Notes under the pieces: model-generated
What the model saw: only the letters and a program-made list of their open reading frames with translations
Told to the model about the DNA's origin: nothing
Databases searched by the model: none
Part shown: positions 1 to 64,000 of the stretch, in pieces
Numbering within the stretch: position 1 is the first letter of the stretch
How the letters are laid out: the number at the start of each line of letters is the position of its first letter
Translations under genes and position numbers: made by a program
Origin: Naegleria gruberi
Taxonomy: Eukaryota
DNA length: 64,000 nt
Reading direction: 5' to 3' (one strand)
Assembly: GCA_000004985.1 (NCBI GenBank)
Contig: GG738850.1

Positions 1-342
1 AATATTAAAATCATCACCATATCGGTTATAAATAATAATTCCAATTAATAAAACACATACTCTATAAAAGTGTTTTCCAACAGAAACGTTCAAAATAACA
101 ACGAAAGCCTCTTCTTCGCTATTGTAGGACATTGGTATCTTTTCAGACCAATTATTAAAGCTACCAATAATATAAACTTTTCTTCCTCCGTATGGCCAAC
201 GAAACATTGTTGGTACTTTGGTTTCATTAAAAGCAGCTGGCACATAATTATCATAATATTTATCATCCTTTGGAGTTTGAGCATGAGGAGAGTGGGCTCC
301 ACCAGATGGTGTTGCTGGATTTTTACTTCCGGTCACACCCAT
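1..342 (-). CDS. AMP-activated protein kinase beta subunit (Sip/Gal83 family), 5' exon only; rest of gene lies left of the window
   Basis: Minus-strand ATG at 342..340 encodes MGVTGSKNPATPSGG... with Gly2 (N-myristoylation-type start). It is followed by a CBM48/glycogen-binding motif VPTMFRWPYGGRKVYIIGSFNNWSEKIPM...GKHFYR, matching the AMPK beta VPTVFRW..GGKEVYLSGSFNNW pattern. The exon ends at 61 with a GTATGT donor (60..55); downstream exons are outside the window. The ORF track misses it because the reading frame runs off the window edge. Confidence 0.8.
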   Translation of the reverse strand, partial: MGVTGSKNPATPSGGAHSPHAQTPKDDKYYDNYVPAAFNETKVPTMFRWPYGGRKVYIIGSFNNWSEKIPMSYNSEEEAFVVILNVSVGKHFYRVCVLLIGIIIYNRYGDDFNI

Positions 343-629
343 TTTCACTATTAAAATTGATCATCATTAATAATAATTATATTATCCAATATATAATATA
401 CATATCATATAACACCATCATCATCAACAATCAAAATTTTCAATACATAAAACAATCAGAAAACAACGTACATTAAAGTATTTTGGTGGTGGAGGATATT
501 TTTTTAGAGTTAGAAGGAAAATAAAAATAGCCTTCAAAAGAAAAAACAAGCAAATTGGGTTATTTTGAATAACCAAGTTGAAAATATCCGAAATTGGGTT
601 AAAGAATAAAATTCACATTGAAAAAATGT

Positions 630-1853
630 TTATACAGTTGATAAACCCATTAATTTTCTCAATTCTTCATAGAGAGGAAGTGTAAGTAAGCAATGAGATC
701 CAATTCTAATATAATTTGGTACAAATCCACTTGCAAAAGCTCTCACTCCATTGTTTTTCAAAGTTTTAACAGTACAATCAATTAGACCTGTATATTCAGT
801 CTTGGATGCCATCAATCTGGTTTTGATAACATCAGCTGGATTAGTTGTAATGGTACTCAAAAGACCAGCAACAAGAGAAGCTGTCACGTGAGTATAGATA
901 TTATCTTGGAAGTAATCAGTTTTGAGAAGTAAATGTTTCACATGATCATAGGTCGATAATTGAGTTGCAGTTAAAATTGAGGCACGTAAAACATTTGGTG
1001 TTGATCCTCTGAAAAGTCCCATAATACCACCTTCGTATTTGGTAATATTATTTACAATTTTAACCCAATTATCAGGTCTTTGTTGAGTAGCAGTTTTAAC
1101 AAATCCTTGCTATTTAATTATTTAATACAAAAATTCAATAATAATTATTAATATATAATTATTCAGTTTTTTGTATTTTTAGATTATTAAAATTCAGTTA
1201 TTAAATAAGATTAAGGTTTCTTGAAATACATACCTGACGAATTTTAACTAAATCACATCCATTACTAACAATACTTCCCAACGAACCTGAAATAGCTCCA
1301 GATAATATTTTAGTTGTCAATCCAACATCTCCACTAACAGTTTGTCCATTATGAACAATATTAGAAATGACACTTTTCAATGGATCATACATTCCCATTC
1401 TTACAGAGCTATAAAACTGCTCTCTCACAACAGCAGCAAATAATCCTCTTCCCACAAGTATTCCAAATCCCTCCTCCTTATACAAATTATAATATGACTT
1501 GGTGAATGATAATTTTTGATGTGTTAATTGGAGACGTGTTTTAACATGATCTGGAGAATTCATCAATCCAGATACGATACCTGCCGATATACCTCCTTTT
1601 GACAGAATTACAATTTGGCCATTTGATAAAACTTACCTGCAACAAACTTGAGCACAGTCTTGTAAATAGATTTGTTCTCTTCCAATCTCTTTTCATATTG
1701 CAAATGTTCATAATTTATCTTGTCATCATGATGTTCGGAAGTTAACAATGACGATGATTCGGTTGTTGGAGCAACTAGAGAGAATTGAACATCAGCAGTT
1801 GTTGTTTGTTTATTATTGCCAACGATATCGGAAGTGGACTTATTGAGCGACAT
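630..1853 (-). CDS. Mitochondrial carrier family (SLC25) protein, 3 exons: 1637..1853, 1234..1595, 630..1106
   Basis: Three carrier repeats with Px[DE]xx[KR] signatures (SPDHVKTRLQ, GCDLVKIRQ, NPADVIKTRLM) and EGxxGLFRG-type motifs. Introns are 1596..1636 (41 nt, GTAAGT donor) and 1107..1233 (127 nt, GTATGT donor); phases checked against ORF-track frames. About 351 aa, with a roughly 70-aa N-terminal extension before helix 1. Confidence 0.85.
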
Positions 1854-1990
1854 TTTTTTTCACACTTTAAAAACCCTCCCTGCAGATTTGATTGTATCGA
1901 CTTTACTCTTAATTCTTCCTTTCAAGTGGTACTGTAGTGAAGATTCTTAACTGAACGATAATTTACAATGTAAAGTTTATTAAATAATAT

Positions 1991-2860
1991 TTATAATTCA
2001 TCACGATGGATGGTTGTGTTCGATTGGTTGGATTGACTTTGGTCAGAGAGATGAAGATTTCGAATGATTTGACTCAAATCCTTAATTTCCTCATCAGAAA
2101 CAAAGTGACCAACACCATTGTAGATTTTAGTTTTCATATTTTCAACCTTGACTTGGGTTTTCAAGTATTCAAAACCAATATTAGCAAAATCAAACTTGAT
2201 AACAGGATCTGAATCTCCATGCAAAATATGAATTGGAATAAATCTATTACTATTCTTGAATGTTTCATCATCCTTGTAGAGAGTAACAAATCCAGAGGTA
2301 GAAATTATACCTCCCAACTTGTATTTACTTCTCAATCCAACTAAAATACTCATAGAACCTTAATGAATCGAATGTGAGATGACAATGTTGAATTGAAACA
2401 ACATGCATAATTTAGAAAACTCACCTCCTTGTGAAAAACCACCAACAATGATTCTATTTGGTTGAATATTGTTGTCACTGATTTGTAATTGAATAATTTC
2501 ATCAATTAAATTCTTTGATTCTAAAATTCCATCCCTATCCCAATCAGTAGAGCCAATCTTTTTCACATTGAACCATGCATTCATCTTTTGATTATTTACA
2601 GTTATGGTTCTAACGGGAGCATTTGGAATAATTGCCAACATGGAAGGAGGTAAAATGTTCTTAAATAAATTGGAAAATCCTCGATAATTATCACCCAGTC
2701 CATGCATCCATATCAATACCGAGTCCACCTTGTTATTGTTTGGTGTTAAAATTGCACAATTTAATTTTCCAATTGTGGAGTGTGAAATTGTATGTTGGAG
2801 GGACATTTCTATCAAAAACGAGAAAATGAATAGGAGAATGAAACTTTGTCTTGTGTTCAT
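1991..2860 (-). CDS. Secreted/ER-lumenal alpha/beta-hydrolase of the acyl-protein thioesterase / phospholipase-carboxylesterase family, 2 exons (2425..2860, 1991..2358)
   Basis: N-terminal hydrophobic signal peptide. GFSQGG nucleophile elbow (GxSxG) split by a 66-nt intron (GTGAGT donor 2424, AG 2359) and rejoined in frame as GFSQGGSMSILVG. Downstream catalytic HGD-type region; C-terminus ends HRDEL, an ER-retention-type signal. Confidence 0.75.
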
Positions 2861-3036
2861 TGTTTTTTAAAAATTCAACCATTAAATGTTCTCTTAAATA
2901 TTAACAGGTAAGTAAACTAATTTGTACGCACTCAACGTGGTCTGTCGGATTCTATTTACATGTTAAGGAAAACCATTCTTTTTGAAGAACTCAACTATGT
3001 TTGGATTTAAATTCATGATGGTTCTATGTGTACTGG

Positions 3037-3948
3037 TTATGAATCTAAATGAAGGTAATTGGCGAATAACTCTATATTTCCATCTTGACTTTCAATATCA
3101 CACAAGGAAATCAATAAAATTGATTTTGTAAGAACTGGTGAACTATCATACGGTTGTTTGTAGAAAACATTTGGAATATATTGTCTGAGGTGATATGGCC
3201 AGTCATTGTATAAAAAGTCATATTCAAAGTACATGACATTACTCTTAAACTTGTTATCTTCAGAAACTGGTGAATTGATATAATGTCCAATATTTAAATG
3301 GTTTAAAATTGAGTATTGCTTTCTAATTTTCCAATAATTTTCAACATTTCCATCATCGTGAATATATTTGAAATTTAACCAGCTTGAATCACATTGCTTA
3401 ATGTATTGTCCATTTGAAAGAATGATATTATCTCTATTAGCATATGATTTAAAATAAATTTTTGATATAAATCTATCATTTCCATCCACTCTACAATAAT
3501 CAGATCTTTGATTAATAAACATATTTCCAATAGATTGAAAGAATATTGGATCACTAAAATCGTATACTAATCCAGGATATAGACAAAGAACTTGTCCTTT
3601 CTTCACACTTCCTTTCAGAAATATGCCATCTCCTTTAATATTTTCCAAACTTGTCTCCTTTTTCAATAACATGAATTGGCTATTTGTATCTATTAACTCC
3701 TTTCTTTCATGATAATCATGAATTGATTTAAAATAATTTAATAATTGATTTGTTATGTAATCATGAGAGAGGCAAGCCTTGTAATTTTCATCCTTGGTCA
3801 ATAATTCATTTCGGAATGGATCTTCGCCTGTTTGAATATTTGTGAGTTTAAATCTTTTCTGATGATTATCACAAATAATATTAACAATTTTACTTGATAA
3901 ATTCCGATGATGAAGAGATTGGATGAAAGGGCTTTGAAGTTTCTTCAT
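3037..3948 (-). CDS. SET-domain-like protein (putative lysine methyltransferase); assignment tentative
   Basis: 303-aa ORF. GDGIFLKGSVKKGQVLCLYPGLVY resembles a SET N-region (GxG...Y.G), and NIGHYINSP...NVMYFEYDF resembles the NHSCxPN/ELxFDY SET core. No database search was possible. Confidence 0.5.
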   Translation of the reverse strand: MKKLQSPFIQSLHHRNLSSKIVNIICDNHQKRFKLTNIQTGEDPFRNELLTKDENYKACLSHDYITNQLLNYFKSIHDYHERKELIDTNSQFMLLKKETSLENIKGDGIFLKGSVKKGQVLCLYPGLVYDFSDPIFFQSIGNMFINQRSDYCRVDGNDRFISKIYFKSYANRDNIILSNGQYIKQCDSSWLNFKYIHDDGNVENYWKIRKQYSILNHLNIGHYINSPVSEDNKFKSNVMYFEYDFLYNDWPYHLRQYIPNVFYKQPYDSSPVLTKSILLISLCDIESQDGNIELFANYLHLDS

Positions 3949-3970
3949 TTTTTTAAAGTTTATTTACAAT

Positions 3971-6900
3971 TTATCTTCTGTATTCACGTTGTCTTTCTAA
4001 TTCGACATCAATGAGAGGAGTGTACTTCTTTCTCAATGTTTGAACCTTTTCGTGTGTAATCTTTGAGAAACCGAATGCTGTCTTCATAATCTTTTGACAA
4101 TCAAATTGAGTTTTAACAATATCTTGCATTGTTAACATAATTTCAGAAACATCTGTGGTCTTTAAGAGAGCATCTTGATTCAATTTGAGAATGGCCAAAA
4201 CAGTTCTGAACATCATTTGACTTCCATAACATAAGAATGCATCCCAGAATCTCAAAGTTGTTTCAATTGGGAAATCCACAGTAAATAGTTTCATAAAGAA
4301 GGACATTGTGAAAGTGGAAATCTCAAAATCTATTGACTTGAAGTGGCAAGCTAACTTGTACAAATTTACACTCAATAATTCATCAAATACCATGGCATCA
4401 ACAAGTACACCCTTCAGCTCTGGTGAGTAATAGTTGGCAGGTAAATAATCTTCCAAAATTGCAACAAACAACCAGAAAACTTCTTCCTCTGACAAGTGGA
4501 GTAACATTAAGCCAGCAATATAATTGAAGCTTTGAGAGTAGGAGACGAGAGGATTTCTCCAACAGTAAGCAATTAAAACTCTTCTCAAAGCAGCTTGAAC
4601 CTTTTCGTCATTGTTAAAGTATGGGTGTTGAACATAGGTTCTCTTCAAGTCCTTTTCAATTTGGTCTAACCATGGTGTCTTATTCTTGTTTCCATGAACG
4701 GAAAGAATCTTCTTGTAGTAGCCAGTGTTTTCATTTAGTTTTTGTTGAGCTCCACTGATTTCCATCCAAATTCTAGGTCTAAATATTGGACTGATACCAT
4801 ATTTCTTAATGAGATTCTTAATTCCGCTTGGATTTGAAAGCATTTCATTGATATTCTTCTTGGTCCATTCCTTTTCAAGCTTTTTAGATTTTGAAGTGTA
4901 GGATTTCTTCCATTGTTGATAGAGTTTGTATTCGTTGAGATTTTGTGGTTCTGGGAATCCCAAATTATCCATGACAAAATATTTTCTATTTTGTGAAAGC
5001 AGATTACCAGCAAGCATTTGGCTGAATTGTTCAAGCTTTTCCAATTCAGTAAACTTATCAAGACAATGGTCCGAAATAGCTTGCATTTGATCGTAGGCTT
5101 CATGTAAACATTTTTGATCAGGATAGGTTGAATCTGATAATTTGAATGCCATTTCTTGCAGCCAGTTACCATAGAATTGTACTCTTTCGATTGGAATCTT
5201 TGACAAGACATCTGACAATTTGATTATAGATTTTCCTGCTCTGAAGGTAACAGAACCATTACTGAAAATAGTGCTTCCAATACCCAAAGGTGTACCCATT
5301 GGTCCACCTCCTGAAAGATTAATACTAAGTCTATTACTGCTTGAAGATGATACTGATTGTGAGGCGCCTGCATAAACACTGAGTCCTCTGGTTCTTGCAG
5401 AGTTTTGAGTAATTGGGTTGTATTTGTAATTTTCCTTTTGATATTCAGAAATGGCTTCAACCAATTCTGGGAGGACAGTCTTATCATAGTAAGAACTGTA
5501 TGCAGTATTCTTGCTTTCAATCTCAGCAAGGGTTTGTAAAAGTCTTTCTAAATTGTTAGAGTATGTCTTGTACAATCTCATAGTTGGTACTCTCTTCAAA
5601 ATTAATCTACCAATTTGAATTTCATCAATCTTCTTTGGATCATCATTGCATGTTGTGTAAACATTTTCTAATTCTGTAAACAAGTCCTTGTTTATCATTC
5701 TGATACAATCAAAATCACTAAATATCTCGCTATGTTCTTGCTTTCCAATGTATTGTTTGATGTTTTCATTGGTAACTAAGTATTTGTCAATAATTTCCAA
5801 AATACTCAAGTATAGTTTTTCAGATTGGTAAAAGTTAGTTATCTTTTCAACACGACGATCCAAAGTAATTTCTCCATTAGGTTTCTTTGGAGTAAGTGGC
5901 TGTCTTGGAGTACTGTTTGGAGTTTCAGTTTTCTTTTCTGCCGTTGAAACACTCAAATCATCCATATCGTCCAAGTAATCATGAGATTGAACTCCAATAT
6001 TTGCCAAAATATCCATATCATCTCTATTTTCATCCACCATTACATCAGAATCAGAGTCAGAATCGTTTTGAGCTTGAGTGACCTCGATAAATGTTGAAGC
6101 TTCGAAGGCACTTGGTGTTGTGTCATCGAGTTGTGAATCTGAATCTGAGTCCACTCCTGTGAATTCACTCACAACATCTACTCCCAAAGAAGGTGAAGAT
6201 TTGTTAAGGAAATCGTTTGCAGTCTTTGGAGTGATTGCCTGTTCAGGTTCTTGTGTGTGAAGATTGAGAGATGGAATATGAACCTTTTCGTGTGTGGCAG
6301 GAGATGGAAGTTTTGCTTGTTCCTTTGGTGTTTCTACCACAACTTTCTTTGGTTCTGGTATTGGTTCAACATTTTTGATAATAGGTTTAACTATTTCAGG
6401 TTTCTTTTCTACAATAGGTTCAGGTTTAACTTGCTCTGGTTCCTTAATCTTTACTTCCTCAACTTCTTCTGTTGGTTTCACAGTTGGGGTTGCTTTTTGG
6501 ACTGGAACTTGTTTAGGAGTTGAAGGTTTTTCTTCAACATATTTCATTGTGGATTCAATAATCGCTGGTTCTCCCTTTGAAATAGTGACAACTGGCTTCT
6601 TTTTCTCAATTGTTGGTTTCACAGTAGATTCAGTTTTGATAACAGAGGAGAATTTTCTCTCCTTAACTGGAGAGGATAGGTTTTCAGTGTCCTGCTTTTG
6701 AACATGAACTGCTGCTGCCTTCTTGAACTTGTCTGTTGGAATGACAACTTCCTTCTTTTCCTCTTTTGCTGGAGTTTTAACAGGTTCAATAACTACAACA
6801 GCAGGTTCTGGTTCTTTCTTTGGAGATACAAGTGGCTCTGAAGCATTGAACCCCTGAATTATGGAATCTTCCTCTCCAGAAATACTTCCCCAATGTCTCA

Positions 6901-8976
6901 AAATGTTTCTTACTTGTGCACTTTGTTCTCTTGTTGGTCGAGAGCTGGATGGTGTTTGAGGAGGTTGGTAGACAGGTTTTTCAGGAGTCTTTACTTCAGG
7001 TAAGTCATTGTTAACCTCCTCAACCTGAACGCTTAAGCTTTGTCTTTCAAAAGCCATAACTTCCTCTTCATCAGTTGAAGAATTTGTTGATTTGACTTCG
7101 TCATCTTCATCATCTGATGAAATATCTGATAGAACTTCCTCTTCCTTTTTTCTTAATTGAGATTCTACCAATTCTTCCAAATTAGTTTCAGGAAGGAGAT
7201 GAACAAGAGGTTTCAAACCACCAACTTCTTCGATTCTCTTAAGATTCTCATCTTGGAGCATTAAATTCCACAATGTATGGGCAGCCTTCTTCTTAACATT
7301 ATTAACATCAACAATTGGTGATTCTGATGTCTCAATATCCTCCTTAACGGGATCAATGGATACAATAGAAACCAATGACTCGATACCACCTTCTTCACGG
7401 ATACTATTTGAAGATTCGTCATCAATAGCCATATTTGTAAGAATATTTGATGCTTTTTCAGCAATTTTCAATTCTTGAAGTGATTTGTAGCTCTTCAAAA
7501 ATTGAATAACAATAGGAATACCTCTCAATTCATAGATTTGCTTTCTATTTTCCTTTACAATTGACAAATTGTTTAACAATGTTAAAACGTTTTCCAAAGT
7601 TGTAAAATTATCACTTTCACTAATTGGATAAAGTTGTAACGAGTTGAGCAAAGATGGTATGAGATTTGAATTACTACCCATAATCAACGCATTCTCTTCA
7701 TCTAGAGAAAGTGAGGCCATGGCACCTGTCACTTTATAGACAACATCTCTATACATTTTCATATTCTTAGATGACAACTTGAGAGCAGTCAAAATAATAC
7801 TGCAAAGAATTTCTAAACCTTTCTGTTCTCTTATTTTGTCTCTAACTTCGCGACTATTTCCAGCCATATTCCATAGAATACCACTGGATGTTTTCACTTG
7901 TTCAATATCGTTAATTTTGATAGAACTTGCGGATTGTTTGATTTCTGTGAGTAATTTTTGGATCATTTCACTACTTTCGAATAAATTGTCATTGACAGGA
8001 GTATTATTAGTGGAAGGAGTATTGTTATTGCCAGACTTTTCATTTCTTGGAGATAAAATAAGTTTAGATGAAAGAATCTGAATGATATGTGAAGTATTTC
8101 TCTTCACATTCGCAAATTTAGAATTAGATAATATGATTAACTTTTCCACTAGGATCTTTGTGTCAATAGTATTTTGATTCAAATTTGGAATCATGACAAA
8201 TCTTTTAACATTTTCAATCAATAATAAATTCCACAAGCAGGCAGTCACACCTTCAATTATTTCCTGTGGGTGATCTTCTTCACTACCTGCATTGATTTTA
8301 CAAATCAATGAACAGAGGAAAGTAACTCCACCTAATTTCATAACCTGTTCACCAATTGTACTTTCTAAACAAAGAGATGAGAGTGCAATTAGTAAATTAT
8401 AAATAGTTGTTACATTCTGCTCGTCAACTAATCCACTAGAAACTAATTCTTCTAATGTCTTTATCATATTATTCAAATATTCATTGACTTTTCCTAATCC
8501 AACAAAGTATTCTCTATTCTTTTCATCAATAAATGTATTCAAAAAAGTACAAGTAATGTTTTCCAATACGGAAATATCTTCTTGATGTTCTGGCTTCATT
8601 CTTTCACACAAACTTTCAATGAGTGTGTGCTTTCTCATGACGGAACCACATTGCTCAATTGCAGAAATGTTACACAAGGTAGCAACAGCTCTCTTTCTTG
8701 TTGTTGCATCAGAACTTGCTATTAAATTTGTAATATTTGCAAATCCATTATGTTTTTCTAACTCCTTGACATCATTTTCTATAAATTTCAAATATTCGAT
8801 ACAAGAAGAATCAATAATATTCAACAACAAATTGGTGATTAATTATTACTATTTAATCATAATATCCACATACCTTCTTTAATTAATTTTTGAAACATGC
8901 CAGCAATCTGTGATCGTTTCTTATGATCATCCGAAGGTGTTGTACCTTCCAAGCTACACAACTTTTCAATATTCAT
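3971..8976 (-). CDS. Large TBC-domain (Rab GTPase-activating) protein, about 1,636 aa, with a PEVK-like low-complexity linker; 2 exons (8874..8976, 3971..8778)
   Basis: C-terminal TBC domain with RxxxW (RPRIW), Arg finger IxxDxxR (IEKDLKRT) and Gln finger YxQ (VSYSQSF). The long ORF has no in-frame ATG until far inside. An upstream exon (MNIEKLCSLEGTTPSDDHKKRSQIAGMFQKLIKE) joins in frame through a 95-nt intron (GTATGT donor at 8873, acceptor ...tttatag at 8780/8779). The middle 6280-6850 encodes a P/E/K/V-rich repetitive region. Confidence 0.75.
6280..6850 (-). repeat. Low-complexity coding repeat (PEVK-like: EPVKTP/KPE/EVVIP units) inside the TBC gene
   Basis: The translation is dominated by P, E, K and V in short degenerate repeats (KPTEEVEEVKIKEPEQVKPEPIVEKKPEIVKPIIKNVEPIPEPKKVVVETPKEQ...). 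Confidence 0.5.
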
Positions 8977-9516
8977 CTCCTATCCTAATCTAATGGAAAC
9001 TTGTCAAAGTTGCTTGGGTCAAAGAGAGAAAAAAAGATTTGCTTCGTTTTTTTTAAATGTCTACTTTCGTTCGGGCTATCTTGCGTCACTGGAAACCAAC
9101 AAACATCATCAAATGATTCGTAGTTGAGCAATATTTGTTTTTGGTAATTTAGGAGGAGTGGAAAGGAAATGGTAATTAACTTCGGTTTGTGTATCGTTTT
9201 CTGATGCAGGCTAGTACCACTCTTCATCGATCTATCACTGCAAGGCTATAAATGATATTTCACCAACGTTGGCAGAACATCAACACATATTAATATCACA
9301 TCTTTTATGAGTGCTGTAATCATCAGTGATGATTTTAAAAGAGTTGTGCGTTGATCTATGAAGGTAAATGAACAATTTTTACTTCCTTAATTTAATTGTG
9401 GTCCTATTATCAATGCAAATGTAACTTAATTGCTTGTAGGGGAATTCCTTGTTATTGTTGTTCAATTTTTATAAAAAATAAAATTTAAGAAAAATTATTT
9501 ATTGAATTTCAAAAAA

Positions 9517-12048
9517 ATGCCAAGCACCGTTGCTTCCATCGCTTCTGCTGGCGGAAAGTCATCAACAAACAATAACAATAATTTTAAAATGGATTTAATG
9601 GATCTTTTGGATAGGTCTCAACAATTGTTACCGGTTGTTGATAATTTTATTCAAAAAGATTTGGAATCTATTCATGAACAATCTAAAAAATTAATTCAAA
9701 AAACAGCAAGAGGAGATGTTCAATCAAAAGGAGATTATTTGCTTGCTGCTCACGGATTTGATGTGGAAAAGTATAGAAGAACAGTTAGTAGATTAGATCT
9801 TAAACAAGCCTTTGAACCTTTGGAACCTATCGGAGAAACAGATATTGAAGGTTATTTAAAACACGAACACGATATGATTCTTCTCTCTTCTGTAGAAGAA
9901 TCTAAAAGACATACTAGTAGTTGTTTTTATAAGAACTTTAATGATCACTTGGAGGATGATTGGAAATCAGCTAAAGAAAGCTTGATGAAAACTTTGAACT
10001 TACACAAAGCTTACCAAAGTCAACAATTTAGACCATCTCTTGGTTTGAATGACTCTGTCAGAAAACCATCTAAGTATTCATCATTCATTGTTTCATCAGG
10101 AAATTCTACACCATTCTCGTCTCCTATTAATCAAAATACAACTCTTATGGCTCCAACTCCAAAGAGAGGTAAGACTACAATGGACGAAAGAATGATTGCC
10201 TATAGCACTGTTGTTTATAATATTAACAAGACTATGAAGGCAGACCAAACTACTAGAATTATTGATCAATTCTCTGAAGCTGCCAAATATATTGAAGAAT
10301 CAGTAGCAAGGAAGAGAGAAGTTACAGAATGTTGGAGGTTATTGAGTTTCATGATCAATGAAAATAATGTTCATGGTGAAATCTCACAAAAGGACCTTTT
10401 ACGAGGAGCTAAAGAATATATGGAAACTTCCTATGTTCAATATATTAAAGATTTATTAGGTATTGAAGGAGAAGTTCCTGATAAATTGAAGCTCATTGAA
10501 CAATTTGTTGCTGAAACAACTAAGAATATTTTACCGGAACACCTCGGAGAATCTATTAATGGAAATTATATTTGGCCAGTATTATTTTATTGTTTAAGAT
10601 GTGGTTTCATAGAAGAAGCTCTTAGATTCACCAATGACCATATTGCCTATTTCTCTCAAGTCATTATTAGTGCTTTGGAAAATAAGAAGGAAGCTCAAAC
10701 TTCTAGCTCTTCAAGCTTGGAACAACAATTGCACGAATTATATAGAAAGATACCACCAAATAGATTATTCCAACATGCTGTATACTTGGTTTTGGGTAGA
10801 TGTGACGTGAAGAAGACCATTCCACAGATTTTCTCTAAAACTGAAGACTTTATGTGGTTGAAACTTTCCATAATAAGAGACGATTCAAATTATACATTAC
10901 AAGATTTACAAAAGATTGTTACATCACATGGACCAAAACATTTCTGTCCAAAGAAGAACTCTCTACTCTACTTTAAGCTTTTGTTATGTACTTTGCAATT
11001 TGAAAGAGCCATTCAATATCTCTGTAGTCGTCAAAGTGAAGGATATCACGTTGAAGCTGTTCACTTTGCATTCACCCTTTACTTCTACGATCTCCTTAAC
11101 GTTTCCGAAGACACTAGTGCTCCTCTTTTGACAGAGAAGGATGGTTGTCAACTTAACTTCCACTTCTTAATCAAAGATTACATAAGAATATTCGCCCATA
11201 CTGACCCATGTATTGCTGCTTCATACTTTTACATTTTCTATAAGAGAGATGAAAAGAAGAAATACTTCAAGTCTATCAAGGAATTGATAATTGAAGGAAA
11301 GGATGTATCTGTACTTTTGGGTCATGTAGATATTGATGGAAAATTGAAGAATGGATTTTTACACTACTTCTTAGATTCTTTTGATTTCCTGGAATTGGCC
11401 GAGTCATGTGCTCAATTATACAATGAAGCAGGTAGATATAGAGATTCAGTAGATATTTATTCAATGGCTTTATTATATAACTTTAGTTTAATGCCAGATC
11501 TTTCTGTTGATACACCAAATCGTTTGAAGAAATATATTCATTCTATTCTTGCCATTATGATTGATGAATTGAGTCAAGTATTGACCGGAGGTGAAAATAG
11601 AGAAGAAGTTAAGCAACTTGCCTCTAAAGTCTTTAAAAACTTTACTGATAACAAGATTCTTCAAATTATTGAACAAAGCAACAAGAAGAACTTTGAAACT
11701 TTCAAGATGCTTCTCAGTCTTACAAAAGTATTTGACAGCTTCTTGAATAGAAATTACGATCGTACTCTTGCAGATTTACAACAACTTCAAATTGTTCCAT
11801 TCAAAAAGCAAGAATTGGAGAGTATTTCATTAAGACAACTCGATAAGAAAATACAGAAGAAACTACCAGATATCTTATTTGTAGCTATGTGTACTCTTTG
11901 CCATTTACATTCTTCATCCAGATCTCACTCTCAAAATGAAATCAAGGATATGGCCTCGAATGTAATGTCATTTGCTGGTCTTAATGAAGAATTGGTTAGC
12001 AGTGATGTAACTACTCAACTCTTGCAATTCGTAAATAGAATGAAGTAA
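9517..12048 (+). CDS. NIC96: Nucleoporin Nup93/Nic96 family
   Basis: Single 844-aa exon; the first ATG is at 9517, and the track start at 9502 is a TTG. The all-alpha protein has an N-terminal coiled coil and the conserved YIWPVLFYCLRCG block, similar to the xWALxYYCxRCG motif I associate with Nup93. Length matches Nic96 (about 840 aa). Identification is from memory of the family, not from a search. Confidence 0.6.
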   Translation: MPSTVASIASAGGKSSTNNNNNFKMDLMDLLDRSQQLLPVVDNFIQKDLESIHEQSKKLIQKTARGDVQSKGDYLLAAHGFDVEKYRRTVSRLDLKQAFEPLEPIGETDIEGYLKHEHDMILLSSVEESKRHTSSCFYKNFNDHLEDDWKSAKESLMKTLNLHKAYQSQQFRPSLGLNDSVRKPSKYSSFIVSSGNSTPFSSPINQNTTLMAPTPKRGKTTMDERMIAYSTVVYNINKTMKADQTTRIIDQFSEAAKYIEESVARKREVTECWRLLSFMINENNVHGEISQKDLLRGAKEYMETSYVQYIKDLLGIEGEVPDKLKLIEQFVAETTKNILPEHLGESINGNYIWPVLFYCLRCGFIEEALRFTNDHIAYFSQVIISALENKKEAQTSSSSSLEQQLHELYRKIPPNRLFQHAVYLVLGRCDVKKTIPQIFSKTEDFMWLKLSIIRDDSNYTLQDLQKIVTSHGPKHFCPKKNSLLYFKLLLCTLQFERAIQYLCSRQSEGYHVEAVHFAFTLYFYDLLNVSEDTSAPLLTEKDGCQLNFHFLIKDYIRIFAHTDPCIAASYFYIFYKRDEKKKYFKSIKELIIEGKDVSVLLGHVDIDGKLKNGFLHYFLDSFDFLELAESCAQLYNEAGRYRDSVDIYSMALLYNFSLMPDLSVDTPNRLKKYIHSILAIMIDELSQVLTGGENREEVKQLASKVFKNFTDNKILQIIEQSNKKNFETFKMLLSLTKVFDSFLNRNYDRTLADLQQLQIVPFKKQELESISLRQLDKKIQKKLPDILFVAMCTLCHLHSSSRSHSQNEIKDMASNVMSFAGLNEELVSSDVTTQLLQFVNRMK

Positions 12049-12060
12049 AAATAATTTTAT

Positions 12061-13941
12061 TTACTTATCCTTTAATTTCTTTTGGTACAAAACATTGGAT
12101 GTCTCATCCAATGTTTCGTGTTGGTCTCGTTTTCTTTTTACATTTTCTGAATCTTCTTCAATGTTATTTACATCTTGATTGGAAATATTGTTAGTGTTGA
12201 TTGTGTAGTTTGGTGGTATTGCCAAGTAAGGGAATTGATTTGTGTAAAAATAATATTGTGGTATCATTTGTGGTGGATATGTAATAAAAGATGCTTGTGT
12301 TGTGTCTATTGAGCTATTACCTTGATTTGTAAGTGTGTTTGTTAACACACCTGATGGATTTGGTTGAGTAGTTGTGTATATTTGTTGTGATGGTTGTGTC
12401 AAGGCCCACTGAGCATACGGAAAAACAGTTGGGAATGTTGTAGCATTGGAAGTGGTAGTGTTTTGTGAAGTATTATAAATACCAGTTGTAATATTACTAG
12501 AAGTGGTTGAGGTAAGTGCATTTGGTGGAATGGCCATAGCAACCATTCCATTTGGTAAAACAGTTGTTATAGAAGAAGGTGGTGTAGATGTGTGAAGTTG
12601 ATGATGTGGGGAAAGTGTTGGTGTGTTTAAATTAAGTTGATTGAGTTGATGGTGTAGTGGAGATGGTGGTGCTGATGTATTATTTCCCATTATCATCATT
12701 AACTTGTTTTTGGAATATCCAATAGGTGATTTTGAAGGGCTTACTTTGATTTGTTTGACACTTCCTGCAATTGTACATCCACTTAATCTTAAAGCTCTCA
12801 AAGTACTTTGCTTATCTTCGAATTCAATAAAACAAAATCTTGTTTCGTATGATTCTGTATCTCCAGCCATAGCAATTCTGTGAATGGCTCCACATAATTC
12901 TTCAAAAAATGCTTTAACATGATCTTGTGATAGTTTTACGTCAATGCCACCCACATGAATTGTCCTCTCGACTAGGTCTCTATATTGTTTATCAATTAGT
13001 GACTTCTTAGGTGGTGTTTGAATGGCAGTTTTTGAGTGAGATACCTTGAGTTTAGATTTTCCCCAAAGTGAACCATTAACCATTATAGCCTTAAGTGACT
13101 GTTCAGTTGTGGCATATTCAATGAAAGCAAACTTGGTTTGTAGTTGTGTGTTAGAATTAGATGATTGTTGGTCATTATTACACAGTCTATAGTTAGTAAT
13201 ATCGCCATATACACTAAAGTAATCCAATAATTCATCTTCAGAAAATGAACTATCAATCCCAGAAATGTGAATTGTTCTACTTGCAGCAGAGTTAGCATCT
13301 ACAATGCTACTATTTGATATTGGAGAAAGTCCACCCAGATAAAGTGACGATGGGCTTGGTGGCAGATAATTGGGTGGGAGAGTGGAAGTTTCTGGTGATT
13401 CTACCTTCTTCTTTCTGATCGGATCTGTTTTCTTCTTGTTATTATTTTGAGGAGTAATTAGTGGGGGAAACACAACTGGCTTTTCAATAAGTGGAGTTAA
13501 ATTGCCATTATTACCATTGTTATTATTATTATTTGTGGAGGCAGAATTTTGTTTGCTATTAAAATCGTGTTTAGCCATAGAGATTTTCAAATTTTGTCCC
13601 ATAAACTCGGTACCATCTAAACTTAGGGATAATTTAGCTTGGTGATGATCTACAAATTCAACGAATGCAAACCTCTTAGCATAGGAAGGATCACCAGCTA
13701 ATTTAATATTTGTTACTTGACCATATTTTGAAAATAATAATTGAAGTGATTCTACGGTCGTATAACTAGAAATATTTCCAATATGTATTGTTCTTGATGT
13801 GTAATTATTTGATGATGATGATTGATTATTCGATTGGTGATGATTCTTTCTCGTGTGACTGCTGGAATTAAAAGATTTGTTATGATTCATTTTTTTGTGT
13901 AATTTCCCGCCAACAATTTCTTGAATTCTTTTACTGGGCAT
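12061..13941 (-). CDS. RNA-binding protein with three RRM domains and an N/Q/T/P-rich C-terminal low-complexity tail
   Basis: Three RRMs each begin RTIH(I/V)G(N/G)I with RNP1-like F(A/C)F(V/I)E(F/Y) (KRFAFVEF, TKFAFIEY, TRFCFIEF). 626 aa. Convergent with NIC96; the two stops are only 12 bp apart. Confidence 0.8.
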   Translation of the reverse strand: MPSKRIQEIVGGKLHKKMNHNKSFNSSSHTRKNHHQSNNQSSSSNNYTSRTIHIGNISSYTTVESLQLLFSKYGQVTNIKLAGDPSYAKRFAFVEFVDHHQAKLSLSLDGTEFMGQNLKISMAKHDFNSKQNSASTNNNNNNGNNGNLTPLIEKPVVFPPLITPQNNNKKKTDPIRKKKVESPETSTLPPNYLPPSPSSLYLGGLSPISNSSIVDANSAASRTIHISGIDSSFSEDELLDYFSVYGDITNYRLCNNDQQSSNSNTQLQTKFAFIEYATTEQSLKAIMVNGSLWGKSKLKVSHSKTAIQTPPKKSLIDKQYRDLVERTIHVGGIDVKLSQDHVKAFFEELCGAIHRIAMAGDTESYETRFCFIEFEDKQSTLRALRLSGCTIAGSVKQIKVSPSKSPIGYSKNKLMMIMGNNTSAPPSPLHHQLNQLNLNTPTLSPHHQLHTSTPPSSITTVLPNGMVAMAIPPNALTSTTSSNITTGIYNTSQNTTTSNATTFPTVFPYAQWALTQPSQQIYTTTQPNPSGVLTNTLTNQGNSSIDTTQASFITYPPQMIPQYYFYTNQFPYLAIPPNYTINTNNISNQDVNNIEEDSENVKRKRDQHETLDETSNVLYQKKLKDK

Positions 13942-14358
13942 TAATTGTTATCCGATTTCTTCATGTCATTTGTGACCGTACTAATCATCTTAAAGCAACT
14001 CTTTTCAATCAAATTTGATGCCTTGCATTGATTGTCGTCGATAAATTGGCAAAGTTCATTTGTAAACTGAAATCCATTTGAAAATTTGTAAAAGGTGAAC
14101 TCTTCTCAACACAAATTGTTCCCAATCTATGCATAATCAAAAAAGAACTCAATATTACGTAGCTGATCCTTATATATCACTGGAACAACTGTTCTTTGTT
14201 CTTGTGTGAATTATGGAATCAAAAATTCAAAACTTTATTTCTTGATATAATAATTTAAAAATGTAGGTACATGAGATAAAGTGATTCTCTCTGAGATGAA
14301 TCGAATAACATCATATTGATGAATAATACAATTTCCAGTAAATACAGAATATTAAAAA

Positions 14359-14772
14359 ATGAAAAATGAAAAACTCAAATCGTCATCGGATCAACAAGTT
14401 TTTAATTTATCAAAAATTGATTTAAATAACAAGGAATTGATTAAAGCTCTGGAGAGATTACCAACTACAGAACAATTCATGACAAATGTAAAGCAAAATA
14501 ATATTGAATTTATAATTCCGGATTTGAGAAGTATTCATAATGTGGTGAAGGAATTATTGCCCAAACCAAACAAGGGATTGTGGGAACCACAGTTTAATTT
14601 GGATCCATTCATATTGTCCTATATGGCTTTGTTATATCAGAATAGGGATAAGAAGAATCAACAAGAAAAGGATCAACAATCTGGTAAACAAGAAGAAGGA
14701 AACAATGTAGAGGCTAAGCCTTCGGAGGACAAGAAGGAAGATACTACACCACAGAGAATTTCAAAGTTGTAG
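14359..14772 (+). CDS. Hypothetical small protein (137 aa)
   Basis: Clean ORF with a basic/acidic C-terminal tail; no recognisable domain. Confidence 0.35.
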   Translation: MKNEKLKSSSDQQVFNLSKIDLNNKELIKALERLPTTEQFMTNVKQNNIEFIIPDLRSIHNVVKELLPKPNKGLWEPQFNLDPFILSYMALLYQNRDKKNQQEKDQQSGKQEEGNNVEAKPSEDKKEDTTPQRISKL

Positions 14773-15013
14773 AATAATAGGCTTTTAGGAACTATTCTAC
14801 AATTTGAAACAAGAATAGCATTGGTGTAATTAATTACATCAATTAATTGGAAGAGAAATTAGGTTGCATCAGAATATTTAACTGTTCGAAAAACTAGAAT
14901 ATCATGAGAGTGCTCCAATAATATTAGTGCAAATTCACATCAAATAATCATCACGATTATTTAATTGTTTAATAACAAATTCACTTTATATTATTTATTA
15001 AATAAATAAAAAA

Positions 15014-16397
15014 ATGTCATCAGAAACAAAAGTTGTATCGGATACATCAGTGCCACTCTATCAGGTCGATGATACCAATAAATTGCAATGCTCTACACCA
15101 ACATCATCAACTATTCACTTGTTCACCAAGTCAATATTAACATCAAATAAGCAACAAATAATTGGTGATTTAAATAGTGAAAGTACTACTCAACAACATC
15201 CTATTGAACCTGGTAATATTCATTGTAGTAGATTAGCTTCCGATTTAAATCAAGCCTCCACAGTATACTTTATTAACAAATCTAAATTATTCAAAATTAA
15301 ATATGAATTACCTAGTAGTGAAGTAAATGTATGGAAACCAACCAAGAATGCTAAATTACCTTATCCTTTACTTATTTCCGATATTGATGTTACTAAAATT
15401 TATCAATCCACATTAGATGTTAATTTCCAAGGTATTGAAATCGATAAGAATAGAATTGGTTTAACTGATGATATGGGAAATATTTATATTTTAAATAACA
15501 CATTTTCTACTAGTAATAATGAGGAAGATGATGAGGAAACTGATAACAGTTCAAAGAAGAGAAAAGTTGACGAAAAGAGTACTATTCAATGTGTTTACAA
15601 TAATATTGATACAATTAAATATCATGTTAAAGGTCACACTTCACTTAAATTCCATCCAACTAATGAAGCTGTTATTATTAAGAGTACTTTTGAAACTAAG
15701 AACGTTTCTATTTTTGATATCAATAACCAAAAGAGCATATTTTCTGTTAACACAATGCAAAATCCAACCAAATTGCATACCTTTGAAATTCCACAATCAA
15801 ATAATACATTATTAGCAATTGGAGAATATAACAATGTTTCAATTTGGGATTTCAGAACAAACAAACCAGTTAATAGACTGACTAGAACTAGAGGAATTGT
15901 TTATGATATGGATATTACAACCAATGTTAAATGTGGTAAAAATAATTCTAATGCCTTATTGGGTGTTATTGGAAGTGACAGAACTGTCTACATGTATGAC
16001 ACTATGAAATGGTCTCCAATTCACAAGTGGCAAAATTGTTTGAAATATGCTGTAAGTAGACAATCTTTTGAAAGATTCTTTAATCAATGTATTATTATAG
16101 CCATCTTACTTATCCTTCTCAAATATTAATAAGGAATTGTGCTACGTTGCTGGTTTTGATAATAGTGAATTCAAATGTGGTAATTTCGTTGATCAAAAAC
16201 AACAAAGAAAGGGTAGAGGTCATGGTCTCTATGCTGACAATAGATGGATTGGTATGACTAAACCGAATGCGCAAGATACTATCGTTGGTATTAGTATGAA
16301 TGGTTCTTTATATGTTATTGAACATCCACACCGAATGGCTCCAAACTTGAATGATTTAGTTCCTTCTACAGAAGCTCAAGATGTCATGGACGAATAA
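15014..16397 (+). CDS. Hypothetical protein with WD40-like repeats, 2 exons (15014..16051, 16134..16397), about 433 aa
   Basis: An ORF ending artificially inside a GTAAGT intron (16052..16133, 82 nt) continues in frame as ...KWQNCLKYA|ELCYVAGFDNSEFKCGNF.... WD-like strands include NVSIWDFRTNKPV and DRTVYMYDT. Contains the NLS-like DNSSKKRK cassette at 15544-15567. Confidence 0.6.
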
Positions 16398-16416
16398 ATC
16401 AAACTATTTATTTCTA

Positions 16417-16865
16417 TCAATCCAGCTTTTTCATTGATAAGTGGTTAAGCAATTCCTCAAAATACCTGGAAAGTTTTGAACACAACAAAGTTTCCGATAG
16501 TTCTTTTTCTTTGATAAAGCTCATCAATCTTTCAATTGTATCCAATGTATTGGTTATGTAAAAACCTATATCGTCAAAATAGTTCTCATGTGTTTCAAAG
16601 TTAGCATAAATTATCTCAAAATCTTCTAAATTAGAAAATAAATTAAAGATTTGTTTATATAATTCGCATGAATCACATCGGGTTTCCTTTTGCATTGTGT
16701 AGGCTTGCATCGTATGCAATATGAATAATTGTGCAATGTTATGAAAATCACTCGTTTAAGCAATAGTGTTTTGTCTTTGAAATCCTCTGCTAGCATTTTT
16801 CTATTATTAACAAGCACACAATTCCACCAATATTCAAATTTGGTGTTGCAGAGCAAACTGAACAA
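16417..16865 (-). CDS. Possible small gene (two overlapping ORFs, model unresolved)
   Basis: Minus-strand ORFs of 79 and 100 aa overlap in different frames; a short intron may join them but no consensus donor was found. Confidence 0.2.
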
Positions 16866-17023
16866 CCAGAATTATGAAGTGTAAGCCAGTAATAATATAT
16901 TGGAGTGAATACACAATATCATCTGTTGAAAGGCAATTTCATTAGACAGGGTGAGCTTGGGGTCATGCAAAGACTTTCCAATTCAGAAGAAAGTTGATAT
17001 TACTATTTATTTGTTTTGGTCTT

Positions 17024-17302
17024 CTATTTAAAATAATACATTGCAACTACCAAGAAAAACATACTAAGTAAGGTTACTTGTAATCTGTTATTTCCATCCA
17101 CAATTGCTTCTAATAACTTATCATTGCTTTCTAATAACTTATCATTGCTTTCTAATAACTTATCATTGCTTTCTAACAACTTGGCATTGCTTTCTAACAA
17201 TTTGGCATTGCCTTCTTCCATAGTTTCTTTAAGGCTTTGGATTTGGGCTCTAACTGAGTGGTTGGATGATCCTCCTGATGAACTGCTTGTGTAGCCTTCC
17301 AT
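17024..17302 (-). CDS. Tail-anchored coiled-coil mini-protein, paralog 1 (92 aa) with 5 KLLESN(A/D) heptads
   Basis: MEGYTSSSSGGSSNHSVRAQIQSLKETMEEGN + (AKLLESN)x5 + ...LLSMFFLVVAMYYFK. The single C-terminal TM segment ends 2 residues before the stop. Paralogous to 18815..19051 and 19416..19631, with conserved 5' and 3' flanks. Confidence 0.6.
   Translation of the reverse strand: MEGYTSSSSGGSSNHSVRAQIQSLKETMEEGNAKLLESNAKLLESNDKLLESNDKLLESNDKLLEAIVDGNNRLQVTLLSMFFLVVAMYYFK
17105..17215 (-). repeat. 21-bp tandem repeat x5 (cttatcattgctttctaataa / cttggcattgctttctaacaa) encoding KLLESN[DA] heptads
   Basis: Direct inspection of 17101-17220; unit length 21 = one heptad. The paralogs carry 2 copies and about 1 copy respectively. 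Confidence 0.8.
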
Positions 17303-18814
17303 TTTTTTAAATTAAATATTATTTAAAAATAGAGAAACGCTCAAAACTTACCTTCTTCTTAAACACAATAAACGATGAGGAGTTGTAATGAAAAACTTAC
17401 ATCTTCCGAAAACATATCACCATTAGCGTGAAATGCATCAAGGTGAGAAGAGGAGCCCATTGTTGCAGAAGTACTATCACTTCCAGTAGATGATGTATTT
17501 TGGTTGTTTTTTGTTGTTTTGTTGGGGAAGGTTGTTCCTCAATAACTCACATTTAAGCAAAAAAATTCCACATCTAATGAAACACATGATGAAGCATGGA
17601 TGTTCCAACGACGCTATTGAGCAACTTTACAAAATCCACATCCAATTAAAACATGTTGTTTGTCTTCCTTACAATCGCTGCGAGATCCCTTAATATAACG
17701 CATCTGGTATCCTCACTGTTTTCACTTATCAAAAACGATTTTACAAGTCATCCACATAATCAAGGCAATACAGCCAACCTTAAAGACTCGGGAGGAATGG
17801 TAGCATAAATAATACTGCTAATACAAAGAAATGCTCAATGATCCTATCATTGTGTAATGACACAAAAATATGAAACGCAAGACTTAAACCCAACATATTT
17901 AGCTATAGCTTCCTTTTAGTGCTTTAGAAACGCGGTTTGGACATTCTCGCTTTCATAGGTTTCTTAAGGACAAAACATTAAGCTGACACCTTGACAAGAC
18001 TTCTCTTTCTTGATGGTATTTTTTTTGGACTTTCTTTTAAATATTAATTTTTACAATAAATATTTGTATCCTTAATATCCTTGACAGGAGCCAAAGGGCA
18101 AATATTTTGAGATGATAAATTGCCATGCCATTAAATATTATTTAACTTCGAGCTTAAGGATTGTAGTTGTTATCTGTGCATAATAGGAGACCGAACACTG
18201 CTATTATTTTGATTTGAAGAATTATTAATATTAAAAAAAACCTCATCAGCTGATTGGAAAAAACCAATATTCTTTCTCATTAATAAGAATACTCACTCAA
18301 AAAATTCAAAGGGGAAACGATGTCATAAGAGTTATTTTTAGTTTTTAAACTTTGTTCATATTAAATACTCGGTGAAAACAAAAGGAAGAAAAGTAAGGCA
18401 AGCTAAATTACTGAATGTGAGTATTACATATCTTAGAGTTTTACCAAGTGTCGTTTTCCAAATTCTACCAAGTTTTACACCCACTCTTCTAAAATTTGAT
18501 TAAAGACTCAGGGAAAACGATTCAAGTGATGGATTATGGTATTTGTGAAACGTACCCTAACTTCCGATAAAAGTGAGCCAATTCTATTGAAGGAAAGATA
18601 AGATACACTTGAGTTTGATTCATGAGAAGCTTTTAAGAAGGTTGATGAGGTAAATGAAACTAGTTTTGTTTCCAACGCACACTATTTTAGCCCACTCACC
18701 AAAAGGTTGGTAATTTCACCGAAACTATGGTTTTCACTACAAACTATTTTTAAGGCAGAAATGTTATCTCTAAAGATTAGAAGAATATCTATATTTATTC
18801 ACTTTTTTGGCCTT

Positions 18815-19051
18815 CTATTTAAAATAATACATTGTAATCACCAAGGAAAACATACTAAGTAAGGCTGCTAGTACTCTGTTATTCCCATCCTTAATTGCTT
18901 CTAATAACTTATCATTGCTTTCTAACAACTTGGCATTGCCTTCTAACAACTTAGTATTGCCTTCTTCCATAGTTTCTTTAAGGCTTTGGATTTGGGCTCT
19001 AACTGAGTGGTTGGATGATCCTCCTGATGAACTGCTTGCACTGTCTACCAT
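18815..19051 (-). CDS. Tail-anchored coiled-coil mini-protein, paralog 2 (78 aa)
   Basis: MVDSASSSSGGSSNHSVRAQIQSLKETMEEGNTKLLEGNAKLLESNDKLLEAIKDGNNRVLAALLSMFSLVITMYYFK. About 85% identical to paralog 1 outside the repeat. Confidence 0.6.
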   Translation of the reverse strand: MVDSASSSSGGSSNHSVRAQIQSLKETMEEGNTKLLEGNAKLLESNDKLLEAIKDGNNRVLAALLSMFSLVITMYYFK

Positions 19052-19415
19052 TTTTTATTAACTATTGTTTAAAAATAGAGAAATGCTCAAAACTAACCTC
19101 GTGGTCTAGTCCACGCACCTTAAATTGTAATGTAGGCTTAATTATTCAGTAATATTAGGTTCATCCATTGAAATATAATATTGAATGCAGTGACAAACCA
19201 TTTGTTTCGCACACATAATTTGCTAATTAACCTGAACAGAAACCCATATCTTAATCTATTATTTGAATACCTGAAATTTGCTCCGTTGTGATAGAAAACA
19301 ATTCAACTGATCCCTTATAGTTTCAATTTTAAATAAATCATTAACGATTTTTTAGTAAGAAAGGTTAGAACAAAAATTGGAAGAATATATTTATTCAGTT
19401 TGTTGGTTTGGCCTT

Positions 19416-19631
19416 CTATTTGAAAAAATACATTGCAACCACCAAGGAAAACATACTAAGGAAGGTTACTTGTAATCTGTTATTTCCTTCCACAATTGCT
19501 TCTAATAACTTATCATTGCTTTCTAGCAACTTAGTATTGCCTTCTTTCATAGTTTCTTTAAGGCTTTGGATTTGGGTTCTAACTGAGTGGTTGGATGATC
19601 TTCTTGATGAACTGCTTGTGTAGCCTTCCAT
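19416..19631 (-). CDS. Tail-anchored coiled-coil mini-protein, paralog 3 (71 aa)
   Basis: MEGYTSSSSRRSSNHSVRTQIQSLKETMKEGNTKLLESNDKLLEAIVEGNNRLQVTFLSMFSLVVAMYFFK. The 3' flank ttggccttctattt(a/g)aaa(t/a)aatacattg is conserved in all three copies. Confidence 0.6.
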   Translation of the reverse strand: MEGYTSSSSRRSSNHSVRTQIQSLKETMKEGNTKLLESNDKLLEAIVEGNNRLQVTFLSMFSLVVAMYFFK

Positions 19632-20039
19632 TTTTTATTTTAAATTGCTGTTCGTGATGTTCAGCTTGTAACTTTACAACTTATTTTGCCAAATACTTAC
19701 AAGTAATATCGGAGTTAGAGAAGCTCAATCTTAACACTGTTTTAATACAATTAGTAATGAAGGAGCCAAATACTTTGAAATGAAACAATTTACAAAACTT
19801 TATATCTCCAATGATATTCCTTAATTGAACCAATTCTTTACAAGTGGATGATGTAAATCAATTTAATTAATACTTTATTGTAAACTAACACCACTAACCT
19901 TTTGTTAAATTTCCTCTCTATTTGGTTCGACAGTATCAACTTTTCGGACCTCAATCACTGACACAAATCGAAACTCTACTGCACACAACTAAATTATCCG
20001 CTCGAATGTTATTGATAGCAAGAAAAAAAAACTTTTCAC

Positions 20040-22055
20040 ATGAAAACCCTATTGTCGTTAGCAGGCAGACTAACAAGTCTCACCATGCTGTTATTCTTAT
20101 ATTGTTTACTTGTTGCTTTAAACAATTCGACAGTAGAAGCATCCATTGATCCACTCTATAAAATGTCAACATTTATTGGTGGTGGCACATCACCCATTAC
20201 AAATGGCATACTCACTACAAATGCTACACTCTCTAGACCTAGTGGTTTAGCTTTATACAGAGGAGAAGTCTATCTAGTAGATTCTGCAAGAATTCTAAAA
20301 GTTAACAATCATAACAATTCCCTTACTATTATTGCTGATGTAAATGCAATGTTGAATAATCCATTTGGTATTTGTTTGAATGATGAAGGTGAAATTTTTA
20401 TTGTTGAGCGAGCTTCACATGTGGTTCGTAAAATTTTGACAAATGGTACAATTATTGTATTTGCTGGAATTGTTAATCAACAAGGTTATTCTGGGGATGG
20501 TGGTTTGGCTGTAAATGCAGCTCTTAATTGGCCATATGATGTAGCATGTGATTTAAAGACTGGTGATGTTTACATTTCAGATAATGAGAATCAACTTATT
20601 CGAAAGGTGTTCAAAAATGGAACTATTACAACAATTGCTGGATCTAGATCTGGAGGCACAACACAAGATGGATCTTTAGCCACCCAAACTGTAATTAATC
20701 GACCAATGATGATGTCTCTGAGTTCGAATGGTAATCTCTACTTTACTTCAAATATTTGTACAATTCGAAAGATCAGTACGAATCAAACTATTTCAACAGT
20801 TGCTGGCGATGGTCAAAATAATAATTATCGTAAAAATGACATTCTAGCTACATTAGTAACTCTGGATGTACCATTTGGAGTCGATGAAGGTCCATTTGGT
20901 GAATTGTACATTGCAGAAACTTACCTTAGTGCTATTCGAAAGGTTTCTCCAAATGGAATAATTTCAAAAATTGCTGGAACTTTCCAATCAGGAGTTTCAC
21001 TGAATACCGTTTTAGATGCTTCCAAAGCTCAAATAACCGATCCATATGATGTCATAGTTGATCCTTCTACTGGAATAGTTTACTTTTCCGAATATTCATC
21101 AGATGTTAAACGAGTTGCTAAATTGGAGCCATACTGTACATTTCCTTTTGAATTAATTAATGGAACATGTACTTACTCATGTTATGGAATTGGATATGAT
21201 GATGCAAGAGTTTGTGCTGGGCATGGAATTTGCCTTTCGAATAATACATGTCAATGTGAATCAGGATGGAAAGGTAATAATCAATGTTCCTTACCTTCAT
21301 GTGAATTATTGAATAATTGTACTGGAAATGGAATGTGTATTTCAAATAATACTTGTGAATGTAATTCCAAATGGAAACATATTGATTGTTCCATTAGTAT
21401 TTGTATTCCATATTTGAATTTAAATAGTCAATTACAATGTTCTCAAGATTTAAATAGTCAATTATTAACATTTAATGAATTACAATCAAATATTAATTTA
21501 AATCCAATTAATTTAAATGAAAATCAACAAATTACTTTTATTTTAGGTAATAATTTTACAAATAATTTGGAAAATTCAAAATATTTTATTAGTTCATCAA
21601 TTTCTCAATCAAATTTACAATTTTATTCAAATGTTACAAATTTAGTTTTACAAAATTCAAATTCTACATTCATTCAACTCCAATTATCAAATTCAATTCA
21701 ATTCCATTTCAAAAATATCGACATTGAACTGTCATCTTTCAATTATACATGTTTAAGATATGACTATTTGTTAAATAGATGGACAAATGAATCAATTTCT
21801 ACAATAATAGATTTATCCGTGAATGAAATTACATGTTCAACTAATTATTTATCTACATCAATTGTTATTCAGAGATATAGAATTATTGAAGTAGTTCCAT
21901 CAAAGTCAAATGTCATCCCAAAGGTATCGAATAGTAATGGTGGAACTGTTGTTAATCCAAAAGAATCTAATAGAGGAATTATTAGTCATGCAATTAGACT
22001 TGTCGGTTCAACAACTTTGACTGTTGTAATAATGATGATATTTAACATTTTGTAA
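20040..22055 (+). CDS. Secreted, C-terminally membrane-anchored protein with NHL repeats followed by EGF-like cysteine modules (teneurin/tenascin-like architecture)
   Basis: Signal peptide MLLFLYCLLVALNNSTVEA. At least five NHL-type repeats (GxxGYSGDGGLAVNAALNWPYDVACD..GDVYISDNENQLIRKV etc.). EGF-like CxxHGICLSNNTCQCESGWKGNNQC / CTGNGMCISNNTCECNSKWKHIDC. Asn-rich stalk with many NxT/S sites. C-terminal hydrophobic LVGSTTLTVVIMMIFNIL. Confidence 0.75.
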   Translation: MKTLLSLAGRLTSLTMLLFLYCLLVALNNSTVEASIDPLYKMSTFIGGGTSPITNGILTTNATLSRPSGLALYRGEVYLVDSARILKVNNHNNSLTIIADVNAMLNNPFGICLNDEGEIFIVERASHVVRKILTNGTIIVFAGIVNQQGYSGDGGLAVNAALNWPYDVACDLKTGDVYISDNENQLIRKVFKNGTITTIAGSRSGGTTQDGSLATQTVINRPMMMSLSSNGNLYFTSNICTIRKISTNQTISTVAGDGQNNNYRKNDILATLVTLDVPFGVDEGPFGELYIAETYLSAIRKVSPNGIISKIAGTFQSGVSLNTVLDASKAQITDPYDVIVDPSTGIVYFSEYSSDVKRVAKLEPYCTFPFELINGTCTYSCYGIGYDDARVCAGHGICLSNNTCQCESGWKGNNQCSLPSCELLNNCTGNGMCISNNTCECNSKWKHIDCSISICIPYLNLNSQLQCSQDLNSQLLTFNELQSNINLNPINLNENQQITFILGNNFTNNLENSKYFISSSISQSNLQFYSNVTNLVLQNSNSTFIQLQLSNSIQFHFKNIDIELSSFNYTCLRYDYLLNRWTNESISTIIDLSVNEITCSTNYLSTSIVIQRYRIIEVVPSKSNVIPKVSNSNGGTVVNPKESNRGIISHAIRLVGSTTLTVVIMMIFNIL

Positions 22056-22214
22056 ATAAATCGAGCAAGGATTGTATAATACCTCGACTTCTTGTGATGA
22101 TCACCTTGAGATTACAACTCACGTTTGGAAACCAAATTGTTACAAAATCACGTTTCAGATTTCATTTAAATTCAACAATAGCATTCTACCTAACATTCAA
22201 AACACAATTAAAAA

Positions 22215-22931
22215 ATGGCCTTTAGAAGTTTCATTTCCACATCCTCTATTACATTATTATCACTTGGAAGTTTGTATACTAGTGTGAATACAAGTGAAGC
22301 CCTAAATGCAACTAGAAAGTATTTAGAGACAACTGAAAAAGTTGCCACAACTCAAAATACCATGTTTGATAAAACAGTCAATGCATTACAAGAGGTTGAA
22401 CAGTTAAAGAACATCCAATCTGAATTGGTGAAAAAACTTAGCATGGAGTCAACTCAACTTCTTTCATTAGAAGAAGAACTTGCTTCATTAAAAACTCAAA
22501 GAATAGTTGATGTTTTAGCCCCTTGTTTGATTGCAGGAGGTACTATGTGGGCAATCTATTTCATTTATAAATATTTCAGCAAGTCAAAGAAATCAAACTC
22601 TGAAGAGGAAAGAAATATGCCAAAAATACTTTTGACATTCTACATTGAGAAGGATCATTTCTCTGATTCATTGGAAGAAAAAATTACAACTCGTTTAGAG
22701 GCAGTTCAACATTATGGATTCCAATTCAAAAGAACATTTTCTTCACAAGGTTCTCACTTTACAATCGTTAGTAGTGAAAAACAAGTTATTGAAGATTCTA
22801 GAATTTTACTAACAATTGGAATGAAGGAAGAAGAAGGTTCAAATGAAGTAGCAGTTAGAAAGGATACTTCTGGAGATGTTCACTTCGATACGAGAGTTGT
22901 GAATAAGTTGATAAGCAAATTGCAAATTTAA
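22215..22931 (+). CDS. Hypothetical single-pass membrane protein with signal peptide and coiled coil (238 aa)
   Basis: Hydrophobic N-terminus, coiled coil QEVEQLKNIQSELVKKLSMESTQLLSLEEELASLKTQ, and a TM segment LAPCLIAGGTMWAIYFIYKYF. Confidence 0.5.
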   Translation: MAFRSFISTSSITLLSLGSLYTSVNTSEALNATRKYLETTEKVATTQNTMFDKTVNALQEVEQLKNIQSELVKKLSMESTQLLSLEEELASLKTQRIVDVLAPCLIAGGTMWAIYFIYKYFSKSKKSNSEEERNMPKILLTFYIEKDHFSDSLEEKITTRLEAVQHYGFQFKRTFSSQGSHFTIVSSEKQVIEDSRILLTIGMKEEEGSNEVAVRKDTSGDVHFDTRVVNKLISKLQI

Positions 22932-23101
22932 CCAAATAACAAATTGTTCAATGATTCAAAATTTTGGAAGTTTCTTGTAATCATTTCGTTATCTTATTGA
23001 ATAGTCTACCACAATGAATAAACCATAAGAGAAAAAGTTACTTCTTTACATTGCTTTTTTTCAAATTGTTTGGAGTGATGTAAAAAGCAAAGTAAAAGAA
23101 T

Positions 23102-23174
23102 TGCTGACGGACGGGATCGAACCGGCGACCAATGGCTTATTAGACCAACGCTCTACCGACTGAGCTACGCCAGC
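23102..23174 (-). tRNA. tRNA-Ile (anticodon AAT)
   Basis: Minus-strand sequence GCTGGCGTAGCTCAGTCGGTAGAGCGTTGGTCTAATAAGCCATTGGTCGCCGGTTCGATCCCGTCCGTCAGCA folds as a cloverleaf: 7-bp acceptor, D-arm GCTC/GAGC, anticodon loop CTAATAA, T-loop TTCGATC. Close to the eukaryotic tRNA-Ile-AAT consensus. Confidence 0.9.
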
Positions 23175-23296
23175 TTAAATTCATTGTGAAATTTCTTAAT
23201 AATTCACTTATACAATAATTAGCTAATCGAAATCGTTCAAGATATTTTCAGAATAAATCTTTAGGAATAATCTTTGGGTTGTGCGGTACTGATACT

Positions 23297-23512
23297 TCAT
23301 TGAACAGAACATTTGGCACATCTTTTAAATTTAGGAAGAGATGTTACAGATTCGTGTGATGATTTTGCAAGTTGTGTTGGTTGTGAGTAATCCATCATGA
23401 GGGTTGTGTCCTCAGCCACTAATTGCTCTGCAGCACCATCTTGGTCTTGAATTGATTGATAGAGTGGAGAATGCATGTTTAGTGTTTGTTTTTTGCTGAT
23501 GGTGTTTTTCAA
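23297..23512 (-). CDS. Doubtful small ORF (71 aa)
   Basis: ORF only; lies between the tRNA-Ile gene and the promoter of the 23555 gene. Confidence 0.15.
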   Translation of the reverse strand: MKNTISKKQTLNMHSPLYQSIQDQDGAAEQLVAEDTTLMMDYSQPTQLAKSSHESVTSLPKFKRCAKCSVQ

Positions 23513-23554
23513 AATTGATTTTCACACAGGTTCAAGTTGAAATAAATATTCGAA

Positions 23555-24541
23555 ATGGAAGGTAATTCGAATAGTGGAGTATTGATTTCCAGAAGAAAGT
23601 TGAAAAAATCCTTCATTAACAAGCTTAAAACTAAAATTAAATTCCATTCAATATTGAAAAAAATGAGTCATTCCTATAGCGAAATTGAAGAACTAGGCAA
23701 TTTGCCATCCGAGCAATACCAAACCGAATCATTCAGAAAATTAATTAATCAGTTTCTTGAATTGTTACAAAAACATCCTAATCTTTCACCTTTTCAGGTA
23801 CCTGCATATTTTGATAAACAATTCTTTTGTTGTTTGTGGTTGGAACTGAATAAAGTACTTACTCCAGAACATCAATACAATGTCTCTCGATCGAGAATGA
23901 AGAGGAAAGACATGATTGAAATGAGTGCTAAACATAGAGAAGTGGTTATGGAAGAAATGAGGAAACTTGTGAAAAAATTGGAATGTGAGGAATATGTATG
24001 TTCTCATACGGTGAAGGAAGTGGAATCGAGTGGAATTCGTGGAATGGTGGATTTTGGAGTGAAGTTTGATGGAAAGATTGTCAAGATTGGAACTGCTTTT
24101 GTAATTAATCCAAATTTTGAGGAGGGAAAATCATTGATTACTGTTATTAGTATGCAAAAGGGATGCTATCCATTCTTGCCCCCTTATGAATTTAAACCCC
24201 ATTCAATTATATCATATCCATGGAACTTGATGAGAAGAAGTACAGAATCACAGAAGGAAATTGAGGAAAAGATGGAAAATTTCTCCAGTGTTATACCAGA
24301 TCAGTCAGATGTTGGATATCTCGATACTTTCATAAAGAATAATTCCAAGAAACGTTCGATTGAAGATTTGGATGGAAGTAAACTGGTAGAAATGAACAGA
24401 AAGCTACTGAAACTGTCAAAGGATTTAAAAACAGAAAATGAAGAGTTGAAAGAATCTAAAAAAGCTCTAGAGAAAGAAAATTTAAAGCAAAAGAATTTAC
24501 TCCTCGCTCTAAGGGCCATGATGGATGCGTCTAGTCTGTAA
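23555..24541 (+). CDS. Hypothetical protein with C-terminal coiled coil (328 aa)
   Basis: Clean ORF with a basic N-terminus and a C-terminal heptad-rich region (NRKLLKLSKDLKTENEELKESKKALEKENLKQKNLLLALRAMM). Confidence 0.5.
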   Translation: MEGNSNSGVLISRRKLKKSFINKLKTKIKFHSILKKMSHSYSEIEELGNLPSEQYQTESFRKLINQFLELLQKHPNLSPFQVPAYFDKQFFCCLWLELNKVLTPEHQYNVSRSRMKRKDMIEMSAKHREVVMEEMRKLVKKLECEEYVCSHTVKEVESSGIRGMVDFGVKFDGKIVKIGTAFVINPNFEEGKSLITVISMQKGCYPFLPPYEFKPHSIISYPWNLMRRSTESQKEIEEKMENFSSVIPDQSDVGYLDTFIKNNSKKRSIEDLDGSKLVEMNRKLLKLSKDLKTENEELKESKKALEKENLKQKNLLLALRAMMDASSL

Positions 24542-24639
24542 TTTTAATAGATAAACCAGTTCTCCCCTAATTAATCTAGATTCCACAAGCTCTCAATTTT
24601 CTCAAACTCAAAAAAAGGATTACAAAATCTTTAAAAAAA

Positions 24640-25131
24640 ATGAATCAAAACCTCTTCAGCTCGGAATTACTTTCCCTCCTCAACAATACAAACTCAACGT
24701 TTAGCGATGAAGTATCTTTGGGTAGTAATTTAAATAATAATACAAAAAATGCAATAAATATTGATGATGAAGAAGAGGAGATCGGATTTCAAGACTCGGC
24801 AGAAAAGGAATTTATTAATAATATTCCACAATTAGGATTATATTTCGAACCAAAGGAAAAGATTTCAAATAATTCATCAATACCCAATGATTTCCTTCAA
24901 TATAATTTTATTAGAGTTCCTCCCATTATTTCGGAAGAGGAAAGGAAATCGTCTCTGTCAATGATTTGTGATGGAGAAATTATTAAAATTTCAAAGCCAC
25001 AAGATGAAAAATCATCGGCAGATATTGAATTGCATAGTATGGAAAGAATGAAAAATAATTTATATGATAATTTTGGAGTGGAAAATAATCAGCGAGCTAG
25101 ACTTGTATCATATCAAGAACAAAAATTGTAA
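24640..25131 (+). CDS. Hypothetical acidic protein (163 aa)
   Basis: ORF with typical codon usage, starting 100 bp after the previous gene; no recognisable domain. Confidence 0.35.
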   Translation: MNQNLFSSELLSLLNNTNSTFSDEVSLGSNLNNNTKNAINIDDEEEEIGFQDSAEKEFINNIPQLGLYFEPKEKISNNSSIPNDFLQYNFIRVPPIISEEERKSSLSMICDGEIIKISKPQDEKSSADIELHSMERMKNNLYDNFGVENNQRARLVSYQEQKL

Positions 25132-25238
25132 AAATAATTGAATGAATTAATTTTGGAATTTACAAAAATATTTCAAGTGTAAAATTTAGAATTTTTAACA
25201 GTTAGCCTTAATATTTATTAAATTTTTTAATTATTTAT

Positions 25239-26582
25239 TTACTTCTTGTTTGGTTGTTGATCTTCATAGACCTTAGTGACGATACCGGCACCAATGGTGA
25301 GACCGCCTTCTCTGACAGCAAAGCTCAAACCTTCAATAATAGCAACGTGGTTAATCAAAGAAACGTTGATCTTCTTCTTGTCACCTGGCATAGCCATACA
25401 CTTTTCACCTTCAGCGATATCCTTACCTTCTTCTGGGTAGATCTTCATCTTACCAGTAACGTCGGCAGTTCTGAAGAAGAATTGTGGTGAGAAACCATCA
25501 ACGAAAGCAGTACGTCTACCACCTTCTTCAGCAGTCAAAACGTAAATGTCAGCATCGAACTTTTGACGTGGCTTCAACAAACCAGGCTTACAGATAACTT
25601 GACCTCTCTTAATTTGCTTCTTATCAATACCTCTCAACAAGATACCCAAATTGTCACCAGCTTGACCTCTATCAACCAACTTGTGGAACATTTCAATACC
25701 AGTAACAGATGACTTGAGAGCAGTTGGAGCAAAACCAACAACTTCAACTTCAGCACCTAATTTGAGTTGACCTTGATCGACCTTACCAGTGGCAACAGTA
25801 CCTCTACCTGAGATAGTGAAAACACCTTCAACAGGCATCAAGAATGGCTTGTTAATATCTCTTTCTGGTTCTGGAATATCCTTATCAACAGCATCCATCA
25901 ACTTTTGAATTGCTTGAGTACCGATTTCAGAGCTGTCTCCTTCCAAACCCTTCAATGCAGAACCTCTGATAATACTAATGTTATCACCATCAAATCCGTA
26001 TTGTTTAACAGTATCTCTAATTTCTTCTTCAACCATTTCAATCATTTCAGCATCAGGAACCAAGTCGACCTTGTTCAAAAAGACGACAATATGCTTGATA
26101 CCGACTTGTTTACACAACAACAAATGTTCTCTAGTTTGGAGCATAGGACCATCGTCAGCGGAAATGACAAGGATGGAACCGTCCATTTGAGCAGCACCAG
26201 TAATCATGTTTTTAATGTAGTCAGCGTGTCCAGGACAGTCAATGTGGGCATAATGTCTAGTAGCGGTAGCATATTCAATGTGTGAAGTAGAAATGGTAAT
26301 ACCTCTTTGTTTTTCTTCTGGAGCTTTATCAATTTGATCGTAGGCCAAAAAGCTGTTAGCCTTTGGATCCAATTCATTCAAATATTTAGTAATAGCAGCA
26401 GTGAGTGTGGTTTTACCGTGGTCAACGTGACCGATAGTACCAATGTTGATGTGTGGCTTGCTTCTGTCGAACTTTTCCTTAGCAGCAAATCTAACTTGGT
26501 TAGTGTTCATCATTTTAGAACCACTCACCAAGACATTGGTCTTGAGTTGTTGTTTGATAATGTTTCTAGATGAAGAGAACAT
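25239..26582 (-). CDS. TUF1: Mitochondrial translation elongation factor Tu (nuclear-encoded), intronless
   Basis: P-loop [22 protein letters not shown] and the full EF-Tu domain II/III are conserved. An N-terminal extension of about 40 aa rich in S/R/K, consistent with a mitochondrial presequence. 447 aa. Confidence 0.97.
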
Positions 26583-27014
26583 GGTTGGAGCAAGAAGAAA
26601 TATTTTTTTTGAGGTCGTTTTTTAAATTTCAATCATTTTGTGTGTTGGTGTGTTGACTTCAAACTTTTGCCGCTCGTTTTTTAAATCGCTAATTGAAAAT
26701 ACTAGTTGTTTGTAAATTGAAGCAAATGGTGTATGTGTCGGAATCATGTTGTGTGTTGTTGGATAACAATGAGTAATTATATTGCTTGATGATATATTAT
26801 TTGGATAACAAATTATTTTTCTATTGGGTTTTTTTGGAGGAGTTTTATGTTTCTCCTTTTTGGGAACCTCTAAGTCTTAAGACTTAAACAATCCAAAAAA
26901 ATCATTGTTGAATAGTCATCCTATGAGTTAAATAATAACTTATTCTGAATGGCCACCTTCCTTACTTTACACAATTTCTTTGCACAGACAGTTAACTGTT
27001 AAAACAAAACAATT

Positions 27015-27086
27015 CTCCCATGCCGGGAATTGAACCCGGACCTCCTGGGTGAAAGCCAGGTATCCTAGCCATTGGACTACACGGGA
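27015..27086 (-). tRNA. tRNA-Glu (anticodon TTC)
   Basis: Minus-strand sequence TCCCGTGTAGTCCAATGGCTAGGATACCTGGCTTTCACCCAGGAGGTCCGGGTTCAATTCCCGGCATGGGAG: acceptor TCCCGTG/CATGGGA, anticodon stem CCTGG/CCAGG, loop CTTTCAC. Very close to the animal/fungal tRNA-Glu-TTC. Confidence 0.9.
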
Positions 27087-27412
27087 ATACATTTACAATG
27101 AAAATATTTCACTGATGAACAAAACTGTAAATGACGGATATTGGAATTGTTTGCTTAATAATTTAAAAAATAATATTAGGGAATATATTTGCTGGTATGT
27201 TATTCAAAAATCAATTAAAAACTGAATGCAGAGAAATTCATTTAAATATTATTATTTCAGATGACAGTTTTCAATTTTGTTGTTTATTGTTTGTGAAAAT
27301 GAAATCTCTACTTATTTTCATCATTTTCCTCAAACTCAACATTATATTCTTCCATTCTTTCCTATAAATAGAGCAAGACATTTGCAACAAAATAATTTTC
27401 ATTAAATAAAAA

Positions 27413-30400
27413 ATGAACCCAAACAATCGACCACCTCATCCTACAACAGCAGGAGGTTATTATTCTTCATCATCTGGAAATAATAATAACGTGGTCGGCG
27501 GTGGTGGTTTTAATCAACAACAAAATCACTCTTCATCAGGAATTCCTCCACATAATAGACAAGGCTTTCCTACGGGACAAGGAAGAACAAATCAAAATGG
27601 CCCAATTGTACAAAATAGACAACAACATCCACCAAGAAATGTAAATAATCCTAATACAAATCCAAATAATATTCCATCAACAATGCAACAAAATAGAAAA
27701 AAACATCCATCAGGTAGTCAATCCTCATATCCAACACAACCTCATCAATCATATCATAACAATACAACAGGAAGTGGATTTAGTACACAAGCTGGACATA
27801 AAGCAACGTTTGGAAAAAAAGGTCAAGAAGTTGTTGTTGAACAATTATCAGCAAAATTAGGATTTCCGGATGTCTTTCTATGTGAACAAAATTCTAGTAG
27901 ACCGGTCATGGAATTGTCTTTTACACCTAGTACTGCTCGTGATGGTTATGTTGACAAGTCATTTTCATATATTGATCGTGAACCAATTGATTCTCATGGA
28001 ACTCACTTCTTTAATAATGATTTTTATAATTTATTAGAAAAATCTGAACAAACTTTAAGGGATGAGTACAAGACTTTTTCAACAAACAAAACAAGGGAAG
28101 AAATGAAACAAAGATTCGAAAATGCCTACAATTCTTGCAGTTGTACAGCTAATAATTCCTTCTTCCCAAAACTCACAGATACAGGTACTATGTTCAAAGC
28201 CCTTGCTGGAAGACCTGATGAGCAAAAAAGATCATCCCTTGCATCTTCAAGAACATCTCTTAGAGAATTGGCATCAAAACTTTCTAGATATTATGTTAAA
28301 CCTAACTTCTTTGAACTTTTAGCACAAAACAATATTCCATTCTTCAGAGCCTTATGGTACACTAAAATTCTTATTAGAGACATTAATACCAACATTACAA
28401 ATGTAAAGGATCTAGCACAAGATTTAACAACCAAGTTTTGTGACTACTTGCTTACATCTTGTAACGATGACAGTACAGATCCTAAAAAGAAGAACTCAAT
28501 TGTGTATACCATCAACTTTTTATCCTATTGCCTTGAAGAGAATTTATTGAATGAAAATGTTTTAGGACAAAGGCTATTAGAAATTTTAGAAATCAAGTTT
28601 GGTATCAAACCAAAAGCAAGCAAGGATACACCTCTCATGGATGCATACTTTTTCTCATTACTTTATGTTAAAACAAGTGATCAAATTTATCAACAACTGT
28701 CAACTACAATCCAATCATCTAAAAAGGTTGGCTCGGTGATCAAATTTTATGTATTACAATTATTTAAATTATTTATGATGCATTCTTCCGATCCAAAATT
28801 TACATTTGAAATTTTTAGAAGACTAAATCCTGGACAACAACAACTTTCATTAGACAGTGTTAAAAATCTATTTTGCAAAATTAAGGATGATATTTATGCC
28901 ATCAATGTACTTGATAGACATAATTGTAACATTCCAGAGTTATATAATATTCTCTTGAATAACAAGGAAGTTGGTGTTCAACTCATATCTACCATTTGCA
29001 AGTGGGCTATTACTCCAAAACGATTCCAAAACTATAGGCCATATATTGCAGGTACCTTGGTGAATAACTTTATCAAACAAAATCCTACAATGAAGAAACA
29101 AGTAGAAGATACCTTATTCAAAGAAGTTCTAAATTATTCAGAGGAGCCTACTCCAGATACTTACAAAAATATGTTGAAACTATTCAATGAGCTAATTCTT
29201 CAAAATAACTTTTCCATTAGTGAATATATCAAATATCTTACATCTAGAGGTTTTAATGTAGCTAAGACAGATGAATTTAACACTAGGCACACCAATATTC
29301 TCAAAAATTTGCCCTCATATGATCCTAACACAAAGAATAAGATTTACTCTAAACTCTATGGCACCAAACATGAAATTGTGAGGAAAAACCAGCAAACTGA
29401 AACTGAAATCCAAGAAAATATTTTCAAACTTATTAATGGAGGCAGTGATCATAATATTTCCTCCATTATTGAAAGTATGACTCTTTTACCAGAAAATGGA
29501 ATGCAGTTTGAAATTACACAACAAATAGCTGAGCATGTAAAGACTATGGATCTTGCATATTTATCGGAACAAACAATAGATAGTATTTTGGCAATTATGA
29601 TCTCAGTATCCAATCTTAGAGCTTTTAGAGATATTGTGTATAATATTACTACCAAACTCATCTCTGGAGAATTTAAATCTCCTAATCTAGAAATTAAGAT
29701 GTTTTCTATTATTAAGAATAGTCTCCAGCTCTTCATTTCTTTAGACGATTCAGATATCATTGATATATTCCAAAAACGATTCAAAACAACAAACAACAGA
29801 AATATTCAATCTATTATCCATAGATACATTACCGAAATATCAACAACTCCAAATGCTGACCCTTTCAAAACAAAAATAACCAAATTTACCAACGATTGTA
29901 ATGTCATTCCTGCTCCAATTAATATCGAGCAATCGCCTACAATCCACCCATTTACACAGTATATACAAAGCCAAGATATTATTTTGATACCGTCCAACAT
30001 CTTGGTTTCCGAATTAACCAAATCCCCTACCAAATTCTCCAACGATCAACTTAAACATTTAATTGAGGTACTATTCGAAAAATTCCAAAAGCATAGAGTA
30101 GACACTTACATAACAGTCTTGAGAGATATGTATACATTTAGTCATCTATTATCTGATACTTCAATTATTGAATGCTTTAAGGATTTCATTATTTCAACAC
30201 TTGACAGTACTCAGTACATTAGAGAAAAGCACTCTTCACTCATTCTATTCTGTATGAAAGCTGTAACTTGTGGTGTTCTCTCTGGATACACCTTCCTCAA
30301 TCATATATTATTTAACGTATTTGATAATCTCAAGTCTAAGGTTGCAACTATTTCTAAGCCTAATCCACAAGTCCAAGCCATTACATCTATTCATGCTATG

Positions 30401-32128
30401 TTATCATCTACAAAGACCAGTATCTTCCAACATGTAAACTTTATAAGAGTTTTCTCGAACTTTTCCAGATGCTTATCAAAAGAAAGAATAACTACTCTCG
30501 CTAATAATTGTGGTATATCTGAGGAAGTGGAAGCTGTTGACAGAGAAATTTATGAAGACGTCAAGACCACACTTCTCTATGATTTCCTTGGCCCTATAGA
30601 AGCAAAAGAAACCATCCACAAGATGTCAATTTCTTGCAAGAGTATTCATGATAACGTCAAATCAAGCAAGAAAAGTACAAAAGATATCTTTGCATTCAGT
30701 TCTCTTGTCTATGAAGCCATGATAGAAATACTATTGGATTATCTTTCTAATGAAAAGTCTTTGCAGGACATTAGTCGTACATTGTCCTACACTCAAGATT
30801 GTTTAGGACCACTTTACGAACTTCCATCTCTTCAAACCAAGCCAAAAGAAGGGGATGGCACAGGTAAAAGCAATTCCAAAGATAGTGATTATGGTAACAA
30901 ATATCAAGCCATCACAACTTTGGTTGCCAACTTGTGTAAACCATTTTCAACAATCAGAGATATGGTTCCTGAGAAGCTATTCTCCTTCCTTAGTCAAAGT
31001 ACAAGTATTAATGACTATCTTCAATTTATAATGTCTCTCTCCAATCAGAGTGACAAGTGGAGAATAGCGTTAGACTCCCAACTTTTATTCTTATTTATGT
31101 TTACTTGGAATAGAAGAAAGGCACTCACAAAAGAACAATACCATCACTTTGTCGCAAGAAAAGGTCAGGAAAATTCCTTCTACTTTTATGCCAAATCACT
31201 TTTACTTACCTCATTCTACCCACCTTTCTCTGAGCTACAAGATGTTATTTTAGATCATTTCAAATTATCAATCAACTATAGCGAAAAACGTCAACAAGAT
31301 ATTGAAGCTCTCTTACCTATTGTTGAAGAGCTTATTCGACTCGATTTTTCCAAAGCAGAAACAGCCTGCAAATGTATTCTGGATGCCATTCAAGCCATCT
31401 CCAATCCCTCCTCCTCACAATCCTCTACCCCTGGCACTCCTACTCCACATTCATTCCCTTCCACTCGTGAAAGACTTACTACTTGTTTATTATGTCTTAA
31501 AGAAATTATTTTCTCCTCTCCACTTTTGGAATCACATGAAGATAAATTTGGAGAAAGAAAGAGAACCACTACAGTTCCACAAATCAAATCAATTTTAATT
31601 AATTTATGTACCAACAAGATTTTGCCATCAGTATTTAACACACCTATCCAAAAACCAGAAGACGTAGCATTATATGATATTTATTATTTAATTTATGGAA
31701 TGTTAGCCAAGTTAAAGATACCCCAAGAAGAATTGAATAAGGAATTTGAAAAATTATTCCAAAAAGAGAATAATCTACAAGTCTCTAATCCAAGAACTAT
31801 ACAAGTTGGAACACCTGTCAGCACACCAACCTCCAGTAGAAGAACTCCAACACCTGGTGGTGCCAGCAAAATGTCTCCAATTATTAGCCCTCAACAATCA
31901 CCAGTTCCAATGTCTCCACAAGTTGCTACCGTTAGACAAGAGCAAAACAGGGTCATCAGCAGCTGGTTTGTAATTGAGGATTACGTTTCCAATTGTTCTC
32001 ATTGTAACTCTTGCCATGGTAATTTAACTCCTGCACGTTTCCAGGGTAAAGTTGTTAAGAAGACTGAATTGATATTTGCCAAAAAGCCAGAAACCGTCAA
32101 CTCCAGCAATCCTTTCCAACCACATTAA
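27413..32128 (+). CDS. Large (1,571 aa) hypothetical nuclear protein with an N-terminal Q/N/P-rich disordered region; function unassigned
   Basis: Single continuous ORF preceded by a tataaata element at about 27363. The N-terminal 130 aa are low complexity (NNNVVGGGGFNQQQNHSS..., PPRNVNNPNTNPNN); the rest is predicted helical. A +1-frame ORF with a KKRK NLS continues past the stop (see findings). Confidence 0.7.
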   Translation: MNPNNRPPHPTTAGGYYSSSSGNNNNVVGGGGFNQQQNHSSSGIPPHNRQGFPTGQGRTNQNGPIVQNRQQHPPRNVNNPNTNPNNIPSTMQQNRKKHPSGSQSSYPTQPHQSYHNNTTGSGFSTQAGHKATFGKKGQEVVVEQLSAKLGFPDVFLCEQNSSRPVMELSFTPSTARDGYVDKSFSYIDREPIDSHGTHFFNNDFYNLLEKSEQTLRDEYKTFSTNKTREEMKQRFENAYNSCSCTANNSFFPKLTDTGTMFKALAGRPDEQKRSSLASSRTSLRELASKLSRYYVKPNFFELLAQNNIPFFRALWYTKILIRDINTNITNVKDLAQDLTTKFCDYLLTSCNDDSTDPKKKNSIVYTINFLSYCLEENLLNENVLGQRLLEILEIKFGIKPKASKDTPLMDAYFFSLLYVKTSDQIYQQLSTTIQSSKKVGSVIKFYVLQLFKLFMMHSSDPKFTFEIFRRLNPGQQQLSLDSVKNLFCKIKDDIYAINVLDRHNCNIPELYNILLNNKEVGVQLISTICKWAITPKRFQNYRPYIAGTLVNNFIKQNPTMKKQVEDTLFKEVLNYSEEPTPDTYKNMLKLFNELILQNNFSISEYIKYLTSRGFNVAKTDEFNTRHTNILKNLPSYDPNTKNKIYSKLYGTKHEIVRKNQQTETEIQENIFKLINGGSDHNISSIIESMTLLPENGMQFEITQQIAEHVKTMDLAYLSEQTIDSILAIMISVSNLRAFRDIVYNITTKLISGEFKSPNLEIKMFSIIKNSLQLFISLDDSDIIDIFQKRFKTTNNRNIQSIIHRYITEISTTPNADPFKTKITKFTNDCNVIPAPINIEQSPTIHPFTQYIQSQDIILIPSNILVSELTKSPTKFSNDQLKHLIEVLFEKFQKHRVDTYITVLRDMYTFSHLLSDTSIIECFKDFIISTLDSTQYIREKHSSLILFCMKAVTCGVLSGYTFLNHILFNVFDNLKSKVATISKPNPQVQAITSIHAMLSSTKTSIFQHVNFIRVFSNFSRCLSKERITTLANNCGISEEVEAVDREIYEDVKTTLLYDFLGPIEAKETIHKMSISCKSIHDNVKSSKKSTKDIFAFSSLVYEAMIEILLDYLSNEKSLQDISRTLSYTQDCLGPLYELPSLQTKPKEGDGTGKSNSKDSDYGNKYQAITTLVANLCKPFSTIRDMVPEKLFSFLSQSTSINDYLQFIMSLSNQSDKWRIALDSQLLFLFMFTWNRRKALTKEQYHHFVARKGQENSFYFYAKSLLLTSFYPPFSELQDVILDHFKLSINYSEKRQQDIEALLPIVEELIRLDFSKAETACKCILDAIQAISNPSSSQSSTPGTPTPHSFPSTRERLTTCLLCLKEIIFSSPLLESHEDKFGERKRTTTVPQIKSILINLCTNKILPSVFNTPIQKPEDVALYDIYYLIYGMLAKLKIPQEELNKEFEKLFQKENNLQVSNPRTIQVGTPVSTPTSSRRTPTPGGASKMSPIISPQQSPVPMSPQVATVRQEQNRVISSWFVIEDYVSNCSHCNSCHGNLTPARFQGKVVKKTELIFAKKPETVNSSNPFQPH

Positions 32129-33006
32129 TGGTGATAACAGTTCAAAGAAGAGAAAATCTGAATCTCCAATAACTCTTGACAATCATATCAATGAAGCTTC
32201 TATTGAATTCCCTGATAGTAAAAAGTTGAAACAATAAATAAGCTTAATTGTGTGGAAACTATTTATTAACAAACTGTGGTCACAAGTCTTCACAATTTGA
32301 AATTATTGGTGGTGTCAGTCATACTTCCTTAACTAAACCTGATATGTGTAAACATTCCATTTACTTGGTAAATCTTAGCTACTTAAACTGGTTTCAATAA
32401 AGTTGAATAAATAGGAAATAAATTCTTGGAGTATTATTCTAGAAGTTCTTGAAGATTTCATTCCCTGGAAAATATTATTGGTTCATCATGATTTTGAATA
32501 ATGACAAAATATATAAAAGTAATATTGAATTTGCTCCACTCCTTTTCAACAAATTTCATAGAAGTCCGATGTTACTAATAGTTGTTATTAATCCCAAAAG
32601 CTTAAGAGAAGACACGCCACTCAACTCTCTCAATCACCAATTCAAAATATTGCCAAAAGACGATCAGTGTAACAAAGTGATTAAAGTGAGAAAATAATTG
32701 TAGATGAATTAATTCTTAGTTGCTATTATCGATCATTGCTGTTTTGTGTGTTAATTGCTCCATCATAAGACTGTTGTAATAATGAACACAGCCAAGAAAT
32801 ATTATTCATGTTGTTGTTTTGGTGATTGAAGAAGACGTTCGAGGGTTGAAGTTTGCTGAATTTTTCACTTCCTTGTTTTTCAACCACAGAAATTATCAAC
32901 AAGCCAAAAATGCCCTCTCAAACTTTTGTTGTAAAATGTGTTTTACTAGGTTTACTCCAACAAAATTTTAAAAAACTTGTTGAAAAAAAATACGTCACAC
33001 TAGAAA

Positions 33007-33705
33007 ATGACTGCCGGCAAAAATAAGAGAGTTGTCAAGGGTAAGAAGACTAAGAAGATTACCGATCCATTCGCCAAGAAGGAATGGTTCGACGTCTTTG
33101 CTCCTCACCCATTCAACAAGAAGAAGACTGAACCATTCACCAAGACCCCAATCAATAAAACCGCTGGTACTAAAATCTCCACTGAAGCTTTGAAGGGAAG
33201 AGTCTTCGAAATCTCTGCTGCTGATTTGTTGAATGAAGAAGAACAACAACATCAACTCATCAGATTGGCTGTCGGTGATGCCAAGAGTGAAAATAAGAAG
33301 GCTTTGACTGTCTTCAACGGTTTGAGATTCACTGTTGATAAGCTCAGATCTTTGGTCAAGAAGTGGCACACACTCATTACCACCAGAATTAACGTTAAGA
33401 CTGCTGATGGTTTCCAAATGAGAGTTTTCGCTTTAGGTATTACCAAGAGAAGACAATTGCAAACTCACAAGAGAACTTATGCTTACAAGTCTCAAGTCAT
33501 GAGAATCACTGCCAGAATGAAGGATGCTATCAACAAGAAGGCTACTGCTTCTCCAGTCAATGAATTCGTTGAAAAGGTCGTTACTGGTCAATTGGGTAAG
33601 GAAATTGAAAAGTCCTGTGCTTCTATCTTCCCAATGAAGGACGTCTGTATCTGCAAGATTAAGGTCACCAAGACACCAAAGGATCTCGCTTCCGCTCTCC
33701 ACTAA
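33007..33705 (+). CDS. RPS3A: 40S ribosomal protein eS1 (S3a)
   Basis: MTAGKNKRVVKGKKTKKITDPFAKKEWFDVFAPHPF...GRVFEISAADL...VKKWHTLI...IFPMKDVCICKIKV aligns along its length with human RPS3A and yeast Rps1. 232 aa, ending ...PKDLASALH, shorter than orthologues at the C-terminus. Confidence 0.95.
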   Translation: MTAGKNKRVVKGKKTKKITDPFAKKEWFDVFAPHPFNKKKTEPFTKTPINKTAGTKISTEALKGRVFEISAADLLNEEEQQHQLIRLAVGDAKSENKKALTVFNGLRFTVDKLRSLVKKWHTLITTRINVKTADGFQMRVFALGITKRRQLQTHKRTYAYKSQVMRITARMKDAINKKATASPVNEFVEKVVTGQLGKEIEKSCASIFPMKDVCICKIKVTKTPKDLASALH

Positions 33706-34113
33706 ATAAATTAAATCCCAAAAAATTAAAATTCATTTAAAAATTCAAAATTTTATCTTTTTACAAGATTTTTAATTCTTGTAATCCATAAATATCTATA
33801 AGTTCATAAAGATCTCTCGTATGACTCTATTCCTGATATCAAGACTGATATTTTACTTTAAAGTAAAAGTTGAAACACAAAATTGAAACTCAATTGAGAG
33901 AGATGTAATGATGTGATGTTGGTTGAAGTAGAGATTGAGTTTGACTTTATTTACTTCCATCATCAACACACCACATCACAATGTTATTGAGGGCATTGCC
34001 CAAAAATTGAGAACCGGACTAGGTTTAAGTGGTACACCAGAAAAAAACTACAGCCGTTTGTGTCTTCTATTAAAAAAATATAATAACGTACTGGACTGGA
34101 AATTGAGTCGAAT

Positions 34114-36994
34114 ATGGGCTGTGGCACATTTTCCAAAAATTTGGTAGAGGACAGGCACACCCCAATAATTAGTAACAAAAAGTCATCATCAACGGCGGAT
34201 ATTCCACCAACAACAACAACAAATAATCCTTCAGAAACATCAGGTTCAGTCGATATATCGAATAGAAGAGTGTCCAAACAATCTTCAGTGAGAGCAAGTA
34301 AGGCTTCTACACTAGCCGAACAACTTTCTTCTCAGCAACAACATCAATCACACCAAGAAGAAGAATATTCTTTCGCGGACCACCAAGAAGAGGCTTATGC
34401 TTTTATTCCGTGGCCAGAAGATATAATGATCAGTCTCGCTACTAAGGGATCTAAATTTGAATTAAGAGAAGTATCACTTCTTCTACCATCGGATGAATTA
34501 AATCAAAAACCTCTTCTTAAATATGTAAAGGATAAGAGAAATAATTGTCAACAAAATATAATAGATTGCATGTATACAATCATGAGTAGGGTTCTAAACT
34601 TTGGAACCAATTTACCTTTTCCTGTAAATACTGAAAACCAATTTGATCTTGCCGTTGATTTCATTGCTAATGGCTGTCCAATTGGAAAACAACAATTTAC
34701 CTTCTTTTCTCATAAAGAAATCCTCCTACACAGAAGTGCGTTCTTCAAAGGAGAGTTATCAAAAGATAACGGAGCAGTAGATTCACTAAAAAGAACCCTT
34801 AGTAGTGCTCATGACCTTAGAAAATCGATGGTAAAGGCAGAATTCGCTGATAGAAGAAACACAGCAGGTGATCCATCACAGCTAAAACGAACGTCGAGTC
34901 ATATAACATCTCAAGGTCCTAGATCGAGTCTACCTCCAATGCCCTTACAAAAACGACCTTTTAATACAACAAGCTCTTCCAACCTCCTTCAGGGTATGGG
35001 TGATCTAAGCAAATCTGGATCTTCATCTTCGATAACAAGCGTTGAAGAGGGAGGTAATTCAGAGAAGGAAGAATTATTCTCCTCACAAGGTAGTTTATCA
35101 ACACTTTTACTAACAGAAGATTCTAGGAAAAAAGGACAACGAAAGCCAAACAACCAAAATTTAGCAGTCTCCATTTCTAAGCAAACAAAAGCAAATCTAC
35201 AGCCAAGTAGGTTAGAGGTTGCAATATCTCCTCTTGTAAAAGATCCAGAGATTTTGTTGTTAGTTTTTGAAAATATTTACTCTGGCTATTTCCGACCTGA
35301 ATACGTTCAAAAGATGAAATCTTTGGATATTGAAAGTTTAATTCAGATATTAGCACTAGGTTACCAATTTAAAGTTCATTCATTGAGAGCAGTTTCAAAA
35401 AGTTTAATCAGTCAGTTTTTGTGTACCCACAAGGATAAGTACACATCTTTGGAGGAGCTCATCAATGGAACTTGCAAGAATATAACTGTTGAGGATATTC
35501 AAAAAAACAATATGAGTATAGTTTTAGAATTGAAGAAAATTTTCATGGACTCTAAGAGTAAGTAATTAATCTAGAGAATTTCTAACATGCATTTTAATAG
35601 AATCATTACAAGAAAATTTCATTTCTCTATCACAAGAAAAAAGAACATTCCTTAAGGATCTAGATTTTATGTTTGTACATAGTAATATGAAGAAGAACCA
35701 TATGGACTTCAGTGACATGAAGTTAACAATACAGGTTGAAGAAAAAAAGGAAGAAGAGGAAAAAGAAGATGAATCCCCCAAGAGGTCGTCGTCTTTCAGG
35801 GATACTTATGAAGAAGATGTTCAACCACTAATAAGTCAAAGAAAGAAGAGGACGAGCAAACTTCAGGACAGTGTCGATAAGAGTCAAACTAAGAAAATAT
35901 TTATTCACAACTTTATACTGAAATCAAGAACAGATATTACAAATCCTGAAATATTTAATCTATACAGCACAAATGTTGATGTTGTGAAGACTTTTATTCA
36001 TTACCTGTATACAGATACTATACACAGTGATACATACAATGTGAGTAAGAAGAAGATAATACCTCTTGCTGCTTTGTTCAAGATTGATAGACTGAAATAT
36101 GAATGTTTGGCTCATGCTATTTTCAATTTATCGGATGAAAACATTCTCAGGAAGTTTAAGAAAGCTCAAGATGCTAAGGAGACTGTTCTTGCCCAAGCAA
36201 TTTTCTACACAATGTCACACATGTATCCTAAACTAGTCCAAAAGAACTATGAGGAAGGAACGCCAGAATATAATATTCTCTTCTCAATAGATGAAAAGCT
36301 TAGGCATTTATATCAGAGAATGAGTGGGCAATTCCTTATTAGAAGAAGAATATTTACAGAAAGTAGGTTGGCGGAGATAATACCGAGAGCTGATGTTTCT
36401 AAACTTTCTCCTTCTCAAAAATCTCCAAACCACAAGATTAATGTTCAAATATGTGGCCTTCACGGCTCTGGTCTTAGTACCTTCGTAAATCAAGCCAAAC
36501 CTCTCATCTCTGAACTTCATTCATTTGAAGGAGTTGACAATATTGAACTCAATATTTCTTCCATGTACATATCAGACAGACCATTTACTGCAAATTCTTT
36601 AAAGTCAACAGACGGTGTAATTTTTATATTTTCCATTGATTCAGTAGATTCCTACCAAACAATGAGAGCTAAGTATGACGACTTTAGATTCTATTCCAAA
36701 GTTCCAGCTGTAATAATAGGAAACAAATGCGATTTGATACTTTGTAATTTTGAAACAGAGGACAAGATTGTTGATTCAGACAGAATAGTGAAAGAAGTAA
36801 CTGAAGATATGGCTTGCCCATATCTTGAAATGTCTTCTAAAAATTCAAGTGATGTTAAAAGATCGCTTGAGGAATGCATAAGAGAAGTGTTGTTTTATAG
36901 ACATATCACTTCAAAGATACCAAGTCATTTCTTAAATACTATTGCTAGGGATCAACAAGGATTGGAATCATCAAGTAACATTTCAGAGGAATAA
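34114..36994 (+). CDS. N-myristoylatable BTB - BTB - Ras-like GTPase fusion protein, modelled as 2 exons (34114..35557, 35601..36994); alternatively two adjacent genes
   Basis: First ORF: MGCGTF (Gly2/Cys3), BTB elements FTFFSHKEILLHRSAFFKGEL ... LLLVFENIYSGYF ... LALGYQFKVHSLRAVSKSL. Its TAA stop (35563-65) overlaps a GTAAGT donor (35558-63); a branch-like ttctaac follows, then an AG at 35599/600 that rejoins the second ORF in frame (43-nt intron). Second part: acidic linker, second BTB (FIHNFILKS...FIHYLYTDTI...LAALFKIDRLKYECL), then a small-GTPase domain (GLHGSGLST degenerate P-loop, IGNKCDL = NKxD). Only about 100 bp separate the two ORFs, too little for an independent promoter. Confidence 0.6.
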
Positions 36995-37049
36995 TAAATA
37001 TCAAATATTCCATTACGCTTTACAATTGCTTTTAGAAACATGAAAAAAA

Positions 37050-38643
37050 ATGTATCCAAATAGAATGCTGGGGTTTACTTTCCCTAATTTTCCTCTCTTT
37101 CCACCAAGTAAAAATACAACACCACAACGGAATGATTTCAACGATTTATCAATTCTATGTGTTGCAAAAGAAGAACAGAAATCAATAACTGGTACGATCG
37201 ATGATTCGTCTTCTTCCTGTTCCGATCGCATCACAAAGAAACAAACAACAAAAAGAAAGAGATTATTTTGCAAGGAAAGTTACATTACATGTCAAGTAGG
37301 TTTTAAAGAAGATAGTTTCTAATCTAGATTCGGAATAGAGCAACTCTCAATTATATTCAACAATACAAGTTGTGGAGGAGGAAAATATTCTAATTCAACT
37401 GAACAAAATTCTTGATGCCTCCAATGACGAGCAATATTTTGGAATAACAATACTAGGAAACAAATATAATGTTAAAAAGACATCACATTTATACAGATTA
37501 AGATCCAAATTGGAGGTGAGGAGAAGGAAAAGATTAATAGGAGACTCTTTGGAGTTGTTTGATCTTGATCATATTTTACAACAAGTATCACTTCATTCAC
37601 AAAATAATCATTTCAAGCATCACGTTGTGAATAGCGATAGTATTCCTTATGTATTAAAATCTAAAATTCCAGTGATTGATAATTTTTCAAAATCAGAGAA
37701 TGAAATCAAGAAGGAATCAAAACCAGTTCCAATTCTTCCCAAGAAAATACTCCCTAAACCTATTGTAAATCAAAAGCCATCCCCAAAAAAAGGAAATACT
37801 CAAACTCAACAATCACTAGGACTGCCATTTATTGGTGGATATAATAATATCTCATTGCATTCTCCACTCATGTTTTTAACAACATCAAGAGAACTTCCAA
37901 TTACTTCACAAGTTATGCAACCACCCCCAACAAATATTCCTTTCAAAAACACATTTAATACGGACATTCAAATTACAACTCAAGCTTCTTCAAACAATGA
38001 AAAGTCAAAGAGACAAAAGATTGAAACAATAATTCCATTCAGTCAAAAATTACTAGGTTCAACAAAAATTACTGATATACTTTCGACGCATGATATTAGC
38101 TCATGTAATCTTGTAAAGTTATTCAAGGATATCACAAAACACAAGCAGAACATTATTTCTAACATACAATTGTGTAGAATCAAACCAACATTGTTGAAAC
38201 AAATTAATTCGCTCCTACAAAGATGTTTTTGGCCCAACATTGATGTAGAGAAATATCTCGAGCAACCAGATAGAACTATTGTAGCCATGTACAATCATTT
38301 GGTTGTTGGATTCGGAGTTGTGACAAGTGAAGGATATATTCATTACTTGGTTGTTATGCCACAGTTTAGAAATTATGGAATAGGTTCATTACTAATTGAA
38401 CAATTATTGAAATGCAACAGATCTTCTGAATTCACAATTCATATTCCACTGGAAGACAAGAAAACTATTTCATTTATGAAGAAAAGGTTTGGATTTAATT
38501 CTAAAGCTGTACATTGTGATTTCTTTAAAAGTTTGGTAGAATCTCCCAATAATAATATTTCTCTAACACAATATCAAACTAATATTACAGATTTCTTTAA
38601 AGAGAAATCTAGTGATGCATTATTAATGGTACGATCTAATTAA
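37050..38643 (+). CDS. GNAT-family N-acetyltransferase with a long N-terminal region, 2 exons (37050..37295, 37339..38643), about 517 aa
   Basis: C-terminal GNAT motif A: HLVVGFGVVTSEGYIHYLVVMPQFRNYGIGSLLIEQLL. The second ORF has no ATG (track start is GTG) but is open upstream to an AG at 37337/38. The first ORF ends at a GTAGGT donor (37296), leaving a 43-nt intron with a ctaat branch, in frame as ...SYITCQ|SNLQLYSTIQVVEEEN.... Confidence 0.65.
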
Positions 38644-38644
38644 A

Positions 38645-39007
38645 TTATGGTGTAGTTTTTTGATGTTTTTCAATATTATTTACAATATATTTAATATCAT
38701 TGTTGATGTGGTTGGCCCAATTTTCAACATCTCCCAATTCCTTTACACATTGATTTAACTGTTGGAAAGTTTGAATCCATTGTGTTGTTTGTTTGTTGAA
38801 TTTTTCTACTTGGGCATGAAGATGTTTGGCTTCATTTTCGATCATTTGTTGATTTTGAAAAACTTTGATGACATCACTATTTGTTTGATCGATCAATTCA
38901 TGACTGACCGATTGCAGACTATCCTTGGCTTTGTGCCTCCTCTTGTCATTTTCCTCTCGGACCTTTTGTTGGCGTTGATTGTGTTCCTTGATGAGATGTG
39001 ATAACAT
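38645..39007 (-). CDS. BLOC1S1: BLOC-1 subunit 1 (BLOS1 / GCN5L1) orthologue
   Basis: MLSHLIKEHNQRQ... / ...QWIQTFQQLNQCVKELGDVENWANHINNDI matches human BLOC1S1 (MLSRLLKEH... [26 protein letters not shown]) over the full 120-aa length. Confidence 0.9.
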   Translation of the reverse strand: MLSHLIKEHNQRQQKVREENDKRRHKAKDSLQSVSHELIDQTNSDVIKVFQNQQMIENEAKHLHAQVEKFNKQTTQWIQTFQQLNQCVKELGDVENWANHINNDIKYIVNNIEKHQKTTP

Positions 39008-39101
39008 TTTTTAATATTTTAAATAAAATCTTTTCGGAATAAAACAACACTACGAATAATTAAACAAAAAATTATTGTGAATGAAAATAATTTAGTTTAA
39101 T

Positions 39102-41500
39102 TTACACATCTGGGATTGTTTGATACAAGGCATCTATTTCGTTTTTGAAAACTTCTTTCAACTTTGGTCGGATAATCTTCATGGTTGGTGTTGTAACTCC
39201 GTATTGTTCAAATTCCTTTGGCAAAAGTTTAAGGCCACGAATAATTTCAAAACCTTTAAGCTTGGCTTGCTTGGCGACTGCGACAATATCAGCAAGTACT
39301 GCCTTAACAATATCTGGATCTTCACACAACTCTTCAATCTTATCAGCCAATTGTTCCTTACCATTATCTTTGGCATATTGTTGCAAAACTGAAATATTAG
39401 CAACAGCAAAACCTATAACACAGCTCTTGAATGAATCTCCATAAACCCAAATGCCAGTAATAAACTTAGATTGACTTAATTTTTGTTCAATATTTTCAGC
39501 AGCAATATATTCACCTTGACTCAATTTGAAAATATTCTTCTTTCTGTCAATAATTGAAATTGTACCATTTTCATTTTCCTTTCCAATGTCACCTGTATGG
39601 AACCATCCTTCAGCATCCCAAGCTTCCTTAGTCTTTTCTTCATCCTTATAATATCCCATTGAGACTGATGGACCACGTACACAAATTTCACCAGACTTAT
39701 TTAGTTCCATACTATAGTTCATTTCAGGCACATCATCCAATTTAACTTCAACTGATGGGACAACACAACCAATATGACTTTCAGAATAGTCATAAGGAAG
39801 TTGAATCAATGCAGCAGCACATGTTTCCTGAAAATTAGTTAGATTAAACAACATTCACAAAAACTTACAGTAAGACCATAACCTTGGACCAAACTACATC
39901 CGAAAATGACTCTCATGTATTGTTGAACTTCAGGACGGATTGGTGCACCACCTGAAAGACAAAATCTGATACGTCCACCAAAGTTCTTTCTGATAACACC
40001 CAAAACAACATCTGAGATTGGAGTAGATTTACCAGAGAGCATACCTTCTTCCTTAGATTTAATGGCCTTACTAATGGCCCATTGCTTTAATTTACCTTCC
40101 TTTGAGATCTTTTCTTTAATACCATCATATAATTTATCAAGAACTCTTGGTACAGCAGGGAAAGCAGTTGGTTTCAAAGCAATCAAATCATCCTTCAAAT
40201 TCTTAATATTACCTTCCCAGAAACCAATACTAGCACCTGCTTGCAAAAAGACAATTTCAACCATACGCTCCAAAATGTGTGCAAGTGGTAAATATGAAAC
40301 AACTTTCAAAAAATGTATCAATTCCAAAATCTACTATACTTACCACAATCATTTTCATTCAAATCAATAATATTGTGGGCAATACCAGCACTAGCAGCAA
40401 TAAAGTTCAAATGGGTAATGACAACACCCTTTGGCATACCAGTGGTTCCTGATGTGTAATTCAAACAAGCAATACTTTGAGGAGTTGGTGGAACATCTTC
40501 AATTGGGTTTTGTTTACCGAGTTCCATAACTTCATTTAAGGTGTATGACTTGATGTTAATCTTTTCCAAAGTTGATTTTTGTTCTTCAGTGATAGCATCA
40601 AAACAGATGACTGATTTAAGGTATTCAGCCTTTGGTGCCAATTTGATGACACTACCAAGGGTTTCTCCAGAACAACAAACTGAAACAACTTCACCATGAT
40701 TCATAATGAAATTTGATGATTCTTCTCCGAGAGTGTCATAGAGAGCAAGACTGACAAGAGATTGCTTATTGCAAGCCTCAACTGAAATTTGCCATTCTCT
40801 TCTATTCTTACTGTAAATAGCAATATGTTGGTTTGGGGAAATACCAATATGTCTCAAACCACAAGCAAGATTTCTGGACATATCATCAACTTCTTTAAAT
40901 GTAATGAATTCATATTCCATTAATAATTTAGATGAATCTGTTGGGTCTCTCATTCTTCTACCCAAGCAAGGTCTATCTGCGAATTTTTCAACACACTTTT
41001 TGAATGAATCATACAATGTGGAAATGTCCTCATATTTCTTAATAATCAAGGCATCTTGGTGGCCATTCTTTCTCTTGATACGAGGATCAGATCCACCAGA
41101 GACAGTTTGATTAGCTACTGGAGGATATGATTTAGATGAAGATGTAGTTGTTTTAATTCCCTTCAATTCCGGAACAAGGAATAAAGAAGCATCGGTCTTT
41201 GGTTCACTCTTTGGAACAGCCTCTACTGGTGGTTCCTCTTCCTTTGGTGGGGTTGTAATTTCTTCAACAAAATTATTAATATCCTTGTTTTCTTGATCTT
41301 TTTTTCTTTTAACCTTTTTCAATTATTAACAATAAAAACTCACCTTCAACTGTTGAAATATTTTCCTCTGTTTTCAAAGTTTCTGTGGTTGCCACTTCTT
41401 CAGTAGTAGTGGTACTACTTTCAATCTTTTCTTCTTGTTGCTTTTGTTCTTGTTCCTCCGTAACAGCAAGGGAATCGGCAAATGCTGAAAAATCACTCAT
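39102..41500 (-). CDS. Long-chain acyl-CoA synthetase (fatty-acid CoA ligase, AMP-binding superfamily), 4 exons: 41344..41500, 40344..41297, 39869..40236, 39102..39827 (about 734 aa)
   Basis: AMP-binding motif I YTSGTTGMPKGVVITH. ACSL linker CGASIGFWEGNIKNLKDDLIALKPTAFPAVPRVL is split by a 107-nt intron and re-formed in frame. Motif II GYGLT|ETCAA is re-formed across a 41-nt intron (GTAAGT...tctaactaattttcag). C-terminal GEICVRGPSV..GY..WFHTGDIG...IIDRKKNIFKLSQGEYIA. The first intron (42 or 48 nt) has two equally in-frame acceptors. Confidence 0.88.
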
Positions 41501-42084
41501 TTTTTTTTGATTTTAATGTTTGGTTGGGCAGGGGTTGGTGTGCCATTCAAAAGATTTGCTTCGGATTAATGCTCAAACAGCACACTCCACTTCTTGTGTT
41601 GTGGAGGATTAAGAGAGTCACATTAAAGAATCTTTAACAACTGTGTATATCCTGCAAAAAAATAAAATTTAGTAAATGAGGTGGATATTTTGAAGGTTCA
41701 ATGGTTGTAGGTTAGGAAAATTTTGCTTGTTTACAAAGAGTTGGAACTTGAGTGTTCTGCATATTGAGGTAAATGGTTGTATAAACTATTCAAATTATCA
41801 TTGTGACTATTGAGTCGAATTAAGGTGAATGTACCATTCGAGGGATTTCATATTTGAGATAATAAGGACAATATTGAGCGGCAATTTGTTGGCTTTTGGT
41901 TATTTTTTCTACGATCTATTGGTGCGACGTCGATTTTTTGTCCTTCGCACAAATGATTCACTTAAACAAGACATAAGTATTTATTGTAAAGTATTATCTT
42001 TGCTTGAATAATCTACAGTTTATTAATCACACTAGAATTGAATCCAATTCTTAGTTGGAGGTATGGTCAATCAAGTTATACAAT

Positions 42085-43091
42085 TTACCAACAACATCCA
42101 CTACCTCCTTCACTTTCGTTTGGTTCACTAGTTGAAATATTTACATTATCAGTTGGCTTATTTCTGACTGGTTCAGTACTTTCGAGAAGATTAGTTGTGT
42201 TGAGTATTTGATAGACAACTTCCTCAAATGCCTTATCAACATTTTCTTTTGTTTTGGCTGATGTTTCAATATAGACCATATTATTGGATTTGGCAAAGTT
42301 TTGAGCGTCTTGGAGTGAAACTTTTCTTTCTTCCTTCAAATCAATCTTGTTTCCAATCAATAATTTTACACATTCCTCAAATGTTGAATATAAATCACAT
42401 TCCTTAAGCCAATTCTTAATATTATTAAATGTTTCCTCTCTAGTAACATCATAAACAAGAATTATTCCATGAGCATTTCCTAAATATTTTGATTAAAATA
42501 TAAATCTCAAAATACATACTATAATAACTTGATGTAAGAGTTCCTTAAATTTTGTTAGAATTGATCAGTGAATTTTGGAAGCAAACTTACTAAATCTCTC
42601 TTGACCTAATTCAATTCTTTAGAGAATTCTGTTTCTTATTTATACACTTACCTGCAGTATCAAATATCTTTATCAATTATTTAGAAAAATTCAAATCTAT
42701 TATTTTACCTACAGTCAATTTTACTTTCTTCCTATTTACATTCATAAATTTAACCTTGCTATTTATAAAATCGTCATCATCATATTAAATCCAAATTCAA
42801 TAATTATTCATTAAAAACATACAAATCCACACCAATTGTTGGCGACATTTGTTCTTTAAACTCATCCTCAGTAAATTGTGTAATAATACTACTCTATCGG
42901 AATTAATTATCTTCATCAATCTTTAAAAAAACAAACCTTTCCTGTGGCACTATCACCAACAAGCTATTAAATCCCGAACCGAACCAAACCAAAATAATCG
43001 ATTCATCATCATCATCGTCGTTGCAAATACTCTAATAAATTGGAAAACTCACCACAAGTTTGAAATTATGATCAAAAGCCTTTGAAGTCAT
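42085..43091 (-). CDS. Rab-family small GTPase, about 8 exons separated by 39-47-nt introns, about 205 aa
   Basis: Assembled translation: MTSKAFDHNFKLV|LVGDSATGK|SSIITQFTEDEFKEQMSPTIGVDF|FKVKFMNVNRKKVKLT|IFDTAG|QERF|RTLTSSYYR|NAHGIILVYDVTREETFNNIKNWLKECDLYSTFEECVKLLIGNKIDL...ETSAK...GGSGCCW. G1 to G5 are all present and the C-terminus has a CCX prenylation motif. Every junction has a GT(A/G)AGT-type donor and an AG, several with a ctaac branch. Exact exon coordinates are +-2 nt. Confidence 0.85.
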
Positions 43092-43240
43092 TTTTTTATT
43101 TTTAGATTTCTATTAAGAAACACGTTTGCAGTTTTTGTTTGAAAGTTCTTCCCAGTGTCCAAACAATCAATTGAATAATATTGAAAAGAAATTGAAGAAT
43201 TGAATCGATAGCAATGGTTTATTTACAAAATTTAAAAAAA

Positions 43241-44311
43241 TCAATTCAAATTGCAACCAATTGCCTTGTTTGTTTGCACCTTAATTGAATGTAAAATTGG
43301 AGTTAATTTGGCAGTTAACTTGGATGGAACCTTTCCATTGGCCTTTTTTGATTCATCCATCAATAATACCAAGTCAACTGGAATTGCAACTATTGGAATG
43401 GCACTTTTAATCATCAATCCTGTTAAACTCATAATACCTGTGTGGCCATTAGTCAATCCATCAGATTTATCCAAATCTTGATGCTTGTGGCCTGTCAGAG
43501 ATTCAACAAATTGAAGAACGTTGACATTTCTATTACCAATTTTCATAACTCTACTATCAATGTATGGATCAGTCAACCTTTGTTCATAAATCTTTCTAAT
43601 CATTGCATTTACTGCTTGAGTATCCCTTTGTAAGAGTTCTTGAATGGACTTGGCTGATTTCTTGGCATGTTTCCATTCAGCAATTGATGCAGCAACTGTT
43701 GCTGTTGTTCCCACACCAACACAACCAATACCAGCACCTGAGGCAATTAATGAAACACCAAAAGTGAAAGGAGCAGCTACGATACCACCAAGAATCAAGG
43801 AAGCTCCAACAATATTGGTTTTTGTACCTTTCACTTTGGTCTTTGCTGTACTTTGTTGTTTCTTTTCTAATGATTGGATTAAATTGTCCAGCATTTTAAT
43901 GATTTCCAATCGTTGGACAAGCCACTCATTTGCAGATTGTTCAATGACAGCAAATCCACAATTTGGATTATCAAAATTGGTACTTTCAAATGTTGGGGTT
44001 TGAGGAAGAATTACATTGGTCTGGAAATTTGTTTGTTGACCACCTTTTTCATAGCTACTATTACTGGTTGTGGATTGAATTGGTTTAAAGTTATTGGTTA
44101 GTTGTAATGGTTGGGGAGTTATTGGTTGTTGTACAAATTGAGGATTAGAAGTGATAACTGGAAAATATTGAGCGTTTGGTTGTGGATACATGTATTGAGG
44201 AGGATTAGGTGGGTAAAGTTGATATTCTGGTGGTTGATAATTCACTCCAGGTTCTGTAATGTTTGGTTGAGTAGAGAAATGTGGATATTGAGGAGAAACT
44301 TGTTGATGCAT
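43241..44311 (-). CDS. Hypothetical membrane protein: P/Q/Y-rich N-terminus with a PPxY motif, central glycine-zipper hydrophobic hairpin, helical C-terminal domain (356 aa)
   Basis: N-terminus HQQVSPQYPHFSTQP...YQLYPPNPPQYMYPQP contains PPQY. The core IVGASLILGGIVAAPFTFGVSLIASGAGIGCVGVGTTATVAASIA is a GxxxG-rich hairpin. Confidence 0.55.
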   Translation of the reverse strand: MHQQVSPQYPHFSTQPNITEPGVNYQPPEYQLYPPNPPQYMYPQPNAQYFPVITSNPQFVQQPITPQPLQLTNNFKPIQSTTSNSSYEKGGQQTNFQTNVILPQTPTFESTNFDNPNCGFAVIEQSANEWLVQRLEIIKMLDNLIQSLEKKQQSTAKTKVKGTKTNIVGASLILGGIVAAPFTFGVSLIASGAGIGCVGVGTTATVAASIAEWKHAKKSAKSIQELLQRDTQAVNAMIRKIYEQRLTDPYIDSRVMKIGNRNVNVLQFVESLTGHKHQDLDKSDGLTNGHTGIMSLTGLMIKSAIPIVAIPVDLVLLMDESKKANGKVPSKLTAKLTPILHSIKVQTNKAIGCNLN

Positions 44312-44603
44312 TTTGTTTAAATTGTATTGAATAGAAAATAGATCATGAGTTTCTGATTTATTCTTTTCCTCAATTCCTTGTTTTGTTTCGAATTGAGGTA
44401 CACCAATGTCAAATCTATAATTCGAAACCCGACTTCAATTTAGAAGGTTGACTCTCGATTTCAAGGAGAAATAAATTTGAGCGCAAAACAACGACAGCCG
44501 ATATCTCTTTCTAAAACTGCGAACTTCAAATTGTCCACATTTGACTTGCAAGAATCAAATATTGTTTCATCAATGAATGCATGATCATTGCAATTCAGTT
44601 TTA

Positions 44604-45425
44604 TCACAAAATGTTAACAATTTCATATTCAATGCAATTATTTTCTTGTTTTATTTTGTTCATTGTTGAACTAATTGATTTGATATTATGTACATTTGAT
44701 TTTCTTTCTTTACTACCACTAATTATGTCAATAGTTTCAAATTCAGATAATAAACCATGGTAGTTATTTATCTTATCAGTGATTGATTCTTGTTTGATGC
44801 TTTCCACAGTGAATGTTGATTCGTCTTGTTCCGATTCTTCTTCTTGTTCTTCAGAACATTCAGGGAAGCATTCATCAAAGATAGATGATGAAATTGAAAC
44901 ACAACTCAATGGAGTTTCTTCATCATCATCTTCATAGGAATAGACTGAGTAGACATCGGATGAATTATCTTCATCAGATTCTTCGCATTCATCGTATTGT
45001 TCATAAGTAGTAGAACAATCACTATTGTTGTTATCAATCTTTCTTAAACTATCAATGAGCAATTCTCTTCTCATATATTCAGAGTCGAATGAATCACCAA
45101 GATCATTCTTCCAAGACATGATGATATCATCAACTCTTTCAATTTCTTCTTCCATATACCAGAGATCCATTTCTAAGTTGTTTGTTATTAGGAAAGTCCA
45201 AAATTTTCTATGTATATTTGATGATTTTGAACTAGTGTTCGAATATTCTTCTTCATGCAAAAGCCTTGTTATGCTATTTGAGTACAAGTAGACTTGATGT
45301 TGTCTCTTTTTTTTTGATTTGTATCGTTGCTTGAATTTGCAGTGAAACATTTTAAACCTACGCTCTGTTGCATCAATAGCGCGGACGAATGAAATTGTTG
45401 AACGTGCTTTGATGAGCTGCTTCAA
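44604..45425 (-). CDS. Hypothetical acidic protein (273 aa)
   Basis: ORF with a basic N-terminus (KKKRQHQ) and a D/E/S-rich C-terminal half; no domain recognised. Confidence 0.45.
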   Translation of the reverse strand: MKQLIKARSTISFVRAIDATERRFKMFHCKFKQRYKSKKKRQHQVYLYSNSITRLLHEEEYSNTSSKSSNIHRKFWTFLITNNLEMDLWYMEEEIERVDDIIMSWKNDLGDSFDSEYMRRELLIDSLRKIDNNNSDCSTTYEQYDECEESDEDNSSDVYSVYSYEDDDEETPLSCVSISSSIFDECFPECSEEQEEESEQDESTFTVESIKQESITDKINNYHGLLSEFETIDIISGSKERKSNVHNIKSISSTMNKIKQENNCIEYEIVNIL

Positions 45426-45995
45426 GTCACATCATCAAACCAAGAGCGCAATTTTCTTTGTTCCTTCCGCACTGTATTTTACCTCGTGAGGAAGCGTTGA
45501 TGGCTCACTTGCTACGTGTTTGCTGAGGTGGATGAAACGTTTGAAAAAACACGATCACGTTCTATTAGAGGTCAAATTGATTGTGCTTGCGCAGCAGTAA
45601 AGGACTTTCTCGTTGGATTCTTAGTTGCATTGGCGATGTTATCTTGGTATGGAAAACGTACGATCATGTCTGAGAATCTCAAATTGATAATCGTTTTGAT
45701 ATGATTGAGGTTAAAGTGTAATAATAGTTTGTAAAATGATCCACCTATTTTGATTAGATGAACTAAGAATCAGTTCAATCAAATTGAATATTGTAGATTT
45801 TCAAATCATAAACAGATGGCAACTTTTGATTGAGCATTTTGATTCTGAAATTAAATCACTTCTTTGTTGAAATTTCCAGCTTGTGATTTATTTTCCAATC
45901 TCCAATTTTTTTGAGTTTGGACAAAGATACTCATTGGAAGGTCAATATTCGAAACTCATCTAATGATACAGAAATTCAAAACGGAATAATTCAAA

Positions 45996-46883
45996 TTGTT
46001 GACTATCTTATTACAATTATTTAAAAAAATGTCGCATGCACCACAAGAAGAAACACTTGTGAACACAAGCAGGAAGGCTACAAATTTTCTCTTCCTTACA
46101 GATTACTTGATTGGAGGAGCTTCTCGAGCCATCGGAAGAACATTAACAGCACCAATTGATCGATTCATGATTCTCCTTCATCACCCAGAAAAACCCAAGT
46201 TTCCGCAAGCTTGTTTCTTGTTTTGGAGAGGAAATTTACTCAACATGATCAAATCATTCTTTCCAAATACTGTGGTTTTTAATTTTGCCATCAAGGATTT
46301 GATAAAGAGGCAGAATTATTTACCATTTCAAGCAGTTGATCAGAGAGGATATGGATTTGTGGTGAATCAGTTTGTGAGTGGTGGTTTGGCAGGTGCTTGT
46401 TGTGAATTTGTGAGATTCCCTTTTGATAATATTATGAAATTTAGGGTGGGTCAATTGGGTAGTGGAATGGAAAAGTATTTCGGATTGTTTAAAGGGGCTG
46501 GTATTTCAGTAATGAGCGCAATGGTTTATCGTTCGTTATATTTTGGATTAAATGATTCATTGAGAGAAGTGAATACTTACAGGAACGATTTGGGAGTGAA
46601 AGGAGTCATATCTAAATATGGGATAGCTCAATTAGCATCAGCAAGTGCTTGGATTATGAACAGTCCAATTAGCACCATACATAGAAGAATGATCATGCAA
46701 CAACAATATTCCCCCAATCAATGGCATTATAATTCCTCAATAGATTGTTTCAAAAAAATACTACGAAACGAAGGAATTTCCTCCTTCTTTAGAGGCTTGA
46801 GATTTTCGAACACTATTGGGCCTGCAGTTATTTTGACTCTCTATGATCAAGCCCATTGTTACTTATTTGAACAGGAGAAGTAG
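45996..46883 (+). CDS. Divergent mitochondrial carrier family protein (295 aa)
   Basis: Three degenerate carrier repeats: TAPIDRFMILL, RFPFDNIMKFRV, NSPISTIHRRMIM, plus FWRGN / FFRGL glycine motifs. The likely true start is the second Met (MSHAPQEE, 46029). Confidence 0.65.
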   Translation: MLTILLQLFKKMSHAPQEETLVNTSRKATNFLFLTDYLIGGASRAIGRTLTAPIDRFMILLHHPEKPKFPQACFLFWRGNLLNMIKSFFPNTVVFNFAIKDLIKRQNYLPFQAVDQRGYGFVVNQFVSGGLAGACCEFVRFPFDNIMKFRVGQLGSGMEKYFGLFKGAGISVMSAMVYRSLYFGLNDSLREVNTYRNDLGVKGVISKYGIAQLASASAWIMNSPISTIHRRMIMQQQYSPNQWHYNSSIDCFKKILRNEGISSFFRGLRFSNTIGPAVILTLYDQAHCYLFEQEK

Positions 46884-47301
46884 TCCATGTTATTGTCTAG
46901 TAAAGGTTGTCTTCCTGATTATACCAAAAAAGTCCACAATAAGGTGAAATGTATTGAGGAGTTAAGGTACAGTTCGAAGAGTTTGTTCAACTTGAAGGAT
47001 TAGTAAACAATTCTAGGATTTGCCATGTTGAGTAAGTGTCCAAAGAATTCCAGCCAGAGTTGTATTATTATCTAGTTTTTGTGTCAAACCTATAGTTCCA
47101 TTTCCATAGCTAGGTTCTACATCAGGTACAAGTACTCCAATAACTGAACTTCAAAATTGCTGAATACTGTTAACGAAATTTAGTTAAATTGTTACTATAA
47201 TCAGATTTAATCTGGATTGTCTCTGATTATGTAGTTTTTGAAAAGAAGACAAGTTATTGAACTTTCAGAAAGACTGGTTTAAATAAACCAGTCCAATAAA
47301 A

Positions 47302-48282
47302 ATGCCAAGAACACTTTTCTCTGCACTTCCACACGAAACACTTCAACACATATTATCTTTTGGAGTTTGCAATCTATCTTCTTGCAAAAGAGAGGAACTT
47401 TATTCATGTATTCGATTTGTTTCCAATTTTCAATCTTTAAACAAGCAACTTTCTTCCGAAATGCAACGCTATTTTAATGAATTTTGGTGGCTAGTAGTAA
47501 AGAAAACAGTTGGATATAATTTATTATTAGAAACTGAGTATAATCAATTAAAAGAGAAAATGATTGAAATTGGAGAATTAAAAAGGAAGGCATTAATTGC
47601 TAAATATATTACAAGAAATGCTCGTACAAGATATTCAGATGTGAGATTGTTAGTATTTGGCTATAAAAAAGTTGGAAAATCAGCAATTACCATTCAATTC
47701 TTACAAGGAGTTTTCATATCAGAATATTCATCATTATGTGACGATTCCTATCGTAAACCATATGAAGTAGATGGCCATTACGGATTACTAGATATTCTAG
47801 ATTGCTCTACAGATGCTGATCCATCATCTGCATTGAGGGATGGACATGTAATTTCTGGAAATAGTTATTTAATTGTTTGGGATGTTTCCAATACAGAAAA
47901 CTTATTGGAAAAGACTGACACCTTGTTAAGCCAATTATTCGAACTCAGATTCATTAGGAATACTCAGGTTATGAATAACTTTCCAATTGTATTTGCTTTG
48001 AATAAGACGGATTTATTAGAGGATTCCAATGGAAGTAATGTTATAATTGAGAAATGCAGAAATGCAATTAATGAAGTTATCAGAAAGAAAGAGTTGAATA
48101 ATTGTGCAATTATTGAATGTAGTGCTAAAAAAGGAGAAAATATACATTCTTTATTTGAAGAGTGTGTGAGAAGAGAGAGACTAATGACTGACCAAGATCA
48201 TTTATCTTTATTGAAGAATGTTTTGACACATGATTCGAAATGCATTCACCGAAGCACTAACAAATCATGCACCCTTCATTGA
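47302..48282 (+). CDS. F-box-like + Ras-like GTPase fusion protein (326 aa)
   Basis: N-terminal LPHETLQHILSFGVCNL is F-box-like. The GTPase domain has an intact P-loop FGYKKVGKS, NKTDL (NKxD) and CSAK, but switch II DxxGQ is replaced by LDILDCSTDAD. Confidence 0.65.
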   Translation: MPRTLFSALPHETLQHILSFGVCNLSSCKREELYSCIRFVSNFQSLNKQLSSEMQRYFNEFWWLVVKKTVGYNLLLETEYNQLKEKMIEIGELKRKALIAKYITRNARTRYSDVRLLVFGYKKVGKSAITIQFLQGVFISEYSSLCDDSYRKPYEVDGHYGLLDILDCSTDADPSSALRDGHVISGNSYLIVWDVSNTENLLEKTDTLLSQLFELRFIRNTQVMNNFPIVFALNKTDLLEDSNGSNVIIEKCRNAINEVIRKKELNNCAIIECSAKKGENIHSLFEECVRRERLMTDQDHLSLLKNVLTHDSKCIHRSTNKSCTLH

Positions 48283-48460
48283 CTTGTACAGAAATAACCT
48301 GTCGTTAACTCATCCTTAATCAATATCAAGATAAGAAAAATCATTGCATCTACCACGACTGTCCAATATTGTGTTTTCAAAATCAAGATTGAATGTTTCA
48401 ACAAGGTATCAATCAACAATCAACATATAAAGTGATTTAGTTGCCTACCACCAAGAAAAA

Positions 48461-49921
48461 ATGTCACAACATCATCACAACAATACTAGACCCAATTTAT
48501 TAGAAAATATTCCTTTGGAAGTTTGGCAGAGTTGTATTTTTGAATATTGGCTCGGACCCATTCATGAAATCAATCAGTGTTTGGATAAATTGAATATTGA
48601 TGAAATTGAAAAGTTTAAAAATGTAATTTATTCAAAGATTATTGATGGATTGGATTTGATGAGTGTGCGGAGTGTTCATAAACTTTGTTATTTGGTTTCT
48701 AGGAGATTTAGAGAATTGTTTATAAAGGAAATGGACGAGTTTTGGTTGAAGGTATCGAATATGTTGGAGATGGCTGTTTATTGGAGAAGGTATGAAACTT
48801 CAAAAGGTGCTACATTAGCACAGGGTGATATTACGGCCATAGATTCTATTCCCTATGTGCAAATGCAAAAATTAATTGAGGCCACTGAAATGAATCTAAA
48901 TAGAGAATATACTGATATTATTGATCCATCCATGTGTAGAGAACACTGGCATAATTCAAATATTAAAAAAAAGAATGATGTAAATACGGAGCTGATGCAT
49001 CAGGAATTTGTAAAGAGATTTGAAAAATTAATCATCTCTCAAGAAAAATACGAAAAGATTAGAAAAGTAACTCAACTCGATAGCTATGATTTGTTTTTAC
49101 ACAAGTCATTTATAATATCATTGGACATGATTTCATATTTCGATAGTGAAAGGTCTAATTCAGGTTATTCTAGTTTTAGCACTGAGACTCAATGTCAATT
49201 ATTCAATAAGGGGCTCTTTTCCTTAAAACCTAACCCTAACTCTCTTGGATTAATTATTTCACATGCAGAAAACTCAGAGGAAGTACTTAACATTGATTCA
49301 AAATTCATAGCTATTTCAATTTCAAACTCTGAATGGGCAGAAAAGCAGTTTACAAACATTCCAAATACTGTACAATATCTATGTCTTGAATTCAATCATC
49401 ACTCCTATTCAGGGTATAAGAGCTTGATAGATAAACGCCTATTTGATGAGAATGATCCTGTATTTCCCAATGTTCGTGATCTAACCATTAGAATCGGATA
49501 TCCTGAAGATGATGACTATTTCCTCCACAATTTAGTCATTGAAAAGAATATTCTTTCTGGAATAACAAGGACGAGATTTCCAAAATTGATAAGAATTTCA
49601 ATTTGTGGCTTTGGATCAATGGAATCTCTGTTAGATTGTGAAATTTTGAGCCAATTACCTTATGTGGAAATTATTCAATTCTCTCATGGATATGATTACG
49701 AATTGACTCGTCATTGGTCAGAAAGAAAAGTTCATGAATTAGTAACAAGACATCAAGATTCATTGATTCATCATTTGGTAGTTCATGCATGTATTAGTAG
49801 AATCAATAATGATGCTGATTATGGTTCAATTAAGGAATATTACAATCTCAGTAAGCCAAAGTTTGTGGCTTCCATTTCTCATTCCTCATTCAATGAATAT
49901 TACGAAAATTGCTTCGAATAA
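48461..49921 (+). CDS. F-box-like protein (486 aa)
   Basis: N-terminal LENIPLEVWQSCIFEYWLGPI is F-box-like and an N-terminal His run is present. The rest is unassigned, with an LRR-like periodicity late in the protein (...LTIRIGYPEDDDYFLHNLVIEKNILSGITRTRFPKLIRISICGF...). Confidence 0.55.
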   Translation: MSQHHHNNTRPNLLENIPLEVWQSCIFEYWLGPIHEINQCLDKLNIDEIEKFKNVIYSKIIDGLDLMSVRSVHKLCYLVSRRFRELFIKEMDEFWLKVSNMLEMAVYWRRYETSKGATLAQGDITAIDSIPYVQMQKLIEATEMNLNREYTDIIDPSMCREHWHNSNIKKKNDVNTELMHQEFVKRFEKLIISQEKYEKIRKVTQLDSYDLFLHKSFIISLDMISYFDSERSNSGYSSFSTETQCQLFNKGLFSLKPNPNSLGLIISHAENSEEVLNIDSKFIAISISNSEWAEKQFTNIPNTVQYLCLEFNHHSYSGYKSLIDKRLFDENDPVFPNVRDLTIRIGYPEDDDYFLHNLVIEKNILSGITRTRFPKLIRISICGFGSMESLLDCEILSQLPYVEIIQFSHGYDYELTRHWSERKVHELVTRHQDSLIHHLVVHACISRINNDADYGSIKEYYNLSKPKFVASISHSSFNEYYENCFE

Positions 49922-50146
49922 ATTAAGTGGCTTGATTAGAATAGTAAAAACTCATATATTTGTATCAGTAAACAATGGTATCCCAATTTTCAATTTTTTG
50001 TTATCCTTCACAAATTAGTAAATTGTGTAATTTTTAATTAAAAAAAATTATCGCTTCACCACCCACTCGCATGATTCTTCATCAATTAGTGTAATTCGGA
50101 ATCAAATAATCTTCACACAAAATTATCATAATCATCGGGTGTAAAA

Positions 50147-53100
50147 ATGGAGCGAACATTATCATCGACAAATTGGAATAGAAAATTTAATTGTTCCGAA
50201 CAACGACAACGATCATCAATTCATATTGTAAATTATTTAATAGTGATAATTATTAGTTTTATTCTCATTAGTCATGGAATTAATTCAGTGATGGGAAAGA
50301 TTAGATATTTTGATACAAATAGTTTATTTGAACAAAATTATGTTCACTCAACGACATCAACAAGTGCTTCTGATGATGATGATACGGATTATTCGGCCCT
50401 ATTTTCAGATACATCACCACAACTTTCACTATTTAATATTCACAAGATTATTTCAGCGAGATTTGTCTTTTCAAAATTTAACGAGTTTATTTATTTACCA
50501 TCGAAATCTAATTCTACAATGGTGTTTTACTTTTTGACAGTTCTTAAAGATGGATTTGTCAAAATTGATTGTGATGGTGTTATTAACACAAAGGATTCAA
50601 CAATTTCAAGTACACTTGTAGTTGGAAAATATAATTTGGAAGAAGAAAAAGTTGTTTGGGCTGCCAAGCAAGAAATTCAATACTTTTTCGGTAAACCATT
50701 TGCATACGTAACAGAAAAAGATGAGATTATTATCAGTTGTAATATCAAAGATGATCAAGGTATTTTCTCAAAAAAGTTCTTTTCAGTGAATGGTGTATCA
50801 ACAAAACAACCTTCATTCGTCAACAAGAATACTGCACGAGAAGTCAACATTGTCATGGAAGGTAGTATTGATCGATTTTCTACTATTGGTAATCAAAGTG
50901 AAGGGTTTTTAGTGTTTGGTGCTAAAAATTTGAGAAAAACAAACTCTCTTTACGATTCTAAAAAGGAGACTTTGCATTTAGAAACATCTGTTATGGCTTC
51001 TTTTTATGCTGATGGATCACCTAGATGGAATGTGAAATTAGGTATGTGTTTAGTTTCATTTTTATATTCATAATACTGATCCAAGTTTATGGAAATATTG
51101 AGTTTTTTGAGCTTCTTTCAGTTAAAGTAGTTAGTTTATCAAATAACACTATACCCATTGTTGCTTGCTTTAATTATCTTGGAAGTGGCAGCCTAAAAAC
51201 TTTTGAGAGCCTTCAGGATACCTTTGTAGCACAAACAGATTCAGGATTCGAAAATACTAATTTCAGACTTTTTTCAAAGTACTTTTCAGCTGGAGTTTAT
51301 AGTATTTCTGAAACAGGGGTGTTTTCAGAACTATTTTCATTAAGAGCTTATCCTACAGGTGATTCAACAAGTGCCAACATTCTTGTTAAAGGGTTTTACT
51401 ATGACAAGGACAAGAAAATCTACATTTTATTAATTTATATGAAAGGATATCTTACTTTTTCTAAAACCAGTCATGGAGGATCCAATATGGAAGGAAATAT
51501 AATTTACACATCTACCAACAGAACTGGAGATTATATTCTTGTGAAATATACTGAGGGAGGTACTCCAGTATGCGTTCCTACATCATACATTGGTGATGAT
51601 CCTATTGTAACTACAAATTATTTTATCAATAAGAGAGTTTCTATTGAATCCTACAATAGTTCAAAGCTGCATTTGGAAGTGATAGATATTGAAACAGGAA
51701 CTATCAGGGATAATTTGGCAATTGACATTCAATCCGAAGACCCGTATGGCATTCAGTACGAATTATTTTATGAAAAGAGAAGATATTTAATTGTAAGAGG
51801 AACAACTCAAAATAATGGAACAATATTAATTAATAACAAGTTTTATGTAAAGCCATCAAAGGGTCAGTCAGAATTGGTATTTGTTCTGTACTTGAATACT
51901 CACCCAGAATATGGTAAACGTGAATTGGAATGTGATCAACAACTCAAATGCAGAGCGGTAAGTTTGAATTTTCAATCATTTTTAATTGTTCGATTAGAAT
52001 GCAAATGACAAGATTTGTCAAGCACATGGTATTTGTAATATGGAACAAAAATGTGAATGTGATGAATTCTATATGGGAGATTTTTGTGAAACATATTATA
52101 GAAATACTTTTATAGCAGTTATGGCAACTGTAGGAGTCATATTGATTACTCTGACAGGAAGTGTTTTAACAGGCATCGGAATGTATGCTTACAGAACAAT
52201 AGCTAAACGTCTAAAGCGTTTGCAGAGCAAGGTTAAGGCTGAACAAGAATTGGAACAAAAATTATTGGAATTTGTTGGACTTAATATTAACGAAACTACG
52301 TTTAATTTCAAAACATGGCTCATTCCATTCGAACAATTAACAATTGACAGAGAAATTGCTAGCTCTAATGGAAGAACAATTTTCCAAGGCTCATGGAAAG
52401 GAACATCTGTTGCCATTAAGAAGGTTAGACTAGAAGATTCCTTTGATTACCATGAGGATACTAAGGAATTGAACCTGGATAAAACATTGGAAAGAGAAGC
52501 AGCCATTTTGAGTAGAGTTAGACATCCTAATATTTTGAGATTCTGGGGTTTGGCATTTACTCAAACTGAACAATTTTTAGTGAGTGAGTTATTTACCTTG
52601 AGTATGGATCAAATTATTGATGAGGCAAAAAGAGGAGATCTCTACATTCCAATCCTTTGTAAACTTCAAATTCTACACGATATTGCATGTTCAATGACCT
52701 ATTTACATGAATTTGATCCTCCAATTCTTCACAGAAATTTAAAACCATCCAATATTATGGTAAGTTTTCAGGAAATTTTATTGATTTTCCTTACAATTTC
52801 AAGTTGAGTGAAGACGTCAGATATGGAAAAATACTTTCTGCTGTAAAGCCAAAAATCGCTGACTTTGGATTGTCTACACACTTGAGAGAAGATAATGTTC
52901 TTACGATGCAAATCGGTAATGTTCTATACTCAGATCCTCTCATCTTTAAGGGTGAAAGATATTCTGAAAAGTGTGATGTTTACAGTTTCTCAATGATAAT
53001 GTACGAAATGTTTTTTGAAACAGAACCATACAAAACTTCAGATAAGGTTGGAGAAATTAAGGAAAATTATAATCAATACTCAGTTCTTCCAAACAAGATA

Positions 53101-53343
53101 TCTGAAGGGTACAGACCAAAGATTCCTTTCACAAAAACTCTTGAATCGATTGGTGATTGGATGGAATCTAATTTAGAGTTAATCAATGAACGAATTACAG
53201 ATCCAGAAAATTTAGCAAAATGCATCCAATCCTATTCTGAACTAATGAAGAAATGTTGGTCTGGTGATCAAGATGAAAGACCTTCTTTCCGTGCCATCCA
53301 AGTTTCTATCCAGCAAATTATCAAAGCTTTGGAAATTAAATAA
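50147..53343 (+). CDS. Single-pass receptor-like protein kinase (TKL-like), 4 exons: 50147..51041, 51086..51957, 52013..52759, 52804..53343 (about 1,017 aa); predicted pseudokinase (HRD to HRN)
   Basis: Signal/anchor ILISHGINSV, then a large Cys-poor ectodomain. An EGF-like module CRA|ICQAHGICNMEQKCECDEFYMGDFCE is assembled across the 55-nt intron 51958..52012. TM segment FIAVMATVGVILITLTGSVLTGIGMYAY. Kinase elements: GSWKGTSVAIKK (VAIK), E in helix C, HRNLKPSNIM (catalytic Asp replaced by Asn), IADFGLS (DFG), APE-like region, CW..RPSF. The first and last introns are 44 nt (GTATGT and GTAAGT donors); phases verified against all four ORF-track frames. Confidence 0.8.
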
Positions 53344-53649
53344 TAATATATTTAACACTCTTACTGTGCCTATTACATACCTTATTATAGCAAGAATACC
53401 AAATTTACCTCATTACAGCTCGTTATCATTAAGGAAGAGATGAAAAACTGAACATGTCTGCTATTTTTATGTAGCAATGATATCAAAAATTAAAAGGGCA
53501 CAAATCAATAAAATATATTTTCTTATCATTTTTTAAAAACAAACGCTAAACACAACAGCACTGCTATTTTTCAGCGACGTCTTGGACTTTTGGAGAGGAT
53601 CCATCATCATAAAAGCAGCAACAACAACAATAACAACAGTATATAATAA

Positions 53650-56166
53650 TTGAAGATGCAGGCATTGTTGAAAAGGAAGAAAGTTGCCAAGTTTAATTTT
53701 AAAATAACAATTCTCCACTTGATGAAATTACCAAAGAGTGGAGTTATATTGTATATAACATGGAAGAGAGGAAAGAAACATAAAGGAGAAACAAAAAAAG
53801 CCTTTGCCAAAGATAAAACAGCATCATGGGAAGAAGAAATTGAATTTAAAGGAACATTGTTTAAAAATTCTAAAGGAAAATATAAGAAGAAGTTTTTGGA
53901 ATTACATCTTCACCAAGTAGGAGATAAAAAGAAGAAGAGTGAGATTGGACACTTATCTATTAATTTAGCAGATTATTCATCTTTGCAAATGGAAAGTCGA
54001 TCCGAAACTAGAACATTTACTGTACCTATGTGGGGAGGATCATCAAATGGTGAATTGAAAATCAAGATTGAAAGTAATCCAAGATTGAAATCCGATCCAA
54101 ATGATTTAACAACATTTACTGATAATACCACCATGACTGATGCTACTGAAGATAGTGAAGAAGATAATCAAGGAGGTTTTAGATCGAAAGGATTTAGAGA
54201 ATATGGTGAGGATGATGATGATCATTTCGGAGAGCATGATGATGAAGAAATTGTAGAAAATGAAGACTTTGATATGGAAGATGATGATAATAGATTTAAT
54301 CGTGAAGATGATGATGTAAGAAGTGGTGGAAGTAATGACCAAGCTAGTGATAGGGAGGATTTCAATAATTCACCTCCTAGAGGTTCTTCTTCAAGAGTGA
54401 CCAGGAGCAGAGATGATTTGAGTGATGGTTTGGATGACGACATGGATGAAGACTTTAATAGTGGAGATGAAGAATTGGATGAAGAACCAGTTGCCAAGAA
54501 ACCAGAACCAAAACCACTTTCAGGTGTTAGTGCCTTTGAAAGAAGAGGTGTTATTGGATCAAGAAATAAGGACAGAAGACGTCAAAATATGAGTTTAACG
54601 AATGAACTTGATTCTGATGCCTTCTTGAAGAATTTGGAAAAAACCAATGAATCAATTCAACAAAGACAGAAGAGAAAAGTCATTGAAGAACCTGTTAAAA
54701 CAAATACTAATAATAATAATGCTTCTGATGATGAAAACAGTATGACTGGAGACGACCAATCAAGTAGCCACAATGAAGAATTGGAAAAAGCCAAGAAGGA
54801 ATTGGAGAAACTTGAAATTAATAGACGAGTAACTGAAGAAAAATTAGCAAAGGCTCAAAAAGAAAACAACGAGAAGAACCTTGTTTTTTATCTAATTACA
54901 GACAAATTACCTGAATATTCACGTGAAATTCCAGTTTCTGCTCCATTGATTTATAAGGCTCTCAAACATTGGGATTCTTTCAAGCCAGAAAATAATTCAT
55001 TAATTTCCAAGATTATTACTGCCCTGACTTCTGTCATTAGAAGTAATGACACTAAATTTGATACATTATGCTATTGGTTATCTGTCATGTTAAGTTTACT
55101 CACCCTTTTACAAAAAGACTTCCCAATTACTCATTCCCACGAACAAGGTGTTCAAGTTGACTTACTCAAGGATTTAGATTTGTCTTCAATCAATGTTGGT
55201 AGTAGAGGTATCCTAGATGATGTTTTGCCATCAAAGGAAACAACTGTTGGATATATTGAAATGTTAGAAGCAGTTGTTAAAACAGTATTAGAATTGGATA
55301 AGGAAAAGGGTATAAGAACAACTAGCATTTCACTTGTTGCTTCAGATAATGGTAATGATGATGACAACTCATTTGCTTTTGAGGGTCCTGTTTCTCAATT
55401 CAAAAAGGATTTATTGGAGTTAATTCATAAGATTTTTGTGATTCTGTACCAAGATGTGATTCGTAAATTACTTCCACTTCTTTTTGAAGGTTTATTTGGT
55501 AAGAATGGGCAACCATCTTCAAATGCTGATGCAAACAAAATTGGAAAAGTACTTGATGAAACATTCAAGCTATTCAAGAATAACTTTATACCAAAGACAT
55601 TCAGAGAACAATTTTTCGGACAAGTATTCTACTTTATTAATTGCTTTGCTTTCAATGCAGTGTATTCACATAAGAGAAATTACTGCAATATGAGTTCTGG
55701 TATTATGTTAAAGATGAGCGTCTCTATATTGGAACTATGGGCTGAAGAAAGAAACTTTGAGTTTTGTACTTCCAAACAATTCACACAAGGAGTTGTTATT
55801 ACAGGAATAGGGATGCTTTTCTTGAGACAAACAGCTGACGTGATGATTACTGCCAAGTCTTCACTTGTTGATAAATCCTCAAGACAATTGGTTTGTCCAT
55901 TGCTTTCTGATACTCAATTGAAAAGAGCTTTGGAAAATTACAAGAAGGACGATTTTGATAATGTTGTTCCTTCATCAGTGCTGAATAATATTCACTCTGA
56001 TAAGAGTAAGCCAAAATATTTATTGAATGGATCCCTTATCTTTAAACCAAACCTCGAGTACCTTTCACAAAATTCCTCATCTCTTAATATTATGAACGAT
56101 GCTATCTTCCAAAACAATATACCTGCACAATTACAGGACGAGGAATTCGATTTCCTCACCAAATAA
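53650..56166 (+). CDS. Protein with N-terminal NT-C2 (EEIG1/EHBP1-type C2) domain, acidic D/E-rich middle and conserved helical C-terminal domain (838 aa)
   Basis: N-terminus KFNFKITILHLMKLPKSGVILYITWKRGKKHKGET...FLELHLHQVG...GHLSINLADY has the NT-C2 pattern. The acidic stretch lies at about 54100-54500. The C-terminus LLPLLFEGLFG...FYFINCFAFNAVYSH...ILELWAEE resembles DIL/PMI1-type tails. An (AAC)n microsatellite sits in the 5' region at about 53620-53650. Confidence 0.6.
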   Translation: MKMQALLKRKKVAKFNFKITILHLMKLPKSGVILYITWKRGKKHKGETKKAFAKDKTASWEEEIEFKGTLFKNSKGKYKKKFLELHLHQVGDKKKKSEIGHLSINLADYSSLQMESRSETRTFTVPMWGGSSNGELKIKIESNPRLKSDPNDLTTFTDNTTMTDATEDSEEDNQGGFRSKGFREYGEDDDDHFGEHDDEEIVENEDFDMEDDDNRFNREDDDVRSGGSNDQASDREDFNNSPPRGSSSRVTRSRDDLSDGLDDDMDEDFNSGDEELDEEPVAKKPEPKPLSGVSAFERRGVIGSRNKDRRRQNMSLTNELDSDAFLKNLEKTNESIQQRQKRKVIEEPVKTNTNNNNASDDENSMTGDDQSSSHNEELEKAKKELEKLEINRRVTEEKLAKAQKENNEKNLVFYLITDKLPEYSREIPVSAPLIYKALKHWDSFKPENNSLISKIITALTSVIRSNDTKFDTLCYWLSVMLSLLTLLQKDFPITHSHEQGVQVDLLKDLDLSSINVGSRGILDDVLPSKETTVGYIEMLEAVVKTVLELDKEKGIRTTSISLVASDNGNDDDNSFAFEGPVSQFKKDLLELIHKIFVILYQDVIRKLLPLLFEGLFGKNGQPSSNADANKIGKVLDETFKLFKNNFIPKTFREQFFGQVFYFINCFAFNAVYSHKRNYCNMSSGIMLKMSVSILELWAEERNFEFCTSKQFTQGVVITGIGMLFLRQTADVMITAKSSLVDKSSRQLVCPLLSDTQLKRALENYKKDDFDNVVPSSVLNNIHSDKSKPKYLLNGSLIFKPNLEYLSQNSSSLNIMNDAIFQNNIPAQLQDEEFDFLTK

Positions 56167-56391
56167 TTGTTGTAATCAACAACAAACAATGTATAAACTA
56201 TAATTTATAATAATCTATTAATAGATGTTTAAATTGTAAATCACAAGAATAAAGTTAATATTGGAAATTGCTTTTAATGATATAAATTATTTCAATGAAT
56301 TAATCAACGACCAAAGATTGATGAGAGCACAGTGTTGTTTCTTCCTTGCTAGGCATTTAGAATAGTTTTATTTTGTAATTTACAATCATGT

Positions 56392-57695
56392 TTAGAGAGA
56401 GTATGATGAACAAACCTTCTCGCACAAGTCAACCAATTCATTATATAGCTCCTTATTTTTGGTAATTGGCAATGGTTCTTTAACTGCACATTGATCAAAG
56501 AATTTACCAGAAATTCCAGAAACATCTTTAGAACAAGCCAAATGGAGGGTGTTTTGACTACCAATTTCCAAATCTACAAAGAAAAAATATTGAATCAATG
56601 AAATCAAAGATTGGAGACCATAAGGAACCTCTCTCGATAATTCTGATTTGATAGCTCCTGGATGGCAAGCATTTACAGTAACTTTGCAATTTGGAGTATT
56701 CTTGATACGTTCATTAAAGTAATAGGTTTGATAAATATTACACAACTTGGTAAAACCATATTGCTTATTCTGGTTGACCAAGAAAAAATTAGAGAATGGT
56801 GTGACTGGCTTTTGTACACGATTCATCAATGTATGAACCTTCTTCTCAGTATTATAAAACTCATAATCCTTAATAAACATGTGAGCATATGAGGAAACAA
56901 TCACAATTCTAGCTCCATTAGGATTACCATTCATATTATTCCACAACAAGTCAACCAACAAATGATGACCCAATACATTCGATTGAAACATCTCCTCATA
57001 TCCTTGAACTGAATACCTTTCCCCTTTTATGAAATTAATTTACCATAAATTCAATTATTAACAAACCTACCTCCTACAGCACATCCTGCATTATTGATAA
57101 GAACATCCAATACTAAACCACCGTGTAAAAATTCCCTAGCACATTCTCTAACACTTTCCAAATTATTGAAATCCAATTTAATGAAATTCAAAGATCCTCC
57201 CTCATAGTTTACTTTCTTTTTCTTAATTTGTGAAATTACCTTTTGTGTCTTTTCTTCATTCCTACAAGCCATATAAACTGTAGCTCCCTGTCTATACAAT
57301 GCCTCAGCAGTATAGGAGCCAATACCTGCACTTGCACCTCTACAATATTTCAAATTATTCACAATGATGACAAATTGACCAAAAATTTAAATCATCACAA
57401 TTACCAGCAGATTTTAAATTCCCAATCAATCAATATTATTATTACTCCATCACCACACAAATAAAACAACGTACGTTATCAAGCAAACCTTTCCTCTCAT
57501 ATCTTCCTTCTCTCCATTAGTTCTCACTCCTCTCGTCATGAAATATTTCAGGAGCATGAGTGAGGATCCGACAATTCCTACTGCTGCTGCTGCTGTGCAA
57601 CCAATGGCAAACTGATGCTTTTCGAGTAGGGCAGAGTAGTAACCACCAGTAGTACTAGCGGCGCCTAGAAGATTGGAAAAATTGAAGAGCGGCAT
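56392..57695 (-). CDS. Membrane-anchored short-chain dehydrogenase/reductase (retinol-dehydrogenase / WWOX-like), 3 exons: 57475..57695, 57071..57339, 56392..57008 (about 368 aa)
   Basis: The N-terminal TM anchor exon ends ...MRGKVCLIT and is joined through a 136-nt intron (GTACGT donor) to GASAGIGSYTAEAL..., forming the TGxxxGxG Rossmann motif. NNAG; FQSNVLGHHLLVDLL (= N.LGHFLLT.LL); ARIVIVSS (Ser); YxxxK region; VNACHPGAIKSEL. The second intron is 62 nt (GTAGGT donor). Confidence 0.85.
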
Positions 57696-57775
57696 TTTTT
57701 TTCTAAATGCGCTCGAAAAATTGCCGCTCCAATAATTGATTTCAGAAATATGAAAACTTTATTGTGTCAAACTAA

Positions 57776-58615
57776 CTAAACAACAGGATTTTCTTTGGAT
57801 TTGATTCTCCTTCTCAAAACCAACACGATTACAACAACTGAAATGACAACAATCACCATCAAGCCACTAAATCCAAGAACTGAACCAACTATTGCTCCAG
57901 AAATTACCTCATTTTGGTCATGTGTTGAAAATTCCAACAAACACTGACTGTCCCATGCTTTACATTCAATTTGCAAATAGACAGGAACATGCTTTTCACT
58001 CTTTTTACTTTGTGGAATGTCAATATATTGAGAAATGGTATCAAATCTTGAGATTACCTTTGTTTCCAACTTTGGATCATCTTGCTTATTAAAAGTATAT
58101 CCAATGTTGAGTTTAATTGGTTCATATGGATAGTCATTCTTCACATCAATATATGTTTGTGAATCACCCTTAATTATATTTGAAAAATCCAATCTCAACA
58201 TGCAATTTTCACACATTAGATACGGAGAATTAAATTGAGGTATCTCAAAAACAGGACTGATGGTGCAATTGACACTAAATTCCACATCTGAAGAGAAAAT
58301 CAAATACCACGGTCCTCTATGCAACTTGAGGGAAAAATTGTTGACACTATCTCTATTCTCAATAATGGATTCCCAATTAAATGTCTCATTATTAAAGACA
58401 TTGTGAGAGCTGTACAAATTAACACGAGTACTAGCATTGAAATTTAACAAGTAGGATCCACCACTAATACCCTCCTCCTTTTCACTATTGATTAATTTAT
58501 AGAACATGTTGGAGCGTGTGGAGGAAGCAGCTACTCCGATAGATGATGAGCATACACACAACAGTAATAGAATGGTCAGCAGTAATAAAGAAGTGGTGCA
58601 GTTCAGTGATTTCAT
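57776..58615 (-). CDS. Type I membrane glycoprotein, hypothetical (279 aa)
   Basis: Signal peptide LLLLTILLLLCVCSS, several NxS/T sites, and a C-terminal TM segment AIVGSVLGFSGLMVIVVISVVVIVLVL followed by RRRIKSK. Confidence 0.55.
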   Translation of the reverse strand: MKSLNCTTSLLLLTILLLLCVCSSSIGVAASSTRSNMFYKLINSEKEEGISGGSYLLNFNASTRVNLYSSHNVFNNETFNWESIIENRDSVNNFSLKLHRGPWYLIFSSDVEFSVNCTISPVFEIPQFNSPYLMCENCMLRLDFSNIIKGDSQTYIDVKNDYPYEPIKLNIGYTFNKQDDPKLETKVISRFDTISQYIDIPQSKKSEKHVPVYLQIECKAWDSQCLLEFSTHDQNEVISGAIVGSVLGFSGLMVIVVISVVVIVLVLRRRIKSKENPVV

Positions 58616-59040
58616 TTTCTTTGGTTAGGAGTTGTGATGTGAAATTTTGCTATTTAAGGCGGAACTTTAATTTTCACTCCAACTCCAACGATTAATTGTA
58701 TCTCACCAACGTTGTTACTGTAAAGGAGAGTTGTTGTTGTTATTGTTGGATTCCATTACAATTCATTGGGGTCTGGATATAGGAGATGACTCATATATAC
58801 ATTAATTCATTATTATAATAACAGCATCTAAAACAACAATTACCAAGTGAAAAAAAAAGAATTGAAATCTATGCAACAACTACACTTGTTGTGGAGTTGG
58901 ATTTATTTGAGGGATTATGAAAATCAAATATTGAATTATAAAAATTGACAACTATTTGTTTATGTGCTCTTTCCACTTAATATGTTGTTTTTCAACTTTA
59001 ACCAATTTCTCTAAAATGGCCGATTTATAGGGTTAGATAG

Positions 59041-60729
59041 ATGGGAACCCCAGATTGGGGTAATGATTTAACACTCAACTATGACACTTGCAATATTATG
59101 TCACTCACACAAAAACAATCAAAAAAAATGAGTAAACGAAATAGACAAGATTTGGAAAATCAATTAATTAATTATTCGGAGGAAAATAATATGGACGAGA
59201 AAGCAAAAAAGGTTTCAATGCAACGACAAGAAATATTTTCAGATGATGTTTGTTTTGAAATAATTTGCATGCTCGATGATTCGTGGTTTATTTTGAATAA
59301 TTGTTCATTGATTTCAAAACAATTCTTTAATGTGATCAAGGAACGTTCAAAACTTGTTATTCAATTTAATCAAAAATTTACAGAAACAAGAATTGAATTA
59401 TTCATGAAAAGTCAATTTATGAATAGTATTGTTCATCTTAAATTTTATAGAAGCTCGCTTGACTCTATAGAACAAGTCAAATTAATAAGTGAAATGAAAC
59501 AATTAAAATTACTTGATATTCGTGGAATTCAAATAGGAGATGAAGGAGCCAAATTTATAAGTGAAATGAAACAATTGAGATCACTTAGTATTTATAACAA
59601 TCAAATTGGTGTAGCAGGAGTCAAATCAATAAGTGAAATGAAACAATTAACATCACTTGCAATTTGTAACAATCGAATTGGTGATGAAGGAGTCAAATTT
59701 ATAAGTGAAATGAAACAATTAACGTCACTTACTATATGTTACAATCAAATTGGTGTTGAAGGAGTAAAATCCATAATTGAAATGAACCAATTAAAATCAC
59801 TTAATATATCTTACAATGAAATTGGAGATGAAGGCGCGAAATCAATATGTGAAATGAAACAATTAACATCACTTAATATATGTGACAATCGAATTGGTGT
59901 AGAAGGAATCAAATCAATATGTGAAATGAAACAATTAACATTACTTAATATATCTAAGAATCAAATTGGTGATGAAGGAGTCAAATTCATAATTGAAATG
60001 AAGCAATTAACGTCACTTGACATATGTTACAATCGAATTGGTGATGAAGGAGCCAAATCCATAAGTGAAATGAAACAATTGAAATCACTTGATATTTATA
60101 ATAATCAAATTAGTGATGAAGGAGTCAAATTTATAAGTGAAATGAAACAATTAACATCACTTGATATTAGTGCAAATGAAATTGGTGTAGAAGGAACCAA
60201 ATCAATATGTGAAATGAAACAATTAACATTACTTAATATATCTAAGAATCAAATTGGTGATGAAGGAGTCAAATTCATAATTGAAATGAAGCAATTAACG
60301 TCACTTGACATATGTTACAATCGAATTGGTGATGAAGGAGCCAAATCCATAAGTGAAATGAAACAATTGAAATCACTTGATATTTATAATAATCAAATTA
60401 GTGATGAAGGAGTCAAATTTATAAGTGAAATGAAACAATTAACATCACTTGATATTAGTGCAAATGAAATTGGCGTTGAAGGAGTCAAATCAATAAGTGA
60501 AATGAAACAATTAACATCACTTAATATTAATAACAATGAAATTGGTGATGAAGGAGCCAAATTTATAAGTGAAATGAAACAATTAACATCACTTAATATA
60601 TGTTACAATCGAATTGGTGTTGAAGGAGTCAAATTAATAGGTGAAATGAAACAATTGAAATCACTTAATATTAATTACCAAAAGACGAAATCTAAGGATT
60701 TGGTATGGATTACAAATGAGACTGCTTAA
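59041..60729 (+). CDS. Leucine-rich-repeat protein of the ribonuclease-inhibitor (RNI/NLR-type) class, about 17 tandem 24-residue repeats (562 aa)
   Basis: Repeat consensus (K/S)ISEMKQLTSL(N/D)I(S/C/Y)xNxIGDEGVKF, i.e. LxxLxLxxNxIGxxGxxxL. The 120-aa N-terminal region is non-repetitive, and there is no NACHT/NB-ARC domain in this ORF. Confidence 0.8.
   Translation: MGTPDWGNDLTLNYDTCNIMSLTQKQSKKMSKRNRQDLENQLINYSEENNMDEKAKKVSMQRQEIFSDDVCFEIICMLDDSWFILNNCSLISKQFFNVIKERSKLVIQFNQKFTETRIELFMKSQFMNSIVHLKFYRSSLDSIEQVKLISEMKQLKLLDIRGIQIGDEGAKFISEMKQLRSLSIYNNQIGVAGVKSISEMKQLTSLAICNNRIGDEGVKFISEMKQLTSLTICYNQIGVEGVKSIIEMNQLKSLNISYNEIGDEGAKSICEMKQLTSLNICDNRIGVEGIKSICEMKQLTLLNISKNQIGDEGVKFIIEMKQLTSLDICYNRIGDEGAKSISEMKQLKSLDIYNNQISDEGVKFISEMKQLTSLDISANEIGVEGTKSICEMKQLTLLNISKNQIGDEGVKFIIEMKQLTSLDICYNRIGDEGAKSISEMKQLKSLDIYNNQISDEGVKFISEMKQLTSLDISANEIGVEGVKSISEMKQLTSLNINNNEIGDEGAKFISEMKQLTSLNICYNRIGVEGVKLIGEMKQLKSLNINYQKTKSKDLVWITNETA
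59476..60690 (+). repeat. 72-bp-period coding tandem repeat (about 17 units) including a near-perfect 288-bp (4-unit) tandem duplication at about 59905-60192 / 60193-60480
   Basis: Two 288-nt blocks, both starting aaatcaatatgtgaaatgaaacaattaacattacttaatatatctaagaatcaaattggtgatgaaggagtcaaattcataattg..., occur at an offset of exactly 288 nt. They differ at only 2-3 positions (gaatc vs gaacc; ggtgtag vs ggcgttg). Confidence 0.8.
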
Positions 60730-60914
60730 TCAACCTCACACTTAAAATAACTATTAACATTCTTCCCAATATCTACGGTCAGGTTCTCGACGGAATTGCA
60801 ACCGATTGTGAATTATTTACATTGAGTAAGGTTTGAGGTTAATGAGAGGCTAATAATAATAAAATAATAAAAATAGATTAGAATTATAAAATAATAAAAA
60901 TAGATTAGAAAAAA

Positions 60915-62231
60915 ATGTCTGATGATCAACAAGAGGACCTTTCACCTTCCCGTCCGACTGAAAAAGAAGTAAAACCACCACCCCTTCGAAAATATGGCAA
61001 TTTGAATGATGTGAGAGAGGCTCATTCGTTCTATGCTGTAGGAAATATGGCAACAATCTTTGTTTTTATGGCACAGAATAATGCAGATAGTTTTGAATTG
61101 ATTGCGTTGGAGGGAGAACAATTTCCTGACGAGGTACGTGATAAGCGTGTGTCGTTGATCTTATCTGGTGGGAGAGCAAGTGGAGTTTATTCAATATTTA
61201 TGATTAGAGGATTGGAAAAGAAAGGTTTCTTGTTGGGAAAGGGAGTTGTGAAATATTTTACATACGAAAGGTTGATGAATGATGTGGATAGTTCAAAATC
61301 GAGGAGATTTAATCGATGTTTGGCTTGTTGTGAGGGATATGTAATTTTAGAGATGGAGGATGAGGAATTGTATATATTTGAAATTGTGGATGAAGTTTTA
61401 AAACCATTTAAATTGGAAAAAAAAGTGAAACTAATTGCTCACAATATGATGTCTAGCACTGTTGCTGTGTATTTTACAGATCATACTTTGAGGATTGTAG
61501 ATTTGACAAATGACAACAAGTTGGGAAATGAAATTGAGTTAATTAATAATTCTCCAATCAAAGTCTTGGCGAAATATGCAGCAGATTTATTTATTTTCGT
61601 TCATCAGGATGATTCCATGTATATTTATAGAAATGATGAGGAAAGTGATGGGTTTGTTAGTATTCCAGACAATGTCACTACTCAAATCAAAACTGAGTTT
61701 TCATCTCCAATCAAACAATTGGTTGCTGGTTATTCACATTTTGTTGTTCTACTTGAAGATGGAAAATGTTATACCAGGTAGGTTATTTTGTAAATGATAT
61801 AGTTGAATTGAATGCTAATTCTCTTTTAATAACCAAGAGGGATGAACAATTATGGTCAAATAGATGGTAAAATGGGTGGTGAGGGCTCTACAGTGACTCA
61901 TTTTCATCCAATTCTTCACAATATTGGAACAGTGCTCTCTGTGAATTGTTCTTCATTATCCACAACTTTGGAAACAGAAAGTGAAATAGTTCTTGTCGGA
62001 GAAGTTTCTCAAACATTCCAAAAGTTAAGTTATCCTTATTGTCAGGGAATGAATAGCTTTTGGGTTCATAGAAAAGAATTCTCAGATGAAACAACTAGCT
62101 TTGGACCTTGGCATGGATTTATTTATAGAGCTAGTTTCCATAATTTACCTTGTAAGACATTACAATATTTCAAAAATAATTTGAGAATGTTGGTAAAGGT
62201 TCCTAAACTTTCTGATATTTCCATTCAATAA
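60915..62231 (+). CDS. Hypothetical protein with C-terminal RCC1-like repeat signature, 2 exons (60915..61777, 61838..62231), about 418 aa
   Basis: The first ORF ends at a GTAGGT donor (61778), followed by a 60-nt intron with a gctaat branch and an AG at 61836/37, in frame as ...GYSHFVVLLEDGKCYT|RGMNNYGQIDGK.... That junction reads as a G.SH..al.edG.vy.wG.N..GQLG RCC1-type blade. Confidence 0.5.
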
Positions 62232-62380
62232 TTGCCTATTAAATTAATTTTACAGCTCCATAAATTTCAAAACTCAAATATTGCGGAAGAACTGTTAAGG
62301 TAAACAACTTACTAACCTCACTCTAACCATGCAAAAAGAGTTTTATTTTATTGTTGTTTTATTGATCATTCCAAAGAAAA

Positions 62381-64000
62381 TCATTCTTCATTGAGGTAAT
62401 TCCAATTGTGAGGATCTGAATTTGGACATTGTGAATTCAGGACAATCTTATCAAACTTTAAGGTGATCAATTGCTGATTAGAGTTAATGACATGCATGAT
62501 ATTTGGTTTAGTACAGAAAGATCCAAGTACCCATCCAACTGTTTGATTGGCCTTTTTGAAGGATAGTTCGTTGTGATCGAAAAGAAGAACGTGGCCCTTT
62601 CCTTCATCTCCAAATCCAAGAATGGCCACAGTTGAGTCATTGATTTCACAAGCTGATTGAGGTGTTGGATGAATTCTAAAGTTCTTTGCCTCAAATGCCA
62701 AAGTAGGAATTGATTTGTCTGGATAGATTATTTTCCATGTCTTTTTCTTTAAATCAAAACAATGAACTTTTGAAAATGATTTCGTAGAGTCACTACCACC
62801 AATTATCAAAAGTGAATTCTTTTCTGGCAAATGAATGGCTGAATGCTGAGAGAGGGGATCAGGTAAATCGTTATGATCCTCTTGTTTAATTTTCTCCCAT
62901 GAAAAAGATGATAAATTCAATAGATACATGTCGTTGAAATATTCGTAAGGACCTCCCTTACAGACTTGTCCACCAAATATCAATATACTATTCAACTTTG
63001 CTATGTAAGTTGCAGAGTGGAAGGCACGTGCAGATGGAACTTCTCCTTTGGTTTTCACATTAATGAGAGAGGCAGCATTGATATCATAGCAAATGACATC
63101 ATTGTACTGATATTGAGAATCAAAACCACCAAATATGAAAACCATATCATTGACACATGTGGCAGAGTGTCCCCACTTGGTTTCTGTGACAAATTTCCCA
63201 CTCGTATTCTTCAACTTTGGCACAGAAACATTTCCAGTATTTACATCAATGAATTGAATCATTTGTCCTGCGGTAGCTCTTGGTCCTCCAATTACAATAA
63301 TTGTATCTTTCCATTGACAAGTGCTTGAGAATATTCTATCACCAATGGCTGCATTATTTACAGAGCTAACAGAAGAAACGAGCTTTTGATTTCTTTGCTT
63401 GGTAGTTGGCAATCTCATAACTCCTCGTACTTTAGGTTGTCTAATATAGAATTCATCATCGCTTGGACATACATTTGTGGTATGATATCTGGACTTACAT
63501 GAACCACATTCCTTAATGGAGTAATAGTTTCTTGTTTGGCCACAAACCAAGTAATAATATTTGAAGAATTCAGGAGGTACTGGATAGAGTGTTTGTTTGG
63601 AACCATAAAATCCACCACCAGTTTCCAAAGTCCTTGGTAGATCGTCCAAAGATTTGATTTCTCCAACTGGTTCAGTACAATACAATGAAGATGGTCTACC
63701 AAATAAACCAACAGTGTATGAATCAGAATCATCAGAATCATCTCCAATCCACCAATAATTTAGAGAAATAGAATTTCCATCTGAGAGTACCATGTGTGGC
63801 CATCCTTTTGGGATGAACATAACATCACCAGGATTCAGTGTGACACGAACAGGATTTGATTTGAAAAAGTTAGGGAAATTCAGTGCGATTTCAGAAGGTT
63901 CCTTAGTGAGATCGATACGTGTTTGTCTATCACTGGTTGGATGATCTTCCTCATTGAGATAGAGTAAGGATTTTTCCTTTGGCTCCCATAAAATCATGTG
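62381..64000 (-). CDS. JmjC/cupin C-terminal portion + Kelch-repeat beta-propeller protein; 5' end of gene is beyond the window
   Basis: VTLNPGDVMFIPKGWPHMV...SLNYWW is the C-terminal half of a JmjC fold (its N-terminal HxD/E part must lie upstream, off-window). It is followed by at least four Kelch blades (WGHSATCVNDMVFIFGG, RAFHSATYIAKLNSILIFGG, HSAIHLPEKNSLLIIGG, TVAILGFGDEG). The architecture resembles TYW-type or JmjC-Kelch hydroxylases. The stop is at 62381. Confidence 0.7.
   Translation of the reverse strand, partial: HMILWEPKEKSLLYLNEEDHPTSDRQTRIDLTKEPSEIALNFPNFFKSNPVRVTLNPGDVMFIPKGWPHMVLSDGNSISLNYWWIGDDSDDSDSYTVGLFGRPSSLYCTEPVGEIKSLDDLPRTLETGGGFYGSKQTLYPVPPEFFKYYYLVCGQTRNYYSIKECGSCKSRYHTTNVCPSDDEFYIRQPKVRGVMRLPTTKQRNQKLVSSVSSVNNAAIGDRIFSSTCQWKDTIIVIGGPRATAGQMIQFIDVNTGNVSVPKLKNTSGKFVTETKWGHSATCVNDMVFIFGGFDSQYQYNDVICYDINAASLINVKTKGEVPSARAFHSATYIAKLNSILIFGGQVCKGGPYEYFNDMYLLNLSSFSWEKIKQEDHNDLPDPLSQHSAIHLPEKNSLLIIGGSDSTKSFSKVHCFDLKKKTWKIIYPDKSIPTLAFEAKNFRIHPTPQSACEINDSTVAILGFGDEGKGHVLLFDHNELSFKKANQTVGWVLGSFCTKPNIMHVINSNQQLITLKFDKIVLNSQCPNSDPHNWNYLNEE

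What the first reader, a model, noticed from the sequence alone, without database searches (positions are those of the whole stretch)
15538..15570. 25-nt exact cassette TGATAACAGTTCAAAGAAGAGAAAA encoding DNSSKKRK shared between two unrelated genes
The identical 25-mer occurs inside the WD-like gene (15543-15567, in-frame TDNSSKKRKVDEK, a classic monopartite NLS) and again at 32133-32157, just past the stop of the 1,571-aa protein in its +1 frame. A chance 25-mer identity in 64 kb is very unlikely even allowing for AT bias. This indicates a copied mini-cassette: exon shuffling of an NLS, gene conversion, or a tiny mobile or templated insertion.
Basis: seen in the sequence. Interest (0 to 1): 0.5.

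Follow-up and report, generated by a model that had tools for sequence, protein, structure and literature searches.

The report
Identical 25-mer at two ancestral NLS sites
Two unrelated Naegleria gruberi nuclear-protein genes 16.6 kb apart carry the same 25 bases across nuclear-import motifs that each gene already had, so no import signal was newly acquired; the identity is either a tiny DNA-repair copying event or a coincidence.

Summary
The exact 25-mer is real.

The window is Naegleria gruberi.
- Copy 1 encodes DNSSKKRK in a linker of a WD40 protein.
- Copy 2 is not beyond the Med12 gene. It lies in the conserved Med12 C-terminal tail (KKRK ... KKLKQ*), which a 1-nt frameshift near 32081-32088 cuts off from the annotated 1,571-aa model.

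KKRK is invariant at both positions in the orthologues examined from N. fowleri, N. lovaniensis and Willaertia, and in two unnamed environmental (ENA/JGI) relatives. So NLS shuffling and a mobile cassette are rejected.

What is specific to N. gruberi is the 25/25 nucleotide identity. The same columns give 15/25, 15/25 and 12/25 in the other three species. The identity includes non-preferred synonymous codons (P = 1.6e-3 even given the same peptide) and has unrelated flanks.

My best reading (about 0.5) is a short templated copy between the two sites, seeded by microhomology. Coincidence remains a serious rival (about 0.4): roughly 1e-4 to 3.5e-4 per window, so about 0.2 per genome scanned. No close relative was available to decide. 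This is a minor curiosity plus a gene-model correction.

The parts
15541..15565 (+). Copy 1 of the 25-mer. Reads (AC)T GAT AAC AGT TCA AAG AAG AGA AAA = (T)DNSSKKRK, residues about 177-184 of the WD40 protein.
32132..32156 (+). Copy 2 of the 25-mer. Reads (GG)T GAT AAC AGT TCA AAG AAG AGA AAA = (G)DNSSKKRK, in the +1 frame relative to the annotated Med12 ORF.
15554..15565 (+). KKRK codons of the WD40 protein: an ancestral monopartite-NLS-like motif, invariant in 5 orthologues.
32145..32156 (+). KKRK codons of the Med12 tail: an ancestral motif present in the N. fowleri, N. lovaniensis, Willaertia and JGI-metagenome Med12 tails.
15014..16397 (+). WD40 gene. Exons are 15014-16051 and 16101-16397, with a 49-nt GTAAGT...TATAG intron at 16052-16100. 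The spliced product is identical to the N. gruberi 'predicted protein' P0001 (444 aa).
27413..32128 (+). Med12 (NAEGRDRAFT_78416) as annotated: 1,571 aa, ending ...NPFQPH-TAA.
32088..32237 (+). The true Med12 C-terminal tail in the +1 frame: QKPSTPAILSNHINGDNSSKKRKSESPITLDNHINEASIEFPDSKKLKQ*. It is homologous to the tails of the orthologues.
32079..32090 (+). Most likely site of the 1-nt frameshift (CCAAAAAGCCAG: an A5 run and a CC). Frame 0 matches the orthologues up to ...ELIFAKK, and the +1 frame matches them afterwards. Whether this is a sequencing error or a real allele is unresolved.
   Evidence: inference
32220..32234 (+). Terminal basic cluster KKLKQ, followed by the stop. It is conserved at the extreme C-terminus of Med12 as KKLKQ, KKLKH, KKVKQ or KKVKM.

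Best explanation
Both sites are old, independently inherited KKRK motifs that match the classical monopartite nuclear-localisation consensus. One sits in a poorly conserved acidic linker of a WD40 protein. The other sits in the C-terminal tail of Mediator subunit Med12.

In the N. gruberi lineage only, the DNA across the two motifs became identical for 25 nt. The most likely cause is a short, non-allelic, templated copying event. In this reading, a broken or stalled 3' end inside one purine-rich KKRK-coding run annealed to the near-identical run 16.6 kb away on the same chromosome and strand. It copied about 10-25 nt of the neighbouring linker (DNSS) and then returned. The patch was in frame and replaced only a variable linker, so it was tolerated.

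Med12 is the more likely donor, because its orthologues already read D-S-S-x-KKRK.

Shown: the identity, its restriction to N. gruberi, the ancestry of both KKRK motifs, the sharp borders, and the identity at synonymous sites. Inferred: the copying event itself, its mechanism and its direction.
For: - The 25/25 identity has completely unrelated flanks, and the two genes share no other similarity.
- The identity is lineage-specific. The same 25 columns anchored on KKRK are 15/25 identical in N. fowleri, 15/25 in N. lovaniensis and 12/25 in Willaertia, with longest shared runs of 9, 7 and 11 nt.
- Identity extends to synonymous choices that are not the preferred codons: AAC 22%, AGT 20%, AAG 40%. 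P(identical codons | identical peptide) = 1.6e-3. Selection for the same peptide therefore does not explain it.
- Seeding homology already existed. The orthologues encode KKRK as AAG AAR AGA AAA in both genes, and N. fowleri WD40 has TCA AAG AAA AAA AGA AAA.
- The two loci are unusually close in N. gruberi: 16.6 kb in direct orientation, against about 145 kb in N. fowleri, about 155 kb in N. lovaniensis and different contigs in Willaertia.
- Chance expectation is 1e-4 to 3.5e-4 per window.
- The only KKRK pair in the window is the pair that matches.
- N. lovaniensis Med12 reads T GAT AGT TCT ATG AAG AAA AGA AAA, against N. gruberi T GAT AAC AGT TCA AAG AAG AGA AAA. This suggests the Med12 copy is native.
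- Templated patches under about 25 bp are a known repair outcome (PMC12426944).
Against: - No close relative of N. gruberi could be found, so no pre-event state is seen and the direction is not established.
- The WD40 copy also resembles its own N. fowleri orthologue: ACT CAT TCA AAG... against ACT GAT AAC AGT TCA AAG.... Each copy can therefore be derived by ordinary drift from already similar ancestors.
- Canonical gene conversion needs flanking homology, which is absent.
- Known Pol-theta templated insertions and short template switches use templates next to the break, not 16.6 kb away (PMC12426944; PMC5453318).
- The finding was selected because it is a long match. At about 0.2 chance events per genome scanned, coincidence is not remote.
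- The whole genome could not be searched for further copies.
Confidence: 0.5

Rival explanations
1. Coincidence helped by constraint. Both genes independently keep a KKRK motif encoded by purine-rich codons next to S/N/D-rich disordered linker, and drift in N. gruberi happened to make 25 consecutive bases identical. The finding surfaced because the scan selects extreme matches.
For: - 12 of the 25 nt are the conserved KKRK codons.
- The sister species already show 12-15/25 identity in these columns.
- Each N. gruberi copy resembles its own orthologue: Med12 D-S-S-x-KKRK, and N. fowleri WD40 T-H-S-KKKRK with TCA AAG.
- The per-window chance of 1e-4 to 3.5e-4 becomes about 0.2 per genome and more than 1 over many genomes.
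- No known repair pathway fits cleanly.
Against: - The remaining roughly 10-13 nt must match at about 0.32 per nt.
- Identical non-preferred synonymous codons have P = 1.6e-3 even granting the same peptide.
- None of 300 codon-shuffled windows exceeded 22 nt.
- The match falls on the single KKRK pair in the window, between loci that are close together only in this species.
Confidence: 0.4
2. Selection at the nucleotide level. The 25-nt element is kept identical because it works as RNA or DNA, for example as a shared small-RNA or RNA-binding-protein target that co-regulates two nuclear-protein mRNAs.
For: Identity at synonymous sites. The length is in the small-RNA range (inference only).
Against: The nucleotide sequence is not conserved in the orthologues of either gene: 12-17/25 identity to the N. 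gruberi 25-mer. There are no other copies in the window and no direct evidence of any kind.
Confidence: 0.04
3. Exon shuffling or a tiny mobile cassette delivered an NLS to one or both genes.
For: The same in-frame peptide occurs in two unrelated genes.
Against: KKRK pre-exists at both positions in the orthologues examined. There are no intron borders at the tract, no flanking repeats and only two copies, and no hits in the metagenome or viral collections.
Confidence: 0.01
4. An assembly or sequencing artefact created the second copy.
For: A 1-nt frameshift, possibly a sequencing error, lies about 45-50 nt upstream of copy 2.
Against: Both copies sit in frame inside sequence that aligns with the orthologues on both sides. 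A chimeric read would not insert exactly 25 in-frame bases.
Confidence: 0.01

Closest known systems
Classical monopartite NLS (SV40 large-T type, consensus K-K/R-X-K/R)
   Same: KKRK, and KKRKV in the WD40 protein, matches the consensus (own knowledge). The motif is invariant across the orthologues of both host proteins while the surrounding linker varies. Med12 is a nuclear Mediator subunit.
   Different: Nuclear import was not tested. Exposure is only weakly suggested by a low-confidence model.
Polymerase-theta templated insertions / synthesis-dependent MMEJ
   Same: A small tract, under about 25 bp as a rule, primed by microhomology and copied from another DNA stretch (PMC12426944; PMC2943611, listed).
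   Different: Known templates flank the break. Here the template would be 16.6 kb away, and there is no net insertion or deletion scar relative to N. fowleri. Whether Naegleria has Pol theta was not tested.
Non-allelic (ectopic) gene conversion
   Same: One locus is overwritten by a sequence from another locus on the same chromosome, and the identity is species-specific.
   Different: Canonical conversion needs tens to hundreds of bp of flanking homology (own knowledge). Here the flanks are unrelated, and pre-existing homology was at most about 12-15 nt.
Short-range replication template switching (Löytynoja & Goldman 2017, PMC5453318; PMC7954356; PMC8604942)
   Same: It produces clustered multi-base changes that copy a nearby sequence, including within coding genes.
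   Different: The described events are local and typically create inverted copies. Here the copy is direct and 16.6 kb away.

Membership tests
Classical monopartite NLS | Matches K-K/R-X-K/R | tested here: met
   KKRK in both proteins. The consensus is from own knowledge.
Classical monopartite NLS | Motif conserved in orthologues while its surroundings vary | tested here: met
   K181-K184 are invariant in 5 WD40 orthologues. KKRK is present in 5 Med12 tails.
Classical monopartite NLS | Lies in an exposed or disordered segment | tested here: inconclusive
   The AlphaFold2 model has mean pLDDT 42.7. Residues 161-227 score below 50 with no secondary structure, but the whole model is poor. In Med12 the motif lies in a low-complexity C-terminal tail.
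Classical monopartite NLS | Binds importin-alpha and drives nuclear import | not testable with these tools
   Needs a reporter-fusion or binding experiment.
Exon shuffling / mobile mini-cassette | The motif is a gain: absent at that position in orthologues | tested here: not met
   KKRK is present at both positions in the orthologues examined.
Exon shuffling / mobile mini-cassette | Cassette bounded by introns, or by terminal repeats or target-site duplications | tested here: not met
   The nearest intron is 16052-16100, about 490 nt from copy 1. No GT..AG intron fits at copy 2 (sequence reading). The flanks are unrelated.
Exon shuffling / mobile mini-cassette | Multiple dispersed copies | tested here: inconclusive
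   There are only 2 copies in the window, even with 3 mismatches allowed, and 0 in the metagenome and viral collections. The whole N. gruberi genome is not searchable here.
Non-allelic gene conversion / templated patch | Identity tract with abrupt borders, specific to one lineage | tested here: met
   25/25 in N. gruberi against 15/25, 15/25 and 12/25 in three other species. The flanks are unrelated.
Non-allelic gene conversion / templated patch | Identity at synonymous sites beyond what codon bias gives | tested here: met
   P = 1.6e-3 for identical codons given the same peptide.
Non-allelic gene conversion / templated patch | Extended flanking homology (canonical homologous-recombination conversion) | tested here: not met
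   The local alignment returns only the 25-mer.
Non-allelic gene conversion / templated patch | Donor and recipient polarity shown by a close outgroup carrying the pre-event state | not testable with these tools
   The closest available relatives are about 55% identical at protein level. The metagenome scan found none.
Pol-theta templated insertion (TMEJ) | Template lies next to the break | tested here: not met
   The copies are 16,591 nt apart. The criterion is from PMC12426944.
Short-range template switch | Local, orientation-reversing copy | tested here: not met
   Both copies are on the + strand, 16.6 kb apart. The criterion is from PMC5453318.

The most novel reading that the evidence does not exclude
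The 25-nt element is held identical at the nucleotide level because it functions as a shared cis-element, for example the target of one small RNA or RNA-binding factor, coupling the expression of two nuclear-protein mRNAs in N. gruberi. A related reading is that purine-rich NLS-coding runs act as recurrent microhomology hubs that homogenise neighbouring linkers genome-wide.
Probability: 0.05. Interest if true: 0.55.

Novelty: new member of a known kind. Interest (0 to 1): 0.22.

Why it matters
The stakes are modest.
- It shows that an apparent 'shared NLS cassette' is in fact two ancient, independently retained import motifs. This is a caution against reading exon shuffling from short shared peptides.
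- If the copying reading holds, it is a clean natural example of a microhomology-seeded templated patch fixed in coding DNA, between non-homologous genes kilobases apart, in a heterolobosean. That is further from the break than described templated insertions.
- It corrects a gene model. N. gruberi Med12 (NAEGRDRAFT_78416) is annotated without its conserved tail, which carries KKRK and the terminal KKLKQ, because of a frameshift in the reference.

Tried and rejected
- A protein search with the Med12 C-terminus plus tail returned nothing. A later search with the middle of Med12 worked.
- Exact-product look-ups for N. gruberi proteins found no contigs, so no other N. gruberi assemblies or reads could be reached.
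- The metagenome scan for the 25-mer and for WD40 relatives found nothing. The viral scan also found nothing.
- An intron as the cause of the Med12 frame change is rejected. After the last conserved residues the only GT is at 32096. The possible GT..AG intervals are 11 nt, 45 nt (no frame change) or 52 nt. The 52-nt option has a poor GTCAAC donor and would delete sequence that aligns with the orthologues (sequence reading).
- Programmed +1 frameshifting at CAT TAA T is rejected as unsupported. There is no slippery re-pairing, and homology to the orthologues is already in the +1 frame upstream of the stop.
- The WD40 family could not be assigned. All Pfam WD40 hits fall below their cut-offs, and only weak U5-40K similarity was found in the PDB.
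- The structure model was too poor (pLDDT 42.7) to justify a fold search.
- A first script was an incomplete stub and gave no result.

Full report
**Observation**

The 25-mer TGATAACAGTTCAAAGAAGAGAAAA occurs exactly twice, both on the + strand, at 15541-15565 and 32132-32156. No further copy appears with up to 3 mismatches, and none appeared in 100 dinucleotide shuffles.

An all-against-all search for exact repeats shows it is the longest match outside two obvious repeat families: small paralogous genes at 17-19.6 kb and an LRR gene at 59-60.7 kb. The next longest matches are 19 and 17 nt.

Match lengths outside those families fall about 0.32-fold per nt, which extrapolates to 3.5e-4 matches of 25 nt or more per window. 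In 300 synthetic windows with codons shuffled within ORFs, the longest match was 15-22 nt.

The 12-nt core AAGAAGAGAAAA occurs only at these two places. The 25-mer has no match in the JGI metagenome or viral contig collections. The repeat is therefore real and not a generic low-complexity motif.

One caveat: 1e-4 to 3.5e-4 per window is about 0.2 per 41-Mb genome (genome size from my own knowledge). A scan over many windows will meet such a match by chance now and then.

**Where it lies**

The window is Naegleria gruberi. The spliced product of 15014-16051 + 16101-16397 (49-nt GTAAGT...TATAG intron) is identical to the N. gruberi 'predicted protein' P0001. The 1,571-aa ORF is NAEGRDRAFT_78416, Mediator subunit Med12.

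Copy 1 encodes DNSSKKRK in a poorly conserved acidic linker of a WD40 protein. Its family could not be assigned. All Pfam WD40 hits are below their cut-offs, and only weak U5-40K similarity was found.

Copy 2 starts 4 nt after the Med12 stop, in the +1 frame.

**Copy 2 is inside the true Med12 gene**

After the conserved GKVVKKTELLFGKK, the Med12 orthologues of N. lovaniensis and Willaertia magna and a JGI metagenome relative carry a tail with KKRK that ends KKLKQ*, KKVKM* or KKVKQ*. In N. fowleri the model is split, but the ORF that holds the C-terminus has the same tail, ending KKLKH*.

The N. gruberi +1-frame ORF reads ...SNHINGDNSSKKRKSESPITLDNHINEASIEFPDSKKLKQ* and aligns with these tails. 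Frame 0 agrees with the orthologues up to ELIFAKK, and the +1 frame agrees afterwards. A 1-nt frameshift therefore lies near CCAAAAAGCC (32079-32088).

No plausible intron explains the frame change. I cannot tell whether it is a reference error or a real allele. It lies about 45-50 nt from the 25-mer and seems unrelated to it.

**Both KKRK motifs are ancestral**

In the WD40 protein, K181-K184 are invariant in N. fowleri, N. lovaniensis, an ENA-derived relative and Willaertia, while the four residues before them vary: THSK, QQHK, GARG, EGNL. In Med12, KKRK is present in all five tails, preceded by DSST or DSSM in N. fowleri and N. lovaniensis.

So neither gene acquired its import-type motif from the other. 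Exon shuffling of an NLS and a mobile cassette are rejected. In addition, no intron borders, flanking repeats or extra copies exist.

**What remains to be explained**

The 13 nt upstream of KKRK (T GAT AAC AGT TCA) and the identical codon choices still need explaining.

| Species | Identity in the 25 columns anchored on KKRK | Longest shared run |
|---|---|---|
| N. gruberi | 25/25 | 25 nt |
| N. fowleri | 15/25 | 9 nt |
| N. lovaniensis | 15/25 | 7 nt |
| Willaertia | 12/25 | 11 nt |

- From the window's codon usage, two independent encodings of DNSSKKRK would be base-identical with P = 1.6e-3. Several of the codons used are minority codons: AAC 22%, AGT 20%, AAG 40%.
- The flanks are unrelated, and the genes share nothing else.
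- The loci are 16.6 kb apart in direct orientation in N. gruberi. They are about 145 kb apart in N. fowleri, about 155 kb in N. lovaniensis, and on different contigs in Willaertia.

**Interpretation**

The pattern has five features: a sharp-edged tract, restriction to one lineage, identity at synonymous sites, an anchor on pre-existing purine-rich microhomology, and nearby loci. This is what a short templated copy would leave.

The mechanism would be a 3' end from one KKRK-coding run priming on the other, copying the adjacent linker and returning. Templated patches under about 25 bp are a known repair outcome (PMC12426944).

Med12 looks like the donor. N. lovaniensis Med12 reads T GAT AGT TCT ATG AAG AAA AGA AAA, close to the N. 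gruberi tract.

The event fits no described pathway cleanly:
- Canonical gene conversion needs flanking homology, which is absent.
- Pol-theta insertions copy sequence next to the break.
- Short template switches are local and inverted (PMC5453318).

The WD40 copy also resembles its own N. fowleri orthologue: ACT CAT TCA AAG AAA AAA AGA AAA. Both copies can therefore be derived by drift from ancestors that were already similar. No close relative of N. gruberi was obtainable, so the pre-event state is unseen.

I put templated copying at about 0.5, coincidence helped by shared constraint at about 0.4, selection at the nucleotide level at about 0.04, and shuffling or artefact at about 0.01 each.

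**Function**

KKRK, and KKRKV in the WD40 protein, fits the classical monopartite NLS consensus (own knowledge). Its strict conservation within variable linkers supports a role in nuclear import for both proteins. Import itself was not tested. The structure model is too weak (mean pLDDT 42.7; residues 161-227 below 50) to say more than that the segment is not confidently folded.

**Verdict**

This is a small curiosity: either a micro-scale ectopic templated copy between two ancestral NLS-coding sites or a rare coincidence. It comes with a useful correction to the N. gruberi Med12 gene model.

Noticed in passing
window 32079-32237 (with 27413-32128): N. gruberi Med12 (NAEGRDRAFT_78416, 1,571 aa) is annotated without its conserved C-terminal tail (KKRK ... 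KKLKQ*). The tail is intact in the +1 frame after a 1-nt frameshift near the A5 run at 32081-32085. Whether this is a reference error or a real truncating allele is unresolved.
   Followed up: yes
window 17024-17302, 18815-19051, 19416-19631 (minus strand): Three paralogous small ORFs of 92, 78 and 71 aa. Each has an S-rich N-terminus, a variable number of 7-aa (S/G)N(A/D)KLLE repeats (21-nt tandem units) and a hydrophobic C-terminal tail, which looks tail-anchored. An 83-nt exact repeat links 17207 and 18956.
   Followed up: partly
window 59041-60729: An LRR gene built of 72-nt (24-aa) repeats of the ...GDEGAKFISEMKQLTSL... type. It contains a 276-nt exact internal duplication at 59910 and 60198.
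   Followed up: no
L003 3001-8151 (N. fowleri VFQX01000002.1): The N. fowleri Med12 model is split into a 1,389-aa gene and a 284-aa gene. The ORF at 7168-8151 holds the conserved C-terminus, including the KKRK tail, so the annotation probably breaks one gene in two.
   Followed up: partly
window 27413-34000; L003, L004, L007: The gene order Med12 - ribosomal protein S3Ae - Ras-family gene is conserved in N. fowleri, N. lovaniensis and Willaertia. In N. gruberi, S3Ae likewise follows Med12; the next gene there was not identified. The WD40 gene lies about 145-155 kb from Med12 in N. fowleri and N. lovaniensis but only 16.6 kb away in N. gruberi, which implies a rearrangement.
   Followed up: partly
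window 20040-22055: A 671-aa secreted-looking protein with teneurin-type NHL and EGF domains. This is unusual-looking for a heterolobosean and was not examined further.
   Followed up: no

What the first reader, a model, noticed from the sequence alone, without database searches (positions are those of the whole stretch)
17024..19631. Tandem array of three paralogous mini-genes for tail-anchored coiled-coil proteins, unrecognised family
Three same-strand ORFs of 71-92 aa share a Ser-rich N-terminus, an amphipathic coiled coil and a C-terminal TM segment ending 2 residues before the stop, which is tail-anchored topology. The duplication unit also includes a conserved 5' element (gt(a/t)agttttgagc(g/a)tttctctatttttaaa about 40 nt upstream of the ATG) and a 3' flank of about 45 nt. 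This points to recent local gene amplification of a family I cannot match to SNAREs or any known tail-anchored class.
Basis: seen in the sequence. Interest (0 to 1): 0.65.

Follow-up and report, generated by a model that had tools for sequence, protein, structure and literature searches.

The report
Unannotated tail-anchored mini-gene triplet in Naegleria
Three recently duplicated, unannotated short ORFs in the Naegleria gruberi genome look like genes for tiny membrane-anchored helical proteins that have no relatives anywhere, but whether they are expressed is unproven, so this is a modest orphan-gene curiosity.

Summary
Three minus-strand ORFs of 92, 78 and 71 aa are 89-93% identical in DNA. 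They differ in length only by the number (5, 3, 2) of a 21-nt unit encoding the heptad N-x-K-L-L-E-S. Each encodes a Ser-rich disordered N-terminus, one long heptad-patterned helix, and an 18-residue hydrophobic tail followed by a single Lys.

The window is Naegleria gruberi NEG-M nuclear DNA. The ORFs are not annotated. No homologue was found in 5.8 billion proteins, in an exhaustive HMMER scan of 1.84 billion representatives, in Pfam, PDB or Rfam, in metagenome or viral contigs, or in about 72 kb of other Naegleria DNA.

Evidence for real genes: codon usage, the AAAAAATG start context, a conserved AATAAA after the stop, no non-repeat indels inside the ORFs, and a unique architecture among the 96 ORFs of this size in the window. 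Evidence against: dN/dS of 0.4-1.3, no deficit of amino-acid changes, and no expression data.

Best reading (about 0.5): a young, lineage-restricted family of tail-anchored coiled-coil microproteins, probably inserted post-translationally into the ER. They are not SNAREs. The 5' element is in only two copies, and the proposed 5'UTR intron is not supported. Interest is low to moderate.

The parts
17024..17302 (-). Copy A ORF, 92 aa: Ser-rich N-terminus, helix with 5 heptad units, 18-aa hydrophobic tail LQVTLLSMFFLVVAMYYF followed by K and a TAG stop
   Evidence: codon-usage LLR 0.34
17103..17216 (-). 21-nt tandem array inside copy A (5.5 units, 93% matches), encoding N-(A/D)-K-L-L-E-S heptads
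17322..17352 (-). 5' element of copy A (GGTAAGTTTTGAGCGTTTCTCTATTTTTAAA), -50 to -20 from the ATG. It contains a TATA-like TATTTTTAAA and is a candidate core promoter (inference).
   Evidence: (D4)
17006..17011 (-). AATAAA motif 13-18 nt after the stop of copy A, a candidate poly(A) signal (inference)
18815..19051 (-). Copy B ORF, 78 aa: 3 heptad units, tail VLAALLSMFSLVITMYYF followed by K. It is the most diverged copy, with clustered changes at codons 2-5, 47 and 53-56 (numbered on the 71-codon core shared by all three copies).
   Evidence: LLR 0.29
18894..18965 (-). 21-nt tandem array inside copy B (3.5 units)
19068..19098 (-). 5' element of copy B (GGTTAGTTTTGAGCATTTCTCTATTTTTAAA), -47 to -17 from the ATG
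   Evidence: (D4)
18794..18799 (-). AATAAA motif 16-21 nt after the stop of copy B
19416..19631 (-). Copy C ORF, 71 aa: 2 heptad units, tail LQVTFLSMFSLVVAMYFF followed by K. It lacks the A/B 5' element, and its upstream region is shared divergently with the NHL/EGF gene at 20040.
   Evidence: LLR 0.18
19495..19545 (-). 21-nt tandem array inside copy C (2.5 units)
19390..19395 (-). AATAAA motif 21-26 nt after the stop of copy C
16985..17353 (-). Full homologous unit A as delimited by blastn against unit B
18742..19099 (-). Full homologous unit B (5' boundary set by homology to A, 3' boundary by homology to C)
19343..19645 (-). Full homologous unit C

Best explanation
The three ORFs are independent, intronless, unannotated genes of a young family restricted to N. 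gruberi or a narrow Naegleria lineage. They encode 8-10 kDa tail-anchored microproteins, and the family arose by local tandem duplication. Proposed mechanism (shown: sequence anatomy; inferred: everything cellular). The only hydrophobic segment is the last 18 residues plus one Lys, so it leaves the ribosome only after termination. It must therefore be captured post-translationally. With a TMD GRAVY of about 1.9-2.0 and a tail charge of +1, the likeliest route is GET3/TRC40-type delivery to the ER, with the mitochondrial outer membrane as the alternative. This leaves the N-terminus in the cytosol. The cytosolic part forms one helix continuous with the TMD. Its a/d positions (V17, I21, L24, M28, then the L-L pairs with Asn and Ser/Gly at the interface) favour parallel self-association into a short coiled-coil stalk. 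Slippage of the 21-nt unit changes the stalk length in whole heptads (2, 3 or 5, about 1 nm each). The Ser-rich disordered N-terminus is the likely interaction or phosphorylation end. The family fits the pattern described in yeast, where young or de novo proteins from T-rich DNA converge on a C-terminal TMD that lets the ancient post-translational insertion pathways accept them.
For: The copies are clear paralogues. Codon-usage LLR per codon is 0.34, 0.29 and 0.18. Real-gene fragments from the window average 0.28 (sd 0.11) and 18 spurious ORFs average -0.08 (max 0.19). The overlapping plus-strand ORFs score about -0.03. All three copies keep the ATG, the frame and the stop. The only indels in more than 213 aligned nt are whole 21-nt units, whereas the first 30 nt after the stop are already 73% identical with an indel in every pair. 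All nine TMD substitutions keep the segment free of charged residues and proline, and seven of the nine exchange one hydrophobic or aromatic residue for another. The AAAAAATG start context and an AATAAA 12-20 nt after the stop are shared with confirmed genes in the window. These are the only 3 of 96 ATG-ORFs of 50-130 aa in the window with a clean tail-anchored architecture. AlphaFold2 predicts a single helix at 13-91 with pLDDT 86, and the heptad register holds. There are no homologues anywhere and none in about 72 kb of N. fowleri, N. lovaniensis or related contigs. Targeting rules come from PMC5450235. The precedent for young proteins with a C-terminal TMD comes from PMC11384008 and PMC7005711.
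Against: There are no expression data of any kind. dN/dS is 0.64, 0.42 and 1.28. There were 20 amino-acid changes against 21.3 expected under random placement. All three ORFs stay intact in 17% of neutral simulations, and in 8% they stay intact with uncharged TMDs, so purifying selection is not demonstrated. The negative control for codon usage is small (n=18), and the score partly reflects amino-acid composition. T-rich DNA readily encodes hydrophobic tails by chance. JGI did not annotate the ORFs. Copy C lacks the putative promoter element. ER targeting and oligomerisation are pure inference from rules derived in yeast and mammals.
Confidence: 0.5

Rival explanations
1. Fortuitous ORFs in recently duplicated non-coding DNA. 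A ~300-370-nt AT-rich segment containing a 21-nt minisatellite was duplicated twice in a gene-poor, rearranged 3.6-kb stretch. The reading frame is open by chance and has not yet had time to decay. No protein is made, or it is only a translated proto-gene with no function.
For: dN/dS is about 1 for the B-C pair and 0.4-0.6 for the others, and substitutions are spread evenly over codon positions. Amino-acid changes equal random expectation, and ORF survival has P=0.17 under neutrality. There are no homologues and no annotation. The region also holds a decayed LRR fragment. The overlapping plus strand is also open for 48-71 codons. No exact-protein record exists in any assembly.
Against: Codon usage is gene-like on the minus strand only. 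Homology ends close to the ORF on both sides, and the 3' flank is much more diverged (73%, with indels) than the ORF (89-93%, no non-repeat indels). The start context and AATAAA are canonical in all three. TMD substitutions are all conservative. The architecture is unique among 96 size-matched ORFs.
Confidence: 0.33
2. The three units are repeated exons of one larger minus-strand gene. Splicing from a GTATGT donor inside each TM-coding part to the AG just after each 'ATGG' joins C->B->A in frame. The product would be a 211-aa protein with three coiled-coil modules and one terminal TMD.
For: The chain is in frame and open (636 nt). Every unit carries the same GTATGT and the AG at position 6-7. 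GTAAGT-type donors and short introns are normal in this genome.
Against: The acceptors are preceded by A-rich tracts that are only 30-40% pyrimidine, against 60% for the verified intron. The introns would be about 400 and 1560 nt, against 49 nt for the verified neighbour. The in-frame join follows automatically from homology once one junction is in frame, which has a prior of 1 in 3. Each unit keeps its own A-rich ATG context, full TMD, stop and AATAAA.
Confidence: 0.05
3. Remnant of a mobile or repeat-element ORF. The ~330-nt unit would be a small non-autonomous element, or a fragment of a transposon gene, dispersed locally.
For: The unit is short with sharp boundaries, and the 5' and 3' extents differ between pairs. 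It lies in a rearranged, gene-poor stretch.
Against: No terminal inverted repeats or target-site duplications flank the units. Only weak AT-rich inverted matches were found. There are no other copies in 64 kb. There are no protein or DNA relatives in any collection, including viral contigs. No poly(A) tail follows the AATAAA. The pattern of shared flanks fits unequal crossing-over in a tandem array.
Confidence: 0.05
4. Highly divergent members of a known tail-anchored family, for example Bet1/Sft1-type or brevin-type SNAREs, or Sec61-beta-like subunits.
For: Size, cytosolic helix and C-terminal TMD resemble minimal SNAREs. There is a weak Synaptobrevin Pfam alignment spanning most of the model for copy A (E=0.37, 11 bits).
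Against: The score is far below the Pfam cut-off (26.4 bits), and copies B and C give no hit. The helix ahead of the TMD is 37, 44 or 58 aa and varies by whole heptads, which is incompatible with a fixed 16-layer, ~53-residue SNARE motif. No SNARE appears in the exhaustive or PDB searches.
Confidence: 0.03

Closest known systems
Young or de novo emerging yeast proteins with a C-terminal transmembrane domain (Vakirlis et al. 2020, PMC7005711; Houghton et al., PMC11384008)
   Same: Both are small and lineage-restricted, with no homologues. Both are encoded in T-rich DNA and have a single C-terminal TMD, which would allow post-translational ER insertion. dN/dS is not clearly below 1.
   Different: De novo origin is not shown here, because no orthologous non-coding locus could be recovered. 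This family has already triplicated and carries a regular heptad coiled coil generated by a 21-nt repeat. The organism is a heterolobosean amoeboflagellate, and nothing is known about expression or fitness effect.
Minimal tail-anchored SNAREs (Bet1/Sft1, synaptobrevin-type)
   Same: About 70-140 aa, with a cytosolic heptad helix leading directly into a C-terminal TMD and a very short luminal tail.
   Different: No significant match to SNARE or Synaptobrevin profiles. The helix length varies by whole heptads and is too short in two copies. There is no identifiable 0-layer, and the repeats have Asn/Ser at interface positions.
Coiled-coil tail-anchored adaptors such as Mff, and other small tail-anchored proteins (Sec61-beta, Fis1-class adaptors)
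   Same: The topology class is the same: a cytosolic N-terminal part and a single C-terminal anchor. Mff has a heptad coiled coil adjacent to the TMD. Sec61-beta has a Ser-rich, disordered N-terminus. (These comparisons rest on my own knowledge.)
   Different: There is no sequence similarity, and the proteins here are much shorter than Mff. No functional motifs are recognisable.
Bacterial and archaeal heptad-repeat proteins hit in the searches (P0013, P0016, P0022)
   Same: They share the same or a near-identical heptad (SNAKLLE, GKLLES, NNKLWES) repeated in tandem.
   Different: They have no TMD and unrelated N-terminal parts, and come from prokaryote-type contexts. The similarity is confined to the low-complexity repeat and is convergent.

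Membership tests
Tail-anchored (TA) membrane protein class | A single TMD at the extreme C-terminus, with a luminal tail too short for co-translational recognition (fewer than about 30 residues) | tested here: met
   An 18-aa segment with KD 1.87-2.01 ends one residue before the stop in all three copies. It is helical in the AF2 model.
Tail-anchored (TA) membrane protein class | No N-terminal signal peptide and no other hydrophobic segment | tested here: met
   The highest 18-aa KD window outside the tail is -0.16 to -0.28.
Tail-anchored (TA) membrane protein class | Post-translational, chaperone-mediated insertion (GET/TRC40, EMC, SND or spontaneous), with the N-terminus cytosolic | not testable with these tools
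   This needs expression, fractionation or protease protection, and GET3 dependence. The ER prediction rests only on GRAVY of about 1.9-2.0 and tail charge +1, judged against the rules in PMC5450235.
SNARE (Bet1/Sft1/brevin type) | A SNARE motif recognised by the Pfam SNARE or Synaptobrevin profile above the gathering score | tested here: not met
   Only copy A hits Synaptobrevin, at E=0.37 and 11.1 bits against a cut-off of 26.4. Copies B and C give no hit.
SNARE (Bet1/Sft1/brevin type) | A fixed-length ~53-residue, 16-layer heptad motif with a central Q/R 0-layer | tested here: not met
   The helical region ahead of the TMD is 58, 44 or 37 aa and differs by whole 7-aa units between paralogues.
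Parallel coiled coil | A heptad periodicity of hydrophobic a/d residues along a continuous helix | tested here: met
   The register S-V-R-A-Q-I-Q / S-L-K-E-T-M-E / E-x-N-x-K-L-L holds through all copies. AF2 models a single helix with pLDDT above 90. The interface in the repeats is atypical (L, L, N, S/G).
Parallel coiled coil | Actual self-association or a defined oligomeric state | not testable with these tools
   Only monomer prediction was available.
Orphan or de novo gene | No detectable homologue outside a narrow lineage | tested here: met
   There were zero true hits in 5.8e9 proteins, in 1.84e9 representatives read exhaustively, in JGI metagenome and IMG/VR contigs, in Pfam and in PDB. 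The caveat is that short proteins lose power in such large databases.
Orphan or de novo gene | An orthologous non-coding sequence in outgroup species (proof of de novo birth) | tested here: inconclusive
   Loci around both nearest anchors (EF-Tu and the WD40 gene) were fetched from N. fowleri, N. lovaniensis and two unnamed contigs. Synteny is not conserved, and no similar DNA or ORF is present.
Orphan or de novo gene | Evidence of transcription and translation | not testable with these tools
   No N. gruberi RNA-seq was accessible. The exact proteins are absent from assemblies, but even N. gruberi EF-Tu has no Logan record, so this carries no information.
Protein-coding gene under purifying selection | dN/dS clearly below 1 between paralogues | tested here: not met
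   Values are 0.64, 0.42 and 1.28, from 14-24 substitutions per pair. The simulation shows no deficit of amino-acid changes.

The most novel reading that the evidence does not exclude
A gene family caught shortly after birth. A Naegleria gruberi-specific tail-anchored coiled-coil microprotein arose de novo from AT-rich non-coding DNA together with a 21-nt minisatellite, in a rearranged intergenic stretch. It has already been triplicated and is diversifying, with stalk length set by heptad number and clustered changes at the N-terminus and at the helix/TMD junction. This would extend the 'C-terminal TMD first' route of de novo protein emergence from yeast to a deeply divergent eukaryote, and would add repeat slippage as the generator of a coiled coil.
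Probability: 0.2. Interest if true: 0.55.

Novelty: new member of a known kind. Interest (0 to 1): 0.27.

Why it matters
If expressed, these would be unannotated Naegleria microproteins with no relatives. They would be a small but clean example of how lineage-specific membrane proteins arise and expand. The single C-terminal TMD makes them acceptable to the conserved post-translational insertion machinery. A 21-nt repeat supplies a coiled coil whose length changes in whole heptads. Practically, the case shows that the N. gruberi annotation misses short intronless genes. If they are not expressed, the locus is ordinary duplicated intergenic DNA.

Tried and rejected
- **Pfam on all three proteins:** only sub-threshold coiled-coil noise.
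- **Word-indexed search of 5.8e9 proteins at E<=0.01 and E<=10:** nothing related. The two weak hits share only the heptad.
- **Exhaustive hmmsearch of 1.84e9 representatives:** four weak hits, all unrelated repeat proteins.
- **Metagenome and viral contig scans:** no relatives.
- **PDB profile search:** only designed helical repeat proteins.
- **Fold search:** not run, because a single long helix gives meaningless matches.
- **Rfam over 16300-20100:** no RNA family.
- **Exact-protein look-ups for A, B and C:** not on record. This carries no information, because the N. gruberi scaffold is not in that index.
- **Synteny through mitochondrial EF-Tu (N. fowleri, N. lovaniensis, a Logan contig, a JGI contig):** synteny ends after one neighbouring gene, and no homologue is present.
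- **Synteny through the adjacent WD40 gene (N. fowleri, an ENA contig):** the neighbours differ (small LRR, DUF2418) and no homologue is present.
- **Upstream-exon models for copy A:** the ATG at 17460 with its GTAAGT donors leads to an early stop or the wrong frame (reasoned).
- **5'UTR intron:** rejected for copy A, which has no AG acceptor.
- **Mobile-element hallmarks:** no terminal inverted repeats or target-site duplications.
- **Failed scripts:** the first flank-alignment script gave degenerate alignments in some pairs and then crashed, and the first simulation timed out. Both were redone.
- **Literature search for Naegleria tail-anchored proteins:** nothing relevant.
Full report
**What the window is.** Exact-sequence look-ups of neighbouring long ORFs identify the window as nuclear DNA of Naegleria gruberi NEG-M, on a 707,703-bp scaffold. 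The matches are mitochondrial EF-Tu EFC48780 at 25239-26582(-), a Med12-like protein EFC48647 at 27413-32128 and EFC48652 at 48461-49921. GC content is about 32% throughout. The region is gene-dense, and many genes lack introns.

**Checking the observation.** The three ORFs exist exactly where stated, all on the minus strand.
- Copy A: 17024-17302, 92 aa.
- Copy B: 18815-19051, 78 aa.
- Copy C: 19416-19631, 71 aa.

They are unmistakable paralogues. blastn E-values are 4e-92, 3e-81 and 9e-63. DNA identity across the ORF is 89-93%, and protein identity to copy A is 82-87%. tblastn and blastn find no further copy in the 64 kb.

The length differences are entirely explained by 5.5, 3.5 and 2.5 copies of a 21-nt tandem unit. 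That unit encodes the heptad N-(A/D/T)-K-L-L-E-(S/G).

Each protein has the following parts:
- a Ser-rich N-terminus (SSSSGGSSNHS);
- a region in a consistent heptad register (SVRAQIQ / SLKETME / EGNxKLL ...);
- a GNNR junction;
- an 18-residue hydrophobic segment (Kyte-Doolittle 1.87-2.01), followed by one Lys and then the TAG stop.

AlphaFold2, run on the three-sequence alignment, gives disorder for residues 1-12 and one continuous helix for 13-91, with mean pLDDT 86.

Two details of the finding need correction. First, the 5' element is shared only by A and B: 91% identity over -50..-1, against about 50% (background) for C. Second, only about 30 nt of 3' flank is shared by all three, at about 73% identity with indels. 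About 80 nt is shared by B and C only. This staggered pattern of shared flanks fits successive unequal crossovers in a small tandem array.

**Are they genes?** The evidence in favour is as follows.
- A codon-usage log-likelihood ratio was trained on 19 long ORFs of the window (11,397 codons). It scores 0.34, 0.29 and 0.18 per codon for A, B and C.
- That lies within the distribution of real-gene fragments (mean 0.28, sd 0.11).
- It lies above all or nearly all of 18 spurious ORFs (mean -0.08, max 0.19).
- The plus-strand ORFs overlapping the same DNA score about -0.03.
- Inside the ORFs the only indels are whole 21-nt units. Just outside, the sequence diverges quickly and acquires indels.
- All three copies have the genome's typical AAAAAATG start context and an AATAAA 12-20 nt after the stop. 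Several confirmed genes in the window have the same features.
- Of 96 ATG-ORFs of 50-130 aa in the window, these are the only three with a hydrophobic tail at the extreme C-terminus and no other hydrophobic stretch.
- All nine substitutions inside the TMD keep it free of charged residues and proline, and most are hydrophobic-for-hydrophobic exchanges.

The evidence against, or neutral, is as follows.
- dN/dS is 0.64 (A-B), 0.42 (A-C) and 1.28 (B-C), and substitutions are spread over all codon positions.
- When the 29 observed substitutions are placed at random on the consensus, 21.3 amino-acid changes are expected and 20 are observed.
- In that simulation all three ORFs stay intact 17% of the time. 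They stay intact with uncharged TMDs 8% of the time.
- So constraint on the protein is suggested but not demonstrated.
- The copies are young enough (about 10% diverged) that intact frames alone prove little.
- No expression data were reachable. The exact proteins are not on record in any assembly, but neither is the N. gruberi scaffold, so this absence carries no information.

**Gene structure.** The annotated WD40 gene next door has a verified 49-nt intron (16052-16100, GTAAGT...TATAG), so GTAAGT is indeed the local donor consensus. However, copy A has no AG between its GTAAGT and the ATG. Copy B's GTTAGT...AATAG would be only 36 nt. Homology between A and B begins exactly at this motif and is absent further upstream (41% identity at -100..-51), so there is no conserved upstream exon. 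The element contains TATTTTTAAA at roughly -30 to -20, and the simplest reading is a core promoter. That reading is an inference.

I also tested the scenario in which the units are exons of a larger gene. A chain C->B->A is in frame and would give a 211-aa protein. It uses the GTATGT inside each TM-coding part and the AG immediately after each ATGG. Against it, the acceptors follow A-rich tracts (30-40% pyrimidine, against 60% in the real intron). The introns would be about 400 and 1560 nt. Each unit also keeps its own start context, TMD, stop and AATAAA. I give this scenario about 5%.

**Relatives elsewhere.** None were found.
- Pfam gives only sub-threshold coiled-coil noise. The best SNARE-type hit is Synaptobrevin for copy A, at E=0.37 and 11 bits against a cut-off of 26.4. 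Copies B and C give nothing.
- The profile found nothing at E<=0.01 among 5.8 billion proteins. That collection includes the N. gruberi, N. fowleri, N. lovaniensis and Willaertia proteomes.
- At E<=10 it returned only a bacterial-type protein ending in ESNTKLLESNAKLLESNAKLLEE and a Nif11-type leader peptide. Neither has a TMD.
- An exhaustive HMMER pass over 1.84 billion representatives gave four weak hits. All are unrelated proteins with their own heptad or other repeats.
- JGI metagenome contigs and IMG/VR gave no confirmed relative.
- PDB returned only designed helical repeat proteins.
- Rfam found nothing.

At the DNA level I fetched the neighbourhoods of the two nearest conserved anchors in other Naegleria. 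These were EF-Tu (loci L002, L004 and L005) and the adjacent WD40 gene (L007, L008 and L009). Synteny ends after one gene next to EF-Tu. The WD40 orthologue is followed by a small LRR gene and a DUF2418 gene in N. fowleri and in an unnamed relative. Neither of those genes is present in the window region. No mini-gene-like sequence or ORF occurs in these loci, by tblastn, by HMM or by architecture. The family is therefore lineage-restricted as far as can be seen. Positional orthology could not be assessed, and de novo origin is not proven.

**Repeat-element alternative.** Only weak AT-rich inverted matches occur near the units, with no convincing terminal inverted repeats. No poly(A) tail follows the AATAAA. 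There are no dispersed copies in the window. The 3.6-kb stretch between the WD40 gene and the NHL/EGF gene is otherwise devoid of convincing ORFs. It does contain one decayed repeat of the RNI-type LRR family, at 19738-19815.

**Most likely mechanism.** The sequence anatomy is shown. Everything that follows is inferred.
- The hydrophobic segment is the last 19 residues, so a translated product would have to be inserted post-translationally with the N-terminus in the cytosol.
- A TMD GRAVY of about 1.9-2.0 and a tail charge of +1 fall on the ER side of the published rules. In yeast, ER tail-anchored proteins have GRAVY above 1.75, and low tail charge favours the ER (PMC5450235). The mitochondrial outer membrane is the alternative.
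- The cytosolic helix is continuous with the TMD and has a regular heptad. That favours parallel self-association into a stalk whose length differs by whole heptads between paralogues.
- The Ser-rich tip is the likely regulatory or interaction end.
- The closest precedent is the finding that young de novo yeast proteins, encoded in T-rich DNA, converge on a C-terminal TMD. [quoted passage not shown]
- They are not SNAREs. The profile test fails, and a helix that varies by heptads (37, 44 or 58 aa) is incompatible with a fixed 16-layer motif.

**Verdict.** The tail-anchored coiled-coil architecture, the recent amplification and the lack of any known family all hold. It is overstated on the shared 5' element, on the intron and on gene status.

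My estimates are:
- about 0.5 that these are expressed tail-anchored microprotein genes of a young orphan family;
- about 0.33 that they are fortuitous or non-functional ORFs in duplicated intergenic DNA;
- small probabilities for the exon, mobile-element and divergent-SNARE readings.

Orphan short ORFs are common in protist genomes, and nothing here points to an unusual mechanism, so interest is low to moderate. A single RNA-seq mapping would settle most of the question.

Noticed in passing
window 19738-19815 (+): A single decayed repeat unit (CFNTISNEGAKYFEMKQFTKLYISND) of the RNI-type LRR family. It matches the internal 72-nt repeats of the LRR gene at 59041-60729 (blastn 4.9e-9, tblastn E=0.004). 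It lies between copy C and the NHL/EGF gene and is a likely pseudogene relic.
   Followed up: partly
window 43241-44311 (-): This 356-aa ORF is identical to EFC35539, which sits on a separate 5,345-bp N. gruberi scaffold. It also belongs to a longer 488-aa model (EFC48784) on the main scaffold. This suggests assembly redundancy (a haplotig) or competing gene models.
   Followed up: no
window 15014-16397 (+), intron 16052-16100: The WD40-repeat gene (EFC model P0017, 444 aa) has one 49-nt intron (GTAAGT...TATAG). Its orthologues in N. fowleri and in an unnamed ENA relative are followed by a small LRR gene and a DUF2418 gene, both absent here. Local gene order is therefore not conserved between Naegleria species.
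   Followed up: partly
window 20040-22055 (+): A 671-aa single-exon ORF with a signal-peptide-like N-terminus, teneurin-type NHL repeats (about 171-nt periodicity), teneurin-like EGF domains and a C-terminal TMD. The exact sequence is not in the protein collection, so the annotated model probably differs.
   Followed up: no
window 16417-16719 (-): A 100-aa ORF lies immediately downstream of the WD40 gene on the opposite strand, the same strand as the mini-genes. Its status is unknown, and it was not examined for coding potential or homology.
   Followed up: no
protein P0022 (Logan/ENA contig, 105 aa); P0016 (143 aa): Prokaryote-type proteins carry the same tandem heptad as copy A (ESNAKLLESNAKLLE, HGKLLESQGKTLE ... 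KLLEAIL) but have no TMD. This looks like convergent use of an x-x-K-L-L-E-S heptad.
   Followed up: no
window 60855-60914 (+), upstream of the ORF at 60915: The 60 nt before the ATG contain a direct duplication of about 27 nt (ataaaataataaaaatagattagaa, twice). It was seen while comparing start contexts.
   Followed up: no

Follow-up and report, generated by a model that had tools for sequence, protein, structure and literature searches.

Intragenic coding minisatellites are known from genes such as the yeast cell-wall genes FLO1 and HPF1 (PMC3537727, PMC7263189). There the number of units changes through slippage or unequal recombination, a route that would equally serve the locus described below. 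In a different setting, the addition of 14 or 21 residues (2 or 3 heptads) to Lpp widens the periplasm of E. coli by 3-4 nm (PMC5736177). PARCEL repeats encode a 25-residue motif in DNA with dyad symmetry (PMC2996958), and rules for the targeting of tail-anchored proteins have been formulated (PMC5450235).

Here we describe three small paralogous ORFs of Naegleria gruberi, designated p1, p2 and p3, which differ in the number of 21-bp units that they carry. They lie in a 64-kb window, by which we mean the whole stretch of DNA that was analysed. Our preferred reading, which we hold to be probable without being assured, is that p1-p3 encode tail-anchored stalk proteins of an orphan family and carry an ordinary coding minisatellite that stays in frame.

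Genomic setting of the three paralogs

The window is N. gruberi nuclear DNA with a G+C content of 33%. The ORF at 9502-12048 is 100% identical to N. gruberi nucleoporin nup93, and the ORF at 25239-26582 corresponds to XP_002681524, the mitochondrial EF-Tu of strain NEG-M. Other genes of the window encode RabGAP/RhoGEF, RRM, Med12, RPS3A, Ras-family, LRR and Kelch proteins. The three paralogs lie between nup93 and EF-Tu, and all of their features given below are on the minus strand. The p1 gene (17024-17302) is a single-exon ORF of 92 aa running from ATG to TAG, with five heptads. The p2 paralog (18815-19051) encodes 78 aa with three heptads (NT, NA, ND), and p3 (19416-19631) encodes 71 aa with two heptads, an NT/NA hybrid followed by ND. 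These models draw on the ORF list, alignment and codon usage and, for p1, also on an AF2 prediction. No fourth copy was found in the 64-kb window, and no terminal inverted or long direct repeats, which are transposon signatures, flank the copies.

The neighbouring sequences offered some observations of their own. The 1.5-kb spacer between p1 and p2 (17303-18814) has no codon-usage signal and no ORF longer than 67 aa, matches nothing in Rfam and contains no degenerate fourth paralog, in a region that is otherwise gene-dense. Across 14-22 kb, Rfam gave no non-coding RNA. The WD40 gene at 15014-16397 has a short intron at 16050-16131 (GTAAGT...TAATAAG), across which orthologues from N. lovaniensis and from N. 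fowleri align. On the other side of the paralogs, p3 and an NHL-EGF gene (start 20040) have a common divergent intergenic region of 408 nt. The latter is an uninterrupted ORF of 671 aa on the plus strand (20040-22055) that combines NHL and EGF domains of the Teneurin type with a hydrophobic segment at the C-terminus. Since its exact product is not in the gene collection, the public model, if there is one, differs. A further ORF on the plus strand (22215-22931, 238 aa) has no Pfam match; its N-terminus carries a hydrophobic stretch, and it also contains a segment resembling a coiled coil and a membrane segment in its interior, VLAPCLIAGGTMWAIYFIYKYF. By these features it is a putative further uncharacterised membrane/coiled-coil protein of the island that holds p1-p3.

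Two more distant ORFs are also of note. The ORF at 43241-44311 (minus strand, 356 aa) matches Pfam Apolipoprotein L above the gathering score (32.9 vs 25.9 bits, E=6e-8), and this candidate ApoL-like pore-forming domain may be worth attention, coming as it does from a heterolobosean amoeba. Within the ORF at 59041-60729, positions 59475-60672 (plus strand) hold LRR_6 (RNI-type) repeats of 72 nt (24 aa) arranged in a 288-nt super-repeat (4.1 copies, 89% matches). The super-repeat therefore points to a recent block duplication in this ORF, with four LRRs per block.

A 21-bp coding repeat differs in number among the paralogs

The initial annotation placed a 21-bp coding repeat at 17105-17215. TRF recovered it at 17103-17216 as an array of period 21 (5.5 copies, 93% matches, score 165), in frame in p1, and only the LRR gene contains a higher-scoring tandem repeat in the 64-kb window. 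Read on the minus strand, the array encodes NAKLLES-NAKLLES-NDKLLES-NDKLLES-NDKLLEA, which amounts to five KLLE heptads with the unit order B' B C C C' (NA, NA, ND, ND, ND). The unit had been called perfect or near-perfect in all five copies. Five heptads are indeed present, but the 21-mer cttatcattgctttctaataa occurs exactly only twice (17117 and 17138); it has one mismatch at 17159 and three at 17180, and the fifth unit has diverged further from it than the other four. The 21-bp unit contains a trivial 4+4 palindrome, ATAAGTTAT. Membership in the PARCEL repeats was considered and rejected on the grounds of this palindrome, the 7-residue (21-bp) unit and the lack of a corresponding Pfam match.

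When the same counting rule is applied to all three genes, the heptad counts of p1, p2 and p3 are 5, 3 and 2. The earlier figures of 2 units for the second paralog and 1-2 for the third have to be corrected accordingly. The p2 array (18894-18965; TRF 3.5 copies, 84% matches) reads NTKLLEG NAKLLES NDKLLEA, and the p3 array (19495-19545; TRF 2.5 copies) reads NTKLLES NDKLLEA. At 78 and 71 aa, the p2 and p3 products are shorter than the 92-aa product of p1 by exactly 14 and 21 residues. All alignment gaps among p1-p3 are multiples of 21 nt, as expected from the original proposal that length changes in frame by exact heptads.

Coding potential and gene structure

Several signals accompany the ORFs. 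AATAAA, a putative poly(A) signal, is located 12 nt past the stop codon of p1 (17006-17011), 15 nt past that of p2 (18794-18799) and 20 nt past that of p3 (19390-19395). Upstream, p1 (17303-17353) and p2 (19052-19099) have in common an element of about 50 nt that ends in AAAAAATGG and is presumed to be a 5'UTR or core promoter. The AAAAAATGG start context is found at all three paralogs and also at well-supported genes of the window (15014, 27413, 47302 and 48461). Identity between the copies is about 90% over the ORF, 88% over the roughly 50 nt upstream (p1/p2) and about 75% over some 70 nt downstream; outside the ORF and these short flanks the copies do not align. Judged from the alignment, the conserved or homogenised portion appears to be roughly one transcription unit.

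Codon-usage log-odds were calculated with 17 long ORFs of the window as the training set. The minus-frame scores were 0.24 for p1, 0.18 for p2 and 0.06 for p3, the last being marginal. The references are 0.285±0.124 for coding chunks of 70 codons, -0.75±0.39 for off-frame chunks and a maximum of 0.087 in the 1.5-kb stretch that separates p1 from p2. In each of the three copies the proposed frame scores higher than the other five. An antisense frame (plus strand) is also open over the repeat in all three, at 17124-17294, 18915-19061 and 19408-19623; it reads LSNNLSLLSNN... and reaches 71 codons in p3. Its codon scores are lower, from -0.05 to -0.14, and the composition of the repeat probably accounts for its being open.

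These results have to be weighed against the view that there are no genes here, and that a non-coding segment with a 21-bp minisatellite was duplicated three times, leaving ORFs open by chance in young copies. The low score of p3 and the open antisense frame agree with this view, and so does the fact that p1-p3 are unannotated and have no homologues in the databases searched. The dN/dS values between paralogs (0.42, 0.64 and 1.28) come from just 13-21 differences per pair, counts too small to place them clearly below 1 or to distinguish them from neutrality. Moreover, slippage steps of 21 nt keep the frame automatically, and the ORFs of young duplicates with 21-nt indels remain in frame even in the absence of selection. 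On the other side, the codon usage of p1 and p2 falls inside the coding range with the proposed frame best throughout, the positions of ATG and TAG are common to the three copies together with the start context and the downstream AATAAA, and the ORF is far better conserved than its flanks. All three copies also keep the terminal 18-residue hydrophobic segment and its Lys, with mostly conservative changes, and no other such ORFs exist in the six frames of the 64 kb. We therefore regard the non-coding interpretation as doubtful. That p1-p3 are real protein-coding genes is likely, because of the codon usage, the AAAAAATGG context, the AATAAA past the stop codon and the confinement of similarity to the ORF and short flanks.

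If the genes are real, their structure has to be settled as well. GT[A/T]AGT motifs (GTAAGT or GTTAGT) occur 50-70 nt upstream of all three ORFs, and the sequence ATGG[A/T]AG at all three starts puts an AG right after each ATG. N. gruberi introns open with the motif GTAAGT, an example being the intron of the WD40 gene at about 16050-16131. The ORFs might on these grounds be alternative 3'-terminal exons of a larger spliced gene, a model to which we give almost no weight. In p1 no AG is available between the ATG and the GTAAGT-like motif upstream of it, and in the one testable model, a p1 splice to the AG after the ATG, the frame is shifted and a stop codon follows soon after. The 408 nt between p3 and the divergent NHL-EGF gene contain no ATG-initiated upstream exon, and the A-rich ATG context agrees with that of genuine starts in the window. 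Models with an upstream exon or alternative terminal exons were rejected on the grounds of frame and the absence of an ATG exon, and a single-exon gene model is the most economical for p1-p3.

Architecture of the predicted proteins

Each product starts with about 12 Ser-rich residues; a single long helix built of N-x-K-L-L-E-S heptads follows, and the chain closes with a membrane segment of 18 residues and one Lys. In p1 the membrane segment LQVTLLSMFFLVVAMYYF, identified by hydropathy, covers residues 74-91 (17030-17083), has a GRAVY of 1.9 and is followed by Lys and the stop codon. The initial annotation regarded the anchor as constant. Its length and position are the same in all three products and it is hydrophobic in each (GRAVY 1.87-2.01), but it has taken on several substitutions, few in all and conservative in kind.

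The position of this segment is that of a tail anchor. In each of the three products a single residue separates its end from the stop codon, the limit for the class being about 30 residues from the C-terminus. The N-terminal part is Ser-rich and charged and the hydropathy outside the tail is below the filter threshold, so no signal peptide is indicated. The filter covered all six frames of the 64 kb, took the ORFs of 45-160 aa that begin with ATG and selected those in which the last 22 residues are hydrophobic and the rest is hydrophilic and charged; p1, p2 and p3 were the only ORFs that passed. Under the published targeting rules (PMC5450235), a GRAVY of about 1.9 and a one-Lys tail make the ER and the mitochondrial outer membrane indistinguishable, and the predicted destination of the anchor is ambiguous between the two.

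A monomer prediction by AF2 on the three-sequence alignment gave a single continuous helix from residue 13 to residue 91 (mean pLDDT 86). The helical cytosolic part comprises about 61 residues in p1, 47 in p2 and 40 in p3. If fully helical, the stalks would reach about 9.2 nm in p1, 7.0 nm in p2 and 6.0 nm in p3, or about 1 nm per heptad. The earlier description of a coiled coil is borne out as far as the helix and the 7-residue periodicity are concerned, both being clear from the AF2 model and the exact heptad repeats. It fails in the pattern of the core, where hydrophobic residues at both a and d would be expected. The two Leu of the heptad are adjacent, and in every register one core position of each repeated heptad is Asn or Ser. 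For this reason we use the term amphipathic heptad helix. Oligomerisation of the helices is something that we infer.

A heptad helix placed directly before a C-terminal membrane segment is also the layout of SNAREs, and Pfam Synaptobrevin gave a weak alignment to residues 15-87 of p1 (E=0.37, 11.1 bits). This raises the question of whether p1-p3 could be highly divergent small SNARE-like tail-anchored fusion proteins of the synaptobrevin/Bet1 type. The score is well short of the gathering cut-off of 26.4 bits, and p2 and p3 gave no match. The SNARE motif has about 53 residues in 16 layers. With about 47 and 40 helical residues before the membrane segment, p2 and p3 have too few to accommodate it, and a variable number of heptads is incompatible with a fixed 16-layer bundle. 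Nor is there a conserved central Arg or Gln layer. The assignment to SNAREs (Synaptobrevin PF00957 and relatives) is very improbable and was rejected for the sub-threshold Pfam score, the short motif in p2 and p3 and the variable length.

Homologue searches and comparison with related species

The three ORFs are missing from the annotated N. gruberi proteome, and the gene collection holds no record of the exact products of p1, p2 or p3. A word-indexed phmmer search of 5.8 billion proteins with p1 returned just two low-complexity matches (E>=0.8). A profile of p1-p3 run against 1.84 billion representatives gave four partial matches, which cover the repeat only. The JGI metagenomes yielded nothing, and the PDB yielded designed helical proteins only. 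All Pfam matches of p1 were under the cut-off (DUF7900, Pup, XRCC4_CC and Synaptobrevin).

For comparison at the level of the locus we took, in N. lovaniensis and in N. fowleri, the 10 kb on either side of Nup93 and of mitochondrial EF-Tu, together with a Willaertia magna locus and a short Logan Naegleria contig. In these loci tblastn found no ORF resembling p1-p3 and no homologue of the NHL-EGF gene or of the ORFs at 22215 and 23555. The block of Nup93, RRM and small genes is conserved. In N. gruberi the WD40 gene comes before p1; its counterpart in N. fowleri and N. lovaniensis is inverted and lies five genes further on. A distance of 5.6 kb separates mitochondrial EF-Tu from p3 in N. gruberi, and in the other two species EF-Tu shares a contig with Nup93 at a distance of about 130-140 kb. 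The WD40 and EF-Tu anchors that bracket 17024-24541 in N. gruberi are about 130-140 kb apart on one contig in these two species. The N. gruberi ORFs that lie in between have no match close to either of the anchors, so the segment 17024-24541, from p1 to the ORF at 23555, is by the evidence of the loci around the anchors a putative rearranged, lineage-specific island.

A 1,687-bp metagenome contig in ENA ERZ929261 (run ERR1078381) is 99.6% identical to the EF-Tu locus at 25100-26784, with 2 mismatches and 3 gaps. The sample of ERR1078381 therefore contains a very close relative of N. gruberi.

History and dynamics of the repeat

The units fall into three types. Unit A is AAT ACT AAG TTG TTA GAA GGC, unit B is AAT GCC AAG TTG TTA GAA AGC, and unit C is AAT GAT AAG TTA TTA GAA AGC. 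Their order is B' B C C C' in p1, A B C' in p2 and (A/B) C' in p3. The first unit of p3 has an A-type start and a B-type end. It would be best explained as a hybrid of the p2 units A and B that arose through a one-unit deletion, by slippage or unequal exchange with A misaligned on B.

The perfectly 21-periodic tract in p1 is 69 nt long (17108-17176, ND units), as compared with 33 nt in p2 and 27 nt in p3. The paralogs themselves diverge at about 10% of sites (dS 0.10-0.14). A 69-nt perfect tract set against a divergence of about 10% dates the expansion of C units in p1, that is, the two extra ND units, after the gene duplications. The substitutions private to p2 are clustered at codons 2-5, 68-77 and 86-87, and in a comparison of three sequences such clusters hint at conversion tracts or locally relaxed constraint.

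How labile is the array? The initial annotation spoke of contingency-like behaviour, which would make p1 a hypermutable locus where ongoing slippage keeps stalk length polymorphic in populations and supplies pre-adaptive variation. The 69-nt tract of three identical or near-identical units is a plausible slippage substrate younger than the paralog split, and at least about four unit-number events separate three closely related paralogs. These events are nevertheless few in comparison with the 13-21 point differences per pair, and this ratio appears to indicate ordinary minisatellite instability and no hypermutability. Each array is short, the 21-bp units numbering 5, 3 and 2. Because their units are non-identical, differing at 3-5 of 21 positions, and their perfect periodicity extends over just 33 and 27 nt, the p2 and p3 arrays make poor slippage substrates; the p1 tract is the sole good one. 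The instability of bacterial contingency tracts is orders of magnitude above that implied for p1-p3. Furthermore, a tandem tract does lie inside the gene, as in a contingency locus, but expression switching by frameshift or promoter spacing has no counterpart here. The unit length is a multiple of 3 and always in frame, so the repeat cannot turn the gene on or off. We consider the contingency reading unlikely. As an account of how the paralogs came to differ in the past, slippage is a reasonable one.

The array has instead the properties of a coding minisatellite (VNTR), with in-frame tandem units of high identity (93% over 5.5 copies, with the 69-nt perfect tract). The differences in repeat number (5/3/2) are observed among paralogs only, and the one pangenome found for the genus includes N. 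gruberi as one strain (PMC9928731). We read the repeat as a coding minisatellite of the ordinary, in-frame kind and not as a contingency switch.

Discussion

The preferred reading of p1-p3 as an orphan family of tail-anchored stalk proteins can be put as a sequence of steps. Three tandem, same-strand, single-exon small genes, without public annotation and without a detectable homologue, would encode proteins with the architecture of a tail-anchored membrane protein and a cytosolic helical stalk. Units of 21 bp have been gained and lost in frame between the paralogs, which would have come about via replication slippage or via unequal exchange or conversion between units and paralogs, and the two extra ND units of p1 would have arisen after the gene duplications. 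The proteins would be made and inserted post-translationally into an organelle membrane, where they may act as weakly self-associating stalks or spacers, and the number of heptads would set how far the Ser-rich N-terminus projects from the membrane.

A bolder extension is that p1-p3 are graded molecular rulers of about 6, 7 and 9 nm that impose quantised spacings at an organelle surface, for example at membrane contacts or cytoskeleton attachments, with the p1 tract generating new lengths in natural N. gruberi populations. If true, this would be a eukaryotic in-frame counterpart of the contingency locus, one that acts on intracellular structure. We think it quite improbable.

If the genes are real, the gene set of N. 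gruberi gains a family of very small tail-anchored proteins that is unannotated and lineage-restricted. They would also offer a clean natural series (+7, +14 and +21 residues) in which to see whether the length of a stalk has consequences at a eukaryotic membrane, as it has for bacterial Lpp. Genes of less than 100 aa such as p1-p3 are evidently missed by standard eukaryotic annotation. As a mutational phenomenon, in-frame minisatellite change among paralogs is well known and unsurprising.

The near-same consensus x-K-L-L/W-E-S-x recurs in two prokaryotic proteins, P0008 with KLWESNN repeats and P0011 with GKLLESQ/GKTLESH. The match covers just the repeat (profile positions about 18-58), there is no C-terminal membrane segment, and the architecture is otherwise different. 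The similarity is therefore one of convergent low complexity and not of homology.

With the tail-anchored proteins, p1-p3 have in common that their single hydrophobic segment sits at the extreme C-terminus, that the basic tail is very short, that there is no signal peptide and that the remainder is hydrophilic. Tail-anchored proteins are a topological class and no homologous family, and p1-p3 are placed among them as candidates from their sequences. The likeness to the coding minisatellites of FLO1 and HPF1 consists in high-identity units that stand in frame and vary in number among related gene copies while the reading frame is unchanged. The unit of p1-p3, in contrast, is a single helix heptad in a putative tail-anchored protein of about 70-90 aa, and its arrays are very short (2-5 units), with variation known among paralogs only. 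The closest functional parallel is the series of Lpp, Lpp+14 and Lpp+21 (PMC5736177, PMC8824477), in which a small membrane-anchored helical stalk likewise becomes a longer spacer by a few nm through added heptads; the length differences among p1, p2 and p3 are exactly 7, 14 and 21 residues. Lpp, however, is a bacterial, lipid-anchored protein that has been proven to form a trimeric coiled coil and is known to act as a tether, and its variants of different length were engineered. There is no homology between Lpp and p1-p3, and the analogy is one of principle only.

Follow-up and report, generated by a model that had tools for sequence, protein, structure and literature searches.

RhoBTB proteins consist of an N-terminal Rho GTPase, a proline-rich linker, two consecutive BTB domains, and a C-terminal BACK-like region (PMC4931677). 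The first BTB domain, which is bipartite, interacts with Cul3 and also with the GTPase domain of the same protein; Cul3 is a documented partner, and BTB1-GTPase autoinhibition has been described (PMC4931677). Metazoan RhoBTB1-3, Dictyostelium RacA, and Naegleria RhoBTB belong to this group. The gene described here likewise encodes a small-GTPase fold and two BTB domains, and its G domain is also atypical.

A second precedent is provided by the pseudoGTPases, a class reportedly defined by Stiegler and Boggon in 2020. These inactive GTPase-fold domains include CENP-M, the pG1 and pG2 domains of p190RhoGAP, Rnd, and RhoH. As judged from its sequence and a structural model, the Ras-like domain of the present protein resembles them in keeping the GTPase fold and losing phosphate-binding and hydrolysis residues. 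It differs in retaining the NKxD and SAK-like base-recognition motifs, such that it may still bind nucleotide, and the term pseudoGTPase denotes a functional class rather than a homologous family. Relative to the BTB-3-box/BACK Cul3 adaptors SPOP, KEAP1, KLHL11, and KLHL22, and to NPR1, the protein has no MATH, Kelch, or ankyrin domain and carries a Ras-fold domain in that place. An insertion breaks up the presumed Cul3-contact loop of BTB1, and in the Naegleria BTB2 this loop is missing.

The gene resides on the plus strand at positions 34114 to 36994 of the 64,000-nucleotide stretch of Naegleria gruberi NEG-M DNA that was analyzed (hereafter the window). The gene and its BTB/Ras make-up were already published in 2021, and are unusual rather than new. 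Herman et al. 2021 (BMC Biol 19:142, Table S8, Supplementary Material 4) list the same gene as “Ras + BTB” (N. fowleri Ras34), give BTB as the additional domain, record no orthologue outside Heterolobosea, and place it in the Ras family, apart from their Naegleria RhoBTB entries. The authors also draw a link to ubiquitin ligases and propose GTPase-dependent ubiquitination for such fusions. The searchable text contains neither “P-loop” nor “myristoyl” and names only “BTB” as an extra domain; the split BTB1, the G1/G2/G3 losses, the acylation motif, and the Willaertia and environmental homologues reported below are absent from it.

Results

A single two-exon gene spans two ORFs

The features of the locus are as follows.

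34114-35557, plus strand: exon 1, residues 1-481 and base 1 of codon 482, from the ORF and splice reconstruction
34114-34125, plus strand: N-terminal MGCG, a predicted acylation motif (N-myristoylation at Gly2, palmitoylation at Cys3)
34636-34767, plus strand: N-terminal part of BTB1, residues ~175-218, two strands and helices, HKEILLHRSAFFKGEL
34768-35199, plus strand: predicted-disordered insertion splitting BTB1, ~145 residues (219-362), with abundant basophilic Ser/Thr motifs
35200-35556, plus strand: C-terminal part of BTB1 with 3-box/BACK-like helices, residues 363-481
35558-35600, plus strand: spliceosomal intron, 43 nt, phase 1, with GTAAGT donor, TTCTAAC branch-like site, and TAG acceptor
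35601-36994, plus strand: exon 2, codon 482 bases 2-3 to residue 945, TAA stop
35601-35698, plus strand: inter-BTB linker over the exon junction, residues 482-514, KSLQENFISLSQEKRTFLKDLDFMFVHSNMKKNH, of which 22 codons precede the ORF2 ATG
35699-36136, plus strand: BTB2, residues ~515-660
36137-36424, plus strand: helical region from BTB2 to the G domain, residues ~661-756 (helices 181-241 of the AF2 C-half model, pLDDT ~75-90)
36425-36916, plus strand: Ras-like G domain with degenerate catalytic motifs, residues ~757-920
36455-36481, plus strand: degenerate G1/P-loop GLHGSGLST, residues 767-775, from the HRAS/RAP2A alignment
36572-36586, plus strand: degenerate G3/switch II, SDRPF for DTAGQ; the DxxG Gly and the catalytic Gln (Gln61) are lost in the alignment
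36722-36733, plus strand: intact G4 motif NKCD (guanine-base specificity); GNKCD corresponds to residues 855-859
36833-36841, plus strand: G5-like SSK (SAK in Ras), residues 893-895, from the alignment

ORF1 extends from 34114 to 35565 and encodes 483 aa. ORF2 is open in frame from 35603, with an ATG at 35669 and a stop codon at 36992-36994. Splicing out of the 43 nt between 35558 and 35600 joins the two in frame to yield a protein of 945 aa. Exon 1 is collinear with the orthologues of N. lovaniensis, N. fowleri, and Willaertia. An intron of 50 nt interrupts the N. lovaniensis gene in exactly the same codon and phase (L001, positions 9433-9482), N. fowleri likely has an intron at the matching site, and Willaertia encodes its orthologue in a single unbroken ORF with no intron. 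The linker encoded over the junction (residues 482-514) is the best-conserved segment of the protein; it is 93% identical in N. lovaniensis and N. fowleri and 69% identical in Willaertia. Because the intron is in frame, its site and phase are shared, the Willaertia ORF is intronless, and the junction peptide is conserved, the region is a single two-exon gene. An earlier note on this DNA had placed one spliced gene here with its junction at 35557/35601. That junction is exact, all features lie at the coordinates claimed, and the conserved intron site, intronless relatives, and junction peptide bear out the spliced structure.

The same note drew attention to a stop codon embedded in the splice donor. 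Indeed, the first base of the ORF1 stop codon TAA (35563-35565) coincides with position +6 of the donor, GTAAGT (35558-35563), within the sequence GTAAGTAA. Any significance of this overlap was rejected, since the stop is not conserved among orthologues: N. lovaniensis and N. fowleri (P0006) read at least 10 codons past the donor into the intron, and Willaertia has no intron. Thus, the presence of the stop codon in the donor is incidental.

These observations also bear on the proposal that the region comprises two independent genes, or that a BTB-only isoform is functionally important, wherein ORF1 would yield a separate 483-aa product ending at the donor TAA and ORF2 would start from the ATG at 35669. 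Each ORF has an ATG and a stop, prokaryote-style gene callers have called the two separately (P0162 and P0012) on metagenomic contigs, and any short intron may plausibly be retained at times. However, the 22 codons ahead of the ORF2 ATG fall within the best-conserved stretch of the protein, the immediate stop after the donor is not kept in the two other Naegleria species, and Willaertia and the distant homologues P0009 and P0010 encode the entire protein in a single unbroken, intronless ORF. Moreover, the separately called ORFs derive from a metagenomic DNA run (ERR1078381) and not from RNA. We therefore regard this proposal as highly improbable. Contigs L006 and L007 from this run, which carry these separately called ORFs, were considered as transcript evidence and were rejected because the run is metagenomic; one of the two matches the window at 99.8% through the intron and thus represents unspliced genomic DNA.

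The ORFs are long and conserved in a genome of 33% GC, have orthologues that are 61% and 43% identical, and hence are not chance occurrences. A pseudogene was likewise rejected, given the intact ORFs and the conserved columns across Naegleria and Willaertia; intact ORFs are present in four named species. The adjoining RPS3a ORF exactly matches N. gruberi XP_002681392.1, and the gene order Med12 - RPS3a - BTB/Ras gene is kept in N. lovaniensis and Willaertia. The database entry for the gene (XP_002681393.1, NAEGRDRAFT_46403) is an 828-aa RefSeq/JGI model that is mis-spliced, and the correct product is 945 aa. The manually corrected N. gruberi model of Herman et al. 2021, which starts with MGCGTFSKNLVEDRH (MGCGTFSK), constitutes an independent correction.

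A conserved N-terminus precedes a split first BTB domain

All homologues with an N-terminus in the alignment, the distant members P0009 (MGCGTS) and P0157 (MGCSVS) among them, share an invariant Met-Gly-Cys; in the N. gruberi protein, a low-complexity stretch follows the motif. From this sequence, we predict dual acylation of the N-terminus. Substrates of N-myristoyltransferase usually have Ser/Thr or another small residue at position 6, and Phe is atypical there. Residue 6 is Phe in N. gruberi, Phe or Leu in Naegleria, Willaertia, and P0008, and Ser in P0009 and P0157.

The domain order BTB, BTB, Ras-like, as given in the earlier note, was recovered. BTB1 has the BTB fold, followed by 3-box/BACK-like helices, and is bipartite because the insertion sits between its helix 2 and strand 3. 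Model residues 125-268, which correspond to this insertion, have pLDDT values below 50, yet the insertion exhibits 69-70% identity among Naegleria species. The N. gruberi BTB2 is degenerate. It scores 18.2 bits against Pfam BTB (PF00651), below the 20.5 cut-off, whereas the N. fowleri domain scores 22.2 bits, and P0009, P0010, and P0011 reach 59-64 bits at the corresponding position. A family profile matches SPOP with E=3e-5, and SPOP, NS1-BP, KLHL11, and KLHL22 span E=3e-5 to 4e-3. The domain carries an acidic low-complexity insertion (residues 528-577, positions 35738-35887), its alignment with distant homologues reveals a deletion of ~16 residues from the helix-2/loop segment, and its N-terminal half is modeled at low confidence.

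The Ras-like domain keeps its fold and base-recognition motifs

The C-terminal domain matches Pfam Ras (PF00071) at 43 bits (cut-off 21.6, E=4.7e-11), with the match confined to profile positions 65-160. In the AF2 model the domain has pLDDT values of 70-90, and Foldseek aligns it with full-length Ras, Rho, Rab, and Rheb structures over 164-194 columns (target TM 0.65-0.75, E~1e-7). As modeled, a complete small-GTPase fold is present.

The earlier note had reported that the P-loop Lys is lost and that NKxD is kept, and both statements proved correct: Leu773 replaces the Lys, and NKCD occupies residues 856-859. Ser774 is retained, and His769 is located at the position of Ras Gly12. The degeneration goes further than that account and is family-wide. 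In addition to the loss of the DxxG Gly and Gln61, no switch-I Thr can be aligned with HRAS and RAP2A; in the N. gruberi protein, the region reads SFEGVDN.

Distant family members were found by exhaustive profile search, and word-indexed searches gave 2-5 proteins each. The P-loop Lys is missing in seven of the eight family members; the distant P0009 retains it (GDANVGKKT), and P0157 has Arg (GTEGCGRST). DxxG is absent throughout the family alignment. In the same family, G767, G772, T775, D819, G855, N856, K857, P888, Y889, and E891 are near-invariant; each of G855, N856, and K857 is shared by at least 90% of the aligned sequences, and D859 by all of them. Among the folded parts of the protein, the G domain is the least conserved (50% identity versus 75-84% for the BTB domains), and this lower conservation may reflect relaxed catalytic constraint.

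The motif losses recur in all homologues that were found, including those of the three Naegleria species and Willaertia and three distant environmental sequences, and thus form an ancient, maintained pattern that points to an old Ras domain, probably non-switching, that has been preserved. The retention of the P-loop glycines and Ser774, together with NKxD and the SAK-like motif, suggests that selection still acts on some guanine-nucleotide binding, so the domain need not be nucleotide-free.

The relationship to RhoBTB is probably one of analogy

The description of this protein in the earlier note as a “reverse RhoBTB” was overstated and holds only as an analogy. The domain order is indeed opposite to that of RhoBTB, and an N-terminal acyl motif is found in place of the proline-rich linker or a C-terminal CAAX. 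However, the sequence matches of the G domain favor Ras, Rap, and Rab over Rho. Its matches in the PDB to Rap2A, Rab1A, and HRas (E=2.6e-6 to 1e-3) rank ahead of RhoA (1.6e-3), and Ras is the only Pfam GTPase family matched. With hhalign, the family aligns to the partial N. gruberi RhoBTB sequence (XP_002678166.1, ~400 residues) through the G domains only (86% probability), with no BTB match to this partial sequence. Herman et al. 2021 likewise assign the gene to Ras rather than to RhoBTB.

We weighed these results against descent from a rearranged RhoBTB, in which an originally N-terminal GTPase came to lie at the C-terminus, as opposed to an independent fusion of BTB and Ras domains. Several features would fit such descent. 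Both proteins have tandem BTB domains, the first of which is bipartite with a long insertion, and an atypical G domain; a loop of ~8 residues follows NKCD at the Rho-insert position in the alignment (low pLDDT at model residues 378-388); Foldseek alignments are slightly longer for RhoA chains; and Herman et al. 2021 list genuine RhoBTB genes for Naegleria. The degeneracy of the switch regions precludes assigning the G domain to, or excluding it from, the Rho type, and we treat the likeness of the split BTB1, as seen in the structure model, as an analogous feature. Given the ranking of Rap2A, Rab1A, and HRas over RhoA, the alignment of the partial RhoBTB by its G domain alone, and the published Ras placement, descent from RhoBTB appears very unlikely.

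Discussion

We consider it reasonably probable that this one gene encodes an inactive Ras-like module carried on a membrane-tethered BTB scaffold, most likely a Cul3-type adaptor. The Ras-like domain would have lost the function of a GTP-hydrolyzing switch and would provide constitutive binding or regulation, either without nucleotide or with a guanine nucleotide permanently bound. It would be borne by an oligomeric scaffold that is assembled through the BTB domains and anchored to membranes by dual acylation, and whose most likely activity would be that of a Cul3-type substrate adaptor. The G domain might bring in substrate or, as happens in RhoBTB, turn back onto BTB1, and the conserved Ser/Thr-rich insertion in BTB1 could serve as a phospho-regulatory element. 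Impaired nucleotide binding by the G domain is predicted from its motifs, and Cul3 binding by the BTB region is putative.

An alternative is that the Ras-like domain is a working, non-canonical GTP-binding switch whose GTP/GDP state controls BTB/Cul3-dependent ubiquitination. Such a switch could make up for the lost Lys with the basic side chain at P-loop position 12, which is His769 in this protein and Arg or Lys in relatives. NKCD, SSK, Ser774, and the P-loop glycines are all conserved; of the six members without Lys/Arg at position 16, five carry His, Arg, or Lys at position 12; the distant P0009 retains GK; and Herman et al. 2021 put forward GTPase-dependent ubiquitination for these fusions. 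However, the DxxG Gly and Gln61 are absent in every member and the switch-I Thr cannot be aligned, and therefore the gamma-phosphate-sensing and catalytic elements are missing across the family. The five cases of a basic residue at position 12 form one clade and thus represent a single evolutionary event, and the G domain has evolved faster than the BTB domains. Even a conservative change of the P-loop Lys, the Rac1 K16R mutant, is described in a review as deficient in GTP loading (PMC13236570). Taken together, we find a working switch doubtful.

The BTB domains might instead serve only for oligomerization or scaffolding at the membrane, without a cullin, in non-degradative roles like those of KCTD proteins or NPR1. 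Canonical Cul3-contact features are not evident. The loop now filled by the BTB1 insertion (ELSKD) is, we presume, where the hydrophobic-x-Glu Cul3 contact would normally reside, and the corresponding segment is deleted in the alignment of Naegleria BTB2, which is itself degenerate. We regard a cullin-free scaffold as a possibility to be taken seriously, albeit not the expected one.

For the preferred Cul3-type adaptor, a bolder version can be formulated. The protein would be an ancient membrane-anchored BTB ubiquitin-ligase adaptor specific to Heterolobosea, the amoeba group of Naegleria, and close relatives, and its Ras fold would act as a non-hydrolyzing guanine-nucleotide sensor or substrate receptor. 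The basic residue that contacts phosphate would have shifted within the P-loop from position 16 to 12 (His/Arg/Lys), and phosphorylation of the conserved Ser/Thr-rich insertion in BTB1 would gate the access of Cul3. Relocation of a catalytic lysine is known from WNK kinases, which offer a parallel for a moved P-loop basic residue. This full combination is speculative and, in our estimation, rather unlikely.

Of practical value is the replacement of XP_002681393.1 (828 aa) by the 945-aa model and the addition to its domain annotation of a second, split BTB domain that sequence profiles overlook. More broadly, a small-GTPase fold and tandem BTB domains have apparently been fused more than once in eukaryotes, here in the opposite order to RhoBTB, and the G domain has long been retained without its switch machinery. 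If the function proposed above is true, then the protein would be a tractable example of how a Ras fold can be redeployed, within a ubiquitin-ligase scaffold, as a fixed interaction module, and would add to the very large and inventive GTPase repertoire of Naegleria.

A short intron fuses two open reading frames into one gene

The stop codon that terminates the first of two consecutive open reading frames (ORF1 and ORF2) lies within a splice donor, as the earlier note described, with the TAA at 35563–35565 sharing one base with the end of the donor hexamer. Splice reconstruction demonstrates that removal of nucleotides 35558–35600 fuses ORF1 and ORF2 in frame to yield a 945-aa protein, and the junction coordinates proposed in that note are exact.

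Features of the AT-rich (~33% GC) eukaryotic window (window positions; target gene on the + strand)
27413–32128, Med12-like gene upstream of RPS3a
33007–33705, RPS3a ORF directly upstream of the target gene, identical to N. gruberi NEG-M ribosomal protein S3a XP_002681392.1 (Ribosomal_S3Ae)
34114–35565, ORF1, 483 aa (ORF analysis)
34768–35199, BTB1 insertion, ~145 residues, predicted to be disordered
35558–35600, phase 1 intron, 43 nt, GTAAGTAATTAATCTAGAGAATTTCTAACATGCATTTTAATAG, with a GTAAGT donor, TTCTAAC branch-like site, and TAG acceptor
35669–36994, ORF2, ATG at 35669 and stop at 36992–36994 (ORF analysis)
37372–38643, downstream ORF, 423 aa; a GNAT acetyltransferase domain at the C-terminus (Pfam E=4.6e-7) follows a long N-terminal region lacking a Pfam match

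Five lines of evidence agree in indicating that 34114–36994 is one gene rather than two. The best homologue, N. lovaniensis C9374_001891 (945 aa, 61% identity across 99% of its length), carries a 50-nt GTAAGT...CAG intron at the identical codon and phase (L001 9433–9482). In Willaertia the orthologue (876 aa, 43% identity) occupies a single uninterrupted ORF, and the same holds for P0009 and P0010, two distant homologues. The junction peptide, including 22 codons 5′ of the ORF2 ATG, is the best-conserved part of the protein (93% identity in Naegleria and 69% versus Willaertia). An independent manual correction of the same gene model, starting MGCGTFSKNLVEDRH, appears in Herman et al. 2021 (BMC Biol 19:142). 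Finally, the deposited 828-aa model (P0161; XP_002681393.1/EFC48649.1) differs only in that residues ~365–481, the C-terminal half of BTB1, are wrongly spliced out. Judged by all orthologues, with which the 945-aa model and its sole 43-nt intron agree, the RefSeq model is in error and 945 aa is correct. Separate calling of the two ORFs in public data was discounted, its source being a metagenomic DNA run, not RNA.

The stop within the donor is absent from relatives: in N. lovaniensis and N. fowleri the reading frame stays open for at least 10 codons into the intron, and Willaertia, whose intron was either lost or never present, has none. Being unconserved, the stop is incidental, a by-product of GTAAGTAA falling in phase 1.

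Both orthologous introns, that of N. gruberi and that of N. lovaniensis, carry a GAGAATTT(C/T)TAAC block, which is likely the branch site, along with the GTAAGT donor. The N. gruberi gene is also found on metagenome contigs (L006/L007; ENA ERZ929261, run ERR1078381); the contig that aligned matches the window at 99.8% identity, through the intron as well, suggesting that the sample contained N. gruberi DNA.

The order Med12-like, RPS3a, BTB-BTB-Ras is common to N. gruberi (27413–33705), N. lovaniensis (L001 1819–7768), and Willaertia magna (L002 2122–7766). Because the target gene adjoins RPS3a, which matches exactly, and gene order is kept, it corresponds to XP_002681393.1/NAEGRDRAFT_46403.

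Two BTB domains precede a Ras-like domain

The domain order BTB-BTB-GTPase is as originally proposed. BTB2 of N. gruberi scores 18.2 bits, below the Pfam threshold, and the homologous position in distant relatives scores an unambiguous 59–64 bits; the family profile also matches the BTB domains of SPOP, NS1-BP, KLHL11, and KLHL22 (E=3e-5 to 4e-3). In the alignment, BTB2 of Naegleria and Willaertia contains an acidic low-complexity insertion and lacks ~16 residues of the distant relatives. BTB1 is bipartite, with 3-box-like helices. Its insertion is 69–70% identical among Naegleria species and contains many basophilic Ser/Thr motifs (KRTLSS, RRNTAG, LKRTSS, PRSSLPP), some also present in Willaertia, which suggests regulation by phosphorylation.

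The Pfam Ras match (E=4.7e-11) covers just profile positions 65–160. In an AlphaFold2 model of exon 2, the G domain is predicted with confidence (pLDDT 70–90) and can be overlaid on structures of full-length Ras, Rho, Rab, and Rheb (target TM 0.65–0.75, E~1e-7); the modelled Ras-like fold is complete.

The Ras-like domain has lost its switch and catalytic elements

G-motif status, read from an alignment of the family with H-Ras and Rap2A
G1 (P-loop), canonical GxxxxGK[S/T]: GLHGSGLST, 36455–36481; Lys16 replaced by Leu, Ser17 retained
G2 (switch I), canonical Thr: SFEGVDN, without an alignable Thr
G3, canonical DxxG then Gln61: SDRPF; Gly and Gln missing
G4, canonical [N/T]KxD: NKCD, 36722–36733; intact
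G5, canonical SAK: SSK; retained

P-loop sequences in the family
N. gruberi target gene: GLHGSGLST
N. lovaniensis and N. fowleri: GQRGVGVST
Willaertia: GKKGSGVST
P0007: GPRGAGVST
P0011: GDTGVGVST
P0157: GTEGCGRST
P0009: GDANVGKKT

Loss of the P-loop Lys and retention of NKxD, both reported previously, were found at the same positions. P0009 alone retains the Lys, and no family member has DxxG. Because this pattern holds across the family, the loss of switch and catalytic elements is ancient and stable, and recent decay is ruled out. Among the folded parts, the G domain is also the least conserved: N. gruberi and N. lovaniensis are 50% identical there, compared with 75–84% in the BTB parts. G855, N856, and K857 each occur in at least 90% of the aligned sequences, and D859 occurs in all of them. 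Selection still acts on the base-recognition elements, and a constitutive nucleotide-bound state may therefore be possible. Even Rac1 K16R is described as GTP-loading deficient in a recent review (PMC13236570).

P-loop position 12 is His, Arg, or Lys in five of the six members without Lys or Arg at position 16, and Ala or Glu in those with either. The pattern may reflect relocation of a basic residue, or else one substitution specific to a clade.

A small family, probably distinct from RhoBTB

Exhaustive profile searching across 1.84 billion representatives returned 14 proteins in all at E≤1e-10, several being unrelated canonical or tandem small GTPases. Family members comprise three Naegleria species, Willaertia, near environmental fragments (P0006, P0007, P0008), and three distant proteins from environmental or draft assemblies (P0009, P0010/P0157, and partial P0011) that are 23–27% identical, begin with MGC, and have the domain architecture of the family. 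The contig carrying P0009 (L003; JGI 3300062347, Ga0606064_0074) has compact, seemingly intronless genes and also encodes unusual signalling fusions (AhpC-TSA+RGS, CHASE+PAS+RGS).

The label "reverse RhoBTB" fits as a description of shape but not as membership: the domain order differs, sequence matches place the G domain nearer Ras, Rap, and Rab, and profile comparison detected no BTB-region homology to the partial (~400-residue) Naegleria RhoBTB XP_002678166.1. Genuine RhoBTB genes in Naegleria are reported in Herman et al. 2021 (BMC Biol 19:142), which also lists XP_002681393.1 as a corrected model, 'Ras' with additional domain 'BTB', and without an orthologue outside Heterolobosea. The core finding is thus already catalogued. 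Our additions are incremental: the second, split BTB, family-wide G1, G2, and G3 loss, a conserved predicted acylation motif, Willaertia and environmental homologues, and the RefSeq model error. The earlier observation was real and accurately described and its interpretation largely reasonable, with functional claims that are predictions.

A putative membrane-tethered scaffold

The MGC start is invariant in the family alignment wherever the N-terminus is present, and the BTB scaffold would probably be membrane-tethered via Gly2 myristoylation and Cys3 palmitoylation. Residue 6 of the N. gruberi protein is Phe, which is atypical for N-myristoylation. BTB1, taken together with its 3-box-like helices, is similar to SPOP, KEAP1, and KLHL11, favoring a Cul3-type adaptor, but the segment that we take to be the usual Cul3-contact loop is broken in BTB1 and missing in BTB2 in the alignment. 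A cullin-independent BTB scaffold is a serious alternative. RhoBTB provides a precedent for the adaptor, in that its bipartite BTB1 binds Cul3 as well as the GTPase domain of the same protein (PMC4931677). A Cul3-type adaptor would be the most likely activity, with the Ras-like domain serving as a non-switching module on the BTB scaffold.

Follow-up and report, generated by a model that had tools for sequence, protein, structure and literature searches.

A short intron in a BTB-BTB-Ras-like gene of Naegleria gruberi

In Naegleria gruberi NEG-M, positions 35558-35600 of the analyzed window (the whole stretch of 64,000 nucleotides of contig GG738850.1) very probably represent an ordinary short U2-type intron of one BTB-BTB-Ras-like gene, which is most likely spliced constitutively. 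The host gene is the locus NAEGRDRAFT_46403, and the intron is the only one that it contains. Its features are listed in Table 1.

Table 1. Positions of the gene, its intron and the associated signals within the window.
Feature	Position	Strand	Basis and remarks
Exon 1 (start codon, MGCG, putative BTB1, helical extension)	34114-35557	+	ORF and translation
Donor GTAGGT of the public model XP_002681393.1 (828 aa)	35207-35212	+	Makes a 394-nt 'intron', 35207-35600
Phase-1 GT-AG spliceosomal intron, 43 nt, GTAAGTAATTAATCTAGAGAATTTCTAACATGCATTTTAATAG	35558-35600	+	Direct reading and orthologues
5' splice site GTAAGT, consensus	35558-35563	+	Direct reading; identical hexamer in all four orthologous introns
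In-frame TAA ending the unspliced ORF	35563-35565	+	Overlaps the last base of the GTAAGT hexamer
Branch-point-like TTCTAAC	35580-35586	+	Direct reading; 15 nt from the 3' splice site
3' splice site TAG	35598-35600	+	Direct reading; acceptor common to the public N. gruberi model
Exon 2 (linker helix, BTB2 with acidic insert, helical region, C-terminal Ras-like GTPase domain)	35601-36994	+	

Direct reading of the sequence upheld an earlier, sequence-only reading of this DNA, which had described a 43-nt intron with a ttctaac branch and an AG at 35599/35600. The putative branch A is located at 35585, 15 nt short of the intron 3' end, and a TTTTAAC is found at the aligned position in N. lovaniensis. 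The splice signals GTAAGT, TCTAAC and YAG are full consensus and not weak. As a composite pattern (GTAAGT..TCTAAC..YAG) they occur twice in the window compared to an expectation of 0.03, and orthologues confirm both occurrences as introns. A further verified short intron of the window (39828-39868 on the minus strand, 41 nt) carries TCTAAC at a similar distance, and a 44-nt candidate intron is present as well. An ab initio intron scan with cross-species pairing was too noisy and left 39828-39868(-) as the one clean baseline intron. Judged by these signals, 35558-35600 is a genuine spliceosomal intron, above chance.

With 43 nt it is well under the mean N. gruberi intron length of 203 bp (PMC8296547). 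It resembles other short Naegleria GT-AG introns, for example that of C9374_001891, in the GTAAGT donor, a CTAAC-type branch about 15 nt from YAG and a length in the range of 41-53 nt; site and phase are shared by four Naegleria-clade genomes, and we found no substantial difference.

Local RNA folding revealed nothing unusual (MFE -11.6 vs a shuffle mean of -11.5, z = -0.03), and a hairpin formed by the intron together with exon 2 was rejected, its fold being no different from shuffles. As a separate observation, the introns of N. gruberi and N. lovaniensis share the interior TTAA[T/A]CT[A/G]GAGAATTT[C/T]TAAC despite saturated synonymous sites. The GAGAATTT stretch also recurs at the start of exon 2. 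An origin of the intron from a tandem duplication of this exon start was rejected, as local alignments in four species gave p-values of 0.11-0.68 against shuffles.

Splicing restores a reading frame that is conserved in relatives

Exon 1 ends with ...AAG A, and its last base (35557) opens the Lys482 codon. Splicing joins this A to the AA at 35601-35602, thereby making Lys482 and restoring the frame up to the TAA at 36992-36994. The spliced product (34114-35557 plus 35601-36994) has a length of 945 aa, which replaces the 925 aa given initially. It aligns end to end with the orthologues of N. lovaniensis (945 aa, 61-63% identity) and Willaertia magna (876 aa, 43% identity). Removal of the intron recovers the junction peptide DSKK/SLQENFI, which is invariant in three full-length orthologues, including K481, K482 and S483 over the splice junction. 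According to these alignments, the reading frame restored by splicing is conserved across Heterolobosea.

An intron at the same place is found in three further genomes. In N. lovaniensis C9374_001891, a 50-nt intron of identical site and phase is annotated, and introns with matching site and phase 1 are present in N. fowleri-like contigs (L004/L005, 53 nt) and in a metagenomic relative (JGI metagenome contig L006, 41 nt). In the genome assembly of W. magna the intron is missing and the whole fusion is a single ORF. The same holds true for a distant relative, P0011, on a 72.5-kb genomic contig. The fusion also forms a single ORF in P0158, a Logan contig that may be a transcript; here, the gene adjoins GCN5L1, as in Naegleria. 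Since the whole fusion is uninterrupted in W. magna and P0011, it is older than the intron. In the sequences compared, the intron is conserved within Naegleria and absent outside.

Two metagenome scans gave no match to further orthologous loci, and the junction region had no hit in a second word-index protein search. A literature search for the locus tag NAEGRDRAFT_46403 and the run ERR1078381 returned no publication. This run (PRJEB11402) is the source of the Logan contig L007, in which the intron is unspliced. L007 was rejected as a transcript: the run is metagenomic and its contigs extend across intergenic regions, so that L007 is genomic DNA.

No conservation of the stop codon next to the 5' splice site

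Retention of the intron would end translation at 483 aa, as proposed before and confirmed by the unspliced ORF (34114-35565). The stop codon had been placed inside the 5' splice site. The two do overlap, but only the T at intron position +6 is part of GTAAGT, whereas the AA at +7/+8 lies outside. That it is the only stop codon of the ORF is trivial for any ORF, and a second in-frame stop, TAG, follows three codons further on (35572-35574).

Stop codons and frameshifts in almost any unspliced intron bar the full-length protein, and an early intronic stop is the rule and not a sign of design. To quantify this, we simulated 43-nt phase-1 GTAAGT introns with matching base composition: 22% carried a stop at +6 to +8 and 67% at least one in-frame stop. 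In the window itself, 6 of the 33 GTAAGT hexamers are followed directly by AA, AG or GA. The stop beside the splice site is no more than chance predicts.

It is also not shared between species. Read-through from exon 1 adds 2 codons in N. gruberi, 11 in the N. fowleri-like genome, 13 in the metagenomic relative and 46 in N. lovaniensis. The first three tails read SK, SKYNLFKQFNI and SKFNIPWFNDLIL, each followed by a stop, while the N. lovaniensis intron is stop-free and its 46 codons run through the intron into a frameshifted exon 2. Compared in this way, the splice-site stop is not conserved and is specific to N. gruberi among the four species with the intron.

We propose that the TAA at 35563-35565 arises incidentally, because two A's follow the GTAAGT consensus in a genome with 67% A+T. 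It would keep unspliced RNA from yielding the full-length protein, and such RNA would be degraded by nonsense-mediated decay (NMD) and not be translated into a stable 483-aa protein. The premature stop precedes the normal one by 1,427 nt, and UPF1, SMG1 and SMG9 are present in N. gruberi (PMC5709506). Constitutive splicing and NMD of the unspliced RNA are both what we infer for this gene. Among the types of alternative splicing in protists, N. gruberi included, intron retention is the most frequent (PMC6142364), so some retention of intron 35558-35600 is likely to occur as noise. The exact 483-aa and 945-aa sequences are both absent from a collection of 15 billion proteins, which means that there is no transcript-derived evidence in this collection for either form.

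Domain composition of the spliced product

From the N- to the C-terminus, the protein consists of an MGCG acylation motif, a putative BTB1 domain split by an insert, a BTB2 domain and a degenerate Ras-like GTPase domain. M1-G2-C3 is unchanged in seven relatives, and the motif is a probable N-myristoylation/palmitoylation signal.

BTB1 is interrupted by a low-complexity insert of about 140 aa. The description of the 483-aa exon-1 part as a BTB protein holds only to some extent: this part has no Pfam BTB match at E <= 1, but a six-sequence profile of BTB1 without the insert matches the BTB of NPR1 with E = 8.5e-6, together with weak matches to SPOP and ZBTB17 (E = 0.16-0.7). The single Pfam BTB match in the 945-aa protein is weak and is located in exon 2 (residues 599-653); in the relatives P0011/P0158, the BTB2 match reaches 1e-17. 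An AlphaFold2 model of the N. lovaniensis orthologue, based on an alignment of four rows, had a mean pLDDT of 40, which is too low for a fold search or a judgement on BTB1. In this low-confidence model the pLDDT drops past residue 478, a weak hint of a domain boundary.

For the C-terminal part, residues 811-911 match Pfam Ras (PF00071) with E = 4.7e-11 and 43 bits (cut-off: 21.6), although the match spans only positions 65-160 of the 162 in the profile. A family profile of the domain also finds H-Ras and Rab1, both at about 1e-14. Alignment of the G-boxes to H-Ras revealed that the G1 P-loop GxxxxGK[ST] is not intact: it reads GLHGSGLS with Leu instead of Lys, and Val is found in N. lovaniensis and W. 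magna. No G3 DxxG is present at the aligned position, and the G4 motif NKCD is retained. The initial idea of an adaptor-GTPase fusion made by splicing is borne out: removal of the intron unites two long ORFs in one gene that fuses BTB and GTPase parts.

RhoBTB and Dictyostelium RacA are similar in that a small GTPase is fused to two BTB domains, that the first BTB is interrupted and the GTPase atypical, and that the whole protein is some two times as large as a small GTPase, or larger (PMC8305917). In contrast to the order GTPase-BTB-BTB in RhoBTB (PMC8305917), the N. gruberi arrangement is reversed. Moreover, the GTPase domain scores as Ras and not as Rho in Pfam, and the N-terminal MGCG motif is a further difference from RhoBTB/RacA. 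Due to the order BTB1-BTB2-GTPase and the Pfam Ras match, the protein does not belong to the RhoBTB subfamily, and its architecture is at most analogous.

Retention of the intron as a regulatory step

Retention could be regulated and yet unproductive, with the unspliced RNA being degraded or kept in the nucleus and the level of one 945-aa protein tuned in this way. We consider this reading unlikely. It corresponds to the role that intron retention is usually given in eukaryotes other than animals (PMC6142364) and is compatible with the NMD factors of N. gruberi. It is also in agreement with the unexpected similarity of the intron interiors of N. gruberi and N. lovaniensis, which are about 80% identical, with a score that none of 5000 shuffles attained, whereas identity at the 4-fold sites of the gene amounts to only 40% between the two species. 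This similarity could reflect a constrained regulatory element. However, it was not significant in the five other species pairs (p 0.10-0.65) and is missing from the intron of the N. fowleri-like genome and from that of the metagenomic relative, even though N. fowleri is closer to N. lovaniensis; in Willaertia, there is no intron to be regulated. There is likewise only a small chance that a Naegleria-specific intron at the boundary between BTB1 and BTB2-GTPase carries a constrained element that modulates splicing, thereby tuning the level or freeing a membrane-anchored BTB-only form.

The sequence-only reading had suggested regulated retention as a switch between adaptor-only and adaptor-GTPase forms. 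Such a switch would yield a stable and functional, membrane-anchored BTB-only protein of 483 aa beside the BTB-BTB-GTPase of 945 aa. This is quite improbable. The intron is indeed located near a domain boundary, about 15 residues past BTB1 and its helical region (the NPR1 alignment ends at ~465, and the low-confidence AlphaFold2 model points the same way), the short form would retain MGCG and BTB1, and the interior similarity to N. lovaniensis could be taken in its favour. As in functional intron-retention switches, where a premature stop in the retained intron yields a truncated but functional protein, retention here would place a stop near a domain boundary and leave the N-terminal module intact. 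The present case differs from them in its unconserved retained C-terminus, for which N. lovaniensis would gain 46 junk residues, in the strong splice sites and in the absence of the intron from sister genera, whose members would be unable to make the short form. Furthermore, the premature stop, 1.4 kb ahead of the normal one, is placed where NMD is expected, and the machinery for it is present. With an unconserved stop that arises in about 22% of cases by chance, consensus signals, no RNA structure, neither exact form in the protein collection and relatives lacking the intron, the switch is unsupported. Were the switch real, a heterolobosean would offer a rare documented example of intron retention controlling isoforms at the protein level, but nothing that we found favours it. 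The ordinary intron, by comparison, is routine, with little wider meaning.

Proposed correction of the public gene model

The practical value of the analysis lies in the gene model. XP_002681393.1 was deposited with a splice from the donor at 35207 to the acceptor at 35600, a structure that is in frame (phase 1), uses a GTAGGT donor and results in 828 aa with the second half of BTB1 lost. That this model is right, or that it represents a real alternative 5' splice site, is very unlikely. It deletes 117 of the most conserved residues, including LLLVFENIYSGYFRP and LALGYQFKV, and this segment is kept as coding sequence in the N. lovaniensis annotation and in the intronless W. magna gene. The donor GT at 35207 is found only in N. 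gruberi, where Ser is encoded by AGT; N. lovaniensis and the N. fowleri-like genome use the codon TCA instead. The donor is thus probably a mis-prediction, and XP_002681393.1 is most likely short of 117 conserved BTB1 residues, the right product being the one of 945 aa. Finally, it is barely conceivable that the locus is unspliced and contains two separate adjacent genes of 483 aa and 441 aa: prokaryote-style ORF callers do split it in this way in other genomes (P0008/P0009/P0010), but the splice signals are canonical, and the second ORF is preceded, between the acceptor and its first ATG, by 24 residues (SLQENFISLSQEKRTFLKDLDF) that are conserved and, in the intronless orthologue, follow directly on exon 1.

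Reading frames and splice signals at the BTB-GTPase locus

NAEGRDRAFT_46403 contains a 43-nt spliceosomal intron that is ordinary in kind and specific to Naegleria. Direct reading of 33800-37400 gave ...AAG A|GTAAGTAA... as the exon/intron border. Reading and translation bore out the DNA description of the sequence-only reading, namely an upstream ORF of 483 aa, the donor, the TTCTAAC motif, the AG and the intron length. Joining 35557 to 35601 creates a Lys codon (A|AA) and an open frame whose product comprises 945 aa, not the 925 aa claimed for the fusion. The stop codon was said to lie inside the 5' splice site. This holds for its T, the one base shared with the donor hexamer, but not for the remaining AA. 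Three codons beyond the TAA there is a second in-frame stop, TAG. A putative alternative acceptor, AAG, lies in frame 12 nt 3' of the real one and would, if used, remove four residues around SLQE; it is kept in N. lovaniensis because it falls within conserved codons.

Coordinates of the features discussed (window positions unless a locus is named)
Feature	Position	Strand	Basis or remark
Family gene, window	34114-36994	+	MGC(G)-BTB-BTB-Ras
Family gene, L010	1001-3328		MGC(G)-BTB-BTB-Ras
Family gene, L011	273-3110		MGC(G)-BTB-BTB-Ras
Unspliced ORF (from ATG)	34114-35565	+	483 aa, translation
Intron, 43 nt, phase 1	35558-35600	+	direct reading and translation
Donor GTAAGT, consensus	35558-35563	+	direct reading
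TAA ending unspliced ORF	35563-35565	+	direct reading
Second in-frame stop TAG	35572-35574	+	
TTCTAAC	35580-35586	+	direct reading
Acceptor TAG	ends 35600	+	direct reading
Putative alternative acceptor AAG	35610-35612	+	
Ras-like domain	36371-36991	+	
TAA ending spliced frame	36992-36994	+	
Segment removed in XP_002681393.1	35207-35600	+	394 nt
Intron interior alike in two species	35564-35597	+	N. lovaniensis locus L003, 11439-11479
Second short intron, 41 nt, phase 0, GTAAGT...TCTAAC...CAG	39828-39868	-	AMP-binding / acyl-CoA-synthetase-like gene
Candidate intron, 44 nt, phase 1, GTATGT...AAG	51042-51085	+	ORF-joining scan only

Comparative evidence for the intron

Comparison with relatives shows that the intron is real. 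Over its whole length the 945-aa product can be aligned with N. lovaniensis C9374_001891, likewise of 945 aa (61-63% identity), and with an 876-aa protein of Willaertia magna (43% identity); in both alignments the junction peptide DSKK|SLQENFI does not vary. In N. lovaniensis, gene span minus coding length leaves exactly 50 nt, and the deposited protein is obtained only if a GTAAGT...CAG intron is placed in the same codon and in the same phase. Introns of 53 and 41 nt occupy the same place in an N. fowleri-like genome (L004/L005) and in the JGI metagenome contig L006, and in both prokaryote-style ORF callers break the gene at this site. The pattern GTAAGT-N-TCTAAC-N-YAG matched twice in the window, with 0.03 matches expected; the other match is the second short intron, which is confirmed by its orthologue. 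Elsewhere in the window, the candidate 44-nt intron at 51042-51085 would link two ORFs of ~300 codons each.

Neighbouring window ORFs were identical, by exact look-up, to the N. gruberi NEG-M proteins Med12-like XP_002681391, ribosomal protein S3a XP_002681392 and GCN5L1 XP_002681525, and the window's G+C content of 33% is in line with N. gruberi (PMC8296547). Gene order also speaks for the intron: ribosomal protein S3a just upstream of the BTB-GTPase gene is common to the N. lovaniensis, W. magna, N. fowleri-like and L006 loci, and both N. lovaniensis and W. magna have Med12 farther upstream.

The gene is deposited as XP_002681393.1 / D2V3J4 / NAEGRDRAFT_46403 with 828 aa. This model uses the same acceptor and a donor at 35207 (A|GTAGGT), and it loses 117 codons of the first BTB, which rank with the best conserved of the whole protein. 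N. lovaniensis and the N. fowleri-like genome have no GT at the donor site, the serine being encoded there by TCA. The deposited model is likely a mis-annotation, and stronger support lies with the 945-aa model.

The stop codon and regulated intron retention

The stop beside the donor is a chance-level arrangement without conservation among the four species. In simulated 43-nt phase-1 GTAAGT introns of the window's base composition, a stop occurred at +6 to +8 in 22% and at least one in-frame stop in 67%, and 6 of the 33 GTAAGT hexamers in the window are directly followed by AA, AG or GA. Read-through after the split codon yields SK* in N. gruberi, SKYNLFKQFNI* in the N. fowleri-like species and SKFNIPWFNDLIL* in the metagenomic species, the last ending at the 3' splice-site TAG. 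The N. lovaniensis intron contains no stop, and 46 codons (intron, then frameshifted exon 2) precede one. Intron length is not a multiple of 3 in any of the four.

These comparative data speak against a purpose-built retention switch between a 483-aa BTB form and the fusion, as proposed from the N. gruberi sequence. The splice signals are consensus, not weak, and RNA structure around the intron was no better than in shuffles (-11.6 vs -11.5 kcal/mol, z = -0.03). Intron retention has been seen in the N. gruberi transcriptome, and in many eukaryotes it is linked to lower expression via NMD or nuclear retention (PMC6142364). UPF1, SMG1 and SMG9 are present in N. gruberi (PMC5709506; PMC6173133). 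In a retained transcript the stop would precede the normal stop by 1,427 nt, and by analogy with NMD elsewhere such a transcript would likely be an NMD substrate. Neither the 483-aa nor the 945-aa product had an exact match in the protein collection, and the N. gruberi sequence with the intron unspliced is present in only one public contig, which belongs to a metagenome DNA run. Contigs L007, L008 and L009 (ERR1078381 / PRJEB11402, labelled metagenome) are 99.8% identical to the region at the DNA level (3 mismatches in 1,527 nt), and therefore a close N. gruberi strain was present in that sample.

Besides a likely annotation correction, the analysis yielded as a by-product a small, unexplained likeness of two introns. 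The intron interiors of N. gruberi and N. lovaniensis are ~80% identical, with 15 of 18 positions equal between donor and branch motif, and their alignment score was reached by 0 of 5000 to 20,000 shuffles; at four-fold degenerate sites of the gene these species share only 40% identity. The N. fowleri-like and metagenomic introns showed no significant similarity to either or to each other (p 0.10-0.65), and the second short intron, taken as baseline, showed none to its 79-nt N. lovaniensis counterpart (p 0.83). Either a constrained element or coincidence could account for the likeness, and regulated splicing draws its small probability from this likeness alone. A suspected intron/exon-2 repeat (GAGAATTT) was not significant.

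Age of the intron and protein architecture

In W. magna one 2,631-nt ORF makes up the gene, and P0011, a distant relative, shares the architecture in one unbroken ORF on a 72.5-kb genomic contig. P0158, also one ORF and adjoining GCN5L1 as in Naegleria, counts for less because its Logan contig could be a transcript. It follows that the BTB-BTB-GTPase fusion is older than the intron, which is not ancestral to it. Among the genomes seen, the intron is restricted to the Naegleria clade.

Family members run from an MGC(G) acylation motif through a split BTB and a further BTB to a C-terminal Ras-like domain. An MGC start is a typical N-myristoylation/palmitoylation motif; M1-G2-C3 is invariant in 7 relatives, and the N-terminus presumably serves as such a motif. 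Exon 1 has no Pfam BTB match. Once a ~140-aa low-complexity insert is removed, its profile matches the NPR1 BTB (E = 8.5e-6), with weak matches to SPOP and ZBTB17, and the 483-aa part therefore probably has a split BTB. The intron lies ~15 residues C-terminal of it. Exon 2 encodes a weak Pfam BTB at 599-653, whose equivalent reaches 1e-17 in P0011 and P0158, and Ras at 811-911 (E = 4.7e-11). In the Ras-like domain the P-loop reads GLHGSGLS (GSGLST), with the Lys lost (Val in N. lovaniensis and W. magna); DxxG is lost and NKCD kept. P0011 retains the P-loop GK. The C-terminal domain may be a pseudo-GTPase or an atypical GTPase.

Naegleria and Willaertia have members of the family, as do protists represented by a JGI sample and a Logan run; the L011 member adjoins GCN5L1, as in Naegleria. 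No name for the family was found in the literature. The architecture is similar to that of RhoBTB (PMC8305917), but with reverse domain order and a Ras-type domain, and the likeness is one of analogy, not membership.
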